The position numbers were made by a program, and so were the translations under genes. A stretch of 57,671 nucleotides of DNA, the filler included, from Jimgerdemannia flammicorona (taxonomy: Eukaryota): the NCBI GenBank assembly GCA_003990765.1. It is 3 parts of 3 records of this genome, joined end to end, with 100 filler letters (N's around TTAATTAATTAA, not from the genome) between each part and the next. Parts side by side here need not be neighbours in the genome. Positions count along the whole stretch, not along the records: positions 19,262 to 38,422 come from RBNJ01002012.1; 2 more parts are not named here. One strand, 5' to 3'. A model generated the notes under the pieces. The model worked only from the letters and a program-made list of their open reading frames with translations, was not told where the DNA came from and did not search any database. Positions 1 through 57,671 of the stretch are shown in pieces. Numbering within the stretch: the first letter of the stretch is position 1; every line of letters begins with the position of its first letter.

Positions 1-491
1 AAAAAAAAAAAAAAATCAAAGAGGTTGACTTCAGATTAAGGTTATAGCCCAGTATATATATATATATCTAGTCAACTTTTGGTATTGCAACAGGTAATAG
101 GGACAGTCCAGTAATAGAGGCGGAAGACTCATAAAGATGTCTTTTGATGATGTGACAATTTTTTTTTTTTGGCACATCACATTCCATAGGTCACATGACA
201 CGTAATCAATGATCACGGTCGGATTAGGAAAAGTACCGAACCTTACACACTTGTGATACCGAACCTCATGTAGCAAAACACATGATTTCCAATTTCTGAT
301 TGGCTCATGAAGTAAAACACGTAAAGTTAGTACATCACGCACTTACCAGCCACCATGTTCAAAACCCCAGTTGGAGGCCATTATTCTCTTGTCTGCACAA
401 AACACTTTAGTTCTTATCCTGCCCAATCTTTGCAACATTGATCTCATGTAGGGGAGTTCTCTAGCATGTTACATGTCCCACTACTTTGTAT

Positions 492-945
492 TGTAACATA
501 GTAGATGCCTAATCTCAGAAGTATGGTGGATTTCTGTATCTTGAAAACTTGACTTATTCTGACTCTTGCAAAGTCCTCAGGGTATAGAGGAGTAAGTTCA
601 AAGTGTATCTGCCCACAGACTTACTAGTTCCTTTGCTTTCTCTTTGCTTTGAACTATTTTGATCTGAGATTTATTCATTCTAGATACTGGGATATTTATA
701 CAGTTTGCTAGCTATAAGGTGGCTAAGTTATGACTATGTTTTCTGTGAGTTATTTTCTATAAGTATAGATCCTCTACATCTGTAAAATCTCTACTATCAT
801 GAAGATTCTACATTTATAGAATTTCTATATTTATGAAATATGACTGCTATTTATAAGCTATACTATATTTGGGAATCAGATTCAGGTACTGCAATCAAAT
901 GTCTATTCCTCTGATTTATGTTACTAATTTGGATCAACCATCACA
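492..945 (-). repeat. 3' LTR of gypsy family A
   Basis: Begins tgtaacatagtagat and ends tcaca. Aligns end to end with 12481-12952, differing mostly by transitions. Confidence 0.95.
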
Positions 946-986
946 ACTTTCTGCTGAATAGATGATTTATCTCTAAAATACTTTAT

Positions 987-1448
987 TCACTCAAACTCCC
1001 AAGCTTCCACAATCTGTATCTCCTTATATTGTACAATCTGTATTATCACATTCTCCCAATAATATCTTCTGACTTGTGCAAAGTCTCCAGAAACCACTTC
1101 CTGAAGATGAGCTAAGATTGACTCATCTTTCTTAAATAACTTATACACTCATTTAGTAATGGTGATCTGAATGTAGGAGAGCTGATACTCTCTAATCCAA
1201 TCTTCTTTTGCCATCTCTAGCTGCAAGCTCAATAGCTGTCCTAACTTGAAGCATTCTTGAAGCTCTATCCAATTCTGGTAGGTCTTGAAGTATGATATTT
1301 ATGACAGATATATCTGTACTATACTTTGGATACTATTAAAGAATTCCTCCATCATGGGCAGCTTGATAGTATACCATTGTCTTTCTATGACTTATTGTAT
1401 AGTACTAGTGATCTTGAGAGCTGTGGCTATACTTCATTGACTAGCCAT
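987..1448 (-). pseudogene. Decayed accessory ORF (~154 codons) between integrase and 3' LTR, unknown function
   Basis: Manual translation from ATG 1448: MASQ*SIATALK...WIELQECFKLGQLLSLQLEMAKEDWIREYQLSYIQITITK*VYKLFKKDESILAHLQEVVSGDFAQVRRYYWENV. One frame with four internal stops (TGA/TAA), all explicable by C>T. Confidence 0.7.
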
Positions 1449-1479
1449 AATACTTCTTGAGTTAGTTTTGGTGAATAGT

Positions 1480-2480
1480 AGTAGTGATGATTATATCTGA
1501 GAGTTTCTGTAGCCAAAAGGTGGTTCCTTTTATATCTTGTACAAGATAAGGTTCTTCCCACTTAGGCTCCAGTTTTCATGACCATGAAGCTTCTACTATA
1601 TTCTAATATATCAGAACTTTGTCTTCTATCTTAATAATCTTCCAGGGTTTGTAAATATTTTCACATTATTCTGTTATAGTATCTATATCTTGGTTATATA
1701 ATCCTTGGCCTTCTTTTAGATTTGATGTAGTCTCTATATCTCTATATCCATTCATTTCCATATAGCATCTCAATTAGACAATAAGGTTTCTTAAGAACTT
1801 TCTTTTCTAAATAATATTTCTTAGAGAGTAAAGTGGGTGCTTTATAATCAGATATCCTAGAGAGTAGATAATACTATTGATAGATAGTGATAGCAGTTTT
1901 CGTAGTTATCACAGATCTTGGCAATAATATTCTTAAGAGTCTTATTGGTTCTTTCTGCTTGTCCATTTCCTTGAGAGTGATAGGTAGTAGTCCAAATGTG
2001 CTAGATTCTGTACTTCTTATAGAGAACCTCAAAGAACTGGGTTATAAATTCTGTTCCTCTATCTATAGTTACTTGTACTGGAGTCATAAATTAGCAGATG
2101 ATTTCTTTATAGAAGAAATCAGCAATTGACTGTGCATTGGCTTCCTTGAGAGGTCCTACTTCTATTCATTTTGTAAAAAGGTCCACAACAACAATGATAT
2201 ATCAGTTACTAGTTAAGGTCAAAGATAGAGGACTGATTACATCCATTGCTATGTATACAAAGGATACTGATTCTATATATACTGATCCTGGGGTCTGATT
2301 TCATTGATCTTATTTCTGTTTCTGACATTTGTCACAAGTCTTGACAAATTGTCTAATATCTTCCTCTATTTCGGGCCACTACATTGTTCTTCTTGCTTTA
2401 TTATATGTGTTTGTTCCCCCTAGATAGCCAAGGTTATATACTGATTTCATTGCTTACTCCTTCTTGTGATCTGATATGAC
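1480..2480 (-). pseudogene. Integrase (zinc-finger and rve core) of family A
   Basis: Reads WPEIEEDIRQFVKTCDKCQKQ (~2320-2380) and AMDVISPL...VVDLFTK. C-terminal KLEPKWEEP resembles the GPY/F region. Confidence 0.85.
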
Positions 2481-2659
2481 TAGTAGTTTTCTTTCTTCAG
2501 TATTTCTTTATCAGTCTCAAATTATTTCCATATTCTATTAATAATCATTTGTATCCATTCTTTCAGATATTGGGGTATATTGTACTATCTCAGATAGTTG
2601 ATAATTCCATAGTTGAGCTCCTTATTCATAATTGATTTACTGGTTAGAGGTCCTTTGGG

Positions 2660-3990
2660 GTATCTATGAGAGGGTATCTGCATTGGCATTGGTTCTTCCA
2701 GAGTAGTATACAATGGTTATATCATATGCTTGCAACTTCATAATCTATCTAATATAGATTCCTTTAGGTTACTCTATAGTTAATAGCTAAGTGAGGGCTG
2801 AGTAGTCTGTCTGGATGGTGAAGTGTCTTCTAGCAAGGTAGTAGTGGAACTTCTCTACAGCCCAGATGACTGCAAGATATTCCATCTTATAGGATTCATA
2901 CTCTTTTTTAGCTCCTCAGGTTCCTTGGCTTAGATATGCAATGACATACTCCACTTTGTATCAGGACTGCTCTCAGTCCTTGTGCACTTGCATTTGTCTG
3001 CAGAATAAATTCTTGAGTTCAATCAGGTCTTCTGAGGATGGGTGCCTAGGTCAGTCTGACCTTAAGTTCATCAAATACTTTTTATTATCTGCCAGTCTAT
3101 TGGAACTTAGTATCCTTCTTGTTGAGTTTGTAGATTGGACCTGTAATGTTGGAGAATTCTCTGATAAATCTTTGATAGTTAGAGGTGAGTCCCATGAAGG
3201 CTTGGGCTTCAGTAACTATGGTAGGCCTTGGATATGCTGCTATTGCTTGAATCTTAAGAGGGTCTGTATATGTTCCATCTTGATTGATGATATGGCCAAG
3301 ATAGATGATCTTGATTTCTGCAAACCTATACTTCTTGGGCTTGATGTAAAGACCATACTATCTTAGCTTCTTCATCAGCTACTGGATGTGCTGTAGATAT
3401 TCTTCAGCTGTCTTACTGTAGATATAACATCACCAATATAAACTATCATCCATCTTCCCATATCATAGTAGAAGATTTTGTTCATCATTTACTAGAAGTT
3501 TATATGGGTATTGTATATTCTGAATGATATTTACAGATAGATGTAGATTTCACCTAAGGTGATGAAGGCTGACTTTTCACTTACTACTTCAGTGAGGCTG
3601 ATTTGGTATAATCCTAAGTATAAGTCCAAGGTACTATAGTACTGTGCTTCATCTCCTAAGGTTATAAGGATATCACTGATGAGGGGTAATGGTTGGCAAT
3701 CTTTCTTGATAACCAAATTGAGCTTTCTGTAATCAGTATAGAGTCTTGGGGTAAATTCTCCTGGCTTGCTTCTTTTTTTGGGGCTAGTACAACTGGTGAA
3801 GCCCAGGAGCTACTGGCTTCTTTCATCTGCTTGATTTCTTCTCTGAGCTATTCACAGTAGGCTGGCAGTATTGGCCTTACTTCTTGGTAAATTAGTTCAG
3901 TATCTCCTGTATCTATGTTATGATAGTAGTATGGGGTCTTTCCTTTGATATTCTTGAAATTCATAACTAGAATATTCTCAAATTCATAGA
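2660..3990 (-). pseudogene. Reverse transcriptase / RNase H of family A
   Basis: ORF 3531-3716: PLPLISDIL...YYSTLDLYLGLYQISL...KSAFIT. Downstream RNase H-like AVIWAVEKFHYYL...FTIQTDYSAL. Confidence 0.88.
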
Positions 3991-4099
3991 GTATCTTCTT
4001 GAGTGGAAAATTGTTTCCAATGCTGTAGCTATGCTTATTTATAGTTTCCTCCTTCTTGTAATCCAGTTTGGTGAACTTGGTACTAGTGAATACTCCTCT

Positions 4100-4510
4100 T
4101 TCTGTAGATCCAAATCTCTTTCTGATTTCTCCAACTTCTTGACTTCTATGACTCTTGGCTGAAGAACTGAGAAGATCAACATCTGTACCAGTTGGTCCTT
4201 CTTCTTGATTGGAAATAGAATTGTAGGATTGTAGTTCCTAGCAATAAGTAGTATTTCTCCAATATAATCTGAATTGATGACCTCTCCTTCAATTGTGATT
4301 TCTCTCCTAGCCAGGCTACTTCTTGTCTTGAGTATTCTGATGTGGTCCTTTGGAATGATCATCTCCAGACCAGTTGTAAGTAGGGTGGTTGTCTGAGGCT
4401 CTAGTATGGTTTCTTCTACTGTGCTAATATCTATTCTGGCTGTATTTTCTGACTTATATTCTGGTAGAACTGTATCAGAGTAGATTCTTCATATTTTGAC
4501 CTTGATTTTT
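4100..4510 (-). pseudogene. Trimeric dUTPase domain between protease and RT
   Basis: Reads KIKVKI*RIYSDTVLPEYKSENTARIDIS...TGLEMIIPKDHIRILKTRSSLARREITIEGEVINSDYIGEILLI...KDQLVQMLI...SER. The motif-5 FGST (ttt gga tct aca) follows after a small frameshifting deletion. Confidence 0.85.
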
Positions 4511-4597
4511 TCATCATTACTATCCTCCAGGAGGGCTGGTGGTTCATCATCCTCTTCCTCCTCCTCCTCTTCTCTTGTCTGCTTCTCAAGAGCCTTC

Positions 4598-4635
<38 letters not shown>

Positions 4636-4749
4636 CTTCTTTTTTTTTTTTTTTTTTTATAGTCACTCAGACTTCTATTTATTACTACTCAGTCTATAAA
4701 CAATAATACATATGTATCCACAACCTCTCAGCCATACCCCTTGGATCTC

Positions 4750-7700
4750 TCTTCCTACTCTCTATCTCTCTCTACTAAAAAACAATCTAGCCACCCACCA
4801 CCCAAACCCTCCCTCTACTCTTCTTACAAATACAATTCATTAGGTTCCTACAGCCCTCTCCACCTGGTTCCCACCCTCTCCACCATCCATTCAAAATGTC
4901 TAGTATCAACTATTTCCAATATACTACCCTAGCCCCAACTGTAACCTGCTGGCCCTCCTCAAATATATGAAGCCAATGATCAGCCATTCCTATCCAAATT
5001 GCTAGGATCTATCCCAAAGTCAGCCATTCATTACCAACCCCACCTACAAGCCTTCACCAGAAGTCCCCCCATCTCCCTCCTTCCCCCTCCACCAGGGGCT
5101 ATAGTCCTAGTCTACTTATAATACTATGTATACTGAAACTCTCCCAAAACTTCACACTCTTCTAGCCAATATTCAGGTATTTGTATAACCCCTATCTCCT
5201 GACCAACATCCATGTATTTCTCACACTCAAACATGCCATCTGCCATCAAGTACTCTTACCAATAGTTCAATATCATATTCCACCTTAAGAACCTCCACTA
5301 TACTACACAGAACTTGGGGGAAGCCACTGCATCACCTGCTTGCTCCAAGGCCAAACACCATTTCAGTCCCACTCCTCACCAATCTCCACCCTTTACCATA
5401 CCTCCAGCCAAATGTCCCCCCCAAGCCCCCATATATATTTCATTCTATCACTAAGCTGAAAATCCTCCACCAATGTACCTCCCAGCAGTAACTGGTCCCA
5501 TCTCTACATCTGTAGTCCCCAGCCCTTCTCCCCCTCATCACCCCTCCATCAAAGTCCAATTCTCCTTACACTATCTACCACTCCTCACCAAAAATCTTTG
5601 TAGCATATCCTCCTGCTCCCATCTATGGCCACCATCACAAGCAGGTTGCCAGTCACTCTATGAGAGGAATACTGAACTTCCCACAACCTCTGCATAAGGG
5701 GCACCCACTCTTGGCCCCTCAACTCACTCACTCTCTTCAGCCACTATGCTCTCAGTGCTTGATAAAGTCTACCAAGCTCAGCCTGCCTCTGTCAACAGGC
5801 AGAGTAAGAACCTCCCAGCCTATCTGACTTCACTGCTCAGCCCAAATCTATGATCTTGTCATCTACAGAAGCTTCCTGACCACCCACACTGAGAAGTCCA
5901 GATGATACCCCATATACCATAGCTTTGGCAGCCAATATACATTCAGCACCATCACCCTTCCTGCCAAGGATATATGTCGACCACCCCACCTTAAGAGAAC
6001 ATTCCCCTACATAAGTAGATGCTGTTTCTATCATATATGGGGCAGAAGGGACCCATACTCTAAAAAGTATATCTCCAAGTATCAAATTGGTTCTCTAGCT
6101 AGAATTACTGTTCCAATTACATCCCTGCTAACTATTCCATTGCCTAACACCAGAGTCTCACATTTGTATCAATTGAGTTGAGTATCTGAGCCCCTCTAAT
6201 ACCATTCTACAGTCCTCCTCAATTCCTCCACATACTCTAATGAATCCTGTTCAACCACAATATCATCTACAAAGACCCTGCCCTTTCAGTTAATCTCCAA
6301 AATGTCCAAACCCCCAATTTGATAACAGATCCTCTCCATTAGGAATTCCAAGGAAAGGGCATATAGGATGGATGACAAAGAGTCCCCTTGCAGCACCCCA
6401 TGACCTAGTGGAAAAGTCACACCCCTGTGCTCATTCACTACCAATGCTGCTTAACTGTTCTCCAATAGACTGATTAATGATCTCCTGAACTCTGAGAGAA
6501 CTCTCACACATTTCAGCACTCTCTCCAGCCAGACCCTCCTCACCCTGTCATATGTATGCCTTCTCCTGATCCAGAAATACTAACCAGCCATCAACTCTAG
6601 CTGCCCAAGCTCCTTCAATCACCTCTTGGACCCAGGCAGTTCCATCTTGGATCAACTGACCACCAACAAATCTCTGCTACTCCACTCTTAGTACCTGCCA
6701 AGCAATCCCCTGCAGCCTAGTCACTAAGATCTTTATCACTAGCTTATGGTCCATGTCCAGGAGTATGATTGGTCACTAGTTCTTCCAATCATCTCTTCTT
6801 CCCTTATCCTTATAGAGCAAGGAGACCAGCCCTGGGCACTGGCCCCCAATCTAAGTTCCAGATTGAAGGACCTCATCACTCATTACTATCATCTCCTCCA
6901 ATACAACCTCCACCCCAGCCATCTTCTTCCAAAAATCCCAGAGAAGCCCATTCTCTCCTAGAGCTGTCCCCTTGTTGTTGACACCAGGACCTTATATATC
7001 TTCTCCCTCTGCACTGGGTCTCCCAGTAACTCCAGACCCAGTGCTGGGTCCAGATACTACTTCTCCAACTGCTGTTCAATGTTCAGGGCATCCTCACCCC
7101 CTTCTTCATCACTTCATAAATTCCCCTAGTGAGTTCTCAGCAATTCCAAAATCTTAGAAGACCCTGTCACCATCTCCCCATCTTCATCCAAAATACCATC
7201 CCACCACTGTCTAGTTCTCTGAGCTTGAAGCAACTATGAAAGAAATCTAGCAGACCTCTCCCTCTCCTCCAACTCCTGTCACCACAATCTTGTCACCATC
7301 TCCTTCAGCTGAATCTCTTCCTCCATTTGTAGCACTTCCTTTAGCTCAACTACTTCCTTTTGTATCTATAGAATTCACCAATTGGCTGCCCCTCAATCCT
7401 CCAGCAACCCTGCCCACCTCTCCAGAAGTGCCACCAATCTTTGTGAAGCCCATTGCACTTGCTGCTGCTGCTGAGTACTCCTTCCTTTCCCTGCCTCCCT
7501 CTAGTACCTCTGAGCACTTGATTTCATCTGCTGCCAGTGATCCCCAATCCCCAATACCTGCTTCTGCCACCTGCTAATCTTCTCAATAACTTCCACCTCT
7601 CAATCTGTCTATAAGGAACAATCCTCCAATAAAGAAGAATTCAGTCACCAATATACAGGCCCATCCCCACTTCCCCCAAATCTCTCACTCCCTATCAGAC

Positions 7701-8384
7701 CTCAGTAATTGGATCATAGGTATCAAACTACCTCTAGCATATCCCAGATATCTACTCTCCAGCATTCTGCTGTCAACACCCAGTTGATCCTTGAGTCCAG
7801 CCCTGTCACCCAGTGTGTGTAAATTTGACAATCCACCCAGAACTGTCACCCTGAGTCAACCAAGGAGCTCAATCTCTCAATCTCTATTCAATCATCCAAC
7901 CTGCCACTTCTGCCTCTCATTCCTCTCCCACCATCAGTCCTATCCACCCTATTCTCACATACTATGTTAAAATTGCCCCCCAGGCAATCAATCCCTACCT
8001 CACCCATAACACTAGCCCCTCTCAAGTCTCTGATCCAATCTATGCATTTCCCCTCTAAGCCATGTAACAATATGATCCAACAGTCAAAGAGTTCCACCTG
8101 GGCCTCTTCTATACTCCCCACACCAACCAACTCTCCCAATGTTCAATATCCCCAATATCTCCCATTCCCTTTCAAACCAGAATACCTACCCACCTAGTCT
8201 ATATAGCTGTCCCACCCCATTCTCTAGTCCAGTCCTATAAGTCTATATCTACCTCATATCATACATTCTGTATTAAGAAGGGATCTGCATCCAGTCCCTT
8301 CAACCAGCTAAAGATATTCCTTCACTATGCCACTCTCCTCAATCTATTTATGTTTAAAGAAAAAATTCTAGTTGTACTGTTCAT
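4750..8384 (-). pseudogene. LINE ORF2 (APE endonuclease, RT, C-terminal Cys/His finger), disrupted
   Basis: Starts MNSTTRIFSLNINRLR. Contains GGNFN, GVLQGDSLSSILY and an FVDD-type RT motif near 6260. 3' end approximate. Confidence 0.82.
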
Positions 8385-8415
8385 ATTGAATAATGTTTGA
8401 TATGGAGAGCCCAGT

Positions 8416-10327
8416 CTAGTATTCTATACTCATATTGTCTCCAGCCAGATCTAAGTACCATTCTACCTCTAACTTATCCTCCACTACAGTCTGAGCATCC
8501 ATTGCTACTAAGATTTCCTGGCACTCCACTCTGTCCACAACCTCTATTTCTACCCAATAATCTGTGCACACTACTCTCCACTTCTCCAACCTCTTCCTTG
8601 AGCCCCACAAGTATACCACCTGATTATTTACAATCCTTTAAAGGTCCTCCTCCCTCTGATCATCAACTTGATATTCTACTGACTCCAAGAGAACTGCCAG
8701 AATCTCATTTCTAATCTTTTTTAGCACCTCCTCACCATGAAGGATTTCTTCCCAATACCTATCACTTAGTCTTCTCCCCCCAGCTCCTCAGCTGCCACCC
8801 CCTCCAGAGTCTTCCACAGCCACTTCTTCTCATCTACTGCCTCTGCAACACCCTGGGCCACCCCTTCAACCCCTACCTTAGGGTCCACCAAAGTGCTTTG
8901 CCTCCCCAACTCATCTCACTCCTCTTCTAATATATTTAGTAGTTCCTCCTCCCCACCAACCCCATTTGGGACACCTTACTGAGAGTATACTTCTTCACCC
9001 ATTTCCACATCCTCTACCACTACATTTAGTTCCCTCTCATTTAATCCACTCTGGGCCATATCCTGATCCACCCTGTGCTCTCCAGCCCAGACACTCCTCA
9101 TCAGTCCAGCACTACCTTCTCCTGTACCACTATCTGCTACACACTCTCCCAACTTCTCCAACAGCTCTTTCTGGATTTGTCTCTCTTGCACCTTCTCCCA
9201 GGCCACCTGATCCATCCTGATCCTCTTCCCATCCACAATCTCCACTACTGTCTTGGCTTTATACTCCTTCCAAGTCAATCTTCTCCTCTCTACTGCTCCT
9301 ATCAGATCCTTGAGAGCCTCCAGCAAGTCCTCTTCTTCCTCTGGCATCCCTTTCCCCTGCAAGATCTTACATTTAACCAGTCTCCACTTAAGAGTTGCTG
9401 GTCAGTCTCTTGTCTTCCCTGTATTCTCTCTCTCAGCCAGTCTCACCCTGATGTTGACATCTCCTGTCCAGAGTTCAGTACCCTCCTAGACTCTGAACCC
9501 AATGTCTATAATCTCTCCATACTCCTTTATCACCTCCACAATCAGCTCTCTGGCCCTCTCCCTCGACACTATAAGGAGATCCAACACTGTCAACTACACC
9601 ACTCAGATCTCAGTGTATGCACCTGGCCATAGAACCACTACTCTGCCCATTACTACCCCCTTCTTCACAGCCTTCAATATAAGCACCTCTTCCTCAAATC
9701 CCACCTCAACTCCTTCTTTCCCCTTCAAGAACTTCACTGAAGCCACCCCCTTCACTTCCTGTACCACCAGTTCTAAAATCATCCTTGCAGTTACTGTCAA
9801 GCCCTGGAAGCACAATGTAATGGTGAATTCCAACCTTGACTTTTTGAGTAATGGTGCCAACACCATGCCAGTCATATTATCTGCAAGGTCCCTGGGCCTT
9901 GTGCTCTCCCCCTGTCCTCATCTGCCAATAGCCATCACATCTGGATTTTTTTCCAGATCCCCAGTTACAGCTCTATCAGCAGTCACATCTCCAGCCCCTA
10001 CTCCCCCCCCCCTCCTACTGCCCAACCCTTTTATGGGGACCCCTCTCTGTCCCCCATCTGAGGCTATTGATGCCTTCCCCAATCCCAGCCAACTATCCAG
10101 ACTAGCCACCATCTTCTCCATCCAGACCAACTGCTATCTTCTCCATCTTGACCTTATCAGCAAAGATTGACCTCCTCTCTCCTTGCTGTCTCATTCCACC
10201 CCTCCCTCTACTGCTACTGCCACAGCCCACCATAGGGGGCTTTGGTATCCCCAAACTGTCTCCTTGCCTTCTCTCAACTCAATAGCACTATCATCCCCCT
10301 GACTGATATGCTCATCAGTATACTCAT
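8416..10327 (-). pseudogene. LINE ORF1, disrupted
   Basis: ORF pieces 9603-9875, 8976-9362 and 8416-8619 match ORF1 of the other copies (APLLKKS..EFT..LCF.GL, ASVKFLKG.EGVEVGFEE). Confidence 0.82.
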
Positions 10328-10599
10328 TGCTGTTTATGTTAATAGTCTCCTTTCACCAATAATATTGCAGAAAGTATTGTCTGAGTCTTGTATTACATGA
10401 ATGTTACCAGTGAAAGAATGATGCCTTCTGTCTTCTTTCCTGATAGATCTTTCTGATACTGATGCTACATTGGTAGTAGTCATTGATATGCTCACTATAG
10501 TACATCTTGATTTTATGGAGGCAGACTCCTTATAGTGTATATTCTTTTGCAATCTTCTTGCACCAGTCCTCTTCACTGATCTATTTGACTTTTTTTTTC

Positions 10600-11030
10600 T
10601 TTTTCTGAGTGATCACTATATAGGCTTCTTCTTGCTTAATTTCTTCTTTTTCTATTTCAGATAGCATTTCTTTATTGACATTAATGGGAATTTGCATCTT
10701 CTGGGTATTTAGATCAATTATTGTCTTAGCTTTATAAAGCCACTGGTTACTTATAAGGATATTATAGTTGCTGGTATTAGTCATGATCACATCTACTGGA
10801 ATAGTTGCTTTTTCAAACTTAATGAGAACATCTCAGATCTTTTCCAGAGGTGTGGTTCTTGTGTCATCTGCTGTGATAAATACCAATTTGATTGCTTCTT
10901 CAACTTCCTAACCTAGGTAGTCTACTGCTTTATTACTAAGAAGATATTCTCCTGCTCCTATATTAATGATGGCTTTGAAGATTCTATCTTCAATCTGGCA
11001 GATGGTATAGGCAGAGATCTTGTGATTGTC
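10600..11030 (-). pseudogene. Retropepsin aspartic protease of family A
   Basis: FKAIINIGAGEYLLS is a decayed AIIDTGA motif. ILISNQWL is a decayed ILGNDWL-type motif. Confidence 0.75.
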
Positions 11031-11149
11031 TTCACTCTCTTCTCCTGAGTCTTCTTGAATATTGTTGGCCTTGGTTATCTTCCAACCTTGCTCCTTCATT
11101 GTCTCAGCAAGTCAATATCTCATTTACTATCTGAATGTGGGTATTTCTG

Positions 11150-12420
11150 CTAGCTGGCTGAAGGTTGCCTTGACCTTTTATTAACTGAGATCCTTGAAGA
11201 TATTATACTTAAAGGTCTTGGTTTTGTAAAACTTCTTCTTCTTTTCTCCTTTACTAACTGGAGTGGTTTCTCAGATAATATCTTGAATAGCCTGTTCTAG
11301 CTCTTTATTTTGATCTATTTCTTCATCTTAACTTTCTATAGCAATCTCTATCTGCTTTTCCACAGGATTCTTCTTGAGTCTCCCTAGTGGTCTCTTATAT
11401 AGTTGTTTGTGGACATCTTTCTTGATTGTCTTAGTAGAGTAGACTTCTCATTCCTCTTCATCTGATTTCCCAATCTTCTCAAAGGTGATGATATTGGCCT
11501 GTTTCTTATTTTAAATAATATTGCTTGACTAGGCCTTGTACTTGGTTTCACTCATACATTCATATAAGCAGTGGTCTTTTTCTCTACAAGTATAGTAAGT
11601 ATCTCTCTTCTTGTCTGAGGTGGCAGCAAATTTCTGAATAGGGCACTGGTCTCTTTCTTTAATTTCCTTTACCATCTCCTAGGTGGGCTGTCATTTTGGC
11701 AAACTTCTTAGCAAGTTCCTCCATAGGGTTACTATTCCTCTACTACTTAGTAGCTCTTGGCTGAAGTGTGTTTTGATTGATCACTATAGTAGAGATCACA
11801 CTGATTGCCTTGGATGCTTCAATTCTAACTTCAGTGACACTTTCTATTATATTATCTTGTGGATGTCTAGCTATCTAGTATTACTGAGTATAGGTGACTT
11901 TTTGTAATAGATCCAGAACTATTGATAATAAGTGAATAGCTAAAGGTATCTCTTAGTGAACTCTTTCTATAAAAGTTGCCTCAGCTACTTAATCTCAGTA
12001 GTGGCAGCATAATCTACAAGAATTATCTGATATTGAATTCTGGTGTAGAATGTGTTTGGATCCTTGCTCATTCCTTGGTAAGTTATATTGAGCTGATTCT
12101 TCAGAGCTTGCTTGATCTCATCTATATAGTAAGTGGCTTGGAGCTAGGCCTTCATATACTATTAATACTGTATTGTCATTGTTTCTGACATAGGTTGCAG
12201 CTGTGAATGCTGCTCTTACTGGTCCTTATAGACTAAAGAGCAGGAGGGCTACTTGCTGTATTACTATCAGGGTCCTTATAGTAGCATACTGCTCAAAATC
12301 ATCAATAAAGATAATGATTGATTCATCTGAAGTATATCTATAGAATACTGGTGGTCTCATATCCATCTTATCTGGATGTCTTGGTTCAATTTATATGGTT
12401 GTTCAAGTGGTAGCAGTTGT
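11150..12420 (-). pseudogene. gag with CCHC zinc knuckle, family A
   Basis: MRPPVFY...IFIDDFEQYA near the 5' end. Decayed knuckle TYYTCREKDHCLYEC at ~11555-11603. Boundaries approximate. Confidence 0.7.
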
Positions 12421-12480
12421 TTATTGTTTAGCTTGAAAGTGAGGAGTTTATCTTCAATTACTAGCCAATGAGTATTAAGT

Positions 12481-12952
12481 TGTAACATAGTAGATACCTA
12501 ATCTCGGAAATATGGCAGATTTCTATATCTTGAAAACTTGACTTGTTCTGACTCTTGCAGAGTCCTCAAAGTACAGAGGAGTGAGTTTGAAGTATATCTG
12601 CCTGCAGGCTTACTAGTTCCTTTGCTTTCTCTTTGCTTTGAACTATTTTGATCTGAGGTTATTCACTCTAGATACTGGGATATTTATACAAGTTTTCTAG
12701 CTATAAGGTGGCTTAGTTATGACTATGTTTTCTGTGAGTCATTTTCTACAAGTATAGATCTTCTATATCTATAAAATCTCTATAATTGTAAAGATTCTAC
12801 ATCTTTAAAATTTCTACATCTGTAGAATTTCTATATTTGTGAAATATGACTGCTATTTATAAGACTATACTATATTTGGGAATTGGATTCAGATACTATA
12901 ATCAAATGTCTATTCCTCTGATTTATGTTATTAATTCAGATCAATTATCACA
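12481..12952 (-). repeat. 5' LTR of gypsy family A
   Basis: Direct repeat of 492-945 with one extra ~17-bp internal repeat unit. Confidence 0.95.
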
Positions 12953-12986
12953 ATATATAAAACACAAGTCTGATATGTATAATAAC

Positions 12987-13385
12987 TAGTATTTTCAAAA
13001 AATTAAATCAATTTGATTTAAATTAAATTAAGAGTCATTTAAATCAAATTGAATTGGGAATTTTTTAATTTGAATCAAGTTTAATTGAATCAAATTTGAA
13101 TCAAATTAAGGGTCTAATTTAAATCATATTTTTTGAAATATAATAACTTAACAAAAATATGTCCAAATTTTATGATCTTTAGCTTTTTAGATTTCCCTTA
13201 TATAGAGAAATCTAACAAGCTAAAGATCATTAAATTTGGACATATTTTGGTCAAATTATTATATTTTAAAAAATAGAGTTCAAATTAAATTACAAATTGA
13301 ATTAGGTCTTTGATTCAATTTGAATTAAATTGAATTGGACCTTTGATTGATTGAATTGAATCAAATTTGGATTTTGGGAGCACTA
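12987..13385. mobile_element. hAT-type non-autonomous element (MITE) with internal palindrome
   Basis: TIRs tagtattttcaaaa / ttttgggagcacta. 8-bp TSD ataataac (12979-12986) / ataataat (13386-13393). Palindrome with ~70-bp arms centred near 13200, plus ttgaa-type subterminal motifs. Confidence 0.8.
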
Positions 13386-13525
13386 ATAATAATTAACTCT
13401 ATTATGATAAGCTAGTAGAAAAATGTATCAAGTTATTATTCAAACAGCTTTCTCCACTACAATTCATGTTACACACACTTTACAACACACTTTCAAGTTG
13501 TTTATTGGAGAAAGCTATTAAGGAA

Positions 13526-15559
13526 ATGTCAACCAGTAAGCAAGCTGACATGCATACCAGGTCTGGCGGACCTGGGGCCTTCAACTGGCAGCATGTTGGG
13601 AGAGGGTATGGGCTGGGGATGAGGTCTTTCAGTGGCTCAGGTGGGCAGGACAGCTTGGGGAGTAGAAGTGGCACTGGTGGGGGGGCTGGAAGGCAGCAGG
13701 GAAGGAGCTTTGCAGACACACTGAGGACTGGGGGTTGGCCAGCAGGATCCCGTAGTGGTCAGGCAGGAGGGAAGGAGAAGCAGAAGAATGGTGCTGCTGT
13801 GGGAGCTGGGCCTTCACCAGGGAGAGGTGGTGGAGGTGGAGCTGCTGCTGGGGGTAGTGGCGGGACTGCTGATGGTGGCATGATGGTGAATCAGGAAAAA
13901 AAAGGAGATGTGACGGCTGATAGCCAGGGGGGGCAGGGGTTCCCGATGCGGAAGGGGGACCTGGCAGATGGTGTAACAGGGCTGGTGGTGGCCCCATTGC
14001 TCAAGAAGTCGATTTCGGAGTTCACAGTCAGCTTGTGCTTCTGGGGCTTGGCAGTGATGGCGAGGATGGTTCTGGGGCTGATTTCGAAGCAGGTGGTGGG
14101 GGCAGCCTCGGTGAAGTTCTTGAAGGGCTTGAAGGGGGTGGAGGTGGGCTTTGAGGAAGCAGGCCCACTGGATGAGGTCCTGAAGACTGGAGTCATAGTT
14201 GGTGAGGTAGTGGTCCCCATGGTGTGGTGCTTGAGGTGGGACCCCAGGGTAGTGTAGCTTCTAGTGAGGGGGGTGCCCACGGTGACTAAGGAGGAGACTA
14301 GGAAGAGGGTGGAGGAGGTGATGGTCGAGCATGGTGATGTGGTGGACATAGGCTTTCAGGTGTGGGAGGGGACCACACTCAGGACAGATGATGTTGATAT
14401 CAGAATTCGGCTGGCAGGCAAGGAGGTCACAGGGAAGACAAGTGACTGGCCTTCAGTACTGATGTGGGGAGCTGTTGTGTGCAAGGTATCGAGGGTGAAA
14501 GGGAGTGAAGAGGAGGAGGAGGACTTGTTAGAGGCACTAGAGAAGTTGGGTGGTGCTGTAGAGAGGAGGGCGAAGGCCTGGAAACTGTATGAGGAGTCGA
14601 CACATCTGGAGGTTGTGGGCAGGAAGTGTATTCATATGGACAGGAAGCAGTGGGAGTGGGTCCAGAGATGCCAGAGGCAGAGGGAGCTGTTGGCCAGTAT
14701 GACCAGAGGGGTGAAGAAGAAGTCAGTTGGAGCTGGGGAGTCTGGAGGTGTAAAGACCAGTGTCTGGGTGGGTAAAGGAGGAGAGGAGGGGGAGGCAAGG
14801 GTGGCAGAGGCTGGGAAGATGCTGGACAAGGACCCATTTGCTAATGGAACCTTCAAAGTATGGGAGCCAGAGTTGGATGCCACCCCCCCCCCACTTATCA
14901 GACAGGGCCCGGTGGGGAAGAGAGGGACGATAGAGGATACATGGATGCAGGGGGCCCAGCAGGTGCACTTTGGGGTCCCTGATGTAGTACAAGGGGGTCA
15001 GGTAGTGGCAGTTAGTGAGGAGGAGCTGGTGGATGTCCCTGAGGAGGAGTGGGATGAGGTTGCCAGTATAGGAGCAAATACTATGATGTTGGATACAGGG
15101 TAGCTGGGGACTCCAGGAGGGAAAGAGGTGGGAAACTTGTTGTGGATGCACAAGGTGATGGATAATCTTGCAGCAGAGGCTTTGGGGGAAGTGGACCTGT
15201 GGGCGATGCCTGAGGAGCATTGGGCACAAATTCTGCATGGTGATGGAATGTTGGAGGCACTGAAGGTGGAAATTCTGGCAATTTTCCTGGAGGAGGAGGG
15301 ATATGAGGTTGATGAGGTGAGGAAGACAGAGTTGGGGGTGGTTGCTGGTGAGTGGGTGACATACTGTTGGACAGAGTGTCATGGTCTGAGGCTCTGGCAG
15401 GAGGCCTGTCTGGAGTATCGGGAGGACTTTGAGGAGCATGAAGATGGGGCAATGGTAGAACTTCTTGGAGAGTTTGCAGCATGGGAAGCTGGGGAGAGGG
15501 AACTAGCTGCTGAACATAACTTGGACTTAGTACAGGAGGAGCGGAATGTGGACTTGTAG
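13526..15559 (+). pseudogene. LINE ORF1 (~677 codons: Gly-rich N-terminus, RRM-like core, acidic C-terminus) with two premature TAG
   Basis: ORFs 13466-14257, 14264-15103 and 15128-15559 are in one frame. The first stop is CAG in the 33 kb copy. LVRGVP...VEEVMVEHGDVVDI is RRM-like. Confidence 0.85.
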
Positions 15560-15590
15560 AGGATTGGACCACAATATTTCAGTATTCTTA

Positions 15591-18500
15591 ATGAACAGTT
15601 TCTCCTTGAATGTGAATGGGTTAAGAGGCTTTGGGTGGTGTAAGAACATTTTTACTTGGCTCAAGAGATTGGAGGCTGATCTCTTTTTACTATAGGATGT
15701 TCGGTGTGAGGATGAGGATGAGCAGGTAGAGTGGACTAGAGAATGGGGCGGGGCTGCTGCTTGGTTTGGAAAGGTAGCGATTCTGGTGAGGAGGGGCAGA
15801 GGAGACTTGGGGGGTATCAGGAGCTGGGGTGATCGCTTGGTCTAGGGAGATTGGCATCGACCAGAGTGGGAATTGGTGAGGGTGGGCTCTTGCTACTGCC
15901 CTGCCGTTAGGGGTGAGAGGACTGCGTGGATTAGAGGGCTGCTGGAGGAGGGTATTCTCTTGGAGGAAGGGGTTGATGTTCTTGGTGGAGACTTCAATAT
16001 GGTTTGGGATCAGCGTCTGGACAGAACTGATGGAGGGAGGAGTGCCAGGGGTAGAAGTGGAGGTCTGGATACATGGGAGGAGGTGGAGATATTGAGTTCC
16101 TTAGGGGATATGGGCAGAACAAGGTGGGGGATGACAGGGTCTACACACATTGGGTGAATGGCTTGGGCACAAGGATTGACTGGATTCTGATGGCAGAGTG
16201 CTGGGGTTCGGATGTTTGGAAGACATTGGGAGTGGAGTGGTGCCCATGGTCTGATCACTGGGGACTGTTGGGGCAGGGGCAGTTTGGGGGGAGTGGAGAT
16301 GGACCTGGACATTGGCACCTTAACTCCTCTCTGCTGGCTGAGAAGGGGTTGTGGGAATTGTGGGTGGAGGACATTCAAGCAAAAGTTTTGATTTGGCAGT
16401 ATGAAGGTCTGCCTGTGGCTGTCTGCTGGATGAGATTGAAAGAGGCTGCAAGGGTTTATTGGGGAGGGGCTGGCAGTGAGGCTGGGAGGCAGAGGAGGAG
16501 GCACATGAGGTGTGCTACCAGCAGGCTGAGGAGACTACAAATGGAGTGGGTGGATTTGCTCACTATTGTTGGGGTGGAGGATTGGAGGATAGAGAGGGCG
16601 AAATTGGAGATAGTGGAACTACAACAGGTGTTGAGGGATGAGGAGGAGACTCATATGCAGGGGATGGCTGCCAGGCTACGGTGGCAGGGGCTTGAGGAGG
16701 GGGAGTGGCCTACTAGGTACCTTTCAAGACTTCTCAAAGCTAGGAGGGTGCAGCATCAGTGGGATGGGGTCCTGGATGATGGTGGGGACATGGTACATGG
16801 TACACAACAAATCTTAGGGGTTCTGAAGGAGAGGTGGCAGGGTTTGTGGAGTGAGGGAGAAGGGGGTGCTGATGAGGCAGAGATTGCAGATACACTAGAA
16901 GAGTGGGAGCCGCCACAGGTAGCTGGTCTAGGAGACTTGATCTTACCGGTGCAGGGAGAGGAGATTCAGAGTATCCTGGCTGCGACTAAACTTGGGACAG
17001 TGCCTGGGGAGGATGGATTGCTGTGGGACTTCTGGAAGAAGATGGTAAATGTCCCTGGAGTTTTGGGTGAGATGGCTGCTCTGTGTGACCATGTCCTTCA
17101 GAGCAGTGAGTGGGTTGGAGAGCAGGATCTCGGACTGGTGGCCTTATTGTACAAAGACAAGAGGAGGAGGGAAGACTGGAAGAACTGGAGGCTGATCATG
17201 CTTCTGGATATGGACAGGAAGATGGTGACTAAGGTGATTGTTGCAAGGCTGCAGAAAGTTGCCCAACAGGTGCTGGGAGTGGAGCAGCAGGGCTTTGTTG
17301 GGGGCAGACTTATTAGAGATGGGACTGCATGGGTTCATGGTGTCATTGAAGGGGCCTGGGCCTGTGGACTAGATGGAAGGTTGGTCTTTTTGGATCAGGA
17401 GAAGGCCTATGACCATATACAGTGGGTGTGGCTGGGCAAGGTTTTGGACCGAATTGGTGTGCCCACAAGATTTAGGGCCTCTATGTTGAGTCTGCTGGAG
17501 AGTAGTCGGGCAGCTCTGATGTGTAATGGTCACCATGGGAGGGCATTTTCCTTGGGAAGAGGAGTACCTCAGGGGGACCCTCTATCCCCGATTCTCTATG
17601 CCCTTTCACTGGAGCCATTGATGGATAGAATTCACCAGAAGGTAGCAGGGCTCTCTATATATGGTATAGTGTAGAAGGTGGGGGCCTTTGCTGATGATAT
17701 GGTGGTTGGACTTGGGTCTGTGGCGGATGTAGAGATACTTCAGGAGACTGTGGAATGGTATGAGGCTCACTCAGGGGTAAAACTCAACTGGCATAAGTGT
17801 GAGACAATGGTGCTAGGGAATGGGCTAGTGGGTGGGAACATCATTGGAACAATTGTCCCTACTGGTGAGGTGGTGCAGTATCTGGGCATCTTCCTCTCTG
17901 TATATGGTTCTGTCTTGCCACAAGTGTGGTGGGAGAGCAGGGTGAATAGTTGGGGGGAGGCCCTTCAAGGATGGAGAGGCTGCCATATCTCTCTAGCAGG
18001 GCAGGTGTCAATCCTGAATATATATTGGTTCCCAAAGCTGTGGTATATGGCATATCACCTCGACTTCCCAGTGTGGGTGGTGAAGAAGCTGACAAAGGTG
18101 GCTAGGGATTGGATTTGGGCAGGGAGGAGGTCCCAGATCAGTTGGGATACTCTTGCGAGACTGGTAGTCAGGGGAGATCTTGGCCTGGTGGATTTCCCTA
18201 AGAGGCTGCACTGCTTGAGAGCCTGGTGGTTGAAGAGAGCTGTGGAATTGCAGGGCAGAGGTTGGGTGCCTCTGCTGCAGAAGGTATGGGAGATGTGGAC
18301 ATCTCCTCAAGGGTCCTCCGGGGATCTGCTCTCTTTGGTAGGGCTGAATGGAGTTTGGAGGCTGCGGTTCAAGGGTTTTTGGTGGGGAGTGGCCGATGGA
18401 GCACATCAAGTTGGCCTGCGCTAGCAAGGTAATGAGGGGGAGGCAGCATGGGGGCCTAATATATGGTATTGAGATAGACTACTCCTGGGGGGTACTCCCC

Positions 18501-19161
18501 TGGCTGCATTCGATATTGGGGAGGGAGTGGAGTGTCAGCAGGGGCTTGGCCAGGACCTTTGGCTGAGTGGCTGTCAGGCAGTTAGAATCGGAGAGGAGTG
18601 GGACTAGGCAGGCATCTGGTCTTGGAGTGCTAAGGTACAGAGGTGGCTTCCTCCCAAGTACTGGGTAGTATGGTGGAGAATGTTTTGGAGGAATGTCATG
18701 CTGAATTTCTGCTCAGGGCATTTAGAGGAGGGTGGACAATTTGACTGCGAGGAGTGTTATAATGTTGGGCAAGCTGGGGGTTATGTACAGACACCAGAAC
18801 ATTGGCTGAGAGAGTGTGAGGTTTTGGGGGACTTTTGGGCTGAGATAGGGGATAGACTGGGTGTGGGGCATTGGCTGGTAGGGGAGGGGGGTCGCGGGGA
18901 GGACTTAAGATCTCAGCTTGTGGGTGGGGTGGGGGATAGTTGGCTCACTGTAGGATGGATATTAGCAGTATGGATGGAACTGGCGAGACATTGGCTCTTT
19001 GTATTTGAGGAGGGGCAGCAGTTGGGACTGCATGAGAAGGTGTTAAGGTAAGAGGAGCTGGTGGGGGATCTGCTGACCAGATGGTGGGTGGGTTGGGGTC
19101 CTCAGGGGGGATGATGTTGTGGTTTGGTGTTGAAGATCTGTGAGCAGAGTGGTGGGAGGGT
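15591..19161 (+). pseudogene. LINE ORF2: APE endonuclease, RT, CCHC-like finger; frameshifts and stops
   Basis: APE motifs SLNVNGLR, GGDFN, RIDWIL, SDH. RT motifs QQGFVGGR, FLDQEKAYD, GVPQGDPLSP, FADD. Finger CEEC...EHWLREC. A 10-bp deletion follows the ATG relative to the 34.8 kb copy. Confidence 0.93.
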
Positions 19162-19261
19162 NNNNNNNNNNNNNNNNNNNNNNNNNNNNNNNNNNNNNNN
19201 NNNNNTTAATTAATTAANNNNNNNNNNNNNNNNNNNNNNNNNNNNNNNNNNNNNNNNNNNN
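19162..19261. other. Assembly gap / artificial linker
   Basis: 100 nt of N containing TTAATTAATTAA, which gives stops in all six frames. Confidence 0.97.
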
Positions 19262-19271
19262 GGTATTTATA
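19262..19271 (-). promoter_or_regulatory. Probable main LTR TATA box (gtataaatacc)
   Basis: Conserved in all three LTR copies. In the complete copies an aataaa follows ~20 nt downstream. Confidence 0.5.
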
Positions 19272-19346
19272 CAAAATATAATTCAATGGTTGCTAAGATA
19301 TAAAGCTAAATATAAATTCCAATAACTAAAACTACTGAGTTCCAGG

Positions 19347-19471
19347 GCTGGCATTATTTAGTACCACATCAAAATACCGGTGCTGGAACAATTTCGCATC
19401 ACCTCAGAATACTGGTGCTGGCATTATCCAGTATTACATGAGAATACCGGTGCTGGCATTATCCAGTATAA
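19347..19471. repeat. ~35-bp tandem repeats in LTR U3
   Basis: About 3.5 units of gctggcattatccagtattacatgagaataccggt between the ORF stop and the TATA box. Confidence 0.75.
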
Positions 19472-19481
19472 CAAAGAACTT

Positions 19482-20318
19482 TTAGAGCAGAAAGTTCAGG
19501 ATCATGGGAGCTTTATCATCATCATCATCACTGAAGGAGATGAGATCCACGAATTCGTCATGTAGGTCACGCGTCTCGTGTACTTCATCATTTTCGTGTG
19601 CCTCGATGTTGTGCGGGATGACATCATCGATGATGTCATCACGTTCGGGTGTGGCAGGAAAATCAGGAACAAGGTCTGGAGCTCTCCAGTCTATGAGGTT
19701 CTCCTCCACAAAATAGGAGACAAATGTGGGGTCTTGGGGGGATCTAACCCAGATGCTTGGGCCTTGGAATCCTGAGATCAATCCTTGCAGGAATTGGTCT
19801 GGGTTGTCCTGAAGGATAGGGTGCCAGAAGTCTTCTACTTCTTCACTGTTGAGGGTGATGGTGGACTGGGCTTCTGTAGCTACCCTGGCTTCTAGTGCAT
19901 TGATGCGGCGGGATGATAGGTCTCTGAAGTCTGAGACTCTAACATACTCCAAGTTGGGGATCGACCATGGTATATGCCTGAAGATCTGATGGATCTTCTT
20001 TGCTGTCCTTGCCTCACGTAGGTCTATGGGGGTGGCATCTTGTAGCTCTTGAGGGCTGGCCTGTGGGAACTCCCGGCAGAGGAGGTTTCCTATTTCGTAT
20101 TCCGGCCATATTTGGAGGCATTCGGTGGCAATGGTGATCCTTGTTTCCATTTCACAGCGGTAGAGGATAAAGTGATAAGGGTCTGCAGTACCCAGGTTGA
20201 TGCTAGGAGTCCTTCTTGAGCGGGTCCTCATGGCTCTTCTGATGTCTTGAAACATCCTTTCCTCGACCGAGATACCTTGATGATTCCTTGACCTTGAGGT
20301 TTGGTGGGCAGCAGGCAT
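19482..20318 (-). CDS. Intact 278-aa protein of unknown function encoded inside the family B LTR
   Basis: Uninterrupted ATG-to-TAA frame. The same frame is recognisable in two decayed LTR copies. Basic N-terminus, helical core, acidic tail. Confidence 0.8.
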   Translation of the reverse strand: MPAAHQTSRSRNHQGISVEERMFQDIRRAMRTRSRRTPSINLGTADPYHFILYRCEMETRITIATECLQIWPEYEIGNLLCREFPQASPQELQDATPIDLREARTAKKIHQIFRHIPWSIPNLEYVRVSDFRDLSSRRINALEARVATEAQSTITLNSEEVEDFWHPILQDNPDQFLQGLISGFQGPSIWVRSPQDPTFVSYFVEENLIDWRAPDLVPDFPATPERDDIIDDVIPHNIEAHENDEVHETRDLHDEFVDLISFSDDDDDKAPMILNFLL

Positions 20319-20396
20319 TTTGTTTGTGGTAAGTCTTTGAGCTATTTTGGGATTGGGGTTCTTGTTGGCTGCTGCTACTGCGGTTCCTTGATCCTT

Positions 20397-20404
20397 CTTT
20401 TATA
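20397..20404 (-). promoter_or_regulatory. Candidate internal TATA box (TATAAAAG) for the LTR ORF
   Basis: About 80 nt upstream of ATG 20318 and conserved in the other two LTR copies. Confidence 0.35.
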
Positions 20405-20619
20405 TTCTTTAAGATGCTTGTGCTGTGGTCACAATGACTCACAGTTGGTCATCGTTGCTCATCTTACATGCCATATAATCTTCTTGTACTCTGATCTGGT
20501 GGCTTGTAAAGAAAGGCTGTCTCCTGTGCTGATGTCATCATTCTGGGGTCACCGTTATATTATATTTCCACTCAAACTATACTTAGAATGAACTCTAACA
20601 ATATTAATTTTTCTTTATA

Positions 20620-22750
20620 TGATAATTAGCAAAATAGGTATATTACTTATTGATATATAGTACAATATTACAAGACTAGTAGATGATGTTGCTTTGTGGT
20701 GGGTTCTGCATATTAATTTCAATACAATCTATTTCCCCAGATAATGATACAAGATACAAACTTTGCATTTTTCTTGATATTTTGAGAAATGCTTGCTTGA
20801 GATAAGTCTGATAGGATCTAGGTTATGAGATTTAGTAATGCAATGCTTTCTTGGTGGTGGATCTGGTATCATTGACTCTTCTTTTATATGATTATATATT
20901 TTTCTTTATATTTCATTTTCTATTTCTTTTTCATTTGTAAGCTTTATAAGATCTTAAGCTAAATTAAGCTGAAATATAATATTAGTTATCATCAATCCAG
21001 TCATAGCTATCTGATACACTAAGTATAAATTGATGATTGTCATATCTAACAACCAAAAGAAAATTAGCACCCAAGTCTGTTTAGCTCTAATCTGTGTATT
21101 GTAATATCCATAAAATTGGTCAGCAATGTTAACTCCTCCTATATAATAGTTATAATTATCAATAACTTTTGGAATTGCTAGATCTTTTCATATATTCTTT
21201 CTCCAGATTTCTCAAACTTATATAGTATTATTAACTGTGGGTCTTAGATAGTACCAGTTATATATGATCTTCTATTCATCTCTAATAAGTTTATGAATTG
21301 TTATTAACATGGTGACCATACTATTATCTATTTATAGCAATGTCAGAACATCATTAACAATTACTTCCAAGATTATATTCTAATCATACATTGCTTTTTT
21401 TGCCAATCTTAAGTTAATCTGGGAATTGTTTCAACCTCTGTCTAACTGTTCTACATACTTCAATTCTCTTTAATCATAGATATTTGAATAATATAATACT
21501 GAAGAAGTAATTGTCCATATAGATATCAAATGCTTATATATCGAATAGCAACTATTTGACTAAGTGAATGACAGAAGAGACTGTTTGACTAAGTCTACTA
21601 ACTCTCTCAACCTCTCTATTATTAGTAATATGCAAAGTCAGGAGAAAGATCTATATATAACCATAATTATATAGTGTCAAAATTTTGAAGCCTTTAGGGA
21701 TTGGTTTAAGTTTCAATCAGTACATATGTATGCTTTTGCCTAAGAATCATATCATTATCTCATCAATGAATAGATTGGAACTTGAAAGATAGATAAATTA
21801 GAAAGTTGTTCAGATATGGGAAAGTAATGGTTCAAGCTTTGCATAATAGTTACCATTGTGAACACCATGTAGGGAAATGTGAAAGAATTGCTTGATTTGT
21901 TGGAACCAATAACAGGACATATATTCAAGTATTTTATGTATTGGTTTTCAAATATTATTATTTCAAATTCACTCTAGATCTCTACCTATATGGAAAATAC
22001 TAAAGTATATATAAATAGCAATGAAGATGATGAGCTCTGGTACTATCAGATCTTCCCACATTCTGCTAGTCTCTCCAGCACCCTTACTGTAGTATAGTAA
22101 TTTATATTAATAATGATGATCTTCAGCATTGTGTCAGGAAAGAAGAGATGAAAAACATTGATAATAGATAAGTTTTCACCAAGATGATCAGGAAGAGCAG
22201 AGAATCTTGAGAGAATACAGTTCATGTATTCAAGATGCAAAGGTAGAAGTGATAGGTAAGATATAGATTTTGCCCTACTTATTATTGTCAACTTTAGTAA
22301 TTGATGCTGTCAACACTATTGATGATTTATTTTTGCTCCCCTTTGGTCTTCCTCTCATTTGATGAGTTTGTTGACATTATATATCATCTGTTTTTTGCTG
22401 AAGGACTTATCAATGGATTCATCAACAGATTCATCTTTGGATTCTTTATCAGAGTCAAACTGCTCACTATTAGTTTTATTATTAATATATATCATTACTA
22501 TTGATGATTTGTTTTTGGCTCTCTTTGGTTTTCCTTTCTTTTATTTGATACTTTTGTTGACATTTTATATCCTCTGTTTTTCCTTTCCTCCAATAGATTT
22601 ATCAATAGATTCAATATAGTTATCATCATCAAGATTATCAGTGAAGTTATCAAGGTTATTAGCAAAGTCATCAAGATTATTAGTGAAGTTATTACTATTG
22701 CAGAGGATTCAAAAATGAAATTTCACTATAGCTTCAGCTTCTTGCTCTTG
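20620..22750 (-). pseudogene. Decayed piggyBac-family (DDE_Tnp_1_7-like) transposase
   Basis: Reads LFIDEIMI*FLG, KPIPKGFKIL, YMDNYF, IPKVIDNYNYYIGGVNIADQ (decayed YN..MGGVD..DQ). Decayed Cys-rich C-terminus near 20620-20680. Element termini not resolved. Confidence 0.85.
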
Positions 22751-22780
22751 AAATATATGAGAATAGTGAAGATTATATAA

Positions 22781-22860
22781 GGTAGGTGAGTGGGTGTTCT
22801 TATGGGTAGGTGGGTGTTCTTATGGGTGAGTAGGTGTTCTTGTAGATGGGTGGATGTTTT
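22781..22860. repeat. 20-bp tandem repeat (~4 units)
   Basis: Units resembling tatgggtaggtgggtgttct. Confidence 0.7.
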
Positions 22861-23079
22861 CTTTTATTAGTCCCTATATCCTTGTTCTCTTTATTTGATA
22901 ATTATATCAATGCATGACTTGTTTTCCCTTTATTACCTTTATTAAGGAGACAGAGAACAATATAGCCAGCAATGAGGCTAGTATTATACTAGATGATTGG
23001 TGCTTAGTGTATCCATCAATACTGCAACTTGAGCACCTTCAATATCTGCCCTTTAATATCTGCAACTTTGGAGTACAGT

Positions 23080-24420
23080 GGCAGATTCATTTCGGCCTCA
23101 ATAGGTTCTATCTTGATATATTACATTGGATATTTCTCAGATAATGACTACTCTTATTAATAGTGATTGTTCATGATATTTTAATATTTGCACAGGTTAA
23201 TTTTCAGTCTTAATAGATCCTATGTCAATACTTTATATAGAGAATTCATTAGCAAAGATATTGCAAAAGACCCAACATTTTTCAGATAATGACTACTGGC
23301 AAATTTGATGATATAGACAATTCATGTAATATTAGAGAGTCTGAACTAATGAAATTTGGCAATCACAGAGTTACAGGGGCATGCAGTATTAAAGGTAGGC
23401 TCTTTTTGCTTCCTCAAATATATCCAAAAAACCTGCAACAAGACTCATTCAAAGCTACTGCCTTTCTCCAATATATATGACTCTGATCTACTGTTTTACC
23501 ATATACTAACTTAAGTAGTATTGAAGACAAAAACACACTCCTCCCATATCTACCCCCCACCACCTTCAAGAGGTAGTTATGGTAGTTAGGACCAGTCATC
23601 CTCTGGTAAGGCTCTAAGCTTTATGAGATCCTCTGATATTTGATTTCTTCAGTAATTTTCTGATCTATATATATACACTACATATATATACTCAAATGGG
23701 GCAGCCTTTATTGCTAAGGCTTTAAGTTTATGAAAAATGCATTCTCAATATACCTCCATGTCTTTTTCTCACCTTTTTGTTTATTTTTACTCAATCAGAC
23801 CTCTGTCAACCTTACTTTAAAGCTAATGAGAGTCCTCTTTTTTTATCCTGAGCTTTAAAGATATATAGCTAAAGGATAGGTAGATAGGTGGTATACTGCA
23901 TTCTATACTATATTGTTATTCTTCACTATATTATTCTTTGGTAAGTTCATTTTTGGCCTCAATAGGTTCTGGTATAATACTTTATATAGAAAATTCATTA
24001 ACAAGAATATCATCAGAGATCTGATATTACTCAGGCAATAATTACTCTTTGTGGTCCCTCATTATCTTGTAATTCTATATGTAGAGTTCTGTGATTATTC
24101 ATATTTGGTAGGTTTATTTTTAGTCTCAACAGATTACAGCATGATGCTTTACATAGAGAATTCATTTGTAAAGATATTGCAAAAGATTTGATATTTCTCA
24201 GGTAATAACTACTCTTATTAATAGTTATCTTTCACATTAGTAGAGATATCTGCAACTCTAATACTCTTTAACATCCATCTATATATATATTGATAATTCA
24301 GCAGATTCATTTTCTTTAATATTCAGTCTTAACAGCTTCCTTTTCAATGCTTTATATATAGAATTCATTAATAACAGTATCATAAAAGAACTAATATTTT
24401 TTAGAGAACAACTACTAGAG
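23080..24420 (-). repeat. Dispersed ~110-bp repeat (~5 copies), probably a decayed repeat-protein gene
   Basis: Units near 23085, 23200, 23945, 24115 and 24305 share atagagaattcatt. The minus frame reads like LLPEKYQI..DIF.NEFS.*SI..EPIEAKNE. Confidence 0.55.
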
Positions 24421-25094
24421 TAGTATAGATAGATAGCTAGACTATAGCTAGTACAGCCAGTAGATGTAAATATTTTGCAAGCATATTTGCCTATATTTAT
24501 ATATATGGTCCCATACTTATATAAGTATTATAAAGTGTAGACTGTATTGTTTCACTTTGAACTTTTGGTATATTTGCCTATTTGAGGTTATAGTATATAT
24601 ACTTATCTTATAGATGGGTATATATAGTATAGAGTGAGATATTTTATATTATATATTTTTATAGGCAAATTTACCTGCACTATGGAATAAGAGATATATA
24701 TTTGAAAACTTTATATCTATATTTATATAAAGATAGTAAATTCAAGTCTTTTTATTATTATATTATTAGATATATAGAAAGTTTTGATTTTTATTAAATA
24801 AAATTATTTAATTTTTATTAAAGTTTTTATAAGATATATATTTTATATTATTTTATATTATTTAATCTAACTAATTATACTTTTTTAATAATATCTCTTT
24901 ATATACTCAAAATTTCTTAGAGTTATATCTCTAAAGTATAGTATAGCTAGCTTATTATTCTTAAATAACTTATAGATATACTTAGTAATTATTTATAAAA
25001 AATCTGATACATAAGTAATAATTTAGTCTTTTTATATATATATATAGTTACTAATAGATGAGTTATCTCAACTTAAAGTAGTGCTCTGCAAATC

Positions 25095-25460
25095 CAACCC
25101 AATTAACCTAAAACCCAACCTATAAAACAGCTAACCTGGAATTAGACATTACTCATCTTTAACCCAACTTGGAATTATATATCACCTATCTTTAACCTGA
25201 CCTGGAATTATACATCACCCATCTTTAACCTAATCCTGAATTGTACATCACCCATCTTTAACCTGATCTGAAAAGATATATTACCCATCTTTAACCTAAC
25301 CTGAAATTAAATATAACCTATCTTTAACTCAATCTGGAAATATACATCATCTGACTTGTTATTTACCCTTAACCTAAACCTAAATCTGACCCCTGAACCT
25401 GACCCTGAACCTGACTCCTGAACCTAACTCTGAACCTGACCCTCTGAACTCTGCCCTGAA
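25095..25460. repeat. hAT subterminal tandem arrays (~33-bp and 12-bp units)
   Basis: About six acccatctttaacctgacctggaattatacatc-like units, then about six cctgaacctgac units. Confidence 0.85.
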
Positions 25461-25529
25461 AAAATGATTTGGATAATATTTAGAGTAATTAGAAGTGAAA
25501 AATATCTGAAGACTACTAAGAATCCGAAT

Positions 25530-27865
25530 ATATACATGCATAAATTGTAGTTATACACAAGCTGTTTTAATGTTCAGTCACCTGCTTACCAGCAATAGAA
25601 AAAATATATTCAAATAGAACAGATGTTGCTGAAATAGTAAGATAATCATGAGCTATTTGTAAAAGATTAGGATATACTGACTGATTTCACTACCACCAAT
25701 CCAGTATATCTATATGAGTATTAGCTAAATTCTCTAATAAATAACTGAAATAGAGAAATATGAGTAAAAATTAACCAAGCCAATCAAAAAATATAAAAAC
25801 AATACCCACTATTCAAACTCATCATCTACATTGATGTGCTGTTTCTTCTCATATATTAAGTTGATAAAATCATTAGTATCACAGGATATTGAGGGTATAA
25901 TAACAGCATTAACAGGCTTATACTCCTTTTCCCAGATACATTCCATCTGCTTCTTCCATTCATCAATTAAGGATTTTTTCTATTGCTCATAATGGAAATA
26001 ATGCATATTGATATATGGATCTAAGGCTGAAGCTATGCTGTATAATGGTGTTATCTTGCAGTAATACTTTAGAAGTTTCATATATATATTCTCAGCAGCA
26101 GTAAGTATTATTTATAAAAAATAAAAAATAAATGGAAATATATATATATTACTTCCCAATTACTTACTAAATTAGTTCCTAAATTTACAAATAAAATTAC
26201 TTTCAAAATCATATATATACCTGATTAAAATATTTACCAGTTTGATATATATTGATAACATCTTTGAGGTAATCACATAGCTGATTAAATAGTAGGATAA
26301 TAGCTGCTACATATTATAAGATACTTTGAAGCTAACATCATAGTTATCACTTTGGCAAAAGGCTTGAGAAATTGGCAAATAAATTCAAATTGTTGCCATA
26401 CATCTTCAGATATATCACTCATTTGCTTATCTATGACACACAATATATCTAAGCCCTATTTGGATGTAATATCAATTTATTTAGTATCAAAATACTTCTA
26501 AATCATATTCCAAAATCTATACAAATAGATTCAAAATCTTACCTTATAAATCTCCAGAGTATGTACTAACATTTCATATATAGAACTCTATCTTGTCATA
26601 ACATCTAAGAGAGGCTTCAAAATGGGAATTCTGGAGGATTTACAGATCTTTACCAGTTGTGCTTGTTATTGTACTGAATTTTTGATCTTCTTTATCAACT
26701 CCCATAGCTTTTCAATAAGCTCACTAAGAGAACCAAGAGCATCATGAATGATGAGATTCAATACATATCTGAAACAGCATATATGAGTAAGTGGATGATG
26801 GAGATTCTCAAACAGAGTATCATTGTTACTGGTATTGTTATATATAACAGCAATAATTTGATTGTCACTAGGCAATAAATTATCTATTATCAGCTCTAGA
26901 ATTTTTGCAAGATTAGTACTCATGTATATTATTTCACTGATATTTACAAAGTCTAAGATAATGTCATGTATCTTCTAATCACTGTCAAACCAATAGGCTG
27001 TTATTTTAAGAAAAGCCTTAATGTTAATGTCCAATGTTCAACAATCAAGTATAAGTAATACTTTCAACTTGAGCTCTGCTAGTCTTGCTTTCACTTGAGT
27101 CTACAATAGTTCAAATTTCTTTTGAATAACTTGTGAAATTGTATTAGCTGATGGAAGGGCCAGATCAGGGCATAATATATGAAGGAGATACTTGAAGCCA
27201 GTGTTTTCGATAGTAGAGAATGGTAGATATCCAGTGATAATAAAGTTGGCAATTAACTGATGGAAATTTTTATTACTTAAAGTCTTGCTAGTGTATTCCT
27301 ATTTATAATGATAAAATTTGATGAATTATTTTTCTAATAATCTCCTAAGTACTTCCTGAATTTCATTCTATCCATACTTATAATATCATCTTTCTTAGAC
27401 CAGTGAGGATTCTCAGCATGCTAGAGAGGTAAGAGTATAGCATTGTGATACTTCTAGAGATGTCATTTAAGATTGTTGATATTACCATTCTTCAATATAT
27501 AGCTCTAAGTTATGCAATGATTGCAACTGATGAGCTTACTTTATAAATTCTATTTGAATAGAGAGATATAAGACTATATTAGAATCTCAACTACTTATAA
27601 CCAATCACTCTTATGACTGACCACCCTTACAACTGATGAGACCAACTACCTCTATGAATGCAATCATTAGTATAATGTATAAAACTATCTTTATAGTATG
27701 ATTCTACACTCAGATATTATCAGGTTTTGTTTTTATTTTTATTCTCATGCTCATTGGTGATAATGAACTGGTGGAGATATCCAATATATCCTTCAATATA
27801 TTCTCTGATATATCATCTGATGGTTCTGAGATTTCTCTTAAATGTACTTCTTGATCTTTAGACAT
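25530..27865 (-). pseudogene. hAT transposase with BED finger and C-terminal dimerisation domain, probably intron-containing
   Basis: Reads CNHC...NLK*HL*KYH, LDC*T...AFLKITAYW, CFRYVLNLII, LDVMTR*SSIYEML, LDWW...YPNLLQIAHDYLTISATSV..E.IFS.AG. Confidence 0.88.
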
Positions 27866-28234
27866 TTTGAAAAGTATTTGATAACAGTGGGGACTGGAAG
27901 CTTGAGTGGGAGGCTGAGAGCTAGAAAGTGGCTAGGAAGTAGTGAGCTAGGGAGTAGCAAACTGGGAAATGAGTTAGAGAGGCAGTGAACTAGGGGGCAG
28001 AGAGTTGGGGGGAGGCAGTGAGTGGTGGAGAAAGCCAGGAACTGTGGGGCCTAAAATAGGAGTCAGCAAGCTGAGGGGTAGTAAGATAGAGAGTAGCATA
28101 AGGTATGATAGCCAATAATTGATTGTGGACAGAGGATGGATGAATAAATATGCATAGGTAGTAAACTGATACCCATCATACAACTGCAAACAGCAAATAT
28201 ACTTTAGAGTTCAGTATATTCTGCATAAGCCCTG

Positions 28235-28450
28235 ATTGAGCAAGGTTTGTAATAATGTTTGAGCAAGGTTTGTGGTATATTTGAGCAAGATTTGCAGCAA
28301 GATTTGAGCAAGATTTGCAAGCAAGATTAAAGTGAGATTTGCAAGCAAGATTAAAGCAAGATTTGCATATAAGATTAAAGTGAGATTTGTATAAGCCAGG
28401 CTTTGCAAGCCTTGCACTTGTAAGCCTTGTACTTGTAAGCTTGGACAAGC
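28235..28450. repeat. gcaagattt-type short-unit tandem array
   Basis: Repeated gagcaagatttgca / gcaagattaaa / cttgtaagc units. Probably the subterminal region of a DNA element cut by the LTR. Confidence 0.7.
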
Positions 28451-28477
28451 TCAGTCACAAGCTGATATAATGTGTAT

Positions 28478-30032
28478 TATTATATAGTAGTCACTGAGTC
28501 CTTCAAATATACCAGATTCTCTTCAAGATGTATCTCTTAGACTAACTCAAGTTTGTTATAAGCAAGTTCTTATTGGAGTGCCTTCCCAAAGTCTTATAGT
28601 CCTCAAACTTCTTATCTTTTAACTGTCTTATTATCTCTTAGATTTCTTGCAAGGAAGTGTGTGTATTGCACTGAGAAGACTAACTTTATTTCAGAGAAAA
28701 TAAGAGGGGTATTTATACAAAATATAATTCAATAGTTGCTAAGATATAAAGCTAAATATAAATTCCAATAACTAAAATAAAATGCCAGGACAGGAAAAAC
28801 TACTAAGTTCCAGAGTTGGCACTAATGGTTGTACAGGTTCAGGATGCTGGTATAATTCAGTGTCATATCAAAATACCAGTGCTGGTATTATTCAGTGTTA
28901 CATTAAAATGCTGGTACTGGTATTATTCAGTATAACCAAGAGACTTAGAGCAAAATATTCAAGACCATAGGGGCTTTATCATCAGAGGTCAGGATATCTT
29001 TGAAGGAGATGAGGTCTGCAAATGTCTCATCTATCTCATCATTGTCATTACATAGATCACATATTTCACATACTTTGCATGTTTCATTGTACATCTCATG
29101 TATGTCATGTGGGATGATGTCATTGCTGATGATATCATCACATTCAGCAATAGAGAAATCGGGAGCTCTCCAATCTATGAGGTTCTCTTCTACAAAATAA
29201 AAGACAAATGTGGGGTCTTGGGGGGGCCTAACCTGGATGCTTGGGCCTTGGAATACTGAGATCAATCCTTGCAGGAATTGGTCTGGGTTGTCCTGAAGGA
29301 TGAGATGCCAGAAGTCTTCTACTTCATCACTATTGAGAATAATAGTGGACTGGGCTTCTGTAGCCACTCTGGCTTCTAGTATATTGATATAGTGGGATGA
29401 TAGGTCTCTGAAATCTGAGACTCTAACATACTCCAAGTTGGGGATTGACTATGGTGCATGTCTAAAGATCTGATAGATCTTCTTAGCTATCCTTATTTTA
29501 TGTATATTCATGTTGTAGCTCTTGAGTGCTGGTCTGTGGAACTCCTGATAGAGGAGGTTTCCTATTTTGTATTCCTATCACATTTGGAGATATTCAGTAG
29601 CAATAGTGATCCTAGTTTCCATTTCACAGTAATAGAGAATATAGTGATAAGAGTTACCAGCACCCAGGTTGACACTAGGAGTCCTTCTTGAGCAGGTCCT
29701 TATGGCTCTTCTGATGTCTTGGAATATCCTCTCTTTGACTGAGATGCCTTGATGATTTCTTGATCTTGAGGTTTGGTGAGTGGCAGGCATTTCATTTGTA
29801 GTGAGTCTTTGAGCAATTTTGAGATTAGTGGGTCTTATTGGTTGCTATTACTGTGATTTCTTGATCCTTCTTTTATATTTCTCAAGATGCTTGTACTGTG
29901 GTCACAATAACTTATAGTTGGTCATCATTGCTCATCTCATATGCCATATGATCTTCTTGTGCTCTGATCTGATGACTTGCAAGGAAAGACTGTCTCTTGT
30001 GCTAATGTTATTATTCTGGGGTCACTGTTATA
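28478..30032 (-). repeat. 3' LTR of family B (~1555 bp)
   Basis: Colinear with 49487-51086 and 19262-20559. The end tattatatagtag is a decayed tgtcacatagtag. Confidence 0.88.
28945..29790 (-). pseudogene. Decayed copy of the LTR-encoded ORF
   Basis: ORFs 29578-29790 and 28945-29436 match the 278-aa protein. Confidence 0.9.
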
Positions 30033-30344
30033 TCTTCTTCTTGAATAAGGATCTTCTTGAGCATCCTTATTCATTGATCTAGTCCTGAAAAATTTGCTGA
30101 TCCCATAACCTCTGGCAAGGGATCAAAAAGTGGTATTTATGGGCTAGCATCTTCCCTTTATATTTTGGCATGATGGTGAAGGGTCACTCCCTTCATATAG
30201 AGCAAGGGTCTGATTCTGATCTTGACCAATCAGTTGATGGTTCAAACTCCTTGAGCTTCAAAAGTCTTATAGATGAGTAGTTGCTAGTATCATATCCCTT
30301 AGAGAATGGTTCAGACAGATAGCCTGCTGGTCATGGGACATGAT

Positions 30345-32645
30345 GTTATGATTCATAGACTAGAACCTCATGGGCAGTCATCATGTTTTGCTTCTCTTGT
30401 ATAGGTTCATAGTACTTCTTGAGTCTGTTCCTATATACCATAGTAGGCAGTATGGTCTCTGAGATTTTTCGAAGCCAGAAGGTAGTTCCCTTGATATCTT
30501 GCATATAGAAGGGTTCTTCCTATTTGGGCTCCAGTTTTCATGACTATGAGACTTCTATTATATTTTGATATAGTAGGATCTTTTCTCCAATTCAGATGGG
30601 TTCTAGAGTCTTGTGATTCTTTTTTGTATTCTTCCTTATCAGCACTTGTGACTTGATAATATAATCTTCAGCCTTCTTTCTGATGTGGTATAGTCTCCAG
30701 ATTTCTGCATCAATCTATCTCCAAGTTAGGTCTAGATTTGTAGCTGAGGTTCCATCAGAATCTTCTTCTCTAAAGAGCAGTTCTCTTAAGATAAAGTGTG
30801 TGCTCTGTAACTATATATCTCATAGAACAGAGAGAGTAGTTGGGAGATAGTTATCTCAATTCTCATATGTCTCTGAGATCTTTGTCAGAATGTTCTTGAG
30901 GGTCTTGTTGGTTCTCTCTGTCTGTCCATTTCCTTGAGGGTAGTATGTAGTGGTCTTGATGTGCTGGATCTTGTATTTCTGATATATTATCTCATAGAAT
31001 CCATTGATAAATTCTGTGCTGCAGTCTGTTGTGATTTGTTTCGGTATCTTATAGTGGCAGATGATTTCTCAATGTAGGAAGTCAGCTATAGAGAGGGCAT
31101 TGGCTTCTTATAATGCTCCTGCTTCTATCCATTTGGTAAAGAGGTCTACAATAACTATAATATAGCAGTTTCCTGATAGTGTTACTGGTAGTGGCCCAAT
31201 GATATCCATTGCAATGTAGTAGAAGGGGATAGGCTCAATTCTTAATAACCTGAGTGCCTGGTCTTGCTGATCTTGTTTCTGTTTTTGGTACTTGTCACAC
31301 TCTTTGACAAATTGGTACAGGTCTTCTTCCATCTTGGGCCACTACATAGTTCTTCTTACTTTGTCATATGTATTGATTCCTTCTGGGTATCCTTGCTCAT
31401 GTACTTCCTTCATTACTTGATACTTCTTATATTTGGGTATTACTAGCTTTCCTCCTTTTCTGAGTATAGTGTTGTCTAGTTCAAACTATTTCCAAGTCCA
31501 GTTGATAATGGTGATTGTCCAGGGTTTGAGGTGGTTGGGTATCTTCCACTGTCCAAGATAGTTGATTAATCCATAGTATAGCTCCTTATTCATATTGAAT
31601 AGTCTTGATGGGAGTGTTTTGAAGTGTCCTTGAGAGTGCATCAACATTGGTATTAGTTCTTCCTAAACAGTGCTTGACAGTACAGTCATACTCTTGTAGC
31701 CTGTAGATCCATCTGGTATATATTCCTTTGGAGTTCAGAGTGTGGAATAGCCAGGCAAGAGTGGAATGATCTGTTTGAATAGTGAAGTGTTTCTCAGCTA
31801 GGTAGTAGTGGAACTTGTCTACTGCCCAAACTACTGCTAAGAATTTGAGCTTGTATGATTTGTAGTTCTGTTCTGCTCTATGGATATCTTGGCTTATATA
31901 GGAGATGACATATTTATGTCTATCTTTCTTCTAAGCTAGAACTGCTCTAAGTTTTATAGTACTTGCATCTATCTGCAGAATAAATTCTAGGTTCCAATCT
32001 GGTCTTCTGAGAATAGGTGCTTGGGTCAACTTGATCTTGAGTTCATTGAAGGTTTCTTGGTACTTCTTGGTCCATTTGAATTTGGTTTCCTTCTTCAGTA
32101 GCTCATAGATAGGTACTGCAATGTTGGAATATCTTTTGATAAATCTTCTGTAGTAACTGGTCAGTCTAAGGAAGGTATGGACTTCTGTGGTTATTCTGGG
32201 TCTTGGGTAGGCTGTAATAGCCTCAATCTTCATAGGGTCTGTGTGGATTCTGGTCTGATTGATGAGGTGTTCTAGGTAGGTAATTTTTTGAGCTACAAAC
32301 TTGCATTTCTTGGGCTTGATATAAAGGCCATGCTCCTTGAGCTTCTTGAGGGCTAGCTGTATGTAATTGATATATTCCTATATAGTGTTGTTGAAAATGA
32401 TCACATCATCAATATAAATGAAGAGACATTTTCCAATATTGTTGCTGAAGACTCTGTTCATCATTTGCTGGAAACTTGCTGGGGCATTGCATATTCCAAA
32501 TGGCATTTGTAGGTAGATATAGGTGGTTTCAGATATGATGAAAGCTGATTTCTCACTGGTATCTTGAGTGAGATCAATCTGATGGAAGCCTGAGAACAGA
32601 TCTAGGGTGGTGTAGTATTTGGCTTTGCTTGGATACTGCAGGGGC
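30345..32645 (-). pseudogene. pol (RT, RNase H, integrase) of family B
   Basis: Reads YYTTLDLFSGFHQ, MPFGICNAPASFQ, IYIDDVII, ILQIDAS, IAMDIIGPLP, VDLFTKW. Confidence 0.93.
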
Positions 32646-32725
32646 ATCTCTCTCTACTACAATTCACATTATACACACTTTACAACACACTTTCAAATCA
32701 TTTATTGGAGAAAGATATTAAGGAG

Positions 32726-34758
32726 ATGTCAACCAGTAAGTGAGCCGATGCATATCCTAGGTCAGGTGGACCTGGGGCCTTCGACTGGCAGCATGTCGGG
32801 AGAGGGTATAGACTGGGGATGGAGTCTTTTGGTAGATCGAGTGGACTGGGCAGCTTGGGTGGTGGAGGTGGCACTGGTGGGGGGGCTGGAGGGTAGCAGG
32901 GAGAGAGCTTTGCAGATGCACTTAAGGCTGGGGGTTGGCCAAGGGGTGCCCACAGTAGACAGGCAGGAGGAAAGGGGAAGCAGAAGGTTGGAGATACTGG
33001 GGGAGCTGGGCCTTCACTGGTGGGAGGTGGAGGGAGTGGAGTAGTGGCTGGGGGTAGTGGTGGGACTTCTGATAGTAGTGTGATGGTGAATCAGGAAAAA
33101 AAAAGAAATGTGATGGCTGATGGCCAGAGGGGGCAGGGGTTCCCGATGTGGAAGGGGGACCTGGCAGATAGTGTAATGGGACTGGCGGTGGCTCCATTGC
33201 TCAAGAAGTTGATCTCAGAGTTCGCGGCTACCTTGTGCTTCAGGGGCTTGGCGGTGATAGTGAGGATAGTCCTGGGGCTTATTTCGAGACAGGTGGCTGG
33301 TGCAGCCTCAGTGAAGTTCTTGAAGGGCCTGGAGGGGGTTGAGGTGGGCTTTGAGGAGGCAGGCCTACTGGATGAGGCCATGAAGACAGGAGTGGTGGTT
33401 GGGGAGGTGGTGGTCCCCATGGTGAGGTACTTAAGGTGGGACCCCAGGGTGGTGCAGCTTCTGGTGAGGGGGGTGCCCATGGTGACTAAGGAGGAGACTA
33501 GGAGGAGGGTAGAGGAGGTGATGGTAGAGTATGGTGACATGGTGGACATTGGCTTTCAGTTGTAAGAGGGGACAACTATTAAGATGGGTGACATTGATGT
33601 CAGGATTCAGTTGGCAGGGAAGGAGGCCACAGGGAAGACAAGTGACTGGCCCTTGGTGCTAATGTGGGGGGCCATCATCTGCAAGGTGTCGAGGGTGAAG
33701 GGGAGTGAAGAGGAGGAGGAGAACTTGTTGGAGGTGCTGGAGGAGTTGGGTGGTGCTGTAGAGAGGAGGGCAAAGGCCTGGAAACAGTATGAGGAGTCAA
33801 CACATCTGGAAGTTGTGGGTGGGAAGTATATCTGTATGGATAAGAAGCAGTGGGAGTGGGCCCAGGGATGCAAGAGGCAGAGGGAGCTGTTGGCAAGTAT
33901 GACAGGTGGGGGGAAGAAGAAGTCAGGGGAAGCTGAGGAGTCTGGAGGCATTGAGGCCAGTGTCTGGACTGATAAAGGAGGAGAAGAGGTGGAGGCAAAG
34001 GAGGCAGGGGCTGGGAAGAGGCTGGACAAGAACTCATTTGCTGATGGTACCTTTGAAGTGTGGGAGCCAGAGTTGGATACCACCCCCCCCCTACTTATCA
34101 GGAGGGGCCCAGTGGGGAAGAGAGAGATGATGGAGGATATATGGATGCAGGGGGCCCAGCAGGTGTGCTTTGGGGTCCCTGATATGGCATAAGGGGATCA
34201 GGTAGTGGTGGTTGGTGAGGATGAGCTGGTGGATGTCTCTGAGGAGGAGTGGGATGAGGCTGCTAGTGTAGGAGCTGACATCACGATGTTGGATGCTGGG
34301 TGACTGGGAACTCTGAGAGGGAAGGAGGTGGGGAACTTGTTGTGGATATGCAAGGTGATGGATAACCTTGCAGCAGAGGCTTTGGGGGAGGTAGACCTGC
34401 AGGTGATGCCTGAGGAGCATTGGGCAAGATTCTGCATGGTGATGGTATGGTGGAGGCACTGAAGGTAGAGATTCTGGCAATTTTGCTGGAGGAGGAGGGA
34501 TATGAGGTTGATGAGGTGAGGAAGGCAGACCTGGGGGTAGTTGCTGGTGAGCCGGCAGACTACTGTTGGGCAGAGCATCATGGTCTGCGGCTCTGGCAGG
34601 AGGCCTGCCAGGAGTATTATGAGGATTTTGAGGAGCATGAAGATAGGGCAATGGTAGAACTTCTGGGAGAGTTGGAGGCATGGGAAGCTGGGGAGAGAGA
34701 ACTGGCTGCTGAACATAGCTTGGACTTGGTGCAGGAGGGGCAGGATGCCGACTTGTAG
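32726..34758 (+). pseudogene. LINE ORF1, disrupted
   Basis: ORF pieces 33020-33565, 33584-34192 and 34420-34758. Confidence 0.85.
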
Positions 34759-34791
34759 AGGATGGGACCCTGATATATATCATTATTCTTT

Positions 34792-37700
34792 ATGAACAGT
34801 ACAACCAACATTTTCTCCTTAAATGTGAATGGGCTAAGGAGCTCTGGGTGGTGTAGGAACATTTTTACTTAACTCAAGGGATTGGAGACTGATCTCTTTT
34901 TATTGCAGGATATTCGGTGTAAGGATGAGGACAATCGAGTAGAGTGGACTAGGAAATGGGGGGGGGCTGCTGCTTGGTTTGGAAAGGTAGTGATTCTGGT
35001 GAGGAAGGGCAGAGGAGACTTGGGGGAAATCAGGAGCTGGGGTGATCGCTTGGTCTAGGGAGATTGGCATTGGCCAGGATGGGAATTGGTGAAGGTGGCC
35101 TCTTGCTACTACCCTGTAGCTAGGGGTGAGAGGACTGCATAGATTAGGGGGTTGCTGGAGGAGGGTATTCTCTTGGAGGAAGGAGTCGATGTTCTCAGTA
35201 GAGACTTTAATATGGTTCAGGATCAGCATCTAGACAGAACTGATAGAGGGAGGAGTACCGGGGGTCAAAGTAGAGGTCTGGATACATGGGAGGAGGTGGA
35301 GACGTTGAGCTTCTTGGGGGATATGGGCAGAACAAGGTGGGGTGACACCAGGGTCTACATGCATTGGGTGAATGGCTTGGGCACATGAATTGACTGGATT
35401 CTGATGGCAGAGTGCTGGGGTTCGGATGTTTGGAAGGCATTGGAAGTGGAGTGGTGCCCATGGTCTGATCACTGGGGACTGTTGGGGCAGGGGCAGTTTG
35501 GGGGGAGTGGAGATGGACCTGGACATTGGCGCCTTAACTCCTCCCTGCTGGCTGAAAAGGGGCTATGGGAACTGTGGGTGGAGGACATTCAGGCAAAAGT
35601 TTTTATCTGGAAGCATGAGGGTTTACCTGTGGCTGTCTACTGGATGAGGTTAAAAGAGGCTGCGAGGATTTATTGGGGAGGGGCTGGTAGAGAGGCTGGG
35701 AGGCAGAGAAGGAGGTGCACAAGGTGTGCTTCCAGCAGGCTGAGGAGACTACAACTAGATTGGGCAGATTTGCTCACTATTGTAGGGGTGGAGGATTGGA
35801 GGATAGAGAGAGTGAAATTGGAGATAGTGGAACAACAACAGGTGCTGAGGGAAGAGGAGGAGACCCATATGCAGGGTATGGCTGCTAGGCTACAGTGGCA
35901 GGAGCTTGAGGAGGGTGAGTGGCCTACTAGGTACTTATCAAGACTTCTCAAAGCTAGGAGAGTGCGTCATCGGTGGGATGGGGTCCTGGATGCTGATGGG
36001 AACATGGTTCATGGCATGCAACAAATCTTGGGGGTCTTGAAGGAGAGATGGTAGGGCTTGTAGAGTGAGGGAGAAGGGAGTGCGGATGAGGCAGAGATTG
36101 CGAATACACTAGATGAGTGGGGGCCACCACAGGTTGCTGGACTGAGGGACTTGACCTTACCAGTGCAGGGAGAGGAGATCCAGAGTGTCCTGGCAGCAAC
36201 TAAGCTTGAGATGGTGCCAGGGGAGGATGGATTGCTATGGGACTTCTGGAAGAAGATGGTAAACATCCCCAGAGTTTTGGGCAAGATGGCTGCTCTTTGT
36301 GACTATGTCCTTCAGAGTGGTGAGTGGGTTGGAGAGCAGGATCTGAGGCTGGTGGCTTTACTGTACAAAGACAAGGGAAGGAGGGAAGACTGGAAGAACT
36401 GGAGGCTGATCAAGCTTCTGGATATGAACAGGAAGATGGTGACTAAGGTGATTGTCGCAAGGCTGCAGAAAGTTGCCCAACAGGTGCTGGGGGAAGAGCA
36501 GAGGGGCTTTGTTGGGGGCAGGCTAATAAGAGATGGAACTGCATGGGTTCATGGTGTCATTGAAGGGGCCTGGGCCTGTGGACTAGATGGAAGGTTGGTC
36601 TTTCTGGACCAGGAGAAGGCATATGACCATGTGCGATGGGTGTGGCTGGGAAAGGTATTGGACCGGATTGGTGTTCTCCCAACATTTAGGCCTTTATGTT
36701 GAGTCTGCTGGAAAGTAGTTGGGCAGCTCTGACGTGTAATGGTCACCATGGGAGGGTATTTCCCTTGGGAAGAGGAGTACCTCAGGGGGACCCTCTATCC
36801 CCGATTCTCTATACCCTTTCACTGGAGCTGTTGATGGATAGGATTCACTGGAAGATAGCAGGGCTCTCTATATATGGTATAGTGTGGAAGGTGGAGGCCT
36901 TTGCTAATGATATGGTGGTTGGACTTGGGTCTGTGGCAGATGTAGAGGCACTTCAGGAGACTGTGGAATGGTATGAGGCTCACTCGGGGACAAAACTCAA
37001 CTGGTATAAGTGTGAGACAATGGTGCTAAGGAATGGGCTAGTGGGTGGGGACGTCATTGGAACAATTGTCCCTACTGGGGAGGTGGTGCAGTATCTGGGC
37101 ATCTTCCTCTCTGTATATGGTTCTGTCTTGCCATGAGTGTAGTGGGAGAGCAGGGTGAATAGTTGGGGGGAGGCCCTTCGAGGTTGGGGAGGCTGCCATA
37201 TCTCTCTAGCAGGTGGGTGTCAATCCTAAATGTATATTGGTTCTCAAAGCTGTAGTATGTGGCATATCACCTCGACTTCCCAGCATGAGTGGTGAAGAAG
37301 CTGACGAAGGTGGCTAGGGATTGGATTTGGGTGGGGAGGAGGTCCCAGGTCAGTTGGGATACTCTTGCAAGACCAGTAGTCAGGGGAGGTTTTGGCCTGG
37401 TGGATTTTCCTAAGAGGCTGCACTGCTTGAGAGCCTGGTGGTTGAAGAGAGCTGTGGAATTGCAGGGTGGAGGTTGGGTACCTCTGCTGCAGAAGGTATG
37501 GGAGATGCGAACGTCCCCTCGAGGGTCCTCCAGGGATCTGCTCTCTTTGGTGGGGCTGAATGGAATTCAGAGGCTACGGTTCAAGGGCTTTTGGTGGGGA
37601 GTGGCTGATGGAGCACACCGAATTGGCCTACATTGACAGGGTAATAAGGGGGAGGTGGCATGGGGGCCTAATATGTGGCATTGGGATAGACTGCTCCTGG

Positions 37701-38422
37701 GGGGTACTCCACTGGCTGTGTTCGATATTGGGGAGAGAGTGGAGTGTCAGCAGGGGCTTGGCCAGGATCTTTGGCTGAGTGGCTGGCAGGCAGTTGGAAT
37801 CGGAGAGGAGTGGGACTGGGTAGGCATCTGGTCTTAGAGTACAGAGGTACAGGGGTGGCTTCCTCCCAAGTTCTGGGTGGTATGGTGGAGAATGTTGTAG
37901 AGGAATGTCATGCTGAATTTCCACTTAAGGCATTTAGTAGAGGGTGGACAATTTGACTACAAGGAGTGTTATGGTGTTGGGCAAGCTGGAGATTATGTAC
38001 AGATGCCAGAATATTGGCTGGGAGAGTGTGAGGTTTTGGGGGAATTTTGGGCTGAAATAGGAGATAGACTGGGTGTGGGGCATCGGCTGATAGGGGAGGG
38101 GGGTCACTGGGAGAACTTAAGATCTTGGCTTGTGGGTGGGGTGGGTGATAGTTAGCTCACTATAGGGTGGGTGTTAGCAGTATGGGTGGGACTGGTGGGA
38201 CATTGGCTTTTTGTATTTGAGGAGGGGCAGCAGTTGGGGCTGCAAGAGAAGGTGTTAAGGTGGGAGGAGCTGGTGGGGGATCTGCTGACTAGATGGTGGG
38301 TGGGTTGGGGTCCTCAGGGGGGATGACATCATGGTTTGGTAGTAAAGATATGTGAGCAGAGTGGTGGGAGGGTGGGGATATTGTTTGACAAAGTGGTCTT
38401 TTACAGGGAAGGGGTAGGGGGG
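34792..38422 (+). pseudogene. LINE ORF2, disrupted
   Basis: Starts MNSTTNIFSLNVNGLR. Contains SDH, FLDQEKAYD, GVPQGDPLSP and FAND (decayed FADD). Confidence 0.92.
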
Positions 38423-38522
38423 NNNNNNNNNNNNNNNNNNNNNNNNNNNNNNNNNNNNNNNNNNNNTTAATTAATTAANNNNNNNNNNNNNNNNNNNNNN
38501 NNNNNNNNNNNNNNNNNNNNNN
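38423..38522. other. Assembly gap / artificial linker
   Basis: 100 nt of N containing TTAATTAATTAA. Confidence 0.97.
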
Positions 38523-38599
38523 TTATTTTTTTTTTTGTTTTTTGTTTTCTTTTTTATTATTTTATTACTATTTAATTTTTTTTTTTTTTATATTAAATA

Positions 38600-38900
38600 G
38601 TTAAAAAAAAACTATTTATTAGATTATCTATAATAGTTAGTCTTATATAATTATTGAGAATTCAGAGCTAAGAGATCTTTTTTGCCTTCTGAAACTAGAT
38701 ATTACTGTCTCTTCTATTAAAACTATATAAAGTGAAATTAAACTAATCTTTCAATAAAGTTATAATATTATTGAAATTATATTATAGATAAGATTAAATA
38801 CTAATTTAATTTAATCTTATTTTAACTTAATTTATTCAGAAATATAATATATTATATTAAATATTCTCTACTATTAATATAGATATTATTGAATATATAT
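38600..38900 (+). pseudogene. Possible hAT transposase fragment, heavily decayed
   Basis: IIENSELRDLFCLLKLDITVSSIKTI resembles the hAT VE..EFR.L...L.P...PSRKTI segment. Confidence 0.3.
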
Positions 38901-39559
38901 ATTTCTTAAAATTAATATATACTAATTAATTTTATCAAGCTACTAGAATTTTATTTTAGTAAAATTCTTATTAGAAATCTTAATATCTATATTTAAGATT
39001 TTATATATAGATAAAGGTATATCTTTTAAAAGAGTTATATTAGATTAGATTCCAAAAAAATTAAACTTTTAAAAAAGGTTAAAATATTTTTAAAAAAGAT
39101 CAAGTTCTTATAAAAGATTGAATTTTTAAAAAAGATTAAGTATTTAAAATATCAGATTTTTTATAAATAGTTATCTTATATTTCAAATTATTGATTTTTA
39201 TTTTAGATATTAACTTAATAATAGATAATATACTTAATAATAATATATTTTTACAAATAATTAAAATGAAGTTTAATTATATTAATCTTAATACAATAAA
39301 ACTATATACTAATAGAATTAATATATTATAGATAATTAAACTAACTATTAGCTCTAAGTTCTGAGTTCTTATGAGAAAATACTAAGTTCTAATTATCTGT
39401 TACAATAGAGTTCAGATATTACTTTTAGGTTATACTGATAAAAGTGCTATACTTATATTCTAAGATAATTAGACTCAGAATTATTAATAAGTCAGATCTG
39501 AAGATTCTGTGATAAGAATACTATTTTATTCTTATATTTGGAGAAAGCAGAGCTGAGGT

Positions 39560-40182
39560 TATATGTATAATCACATTATAACTATATCTATATACTTAAA
39601 TATACAAATCAAAGATTGGGAAGTTTTTAAGAGAGCTCTTCACAAGCAGTTCAAGCCTACTAATACTACTAAGCTAGTCAGAAACAGGTTAGTAAACATC
39701 AAGCAACTTAAGTCTGTGCAAAGTTACAATATATAATTCCTATCAATCTTACTTAAACTATTAGTGATAGCTAAAGATGAAAAGATGAACCACTATGTCC
39801 AAGGTCTGAAGGGAAATACATAAGTCAAGGTTGAGCTAGAAGAGCTACAAAGCCTTAATGAAGTTATGAGAATTACCAATAGGTTTAATGTTATTATTTT
39901 TGGTAACTACTTTAAACCAGAATACTATAAGAAGAACTACTTTGAGAACCATTACAGAAACCAATCAAGAACAGTTGACCCAGTACTAATAGATTGGATA
40001 CTATGAACAAAAAGAGCACCAAGCCTATTTCTGAAGAAAAAGACTATTTGAAGAAATCTGGAGTCTATTTCTTCTGTTACCAAATAGGATATATTATAAC
40101 CAAATGTTCTAAGACTAGCAAATCTTCTAGATCAGTCACCATATTGTCCAAAGATACATCTATTAATTCTACTATCAGTTAA
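39560..40182 (+). pseudogene. gag with decayed CCHC, family C
   Basis: Reads HYVQGLK, DPVLIDWDT (P.PM.LD-like) and GVYFFCYQIGYIITKCSK. Confidence 0.75.
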
Positions 40183-40185
40183 CCT

Positions 40186-40596
40186 AAGATCAATATCAAG
40201 AAGCTTCACCCAAAGGCCCAGGTCTCTCAATATTAAACAGAAGAAGTCATTGATCTTGACCTATATTCTGTCAAATAAATTACCATTTCAGCCAAGAGCT
40301 GAACTCTGGTGCTAACTGGAATTGTAGTCTAATGTTCTGAAGGACATTATGTTAGAATTACACCATAATCAGAACTCAGTGTTAAATATTATTTAGATAT
40401 AGATACTGATGTTATTGATCCAGACTTTCAAGGATAAGTTCAAGTTCTACTTATTAACCAGAAGGATCAAGACTACAAAGTCAAGGAAGAATACTGAGTC
40501 ACATAAATGATTCTAGAAAAGGCCAGTTAACCCAAGATTACAGAAGTCCAAGAACTCTCTGAAACTAAATGAGACTAAAAAGGTTTTGATAGTACC
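40186..40596 (+). pseudogene. dUTPase domain between gag and protease
   Basis: Reads KINIKKLHPKAQV...DLDLYS...TLVLTGIVV*CSEGHYVRITP*SELSVK...DVIDPDFQG*VQVLLIN...VT*MILEK...ELSETK*D*KGFDST. All five motifs are recognisable and in frame with gag and PR. Confidence 0.88.
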
Positions 40597-40635
40597 AATT
40601 AAGCAGCAAGTTTTACTGAAAATTGAGCTCAAGCT

Positions 40636-40960
40636 ATATTCATTTTCAAAGACCTAGTCAAAGAAAAAGAAGTTTAAGTACTTATAGACAGCAGAGCTAT
40701 AGAGAACTTTATCAATCAGAACCTCATCAAAAGCCTCAAGATTCTTATCAAGCCTGTATCCAAGAATAATAACATAGTTACTACAGATAGTATACTATAC
40801 CCTATTGAATCAATTGTCACCAAACTACCCATCAAGATCCAGAAATATTGGGAATAAGTAGACCTCAAGGTTGCATTACTAGAAGATTATAATCTGATCC
40901 TAAGAAAACTCTGACTTACAAAACATAACTTAGATATTAATTGATATAAGAATGAAGTCA
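40636..40960 (+). pseudogene. Aspartic protease, family C
   Basis: VLIDSRAIENFI (decayed LIDSGATENFI) at ~40678 and YNLILRKL*L (decayed ILGKPWL). Confidence 0.8.
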
Positions 40961-41149
40961 CATTACTTCAAGATGAAGTCAACATCACTATTAAGACAGA
41001 TAAGATCATGAAAAAGATTCAGATTGCAATACTGTCAGTCATATAGTATATATAAGAGAGTACTCAAGAAGGTAATATATACCTTTGTTGCAATAGTCTA
41101 TTCCAAGAAACAAGACCAGAAACTATCAATCAATAAAAGTATTAAGTTA

Positions 41150-44100
41150 TTACTAGAAGAATTTAAGGTTGTCTTTCCAGACAAGCTATCTGATCTATTG
41201 CCTATATAAGAAGTTGATCATGAAATTGAACTGATCCCAGGAGCTATACTACTCAAGAAATATATGTACTGTATGTTACCACTCAAAATTGAAGCATTCA
41301 AGAAGAAACTAGAAGAACTACTTGTATGAGGAGCCATTCAGCTAAGCAAATCTCCTTATTGCTCACTAGTCTTATTTGTCAAGAAAAAGAATGGTACTCT
41401 ATAAATATATATAGACTACCATATACTCAATAAGCTCACTGTTAAGAACTGCTACATACCTGCTACCCTTGATTAATCAAATCTTTGATGCTCTCAAGAA
41501 TACCAAGTACTTCACTAAGTTGGATCTCATGTCAGAATACCACTAGATTCAAATCAAGCCAGAAGATATTTCTAAGACTGTATTCATAACCCTCTTTAAA
41601 CTCTATAAATTCTTAGTCTTAGCATTTGGTCTCACCAATGTATCCACTATATTCCAGACCTTGATGAATAAGATATTCAAGAACTAACTATTTATTTTTC
41701 TATTGATATATCTTAACAATATCCTGATTTTTAGTACAACTAAAGAAGAACTTGAATATATTCAAATAGTCCTGAAAATCCTGTGAAAGTACAAGCTTTA
41801 TGCTAAGCTCAAGAAGTGTGAATTCTTTAAGAAATAAGTTGAATATCTTGGCCACATTGTCTCTGTGCAAGAAATTTAAGTAGACCTATATAAGATAAAG
41901 ATAATTCAAGAATGGCCTATTTCATCAAATCTTATAGAACTCTGATCCTTCCTTGGTCTAGCTAGCTACTATTATCACTTTGTCAGAAACTTCTCTAGTA
42001 TTGCTGAGCCACTGACTAATCTCATGAGGAAGGCCCTATACTCAGATCACTATACATATATCTTATACCTAGGACCTCTTCTGTCAATAAGCTTTTCAAG
42101 AACTTAAGAACTACCTGATCTATGCTCTAGTCCTACATATTGCAGATTAAAGTCTAAAATTTATAGCCACTACTGATGTGTTAAATTTTGCCATTGGAGT
42201 AGTCTTGTTATAAGATAATGATAAAGAACATCACTCTATTACTTTGGAGTTCTGCAAGTTGACCCTGGCTGAACAAAAGCTAGTCACTTATAAGAAGAAA
42301 CTACTAGTGATAATATATATACTAGATTACTGATAATGCTATCTAGAAAGTATTGAATTTAATATTATTACTGATCATCAATCTCTCAAGTACATCAATA
42401 TCTAATCTACTCTATTATATTTACAAGTCAAGTAGAGCCTCAAGCTTCAAACCTTTAATCTGATAATCATTTATAAGCCTGGCAAGACACTTATAGTATA
42501 CCAGATATCTTATTAAGACACCCAGACCTCACCACAATCATGCAAGTTACCTTGGCATCAGAATTTCTAGACTAAATCAGGCAAGCTTATAAAGAAGATA
42601 CAGTTGCTACTAGAGTTTTCTCAAATAAGCTCAAGAATATATATACTATTGAGAACAACTAGAACTATTATCAAAACCAAGTCTATCTATCTGAAAACAT
42701 AAACTTATATTATAAGGTTTTACAAGAATAACTCTAACTCCCCTCTTGCTGATTACCTTGAAATTGAGAAAACTGTCAAAAACATCCAATACTACTATTA
42801 TTAATCAATTATGGTCAAGAAAATCAAGAACTATATTACTAGTTATGATCTATATCAGTACAACAAGTCTACCAATCAATTGCTATAACTACTGTCAATT
42901 TTTACTAAGAAATTCAAGTAAGTTATAATGGACTTTTAACTTAACTGCCATAGACTCAATCTGATACTGATGCTATTATCATATTCATTGACTGCCTGAT
43001 TAAAACTATAGTTGCCAAACCAACCACTACTAATACTACTATATCTGAGATTGCAAGAATCTTCTTCAAGTCTATCTTCTATCACTATGGCCTGTTATGA
43101 GTAATTATCAGTGATCATGACCCCAAGTTTACTAGTTACTTCTGAAAAACTCTCTTCAAGACCCTGGGAACCCAATTGGTTATATTTACTGTCTTCTATC
43201 TACAAACTAATAAACAAACTAAGTGTATGATCAGAACTCTAGAACAGATGCTTAGAAATTATATTTCTTATAAGTAAGATAATTGTGATCACTATCTGAC
43301 TTATATAGAATTTGCATACAATAATACTATCTAATTATGGAGAGGAGGAATGGAGATTACAGATATGGAGATAGAACTACTTACTGTTAGGAGGTATACT
43401 GGTAGAGGATTTTTAGCTAGAAGATGGTATGGAATATCTACAGAAATATAAGAGAGATTTATAGTCAGAGATATGGCAGAGAATAGAGATTGATGAGGAG
43501 TGGGACTGGAATGGCATCTGGTCTTGGTGTAAGTAGGTGGTAAGATGGCTCTCTCTTAAGTTCTGGGTGATATGGTAGTGGATGCTGAGGTATAACATAA
43601 TACTGAACTATTGATCAGAATACTTAATAGAAGGGGGTACTTTGGAGTATGGAGAGTATCTGGATGTTAGGCAGATGGGGGGCATAGTACAGATCCCTGA
43701 GTATTGGCTTGGGAAGTGTGAGGTTCTGGGAGATTTCTGGGGAGCTTTTGAGGATCAACTGGGGTTGCAATCTTTGGGAAGAGGGGAAGGTGGAAGATGG
43801 GGTAATCTTCAGTATAGGTTGGTGAGAGGAGTTGGAGATGAGTGATTGACTTTAGGGTGGACTCTAGCTATTTGGGTTGGGCTTGCTGGACATTGACTCT
43901 ATGTACATATTTGAGAATAATGAATGATGTGAGAGTTGCATAATGAGAGTAGCTTCTACTAGACATTATAAATGATTGGTAGTGAGGGTAGAGACTAAGA
44001 GGGAGAATCTATAGGACTTGTGAAATATATTTGTAAGAAAAGTAGGAGGGGGGTTAGAGTCACTGAGAGATTAGTAACTCTCTAGAGAGATAGAGAGAGT

Positions 44101-44660
44101 AGGAGAGAGAGGAGTTTATATAGGATTAGATGAAGGGTGTACCAGTTCTATTGTATTAATATAATATAGATTGGATGGTAATTGGTAATAAAAGTAGAAG
44201 TCCAAGTAACTATAAAAAAAAAATACTGTCTAATTATCTACTGGTCTTTCTCCTTTTCAGTTACTCTATAGTCAAGATCCCAAGACCCCTACAAGTCTAG
44301 TCCCTTTTAAGAAAAGCAGTTGAATGCAAGTCTCTACTACTAAGAGCCTTATAGAAAAAATAGACAAACTACTCAAGATTGCTACTGTAAATCTTCAGAA
44401 GACCTAATAGCATCAAGCTAAGTATACTGATAAGAAATGCTATAATATTACTTATACTGTTGGAGAATAAGTCCTACTGTCTATCAAGAACCTTAAGATA
44501 TAATCTCAAGTCAACTGCTTATTGAACAAGTTCTAACTCAAGTATATTGGACCTTTTGAGATCACTAAATAAGTCTCTGTATCCTCTTACTGCCTCAAGC
44601 TATCTGAAACCATGAGAGTATACTCAGTCTTTCATATATTACACCTCAAGACCTAAAACT
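41150..44660 (+). pseudogene. RT, RNase H and integrase of family C (integrase interrupted by a LINE fragment)
   Basis: Reads LFVKKKNGTL, YFTKLDLMSEYH*IQI, FGLTN, YLNNILIFS, VEYLGHIVS, IISDHDPKFTS, KYIGPFEI. Confidence 0.88.
43339..44221 (+). mobile_element. 5'-truncated LINE copy
   Basis: Matches the ORF2 3' end and finishes gaagtccaagtaactat-poly(A). TSD aatactatctaattat (43323-43338) / aatactgtctaattat (44222-44237). Confidence 0.88.
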
Positions 44661-44728
44661 AGTCACTGCTCTACTCTGGCCAAATTTCCAAGCCATCTGC
44701 TCCTGTGATTATTGAAGATCATATCAAG

Positions 44729-44877
44729 TATGATGCTGAGAAAATCCTTGAAAAATAGATCCACTATTGCTGTTCTAAATATCTAGTCAAGTGGATGGGC
44801 TACTCTGAATATAATGCTATCTAGAAACTACTGATCAACCTCAAGAACTCTCAAGATCTAGTTCAAGACTTTAAGGT
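44729..44877 (+). pseudogene. Integrase C-terminal chromodomain
   Basis: Reads YDAEKILEK...KYLVKWMGYSEYNAI*KLLINLKNSQDLVQDF. Confidence 0.88.
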
Positions 44878-45210
44878 AAAATACATTATCTAATCCCTGT
44901 AGTGACTTTCTTGAATTATCAATGATCTATAACAATAACAAGTGCCTTATATATTGGAAGTTTACTTTGAGATCTCAGAACTAGTAGAATATTTAATAAA
45001 TAAGAAGTCTATTGAAATGAAGCTACTAGCTGAGTTTGAATCCCTCTCAGTTAGTTAGTCTGATAATAGGCTCTCTGTTCTATATAAGAATGACCAATTC
45101 CTGCCAATGTATTGATACAAGTTTGAGAAATTTTGGTTAAGTATATCTAGTCTTATATTATCTAAAAACTCGATGAGGACATTGATTCTTAAGGAAGGAG
45201 GGATATAATA

Positions 45211-45714
45211 GTTCTGGGGGACTTTTGGAGAGCAGTGAGGAATTAGCTGGATATGAAGAGAAGGCCAGATAGAGAGTGAGAGCACTGGGAGGATTTGCAA
45301 TCTAGGTTAGTAGATGGGGTGGACAATAGATGGCTCACTATATGGTGGGTTTTAGCTATATAAGTAGGGCTGGCTGGATATTAGCTCTTTATATTTGAGG
45401 AGAAATAGAGATTAGGTATATAGGAGAAGTTATTAAGATAAGAGGGATTGGTGAGAGATTTGCTGACAGGGTGGTGGACTGGTTGGGGTCTCTAGGGTGG
45501 GCAGTGTTGCTATCTGGTGGAAGGGATCTGTGAATAGAGTAGTGGGTAGATAGAGATAGTGAATGGTATAGTGGTCTTTTATTAAGAGAGAGTAGAGAGA
45601 GGGAGGGGGAGACCCCCTAGAGAGATCAGATAGAGGTTGGTACAGTGTATTATATAGAGGATATATAGGTGTATTAATAAATGAAGGAGTCCAAGTAACT
45701 ATAAAAAAAAAAAA
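45211..45714 (+). mobile_element. 5'-truncated LINE copy inserted at the PPT/LTR junction
   Basis: Has the LINE 3' end and poly(A). Flanks ggagggatataata / gagagagatgtaata differ only by G/A, consistent with a decayed TSD. Confidence 0.8.
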
Positions 45715-45722
45715 GAGAGAGA

Positions 45723-46174
45723 TGTAATAATTTTATAGTCATATTTAGCTCTAGTATATTTTTGTATCTTTTAGCTAGTCTTTTCTTGTCATTTCTTAAA
45801 TATTTTACTATATTCTGGAACCTTCTACTTGTTTAGAAATCTTTTCTCAGTACTCAGACATTACTAGAATATTCTTGTCTTTCCTTAGTACCAAGCAACT
45901 TATCTTAGCTAGTTATAGAACCTTTTGGAACATTGTAGAATTATATTAGTCAGCTTTACCAAGAACCTATTTCTTGGCATTTTTCTTTCTTTCCAAGATC
46001 CTTACAGATCTTTCTTCAGATCATATATAAATATCCTTATTCTCTGCCTGAATAAAGCTTAGAATATTTTCTCTCAAGAATACTTAAACCTTTAAGTATC
46101 TCTTTGAGCTACTTTAGACTAACTAGAACTTCTAGACTTAGCTGCTTCCTCTTAAAGAAACTAAAACTATTACA
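45723..46174 (+). repeat. Probable 3' LTR of family C
   Basis: tgtaata...tattaca terminal inverted repeat after the PPT, with internal tatataaa and aataaa. No partner LTR in the window. Confidence 0.68.
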
Positions 46175-46247
46175 ATACTTAACTATTAATCTATATAATA
46201 TATATACTATATATCTTATATTATTAATTTAACTATTTAGAACTTTT

Positions 46248-46686
46248 TAGTATCTCTAAAGACTAATAATGATAGAGAATTAATTTCAAATTTCTGAATA
46301 AGTATTATTAAGATTTAGTCATTATTATAATATTATAATATATTAGTTATATAATATAGAGCTTATAAAATTAATAAATCAAAAGAATATTAAAACTTTA
46401 TAGAACTTAATATATTTAATTAATTTGAATTAAATTAAGGTCTAATTTGATTATAAATCTTTATATCAACTTTAAAATACAATAACTTAATGAAAATACA
46501 TCCAAATTTAATATTCTTTATTATACTACATATATTTACTATAATAAGATATATCTAATAAGCTAAAATTTATTAAATTTGAATATGTTTTAGTCAAATT
46601 ATTAAATTTTGAAAAATTAGATTTAAATCAAACTTTGAATTAAATTGGAGTCAAATTAAATTTAATTTAATTTATTCAGAATACTA
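46248..46686. mobile_element. Older relative of the palindromic hAT MITE
   Basis: Shares the aataacttaa..aaaata..tccaaattt / aaatttg.atat.ttt.gtcaaattatt palindrome with 13130-13275 and ends gaatacta. Left end uncertain. Confidence 0.5.
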
Positions 46687-48036
46687 TATTTAATAATTAA
46701 ATAGTTTATTAAATTATTAGAGATATTTATATTTAATTTATTTTATTTTTTTTTTTATCTTTTTTTAAATAATCTAATAGAGTAATTTTATTAATAACTC
46801 TTAATCTTGATGATAAAGATTTGTAACAATATGTTATTAAATATTATACTTAGTAGTTATTAAAAGATATCATTCTGATATTAAAAAGCTTTTAATATAT
46901 AATAGATTTTATAGTCTTATAAAAATATGAATAATTTATTTAGTTATTTTAATTTATAACTTTTACTAAATAGATTAGTAAAAAATTTTAAAATTATATA
47001 GTAGAGAACTATTTAATAAATATTAACAGTAGCTATTATAATAATATCAGCTCAATAGAGGTAAATTATAAGGTTAGGGCTGCTATTTTTTTTTTTTTTT
47101 TTTGATAATATATTCTAATATAGTATTTATTTGGGGGTCTAGAGAAACTGCTAAATTATAGTTATTATAGATTTCTTTATTAAATAGATAGAAGTAGAAG
47201 TATTATAAGAAGTCAATACTCTCTCTATTACTGATTTCCTATATCAAGAAATTATCTGTCATTATAAGACACTAAGACAAATCACCACAGACTATGGAAC
47301 AAAATTTGTCAACAGATTTCATAAGATAATATATCAGAAATATAAGATTCAGTATATCAAGACTACTATATATTACTCTTAAGAAAATAGACAGATAGAA
47401 AGAACAAATAAGATCCTCAAGAACATCCTGGCTAAGATCTTAGATACATATGAGAATTAGAATAACTACCTCTCAACTGCTCTCTTTGTCCTACAAGATA
47501 TATGTATAGTTATAGAGTATACTTTACCCTAAGAGAACTGCTCTTTAGAGAAGAGGATTCTGATGGAACCTTAGCTACAAATCTAGATCTAACTTAGTGA
47601 TAAATTGACTCAGAAATCCAGAGACTATACCAAATCAGGAAGAAGGCAGAAGATTACATCATCAAGTCATAAGTGCTAATAAGAAAGAATATAGAAAAGA
47701 ATCACAAGAATCTTGAACCCATTCAAATCAGAGAAAAGGTCCTATTATATTAAAATATAGTAGAAGCCTCATAATTATAAAAACTAGAGCTTAAATAGAA
47801 AGAACTCTTCTATGTACAAGATATCAAGAGAACTACCTTCTGGCTTAGAAAACTCTCAGAGACCATACTGCCTACCACAATATATAGAAACAGACTCAAG
47901 AAGTATTATGAATCTATAAGAGAAGTAAAATATAATAACTACCCACAAGGTTCTAGTCTGCAAATCATAACAGTATATTCCATGACCAGTAGGCAATCTG
48001 TCAGAACCATTCTCTAAGGAATATAGCACTAGCAAC

Positions 48037-48040
<4 letters not shown>

Positions 48041-48108
<68 letters not shown>

Positions 48109-49219
48109 AGAAATGTGAATTCTCGAAATCTTTACTGAAAGAGTGCATCTCTATAGAAAGTGCTAACACCAATTATCATAGAAAACAATCTTTGCAATTC
48201 CTACAACCAAATCAATCAACTCCCCTCCCCTCCAACAATTAAACAATACATTGATCCCAAATCCTTACTTGAATTCATCAATATTCCCTCTCACCATGCA
48301 ACTACACATCTCTTCCTTCCGCCATATCCTCCCACACCTCCACCCTCTTGAACCCTTCTTCCTTTAACACGCGCGTAACCCCTTCCATCTGATGTCTCCC
48401 TCCAATCTCCATCACCAATCTCGGTACCCCAATCCCATTCCCACCACCTTCCCTCAAAAGCGTCCTCGCCACAACTCTCGCAATTCTCCAATGGAATGCC
48501 ATGCCTTCTTCCCCGGCCACCAACGCCCTCTGATCCTCCCACTCCTTTACATCAGGCTCCAGTCCTGCGTACTCCTCATTCGTGACATAGGGCGGATTTG
48601 ATACGACAAGATCGCACGCTTTGCGAGGTATCGCGTTGGTGATCGGGTCGAGCATGATGTCCGCCTGGATGAAAGTGACTGGATTTTGGAGTCGCGGGGC
48701 GAGTGTACGGGTGTTGAGGTCCGCGAGGGCGAGGGCGTGTGGGGCGATGTCGAGAACTTGGATGGTGGCGGATTGTGGGGGGAGGTGTGCGGCGAGAGAG
48801 AGAGCGATGCAGCCATGCTGGTGCAGAGGTCCAGGATGCAGAAGGGTTGGGATGGAGGACGGGTTAGGAGATGGGGGATCAGGAGGGTATGGAGGCGGGT
48901 CGTCCATTCTTCGGTTTCCCAGCATGGTATTAGGACTGGTGGTCGCATAATGATGTCCAAATCACAGAAGGGTTGTGTGCCAAGGATATACTGCAACGGC
49001 TTATGCTTCACCACCCTCATACGAACGAACCCTTGTAGTGCACGCCTGCTGGCTCCATCCATTCCATTCGCTTTCCGTTCTTGCAGTACATGCTCAGTAA
49101 GCCATCTAATCTCCTGCCTTGCATTTGCGATATTCCAGTCATACGCGGGCAGCAGCCTGTGCGCGAGCCGATTCGTAAAGGCCTGAAGGCTCCAGGGGGG
49201 GGGGGAGACATGACCGCGG
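48041..49219 (-). pseudogene. Processed retrocopy of a HemK/PrmC-family (Mtq1/HEMK1-like) release-factor glutamine methyltransferase mRNA
   Basis: Motifs PLQYILGTQPF, PPVLIP.WETEEW, ILDLCT, DLVVSNPPY, MEIG. No visible introns; frameshifts. 67-nt poly(A) at 48041-48107. TSD tatagcactagcaactact at 48022-48040 and 49220-49238. Confidence 0.93.
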
Positions 49220-49486
49220 TATAGCACTAGCAACTACTCATCCATGAGACTTTTAAAGCCAGAGAAGTTTGAACTATCAACTGATTAGTTAAGATCAGAA
49301 CCAGGCCCTTACTTTATATGAAGAGAGCTACTCTTTACCATTATACCAAAATATATAAGAAAGACATCAGTCTATAAATACCACTTTTCAACCACCTGTC
49401 AGAGGTTATAGGATCAGAAAATTTTTCAGACTAGATTAATGAATAAGAATACATATTCAAGAGAAGATCCTTATTTAGGAGGAAAA

Positions 49487-51086
49487 TATAACAGTGACCT
49501 CAGAATAGTAATATCATTATAGAAGACAGTCTTTTCTTACAAGCCACCAGATTAGAGTATAAGAAGATTATATAGCATAACTCATCTAGGCTATAATATA
49601 AGCAATAATGATAAATTATATATCATAATGACCATAAGATAGAGATCTCAAAGAATATAAAAGAAGGACCAGGAAACCACAGTAGTAGTAACTCAAATAA
49701 GACTCACAAATCCCAAAATAGTTTGAAAGACTCAGTATAAACAAAATTCCTACCACTTACTAAACTGGAAGGTCCAGGAACTACTAAGGCTTCTCAGTCT
49801 AAGAAAGGATATTCTAAGATATCAGAAGAGTTATGAGGACCTATATTAGAAGGATTTCTAGCCTCAACTTAAACACTAGTGACTCTTACCACTTTACCCT
49901 CTACTACTATGAAATGGAGACAAGGATCACTACCACTACTAAATATCTCTAGATATAATAAAAATATGAAATAGAAAATCTTCTCTATCAGGAATTCTCT
50001 CAGACTAGTCTCCAAGAGATATAAGATGCCATCTCTATAGATATATACAAATTGAGAGTAGCTAAAAAGATCTATTAGGTCTTCAGATATATATCTTAGT
50101 CAATCTCTAACTTAGAGTATACCAGAGTCTCAGACTTCAAGAAATTATCAGCCTGCTATATAGATGTACTAGAAGCCATAGTAGCCACAGAAGCCTAATT
50201 CACTATTACTCTCAAAAGTGATAAGATAGAAGAGTTCTGAAATTCCATCTTTGAGGATAATTCAGATCAATTTCTCCAAGGATTAATCTCAGTATTCTAA
50301 GGCTTCAGTATCTAGATCAAACTTCCTCAAGACCCCACCTTTGTTCTCTACTTTGTGGAGGAAAACATTATAGATTAGAGAGCCTCTGATCTCCTTCCTA
50401 CTACTATCAAATATAATAATGTTACCAGTGATAACATCATCCCACTAATCAATATATACAAAATGAATGAAATAGAAATATTTACTGACCTTATTTTCTT
50501 TAAAGATATTCTGTTCTCAATCTCTAGTCTTGATAATAATGATAAAGATAAAGCCCCCAGAATTCTGAACATTCTACTCTAATTTATTTATATAACTATT
50601 TATTTAAATACTTGAATGTTCTGACATTCTGATCTTATATAACTGTCAGAAATTATTCCAGTATTTTGATCTTATATAACTAATTATATAAGTACTCAAA
50701 TTTGTACTTACAACCTGAAGTTTTCTGTATTCAAATATCTTATTTAGTTATTGAATTTTATATTTAGCTTTATATCTTAGTAACTATTGAATTACATTTT
50801 ATATAAATACTCCTCTTATTTCTTATAAAATAAAATCAGTATTAAAACACTCAAGCATTCAAGTACCTAACTACTCAAGAGTATAAAGTTCCAATCCTTT
50901 ACTCAATTCCATGTAAGTAAATTCAAGAGACAATAGAACAGTTTAAAGATAAGAAGTTTGAGAACTATAAGATCTTGATAAGGCACTCCAATAGAACTTG
51001 CTTATAAGAAACTTGTAGTTGGTCTAAGAGATATACCTTAAAGAGAATCTGATATACTTGAAGAACTTAGTACCTACTATGTGACA
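49487..51086 (+). repeat. 3' LTR of family B (~1600 bp)
   Basis: Runs tataacagtgacc ... ctatgtgaca, colinear with the other two copies. Confidence 0.88.
49746..50582 (+). pseudogene. Third, strongly decayed copy of the LTR-encoded ORF
   Basis: Retains YEMETRIT, VSDF, VATEA, PQDPTFVLYFVEENI and KAPRILNILL*. Confidence 0.85.
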
Positions 51087-51499
51087 ATAAATACATATTT
51101 GAGATATTTATATTATTTTATAAAATATGGTAATAAAAAAAAAAATCCTCTCAACTCTTATAGAATTTTGAGTATAAAAATTATAATATATCTTAGTAAA
51201 ATAAAAAATAAAAAAATAAATAAATAAATAATTAAAAAAACAATAAAAGAGATAATGAAAGAGAGAGCGAAATTAACTGTTTATAGTTCTTCACAATATT
51301 CAATAACAATAGACTTCAGTACTGCTATATAGTACCTTAACCAAAATTGCTTTGTTGTGAACTATTTCAGAGTTGGTTGTTCATAGATCAGTTACAAGTA
51401 GAGTAATTCTTGAGTGAGGTCTTGTACTTGAGAATTATGTAAATATCTTCTCCAACGGCAACACAATTCCTTAGCACTTTTCAGGACCAAACGAACCAC

Positions 51500-52150
51500 C
51501 CATTTGAACCGGTTGGTGACGTTCTTTCTGCAATTGGTGTCTTATTTATTCGGCGAGCTGCTATAGAAGATATCAACACAATAACAATGACAACTCCGAA
51601 CCAAGCAGCGATATGCTTAAAATTCACAGATTAGTTCAAACTGTCGTTCGTAGTATAATGGAACTCACTGAGTGTCTTCGGCAGTTAGAACGCATTGTTG
51701 CGGTACTGAACAGAGAAGTCGCCTCCATGATCTTCATGTTCGGAAGGCAGACGAGGCGTACCTTCCCACGTCCGACATATTGTCGAACAAGTTAAACATT
51801 ACTACAAAATGGCCGCAGAGTTGCAAAATCTGTTCAATGCATCCGCTTCAAAAAATTGTTCTGTAGTTGATAAGAAGGAGGGTCTTTAATGGTGGCAAGG
51901 ATGTCCATGTCCATGTCAGAAGCAGTCGTACAGAGTATATTGTCACTGCAAAATCCCTGTGTAGCAGCGCTATCTTATACCAAGGCCAGGGAAAGTATGA
52001 CAGAAAGTGTTGAAACCAGGACACTTGTGGATAGCAATATTTGCACAAACCAGGGCAAGTACGACGATTTGGAGCCGCTGTATCGCGACGAAGTTCGAAA
52101 GCAATGCAATCGGTCAATTCGACTACAAAATCTAGTGGCAGGTGTATGAC
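51500..52150 (+). pseudogene. NB-ARC/TPR (fungal NLR-like) gene fragment
   Basis: LKIHRLVQTVVRS is a winged-helix motif typical of NB-ARC-TPR proteins. It is followed by the TPR piece NQGKYDDLEPLYR. Multiple frameshifts. Confidence 0.6.
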
Positions 52151-52239
52151 CTACAGATGTGGAATACAGTGGAATGGGTGCTAAAACTAGGCTAGATTTC
52201 TCTAATGTAAAACCTCTACATGGATTTCAGGCGCTCGTC

Positions 52240-53480
52240 TGTATTTCAGAATTGCCTTGTCTCATTTGCCCTGGCTGCAATAAAGCTCGACGTGGTTGTT
52301 CAAATAAGGTGTTATTAGTGGGTAATCTGATCCCAAAACTTTTCAAGGGTCGCCAGCGCCTATCCGGATGGCGGCTCAGCCAGAACGTTGTGTTGTCTTC
52401 TTTGTTTGCTTTGTTCCCAACACGCTTTCGTAGATAGCCAGTACCAACTTTTACAGTGAATTCGTCTTTTTGTTCCTGCCAAGGCTCTATGGCCACCGTA
52501 GATGCCTCAGGAATTGTTCTATATGTGGCTTCTTTGATTCAGACGGCTTCTTATAATTACCAGCGTCCGTTTGTACACTTACTGAATTTACCCTGGCGCA
52601 GCCAGATTGTTGCCATGACGGGGTTATGTCTCGCTAACTCCCATTCGTACCAACGTTTCCTATTTGCCCTGGCTTATGCACAATGCCGCCAGATATATAG
52701 GAAATGTTGTCAAGTGTAGGTATTCTGATCAAAATAGCGTCTGTTTGATCGGTGACTCCGCCTCGTTGTACCTGCCATAACAGAAGTAAGGTAAAGCCGG
52801 ATTGTTCAGAAATGTAGTCATGCCCATGTGCTCTGATTCCAACACCTTCTCACGGATTCCCAGCGCCCATTGACACAGCGGAGCTCAACCAGATCTTTCA
52901 GGGATGTTACCATGTCCGGGTACTCTAACGTGAACACCCTTTCATTGATTCTTAATGTCCGTTCGTACAGCGGCTCCACTTTGTCCTATTTGCCCTGGCT
53001 TCCGTAAAGTGTAGTTAGATTGTTCAGAAACGTTGCGATGTTTGGGTGCTCTGATCGCAACACCTTTTCACGTATCTCCAGTACCCGTTTGTACAGCGAC
53101 ACCGCATTGTTGTACTTGACCTGATTAAAGTAGAGCACAACCTAATATTGACATATGCGGACACTTATATCCCAGCATATTCTCATCGATTGCCAGCGCC
53201 CGTACCGCTTTATTGAACACTCCCTGGTGTGTGTGGATGCTCCGATCCTAAAATCTTCTCACGGATCGCCAGCACTCGTTCATACAGCGACTTCGCCTTC
53301 TCAGCGTCCGTTCGCACGACAACTCCTTCTCATGTATCGTTAGTGCCCGTTCACACAGCGGTTCCGCCTCTTAGTGTTTATCTGGCTGTAGTTCTGGGAT
53401 GTTGCCATGGCCAGGCACGCCGATCCGAACATCTTCTCACGGATTATCAACATAGTGTCTCTACTTTGTCATACTCTGTT
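52240..53480 (-). pseudogene. Decayed array of 42-aa TPR (kinesin-light-chain-like) repeats
   Basis: Reads NQVKYNNAVSLYKRVLEIREKVLRSEHPNIATFLNNLTTLYGSQGK*DKVEPLYERTLRINERV, with further broken units down to LNNHVELYCSQGK*DKA near 52250-52305. Confidence 0.85.
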
Positions 53481-56184
53481 AAGCACGGGCAAGGTTCGTG
53501 TTTGGAGTTGCCTTGCCATCCTCGATACGAAGCAGAAGATGTAAAAATTATACTTGCAATGCTTGAAGCCATGAGCTCGGGTTTCCCTATCACACCAATG
53601 ACGAGAGCCGCCAGTTCGTGTACGTTTCTCCATGCTTGCTGCGGATCGCAGCCTGAATGGCTTTTAGGATATCCTCTCGGAACATTTTCCTATCAACGTT
53701 AGGTACCCCCAAAAATTGGCGCGGGATGGTGTGATAGAAACCCTGATTTTAAAGTTACGAAATCGGGCTTAGTTCACATAAGTACCTTGCCATATACTAC
53801 CCATATATTCATTCCATTAGCTTACTGTGGTATACGGTTCCCCAGGTAAAACAGGTTGTGCAGGGAACCGAGAAGCGCTGTCAATGGTGTCGATGTGGTG
53901 TCCCAGCTCATTGGTAGCTGTCAACAGGCTGCGGATTGTGCTAACGGGTATTTACGGAACACATTCCAGAATACCATGAGATATTGTTAGTGACGGTTAA
54001 TGGTCGCAAACCACTTTCCAGAACAAGTAACGATTGTGCTCATGGAGTTTGTATTCACCTGCTTGATTTTGGTGACGACCCTACTAGAGCGATAAGATTC
54101 ACTATACCGTCCTTTTTTTGGGCGCATCCTCGATTCGCTCCGTTCGATTAACAGGCTGGGCGTGTTGCGTGCTGCGCCTTTCGGGAGGAGCCTAAATTTT
54201 AATTCTCCGTGAGCAAGTCACAAACAAAACACTTGTCCGTAACCGTTTGAAGTAGGGGCCGGATGGCCATGGTCCATTGTGCGACATGCTAGTTATAGAA
54301 GAGGGTTTTTAAATAATAAGTTTGTCGCCAAACGCTGGAAGTAATTCCCGAGCTGCAAGTTTGTTTGATGCATCAGCACATGAGAAATGCTTTATCATAA
54401 ACCTGTCTTGTAGCAAGATAACAACTGTATGATCTTTGGTTCGAATTGATTGTGATAAAAACAATAAATTACTTTCTTTATAATTAGCATTTTCTATAAC
54501 TATTTTATCAACTAAAAAAAAAAACTACTTTTTTAAATATATAATAAAATTAAAAAAGAATTCCGGATTCAGGATTGCTCAGATCAGAGCAACCAATAAT
54601 TCTTAAAAGAAATATAATATAAAGATATTGTTATATTAAAATAAAACCTTCTGATTGTACACTTTCTTGATATTTATTTATTAATTTATTTGATAAATAT
54701 TACTAACAAAATAAACTTCTATATAAAATGTATTTCTAATATATATATATTTAAAATCTCTTAAATATAAATAGTAAACGACTTTATATTATTTAAAGAA
54801 TAGTTAGCTATAAAATCGAGAGGTTATTTCTTAGTAAATAACCTTCTTATTGAAATGTAATATATTTCAAGAGTAACACTTTTATATATTTGAATATTTC
54901 GAATAAAAACCTTATGTGAGATTAGATATATCAAACTAGAGTTGTAGTCATGATATTTCCAGTATTTATAATATTTTATAACGGAGATTGATGTATATAT
55001 TAAAAAATGTCAAAGATAATTTGGCTTGTTCCATTATGGTCAAGTTTATCACGATGACAATTCTGACATACCCAGAAAGACGGTACATGCTGCGGCCCGG
55101 AGATGTGGGAATGTTTATCAGATTTTTGAGTCACCTATGGGCGTATATGCATACACACGAGTAATGGCGATGATTCGATACGGTGATGGGGTGGCTGCGT
55201 AATGCCGTCACGTGGGCCGAAAGCCGCAGTCATTCGAATTGCGTAAAAAGGTAAAAAGGGTGAAAAGGACAGGAGCAACTCTTCCCTCACCCTTTTACCT
55301 CCGTCAACACAAGACCCGGGAACAAATATCGTCGGAACCCAAATTTTTTTTTTTTTTTTCTGCAACTCCTTTCCCCGCGGCTAATAGAATTTCACAATTA
55401 TCCTCCGACGTAGTTTCCGAAAGTGCCGTGAAGGTCGACTAAGAAACTGACTTTGCCAGAACACTGGGCAGCCAGCTGTTGAATATCAACGAGCTTGGAG
55501 ACCGCGCTGAGGACTTTTGTACAAAACAATATTGATTCCCTCAGGGAAAGCAACGTTTGTAGCATTCATTTATACAATTGTCTACCTTGGCTCCGTACCT
55601 TGGTAATAGCATGAGCATGTGTAGATGTGAAAATAGTTTACTTTGAAACTGATCCAATGGTGTTCTCTAAAACCAGGTTCCGCCCAACACCAATAAGATG
55701 TTAGTTTTAGTTCCGATGAAGCCCACAAACCGATTCATGAGCAGATAGAATCCTTCATCTCCAGATATTATCGGATGGCGAAATCTGAACTACTGCCAGG
55801 ACTGTTCTGGATTGGATTTAATGGTGGCGATGAAACTCAGGGGCTGGCTGGCGGGCTGGCGGAGAAGGTTGAGACACCGACGGTCATGGAATGGGCCACG
55901 TCATTGTGCAACCGCAAAAAAACAATCGGACTGCTTTCGGCTTGACCATCGCAACCACGTCGCTGGGGTTGGAATGCACTATCATTGCTCACCACCATCT
56001 TCAACACTTCCACACGTCCTATACGGTATCACACAACTGAAGGATTCAGGATAAAGGCCACATATTTCAAGATTTTTCTCATTTGTCTGTTTTAGCAAAC
56101 AGTCGGATACTTGACAAATAGGGGTGCTTTTCCCAGACACGAGAAACTCATACTGATCACTACTGATCACTGTTCCTATAGATC

Positions 56185-56580
56185 AGAAGTGATGCAAGGG
56201 ACAGAACACCCCGGCACATCAAGCTTTTTGAGGATCTGGCTTCCTGCATCACGATGGAACTCTCTGCACCGGCGATCGGCGAGAATAGTTTGGGATGGAG
56301 TACTCCGACCGATCAACGTCTCCAAGCAATTTGGCTGAGCTCTACGCCCGCCAAGGCAAATGCAGCAAGTTGGAGCCACTGTATCAATGGGAACTAACGA
56401 TCTGGGTGAAGGCGTTGATACCCCAACACCTTCTCACGGATCACCAGCGCCCTTTCTTACGGTGGTTCCACCTTGTTGTACTTGCCCTGGCAGTAGTGAA
56501 GGCCAGCCGGATCGTTCAGAGATGTTGCTGTGCCGAGATGAACCCAGACACAGCAACATCTCTAGACCATCTGCCTTGGC
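56185..56580 (+). pseudogene. TPR repeat fragments with one internally inverted unit
   Basis: Plus strand: GTEHPGT, SNLAELYARQGKCSKLEPLYQWELTIWVKAL and NPDTATSLDHL. Minus strand ~56420-56525: SLNDPAGLHYCQGKYNKVEPP*ERALVIREKVLG. Confidence 0.78.
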
Positions 56581-57671
56581 TCTGGGTGGCGCGACGAGGT
56601 GGTTTGGACCAGATGCATCCCCCGGTGGCATGTTTGAGCGCGACATTGCTGGCATTTTAAAAGAGGCCCCTTGTTTGTTTCTCAATCATGTTTCCGCATT
56701 CACGCTCGCCGTATCTGATTGCCGCGTTGTTGTCATTGACGGTCGCCCATCGTACATGATTGGCCAAGCCGAGCATGACTGCTTTATGTACAATGCTAGG
56801 GTGCGCGAGATCGGGGTGGGGGTACGATTTCATGGCTCCGTCCGGCGCGTCCAAATTCGTACATTTCTCACATAGTCAATCACACAATACAAAGAAATTA
56901 TTTCGCATGTCGAATTTGACAATATTTTATCATTATTTCGCTAATGCGACGTTCGTTTGTGATATACATCGTCATTTCAACGTTAGGTTTATATTTTGTG
57001 GGGCCGGCCATTCGGAACGAGATGTCGACGTTCGTGCTTCATTTCTCATTGTGGGAGCCGTTCGACGATTTCCTTTGTATATACTTCACTTAAGGAAATT
57101 ACTACCGATAGATAGATCAAGCATTCGACCGCTCTTTATTTGCTGGTGTAGCGACAATTTTCTGGCGGAACATCACTGTGTGCCGGGTTTGACAAACATG
57201 AAGCGATCACCACAGCGACCTTTTTTTGCTATACTTGCACAAATCGGCGTGGGGTTTGGAATGCCCATCGCTAATCGACTGGGCGCGCGACTTATAAATT
57301 CATTTTCAATGACGACGACCGCGTGGATACAAGGTTGGGAAATCCGAAAAAGCCCCCGATGTTTCTAATGAGGTAATATTGTCTGTTCTTTATTGCGTTC
57401 GTTGTACTTTGTTCCATTCCCCCGAACACAATGACAAGGTACGCACACCCGCTGCCGAAAGGGTGATGCGCCATCACCGTCAGCGTGCAATCACGTACGG
57501 TCTCGGTTTTTCGTGTTTGGTGTGAACAGCCGGCGTGAACAGCACCTCGTGGCCCCGCTTGCGACATTGCCGTGATCAACAGATCAACAGTGGCCCGATC
57601 ACGCACGCTACATCCCAGTGTATGAAATAAAAATCCCAAAAGTCCAATGGAATGGATAAACGTCAAAAAAA

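Follow-up and report, generated by a model that had tools for sequence, protein, structure and literature searches.

Whether a retrotransposon's long terminal repeat (LTR) can carry a complete protein gene is the question raised by an intact open reading frame (ORF) that lies inside a repeat present in three copies. Retrotransposon LTRs count as regulatory, non-coding DNA, which annotation pipelines mask, and, to our knowledge, LTRs are normally regarded as non-coding outside vertebrate retroviruses. The ORF was found in a stretch of 57,671 bases, hereafter the window, which consists of three pieces of 19161, 19161, and 19149 bases joined by 100-base linkers and is made up of AT-rich DNA crowded throughout with decayed transposable elements. 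Because the piece junctions are located there, features touching positions 19262 or 38522 are artificially cut. The coordinates of the features discussed below are collected in Table 1. From the evidence of the sequence, the repeat of 1.56–1.60 kb is likely a Ty3/gypsy LTR that carries a complete 278-codon gene for an accessory protein.

Table 1. Positions of the ORF, the repeat copies regarded as putative LTRs, and neighboring features in the window
Feature	Position	Strand	Remark
Intact ORF	19482-20318	-	278 aa, ATG to stop; inside LTR copy 1
TATAAAAG motif	20397-20404	-	~80 nt upstream of the ATG; present in 3/3 copies
35-nt tandem repeats	19347-19473	-	3.6 copies, lying after the ORF stop and before the TATA box
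TATAAATA box of the putative LTR	19264-19271	-	aligns with the TATA/AATAAA block of the relative
Putative LTR copy 1	20559 -> 19262	-	by self-BLAST; 3' part (~230 nt, R/U5) removed by the junction
Putative LTR copy 2 (3' LTR)	28478-30032	-	follows integrase; decayed ORF
Purine tract AAGAAGAAGA	30033-30042	-	directly 5' of LTR copy 2
Putative LTR copy 3 (3' LTR)	49487-51086	+	heavily decayed ORF
Purine tract AGGAGGAAAA	49477-49486	+	directly 5' of LTR copy 3
pol (RT, RNase H, integrase) of the element owning copy 2	30083-32653	-	by Pfam
Integrase end of the element owning copy 3	47144-49486	+	83% identity, 47144-48040 vs 31172-30276
Comparator 3' LTR, related gypsy element	492-945	-	454 nt, without the ORF
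Comparator 5' LTR, related gypsy element	12952 -> 12481	-	412/475 aligned columns identical to the 3' LTR
piggyBac-like transposase remnant (DDE_Tnp_1_7)	~21407-22064	-	between LTR copies 1 and 2
hAT dimerisation-domain remnant	~25500-25740	-	between LTR copies 1 and 2
Linkers	19162-19261 and 38423-38522		44 N, TTAATTAATTAA, 44 N

Boundaries of the repeat and the elements that own it

Self-BLAST delimits the three copies at 19262-20560, 28475-30033 (same orientation), and 49485-51089 (inverted). Copy 1 (19262-20560) aligns with 28708-30033 at 78% over 1351 columns in the same orientation, 19665-20561 aligns with 50399-49485 at 71% in inverted orientation, and 28475-28776 plus 29109-30288 match 51089-50743 plus 50445-49226. 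All three copies open with TATAAC(A/G)GTGACC, at 20559, 30032, and 49487. An earlier note on this DNA had described three copies of ~1.55–1.6 kb with the same start, and that description stands except at the end of copy 1, which at 19262 is simply the end of a piece. The note had also placed two copies directly behind integrase and a purine tract, an arrangement that Pfam domains and the tracts themselves bear out for copies 2 and 3. Upstream of copy 2, on the minus strand of 30034-32700, RVT_1 and RT_RNaseH/RT_RNaseH_2 precede Integrase_H2C2 and rve (the latter two at about 31437-30936), which is the domain order of Ty3/gypsy elements (Metaviridae).

Both pol regions are interrupted by insertions. 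The upstream part of the pol of the copy 2 element is cut at ~32645 by a LINE-like insertion. This is one of three copies of a G-rich non-LTR (LINE-like) retrotransposon, at 13445-19161, 32645-38373, and, inverted, ~4946-10010, which stand out from the AT-rich background by an extreme strand skew (GC skew +0.4 to +0.5; G+C 0.52-0.56); two of them share 88% identity along 5.7 kb, RVT_1 is found in an intact 533-aa ORF at 16073-17674, and the copies split two elements in the window, namely, the pol of the ORF-bearing element and a related gypsy element. The integrase end in front of copy 3 is interrupted at 48040-49218 by a retrocopy of a processed gene for a PrmC/HemK-like methyltransferase, with PrmC_N and MTS matches on the minus strand in a broken frame, a 68-base T run, which on the minus strand is a poly(A) tail, and on either side the 18-base duplicated flank TATAGCACTAGCAACTAC.

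Copy 1 opens with the same TATAACGGTGACC as the others, while a purine tract is missing from its 5' flank. Upstream of copy 1, the six read-through frames of 20561-28474 gave no gypsy domain; the matches there were to DDE_Tnp_1_7, from a piggyBac-like remnant, and to a hAT dimerisation domain. The 5' edge of copy 1 thus adjoins non-element DNA, so that copy 1 would be a 5' LTR or a solo LTR; the only other LTRs of the ORF-bearing family seen in the window would be copies 2 and 3, both of them 3' LTRs. Metagenome contigs (Logan) from four runs, three of soil metagenomes and one labelled organism A, searched at 80% likeness, cover 19262-20560 in all four, and the cover falls to ~0 from 20582. 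Among the loose contig ends listed at 20552-20560, most read the reverse complement of the purine tract/integrase end. Pieces of the repeat occur in soil, root, and rhizosphere metagenome runs, with a best share of sampled words of 0.24; none of the listed sequencing runs containing such pieces is an RNA run.

These boundaries bear on the possibility that the ORF is a third ORF of the internal region, followed by a much shorter 3' LTR that starts near the 35-nt repeats, with copy 1 being a fragment broken by chance at the purine tract. Extra ORFs between pol and the 3' LTR are a common arrangement according to the portions of PMC7264820 and PMC5408684 that were available, and a 5' LTR followed by gag is not seen for the ORF-bearing family in the window. 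Copy 1, however, has as its first base exactly the one that directly succeeds the purine tract in the other two copies, with the piggyBac-like remnant as its flank, and only ~50 nt separate the pol frame stop from the start of the repeat in copy 2. It is also established that a purine tract at such a position, upstream of the ORF, would prime plus-strand synthesis, which would make everything downstream of it U3. We therefore regard an internal third ORF as very unlikely. Observations that count against the reading of the repeat as an LTR include its termini, which begin with TATAAC in all three copies where TG...CA termini are expected, the last bases being ATAATA for copy 2 and GTGACA for copy 3, and the lack in the window of an element of the ORF-bearing family with both LTRs and a target-site duplication. 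A sensitive blastn search of 38523-47143 found no second LTR for copy 3; that region is occupied by a different gypsy element encoding gag, dUTPase, PR, RT, RNase H, and IN.

A relative with two LTRs provides the comparison. Its pol DNA is 68% identical to that of the ORF-bearing element, its LTRs enclose a gag-side protease, dUTPase, RT, RNase H, and integrase, and its termini read TGTGAT...GTTACA. The LTR of this relative aligns with both ends of the 1.6-kb repeat. The likeness at the 3' end (...CTACTATGT[G/T]ACA, last ~50 nt) is convincing, with a score that was reached by 1–17 of 500 shuffles, whereas that at the 5' end is weak, its score being reached by 2–87 of 500 shuffles against the 3' LTR of the relative and by 279–308 of 500 against the 5' LTR. 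The sole TATAAATA/AATAAA block of the relative aligns with the block downstream of the ORF. Taken together, the alignment of the ends and of the putative promoter block indicates that the repeat holds an extra ~1.1 kb, bounded by a short 5' segment and by the block, both of them shared with the relative. As a separate observation, dUTPase domains are present in two different gypsy elements of the window, at 4042-4488 (-) and ~40225-40597 (+), after the protease in one and before it in the other; the portion of PMC5408684 that was available states that, by 2017, dUTPase in LTR retrotransposons had been reported only from basidiomycetes and bdelloid rotifers.

The ORF and its protein family

The ATG is situated 243 nt inside the repeat, in the context ACAAAATGCC, and the stop codon also lies within the repeat, 5' of its TATA box. 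The stop-to-stop frame spans 19485-20399, and an in-frame stop 27 codons upstream of the ATG means that the ORF is not a continuation of pol. The ORF had been announced as a sense-strand ORF of 278 aa; it exists and reads in the direction of pol, as judged from copies 2 and 3, but on the window it occupies the minus strand. When the protein was compared with the window by tblastn, it matched only its three repeat copies, each in a single frame, with amino acid identities to copy 1 of 67% for copy 2 and 53% for copy 3. The ORF of copy 2 (28948-29790) has three in-frame stops in 281 codons. In that of copy 3 (49746-50579), 15 of 278 codons are stops and the ATG is gone. Frameshifts are absent from both. 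An ordinary gag/pol fragment, the outcome that the earlier note had set against its own reading, is not what these searches returned, since tblastn found only the three copies and no Pfam family matched the ORF.

The ORF is, as had been claimed, intact in the copy that retains CpG and recognizable in the other two, which stay in frame with stops. CpG counts in copies 1, 2, and 3 are 29, 1, and 0, and their G+C contents are 0.46, 0.37, and 0.30. Of the 229 differences that separate copy 1 from copy 2, 187 are transitions, as are 279 of the 372 that separate it from copy 3; most of these transitions are C>T and G>A. The C>T/G>A decay is graded and hints at more than CpG methylation, namely a RIP-like or deamination process. 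TpA rises from 68 to 134 and 213 through the three copies while CpG falls, and the C>T changes are commonest before A and not limited to CpG.

Relatives of the protein were found outside the window. A word-indexed search (371 candidates) gave five homologues at E<=1e-3 with 58–88% identity, and a profile search of 1.84 billion representatives gave five, including intact distant proteins of 200–342 aa with 29–45% identity; these homologues are gene calls on metagenome contigs of 900–4848 nt, so that intact ones are favored by ascertainment. With cluster members included, the family comprises 11 sequences with 29–91% identity to the window protein. Three distant full-length forms and the window ORF share an MP..R start, and the distant forms have in common the blocks EYEI, AKK.HQ.F.H.P, WNP.LQDN.DQ.LQ, and F.G..I, together with an acidic tail ending LNF. 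None of 1049 longer candidates scored as a fused form, a result that carries little weight, and a scan of viral_contigs yielded no relatives among 97 pattern matches. In the protein Atlas, the matches are unnamed clusters with a best score of 0.86; one cluster, with a score of 0.83, is mostly from Mucoromycota and can be taken as a lead only. A metagenome locus with a 33% match was rejected as a chance match because the match contains the search pattern itself. That locus (1-13026) belongs to an unrelated crAss-like phage with a crAss muzzle protein C-terminal domain, ART-PolyVal, and DUF192, and in-frame stops are numerous in its long frames, a pattern seen in phages that have reassigned a stop codon.

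Variation within the family was evaluated with the best-supported 40 of 254 contig variants, 32 of which fall in the ORF. These 32 are distributed over codon positions 1, 2, and 3 as 6, 5, and 21, and comprise 19 synonymous and 13 non-synonymous changes. Within this best-supported 40 of 254, the third-position excess has P = 1.9e-4 against equal use of positions and P = 8e-4 against a null weighted by the G+C at each codon position, and the synonymous excess has P = 1.8e-3 against the 33% share of transitions in the ORF that are synonymous. The differences between copies 1 and 2 are likewise distributed as 45, 32, and 81 over the codon positions (P = 7e-4, G+C-weighted null). Among the non-synonymous changes in the same best 40 of 254, two lie in codon 116 and jointly give the alanine of the family consensus, and a variant at 19750 would create a stop if alone but may be half of a two-base W-to-Q change. 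The window copy departs from the majority at several residues, for example, at codons 72, 116, 183, and 190, and may itself be drifting.

A functionless frame, open by chance or decaying, in a long non-coding LTR would agree with the lack of a known domain or fold, with the breakage of two of the three copies in the window, and with the private amino acid changes of the third. Such a frame would hardly account for the third-position and synonymous excess, nor for intact homologues that keep the start, core, and C-terminal motif at 29–45% identity. In addition, ~3% of transitions in the ORF would create a stop, which makes its long neutral survival unlikely. A chance frame is therefore extremely improbable, and the data support the view that the ORF belongs to a real gene family under purifying selection.

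The protein has a mass of 32 kDa and a pI of 4.7. Its head (residues 1–45) is basic and Arg-rich with a pI of 12, and its tail (216–278) is acidic with a pI of 4.05 and ends LNFLL. A membrane-like segment is absent, with a maximum Kyte-Doolittle(19) value of 0.51 and values below 1.6 in 10 of the 11 homologues, a profile that does not fit an env-like ORF3. A profile search of PDB sequences gave no matches at E<=1, and an ATG5_HBR match in two of nine family members (Pfam, E 0.088) was taken as noise. AlphaFold2 models were poor, with pLDDT of 33.2 from six sequences and 49.9 from 11, and the low-confidence model predicts a mostly helical fold up to residue 183 with short strands at 200–212. 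The structural check proposed earlier, AlphaFold with Foldseek, was run with this low-confidence model as the query, and no matches were found in the PDB or BFVD at E<=0.001. Likeness to Sag, Nef, or Bet was seen neither by Pfam and PDB sequence searches nor by Foldseek with that model.

Placement of the ORF within the LTR and its possible expression

In the sense of the element, the order of features is the purine tract, the TATAAC start, a 243-nt leader with TATAAAAG, the ORF, the 35-nt repeats, TATAAATA, and AATAAA. The earlier placement of the ORF upstream of 35-bp repeats and of TATA and poly(A) signals was correct: the tandem repeats are present in copies 1 and 2 (2.5 copies at 28845-28931 in the latter), followed by TATAAATA and AATAAA. 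The distance from TATAAATA to AATAAA is ~25–30 nt in copies 2 and 3, and the remaining 3' part of the LTR after AATAAA is ~230 nt, ending ...CTACTATGTGACA. The coding sequence thus falls between the purine tract and TATAAATA/AATAAA, the position expected of a U3 gene. The spacing of the two motifs suggests that AATAAA is a poly(A) signal at the U3/R border and TATAAATA the promoter of the element. The ORF is therefore probably in U3, an assignment made from motifs alone in AT-rich DNA where TATA-like words are common.

The ORF might instead be located within the LTR but in R, if transcription started from TATAAAAG and the ORF formed the first cistron of the genomic RNA; use of the poly(A) signal of the LTR would then yield a short LTR-only mRNA. 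The presence of TATAAAAG at the same short distance upstream of the ATG in every copy and the context of the ATG accord with this placement, and the accessible part of PMC3485330 proposes a 2-kb R region for rice Retrosat2. On the other hand, the block 3' of the ORF aligns with the only TATAAATA/AATAAA block in the LTR of the ORF-less relative, which points to that block as the promoter of the family. The conservation of TATAAAAG is weak evidence because the motif, consisting of A and T only, escapes C>T decay whatever its function. Placement in R hence appears unlikely. TATAAAAG is a candidate promoter of the ORF itself.

With the ORF in U3, its fate would follow from the replication of the element. 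In the reverse transcription of LTR elements, both ends receive a copy of the sequence from the purine tract to the poly(A) site. Since the ORF lies between the two, the gene would be duplicated at every insertion and retained in solo LTRs. Every genomic transcript would carry it at the 3' end, a position from which translation would require a shorter mRNA; this mRNA might be spliced from the transcript of the 5' LTR or started at TATAAAAG, and would end at the poly(A) signal of the LTR itself. It is conceivable, although we lean against it, that each LTR is a self-contained gene with its own TATA, the 278-codon ORF, and its own poly(A) signal. If so, each insertion would bring two copies of the gene, solo LTRs would keep making a trans-acting protein, and the product would be an LTR-borne "public good" that serves the whole family or is co-opted by the host. 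As to its role, the Arg-rich basic head, the predicted helical core, and the acidic hydrophobic tail might belong to a soluble nuclear regulator or adaptor that aids expression of the element or counters its silencing, a weakly supported suggestion that we offer as the likeliest role, although a rather doubtful one.

Comparison with known accessory genes

Accessory ORFs of other LTR retrotransposons are positioned differently. The parts of PMC7264820 and PMC5408684 that were available describe the additional ORFs and ORF3s of plants and bdelloid rotifers as family-specific orphans present in most copies, with unknown or regulatory function and often 3' of pol. Those of plants lie between pol and the 3' LTR or near or upstream of gag, and the phrases "in the LTR" and "within the LTR" do not occur in the available text of the plant review (PMC7264820), while the bdelloid ORF3s appear in the available part of PMC5408684 as separate units 3' of pol. 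The ORF described here, in contrast, follows the purine tract and lies inside the repeat, not in the internal region. Rice Retrosat2, as far as the accessible part of PMC3485330 goes, has LTRs of >3.2 kb and an orphan ORF0 in the internal region upstream of gag-pol, and LTRs are said there not to code for replication enzymes; the present element resembles it in the unusually long LTR and the orphan extra ORF but differs in that its ORF is in the LTR. The available portion of a paper on Rhizophagus transposable elements (PMC8647823) makes no mention of an LTR-borne gene of this kind. A full-text literature search for an ORF in or within an LTR, with subscription journals outside its coverage, returned only items on MMTV, among them the review PMC9412291 with a phrase match for an LTR containing an ORF, on foamy-virus miRNA, and on unrelated subjects. 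Within that same coverage, an LTR-borne gene in a retrotransposon is not described outside vertebrate retroviruses. These comparisons support the view that the novelty lies in a U3-type accessory gene carried by a Ty3/gypsy retrotransposon, whose product defines an orphan protein family, itself new and linked to an element of high copy number that occurs in soil and root metagenomes.

A gene under selection in an LTR would double its dosage at each insertion and would outlast the formation of solo LTRs, which is the commonest route of element loss. The gene would be the retrotransposon counterpart to sag, nef, and bet, and could show how accessory genes of U3 arise.

The nearest parallels are retroviral. 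MMTV carries the superantigen gene sag in the U3 of its LTR, the product being a type II membrane glycoprotein. The present case is similar in that a whole protein gene lies 3' of the purine tract and inside the LTR and would, in consequence, recur in each LTR and at the RNA's 3' end. The searches above gave no relation between the two in sequence or fold, however; the protein here is soluble and acidic and lacks a membrane segment, and it is carried not by a vertebrate retrovirus but by a Ty3/gypsy retrotransposon that has no env. The nef gene of HIV/SIV and bel2/bet of foamy viruses are 3'-terminal accessory genes that overlap U3 and are expressed from spliced or internally promoted mRNAs. 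They share with the present ORF the use of U3 sequence as coding sequence, but, without any homology to it, they begin upstream of the LTR and only overlap it, whereas the ATG and the stop of this ORF are both inside.

Follow-up and report, generated by a model that had tools for sequence, protein, structure and literature searches.

Processed pseudogenes derived from mRNA and carrying all the hallmarks of L1 activity are documented mainly in mammals, and the target-site duplications (TSDs) that flank processed pseudogenes of the LINE type are about 7-20 bp long. Among fungi, the chimeric retrogenes of Magnaporthe grisea (MINE and related) are made by the MGL LINE and flanked by direct repeats of 10-20 bp, according to the accessible part of PMC2104539. 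Processed pseudogenes mediated by Ty1 are known from yeast (work of Derr et al. 1991 that the accessible part of PMC5470649 cites), and the same portion of that 2017 review describes gene retroposition as little studied in fungi. In the accessible part of PMC6993855, a paper that mentions Mucoromycota, the term "processed pseudogenes" is used for animals. For Mucoromycota, our literature search brought up no processed pseudogene derived from an mRNA.

Here we describe an insertion on the minus strand of a window from the genome of Jimgerdemannia flammicorona, the window being the whole stretch of DNA that was analysed (57,671 nt), made of three unrelated contigs joined by N spacers. The insertion (48022-49238) holds 1112 nt that resemble a cDNA of a HemK/PrmC-type gene, followed by a poly(A) tail and enclosed in a TSD. 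A preliminary description of the window had read it as a processed pseudogene of a host methyltransferase mRNA, and this reading is borne out by an intact parent gene, by a contig colinear with the copy whose translation matches the parent at 275 of 275 residues, and by an empty target in a paralogue of the host element. Very probably, a polyadenylated host methyltransferase mRNA was copied in trans by a LINE's endonuclease and reverse transcriptase, through target-primed reverse transcription (TPRT). An RNA intermediate is indicated by the tail, the duplication and the 5' truncation, and the LINE family responsible was plausibly L1-like.

The locus resembles the processed pseudogenes made by mammalian L1 in its mRNA-colinear cDNA, its 5' truncation, its long 3' poly(A), its 19-bp TSD, its lack of a promoter and its neutral decay. 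It differs from them in its host, a member of the Mucoromycota (Endogonales), in a nick site that is not TT/AAAA-like, in a driving LINE that we infer, and in a decay that is mainly C-to-T and takes place within a CpG-erased transposon nest. With the MGL/MINE retrogenes, as presented in the available account, it shares flanking direct repeats and the apparent use of fungal LINE reverse-transcription machinery on other cellular RNAs; unlike those retrogenes, in which the 3' part of a LINE is fused by template switching, it would be the copy of a single mRNA that ends in a poly(A) of its own and lacks any part of a LINE. Like the Ty1 pseudogenes it would be an RNA-mediated gene copy in a fungus, but those, in the available account, are LTR-mediated, are flanked by Ty sequence and have no signature of poly(A) plus long TSD, which does not fit the anatomy seen here. 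The retrocopy is a clean but ordinary event of a kind rarely reported in fungi, and it reveals no new mechanism. It provides a clean example of a processed pseudogene with L1 hallmarks in the Endogonales (Mucoromycota), and it would mean that fungal LINE machinery here can act in trans on polyadenylated host mRNA.

Anatomy of the insertion and its parent gene

Two copies of a 19-bp repeat, AGTAGTTGCTAGTGCTATA, delimit the insertion on the minus strand. The 5' copy lies at 49220-49238 and the 3' copy at 48022-48040; read on the minus strand (49238-49220 and 48040-48022) they match at 19 of 19 positions, as expected from the perfect TSD reported earlier. Next to the 3' copy is an unbroken poly(A) tail of 67 nt (48041-48107, minus strand), or 68 nt with the first A of the TSD (T68 on the plus strand, 48040-48107). 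This pure run of 68 A agrees with the 67-nt tail first described, its length being 67-68 nt because the final A is common to tail and TSD, and it abuts the TSD and target DNA directly. The body of the retrocopy (48108-49219, minus strand, 1112 nt) begins with parental codon 13 and includes the 3' UTR to its end, and its frame-B ORF is 96% identical to protein P0001. The 3' UTR measures 183 nt (48108-48290, minus strand) and includes an AGTAAA hexamer at 48136-48131, 23 nt ahead of the poly(A); it follows the parental stop TGA (48291-48293, minus strand), which is reached when the frame-corrected copy is read.

Among 722 significant proteins the best match was a J. flammicorona protein with 96% identity, and the next matches had at most 52%. 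Intact parent proteins of J. flammicorona are RUO97073.1 (321 aa) and RUS25049.1, encoded on contigs of 4084 bp and 5560 bp respectively; the pseudogene ORF lies on a 19149-bp contig, the third of the window. The protein search therefore answers the earlier call for a separate parental locus: an intact gene is annotated on a different J. flammicorona contig, and the parental locus is separate from the retrocopy, although the parent contigs may come from another assembly than that of the copy.

The parent protein P0122 reached 156.1 bits against NCBIfam TIGR00536 (hemK_fam, cut-off 115.5) and 174.4 against the bacterial PrmC equivalog TIGR03534, which is below the cut-off of 199.1; the broken pieces of the copy fall slightly below the Pfam cut-offs (MTS, 22.3 vs 23; PrmC_N, 21.3 vs 23.4). 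The frame-B ORF of the copy retains NPPY, and the parental GxGxG (LCTGTGCIAL) is split by a frameshift in the copy. We take NPPY to be the catalytic motif and GxGxG the SAM motif of HemK/PrmC N5-glutamine methyltransferases. As judged from its predicted protein, the source gene belongs to the HemK/PrmC family and is of the MTQ1-like type, that of putative mitochondrial release-factor glutamine methyltransferases. A metagenome scan with the parent protein gave 28 stretches with a pattern match, one of which was confirmed, a 34% relative (L001).

Two public runs, X1 and X2 (word shares 0.20 and 0.10), contained contigs that align with the copy. We read both runs as transcriptomes because their contig totals are small (34-47 Mb) and depth is 53 on the gene vs 2 on a transposon paralogue; their records do not state RNA. 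The X1 contig (999 nt, depth 53) aligns with 48121-49117 in a single piece, which agrees with the intronless coding copy of the preliminary description, and it ends 14 nt short of the poly(A), covering the 3' UTR down to 48121 with 3 differences. It differs from the copy by 25 listed substitutions and two 1-nt insertions. Rebuilt by script, it holds an open frame of 275 aa, identical at 275 of 275 positions to residues 47-321 of P0122. In the stretches that both runs cover, X2 agrees with X1 at 9 of 9 differences, which are therefore specific to the window copy, and the contigs of both runs show parental letters only, at every diagnostic site covered. It should be noted that two parental alleles differ by 6 nt (Arg-Lys); alternative splicing was considered for this difference and rejected, as no placement of the deletion gives ends resembling splice sites.

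The first 24 nt of the copy read PRSCLPPP, corresponding to parental residues 13-20, and 23 of these 24 nt are compatible with P0001. The copy thus begins at parental codon 13 and is therefore 5'-truncated, and its parental reading frame lacks a start codon. The ATG at 49209-49211 (minus strand), earlier taken as the start codon, is present, yet it is not the parental start: it is out of the parental frame and spans codons 15-16. The parental-frame letters there are TCA TGT, where the parent has Pro/Ser-Arg, and the TG of this ATG may have arisen by a CpG-to-TpG change in an Arg CGN codon.

Frameshifts had been noted at a C11 run and at a GTGC motif; both were found, and a third had been missed. 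The first, apparently a +1 shift, lies in the C11 homopolymer (49195-49205, minus strand) and emerges from protein-level comparison with the parent: upstream the copy reads PRSCLPPP (parent PRSRLPPP or PRPRLPPP), and downstream the parental WSLQAF... continues in the next frame. The X2 contig pairs with 10 of the 11 C. The second is the loss of one base at 48815/48816 (minus strand) in the SAM-binding GxGxG motif, within the parental LCTGTGCIAL; the X1 contig has an additional G behind 48815, which restores the frame, and also differs by a substitution at 48815. The third is the loss of one base at 48318/48319 (minus strand), eight codons ahead of the stop, where X1 has an additional C behind 48318. 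With this frameshift restored, the reading ends in the parental C-terminus ...DMAGRKRCVVAW* and equals the C-terminus of P0122. By its sequence, then, the retrocopy is promoterless and 5'-truncated, and carries mutations that are predicted to disable it.

The insertion interrupts a gypsy relic. In the sense of the gypsy element, the part upstream of the insertion (47144-48021, plus strand) aligns in reverse to 30276-31172 of a paralogous copy with 82.9% identity, and the downstream part (49239-50383, plus strand) aligns in reverse to 29165-30288 with 75.8%. On the minus strand of this paralogue the domains follow the gypsy order (RT, RNase H, integrase); since the relic aligns to it in reverse, the insert is antisense. 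Each flank (1121 nt and 1262 nt) is without a single CpG, and the body of the insert has 57 (observed/expected 0.72-0.74; 0.74 for the body in the comparison with the flanks), so that the earlier picture of a CpG-rich insert antisense in an old, CpG-depleted gypsy relic holds. The paralogue, on another contig, also preserves the uninterrupted, empty target at 30265-30295 (plus strand), visible as a blastn overlap at 30276-30288 and in a three-way alignment. It holds the 19-bp target once and continuous, so the repeat around the insertion arose by duplication of the target and not by chance. A 162-nt X1 contig that bridges the site was considered as an empty allele and rejected: its identity is about 87% (19 of 149 aligned letters differ), which marks it as a transposon paralogue.

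Candidate LINE machinery and competing sources of the copy

Under TPRT, a nick in the bottom strand at the left boundary of the 19-bp target would have freed a 3' end ending in T, which could prime on the poly(A) tail. Reverse transcription would then have halted, or the cDNA been joined, at codon 13, leaving a 5'-truncated copy without a promoter, and a second nick 19 bp away would have produced the duplication. Unconstrained decay in the CpG-erased transposon nest, chiefly C-to-T at CpG, would have followed. The nick site, GATG/AGTAG, differs from the T-rich site of mammalian L1.

The window contains LINEs that could represent the kind of machinery required. An old, near full-length L1-like LINE at 4592-10437 (minus strand), identified by tblastn with LINE ORFs and from its sequence, has a tail of A19-G-AAG-A31 and an exact 15-bp TSD, AAGAAGACAGAAGGC, at 10437-10423 and 4606-4592. 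On the contig of the retrocopy, a 5'-truncated 3' fragment of an L1-like LINE (43325-44237, plus strand; tblastn and sequence) ends in A10 and is flanked by a 14-bp TSD with one mismatch, TACTATCTAATTAT / TACTGTCTAATTAT; a TSD was sought for another 3' fragment, at 45199-45716, and none was found. The tails of the LINEs in the window are A10, A13 and A19+A31. Two further long copies (13445-19161 and 32645-38373) are cut off by the ends of their contigs, which hides their 3' ends and TSDs. The TSDs measured in the window, 14-15 bp, depart from the 16-20 bp that had been ascribed to the family. As to its being resident, two long copies are on other contigs of the same assembly, and what the contig of the retrocopy itself holds is two short 3' fragments.

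The LINE reverse transcriptase of the window appears to be of the L1 type: the ORF at 16055-17671 gave five matches to human L1 ORF2p (E 1.2e-23 to 4.8e-23, about 380 residues), compared with 1e-7 for R2 proteins. The ORF at 15846-16154, from a broken copy and possibly a relic of an APE-type endonuclease, aligns to residues 116-173 of an intact relative, P0123, including GDFN (25/69, E 3e-5), and these residues fall inside the Exo_endo_phos domain of P0123. A Pfam search of the broken LINE ORFs of the window for an endonuclease, with E up to 5, found none, and for the ORF at 15104-15556 neither a PDB sequence search for an endonuclease nor BLASTP against P0123 gave a match.

All LINE copies in the window carry stops and frameshifts, and their CpG observed/expected ratios are 0.09-0.21 vs 0.72-0.74 in the retrocopy. 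Being broken and much more CpG-depleted than the retrocopy, none of them can be the driver, and the earlier statement that the LINE was recently active would have to concern other copies than these, every one of which is older and broken. The 3' ends of the LINEs have in common a conserved terminal motif, which is missing from the retrocopy, so that for mobilisation in trans the poly(A) would have to suffice. The hallmarks fit TPRT by a LINE that is L1-like, of the APE type and poly(A)-tailed, and this attribution is plausible though indirect.

TPRT may also have been carried out by a non-LTR family other than the L1-like LINEs of the window. We consider this unlikely but worth weighing, as the window has no intact or comparably young LINE copy and the two LINE insertions measured have TSDs of 14-15 bp, shorter than the 19 bp found at the retrocopy. 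Against it, the LINEs of the window are poly(A)-tailed, as the mobilisation of mRNA in trans requires, and the difference between 19 and 14-15 bp is inside the usual spread of a single family.

The gypsy elements, plentiful in this genome and one of them the very host of the insert, offer another source of reverse transcriptase, which would have switched template to a cellular mRNA in a virus-like particle, with insertion by integrase or recombination. The junction anatomy contradicts such an origin, which we regard as very improbable. No LTR or gypsy sequence of the same orientation is fused to the cDNA; the insert splits the element and runs antisense to it, and its poly(A) meets the target directly. 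Moreover, not one CpG is left in the host relic, whose age far exceeds that of the insert. Integrases make short target duplications, for which a TSD of 19 bp is unfit.

An assembly or library artefact, in which a cDNA or an mRNA-derived read was mis-joined to transposon DNA, deserves hardly any credence. The assembly is fragmented, the window contigs being about 19 kb, and both the junctions and the length of the C11 run are those of the assembly; but a chimera would not duplicate exactly the 19 bp of target that is continuous in the paralogue, nor would it be expected to differ by 2.5% from transcript-like contigs, with a strong C-to-T bias and three frameshifts.

Decay in the transposon nest and the annotated ORF

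The mutations of the processed pseudogene since its insertion can be read from the X1 contig, from which the copy has diverged by 2.5%. At 21 of the 25 differences the window has T or A where the contig has C or G, and 13 of the 25 are at parental CpG. By site class, differences were found at 13 of 122 CpG positions, 10 of 418 other C/G positions and 2 of 457 A/T positions, a per-site difference at CpG about 24 times that at A/T, and 13 of 61 CpGs have already been lost in the copy. The word "young" given to the insert is to be taken in a relative sense, given this divergence and CpG loss. The 21 differences of the C-to-T type fall at CpG (13), CpC (6), CpA (1) and CpT (1). RIP of the Neurospora type, which prefers CpA in duplicated DNA, does not match this spectrum; deamination of methylated CpG accounts better for the context pattern than RIP with its CpA bias. 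In the retrocopy this genome provides an internal clock for the strong C-to-T decay, directed at CpG, of its transposon nests.

We also entertain, with more doubt than conviction, a broader reading that makes the retrocopy a dated probe of two processes. An L1-like LINE dependent on poly(A) would have been active after the nest had lost all its CpGs and would have mobilised host RNA in trans, and the C-to-T process that erases CpG would strike newly arrived, originally single-copy DNA by virtue of its location in the nest. If true, this would argue for position-dependent mutation (driven by heterochromatin or 5mC) and not for RIP triggered by duplication, in an early-diverging, mycorrhizal fungal lineage.

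The decay proceeds without constraint: nonsynonymous and synonymous differences stand at 12:10 vs 308:171 expected under random C-to-T change, a ratio that does not depart from the neutral expectation. A functional retrogene or coding gene, as which the locus is publicly annotated with a 201-aa protein (P0121, present in public protein databases and with NPPY intact), is accordingly most improbable, since about 30 initial residues of that ORF are out-of-frame translation, the SAM-binding GxGxG is destroyed, there are three frameshifts and no parental-frame start codon, and the X1 and X2 contigs carry the letters of the parent alone wherever they cover a diagnostic site. The 201-aa "protein" is therefore an error of public annotation, an out-of-frame reading of the pseudogene.

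Structure of the insertion and its host element

The window consists of three contigs (1-19161, 19161 bp; 19262-38422, 19161 bp; 38523-57671, 19149 bp) joined by N44-TTAATTAATTAA-N44 spacers at 19162-19261 and 38423-38522, and features on different contigs are not genomic neighbours. The retrocopy is located on the minus strand of the third contig (19149 bp), and is a real, cleanly bounded processed pseudogene of a host HemK/PrmC-type gene. It comprises a 19-bp repeat (AGTAGTTGCTAGTGCTATA; 49238-49220), a G+C-rich body of 1112 nt (49219-48108), 68 consecutive A (48107-48040), the last of which doubles as the first base of the second repeat, and the identical 19-bp repeat copy (48040-48022). 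The body contains 57 CpG dinucleotides (observed/expected 0.74), and the flanks contain none (0 in 1121 nt to the left and 0 in 1262 nt to the right).

Both flanks match, in reverse orientation, a single paralogous copy on the second contig (30276-31172 at 82.9%; 29165-30288 at 75.8%; overlap at 30276-30288), indicating that they belong to one old element. In a three-way alignment this paralogue is continuous across the target, which it carries once, and the 19-bp repeat is thus a genuine target-site duplication (TSD). On the minus strand of the paralogue, matches to RVT_1 are followed by matches to RNase H and then by weak ones to integrase, identifying the host as a gypsy-order LTR element with the insert antisense to it. 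The perfect TSD, the long poly(A), and the antisense position in an old CpG-depleted gypsy relic, all proposed in the preliminary description, are thereby upheld.

These features make it very likely that a host HemK/PrmC-type mRNA was copied in by LINE-type target-primed reverse transcription. An origin through an LTR element does not fit: the 19-bp TSD is at odds with it, as are the poly(A) directly abutting the target and the interruption, in antisense, of a far older relic. A retrocopy review describes fungal work as scarce (PMC5470649), and a Magnaporthe study reports LINE-made chimeric retrogenes between 10-20 bp repeats (PMC2104539); literature searches for processed pseudogenes in Mucoromycota and elsewhere among the fungi turned up nothing closer. 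The retrocopy adds an example to an already known kind of insertion.

Source gene and 5' end of the copy

The two long frames of the retrocopy gave weak MTS and PrmC_N matches, both slightly under the Pfam cut-offs. Of 1229 candidate proteins retrieved from a database with the in-frame portion of its downstream ORF, 722 were significant; the top match was a J. flammicorona methyltransferase (96% identity), and the remaining matches, mostly from Mucoromycota, reached at most 52%. The 90% cluster of the top match has three members: RUS25049.1 (318 aa, partial; 5560-bp contig), RUO97073.1 (321 aa, complete; 4084-bp contig), and P0121, a public 201-aa entry identical to window ORF 48302-48904 (minus strand) on the 19149-bp contig. 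Since the first two lie on contigs other than that of the pseudogene, an intact parental gene exists on a separate contig in the species, and the search for a separate parental locus was answered by RUO97073.1. The parent scores above the NCBIfam hemK_fam cut-off (156.1 vs 115.5) and is closest to PrmC. The N-terminal ~30 residues of P0121 are an out-of-frame translation, and this entry is an annotation artefact from the pseudogene.

Only two public sequencing runs, both small (X1 and X2), contained part of the stretch. Their contig totals (34-47 Mb) and the X1 depth (53 on the source gene vs 2 on a transposon paralogue) suggest that both, neither recorded as RNA, are transcriptomes. A 999-nt X1 contig spans 48121-49117 without a joint, ending 14 nt before the poly(A), and differs from the window by 25 listed substitutions (26 in the summary table) and two 1-base insertions, behind 48318 and behind 48815. 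When these differences were put into the window sequence by script and translated, a 275-codon open frame emerged, identical at 275/275 positions to residues 47-321 of RUO97073.1 and with the same stop; both insertions therefore repair frameshifts of the window copy. The frameshift at 48815, which interrupts the SAM-binding GxGxG motif, is the one previously reported in the GTGC motif. The other, at 48318 and eight codons upstream of the stop, had been overlooked when only two were counted.

X2 covers three shorter stretches, where it shares 9/9 of the X1 differences, making these private to the window copy. The two runs disagree at three places, and the window sides with X1 in all of them. 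A 6-nt (Arg-Lys) indel at 49072-49077, absent in X2 and RUS25049.1 and present in X1, RUO97073.1, and the retrocopy, separates two parental alleles or strains; carrying this stretch, the retrocopy derives from an X1-like allele.

The 24 nt directly after the TSD translate as PRSCLPPP, and parental residues 13-20 read PRSRLPPP in RUS25049.1 (23/24 nt compatible) and PRPRLPPP in RUO97073.1 (22/24); an indel-free alternative alignment is compatible at only 19-20/27. The parental WSLQAF... resumes one frame over, past the C11 run. The copy thus starts at codon 13, probably with one extra C in the run, and is without the 5' UTR and the first 36 nt of coding sequence. X2 matches 10/11 C of the run, consistent with the extra C. 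A frameshift at C11 had been correctly placed, albeit for another reason, whereas the ATG proposed as the start (49211) does not correspond to the parental one and most plausibly arose when an Arg codon underwent a CpG-to-TpG change.

Decay after insertion

At 21 of the 25 listed differences the window has T or A where the X1 contig has C or G. Thirteen of the 25 fall at parental CpGs, the CpG count dropping from 61 to 48; by site class, changes affect 13/122 CpG, 10/418 other C/G, and 2/457 A/T positions. In keeping with a decay that scarcely touches A:T pairs, the A68 tail is pure and the TSD copies are identical. Non-CpG C-to-T changes comprise six at CpC, one at CpA, and one at CpT, a mostly-CpC pattern unlike that of Neurospora RIP. 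The copy, described as young, is far younger than its CpG-free host but not brand new, being 2.5% diverged.

An assembly chimera would not produce a target duplicated here and single in the paralogue, nor this directional divergence together with three frameshifts. The coding part shows 12 nonsynonymous and 10 synonymous changes (expectation 308:171 under random C-to-T change), with no sign of constraint in these counts; a functional retrogene is excluded by this neutral pattern, the broken SAM motif, and the missing start codon.

LINEs of the window and its CpG landscape

The window holds two LINE copies with 88% mutual identity, both reaching contig ends (13445-19161 and 32645-38373), an older third copy (4592-10437, minus strand), and two 3' fragments on the retrocopy's own contig. 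Human L1 ORF2p is the nearest match to the LINE reverse transcriptase (E ~1e-23, vs 1e-7 for R2). A Pfam search of the broken window copies detected no endonuclease; P0123, a longer database relative, has Exo_endo_phos, RVT_1, and zf-RVT domains, and window ORF 15846-16154 aligns to its endonuclease domain, GDFN included (E 3e-5). Poly(A) tails (A10, A13, and A19+A31) follow a common terminal motif at three LINE 3' ends, two of which have TSDs (15 bp exact; 14 bp with one mismatch). The stretch before the poly(A), AATAAA..GTCCAAGTAACTAT-like (44190-44224, 45680-45716, and 4659-4690 on the minus strand), is conserved and may represent the family's 3' recognition element. In a mechanical scan of the window for A runs of at least 10 with a stretch of at least 12 bases behind them that repeats exactly upstream, the retrocopy and the old LINE were the sole hits besides one spurious match.

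All of this is consistent with a poly(A)-dependent LINE of the APE type, potentially able to act in trans. As all window copies are broken and CpG-poor (observed/expected 0.09-0.21), the actual driver lies outside the window, with this LINE family as its candidate source.

Apart from the retrocopy, CpG is 0 per kb across 38.5-51 kb. Near 51000 this CpG-free transposon DNA changes abruptly to normal CpG (observed/expected 0.83-1.36 over 51001-57671), presumably a genic region, whose ORFs gave no Pfam matches. Between a LINE fragment and the gypsy relic, 46100-47000 is extremely AT-rich (G+C 11-18%). On the first contig, a dUTPase-domain ORF (4042-4488, minus strand; PF00692, E 1.2e-16) in CpG-free DNA adjoining the old LINE's poly(A) end is probably part of a dUTPase-bearing LTR element. 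Finally, a DDE_Tnp_1_7 (piggyBac-like) transposase relic lies at 20957-21187 (minus strand; E 1.6e-5).
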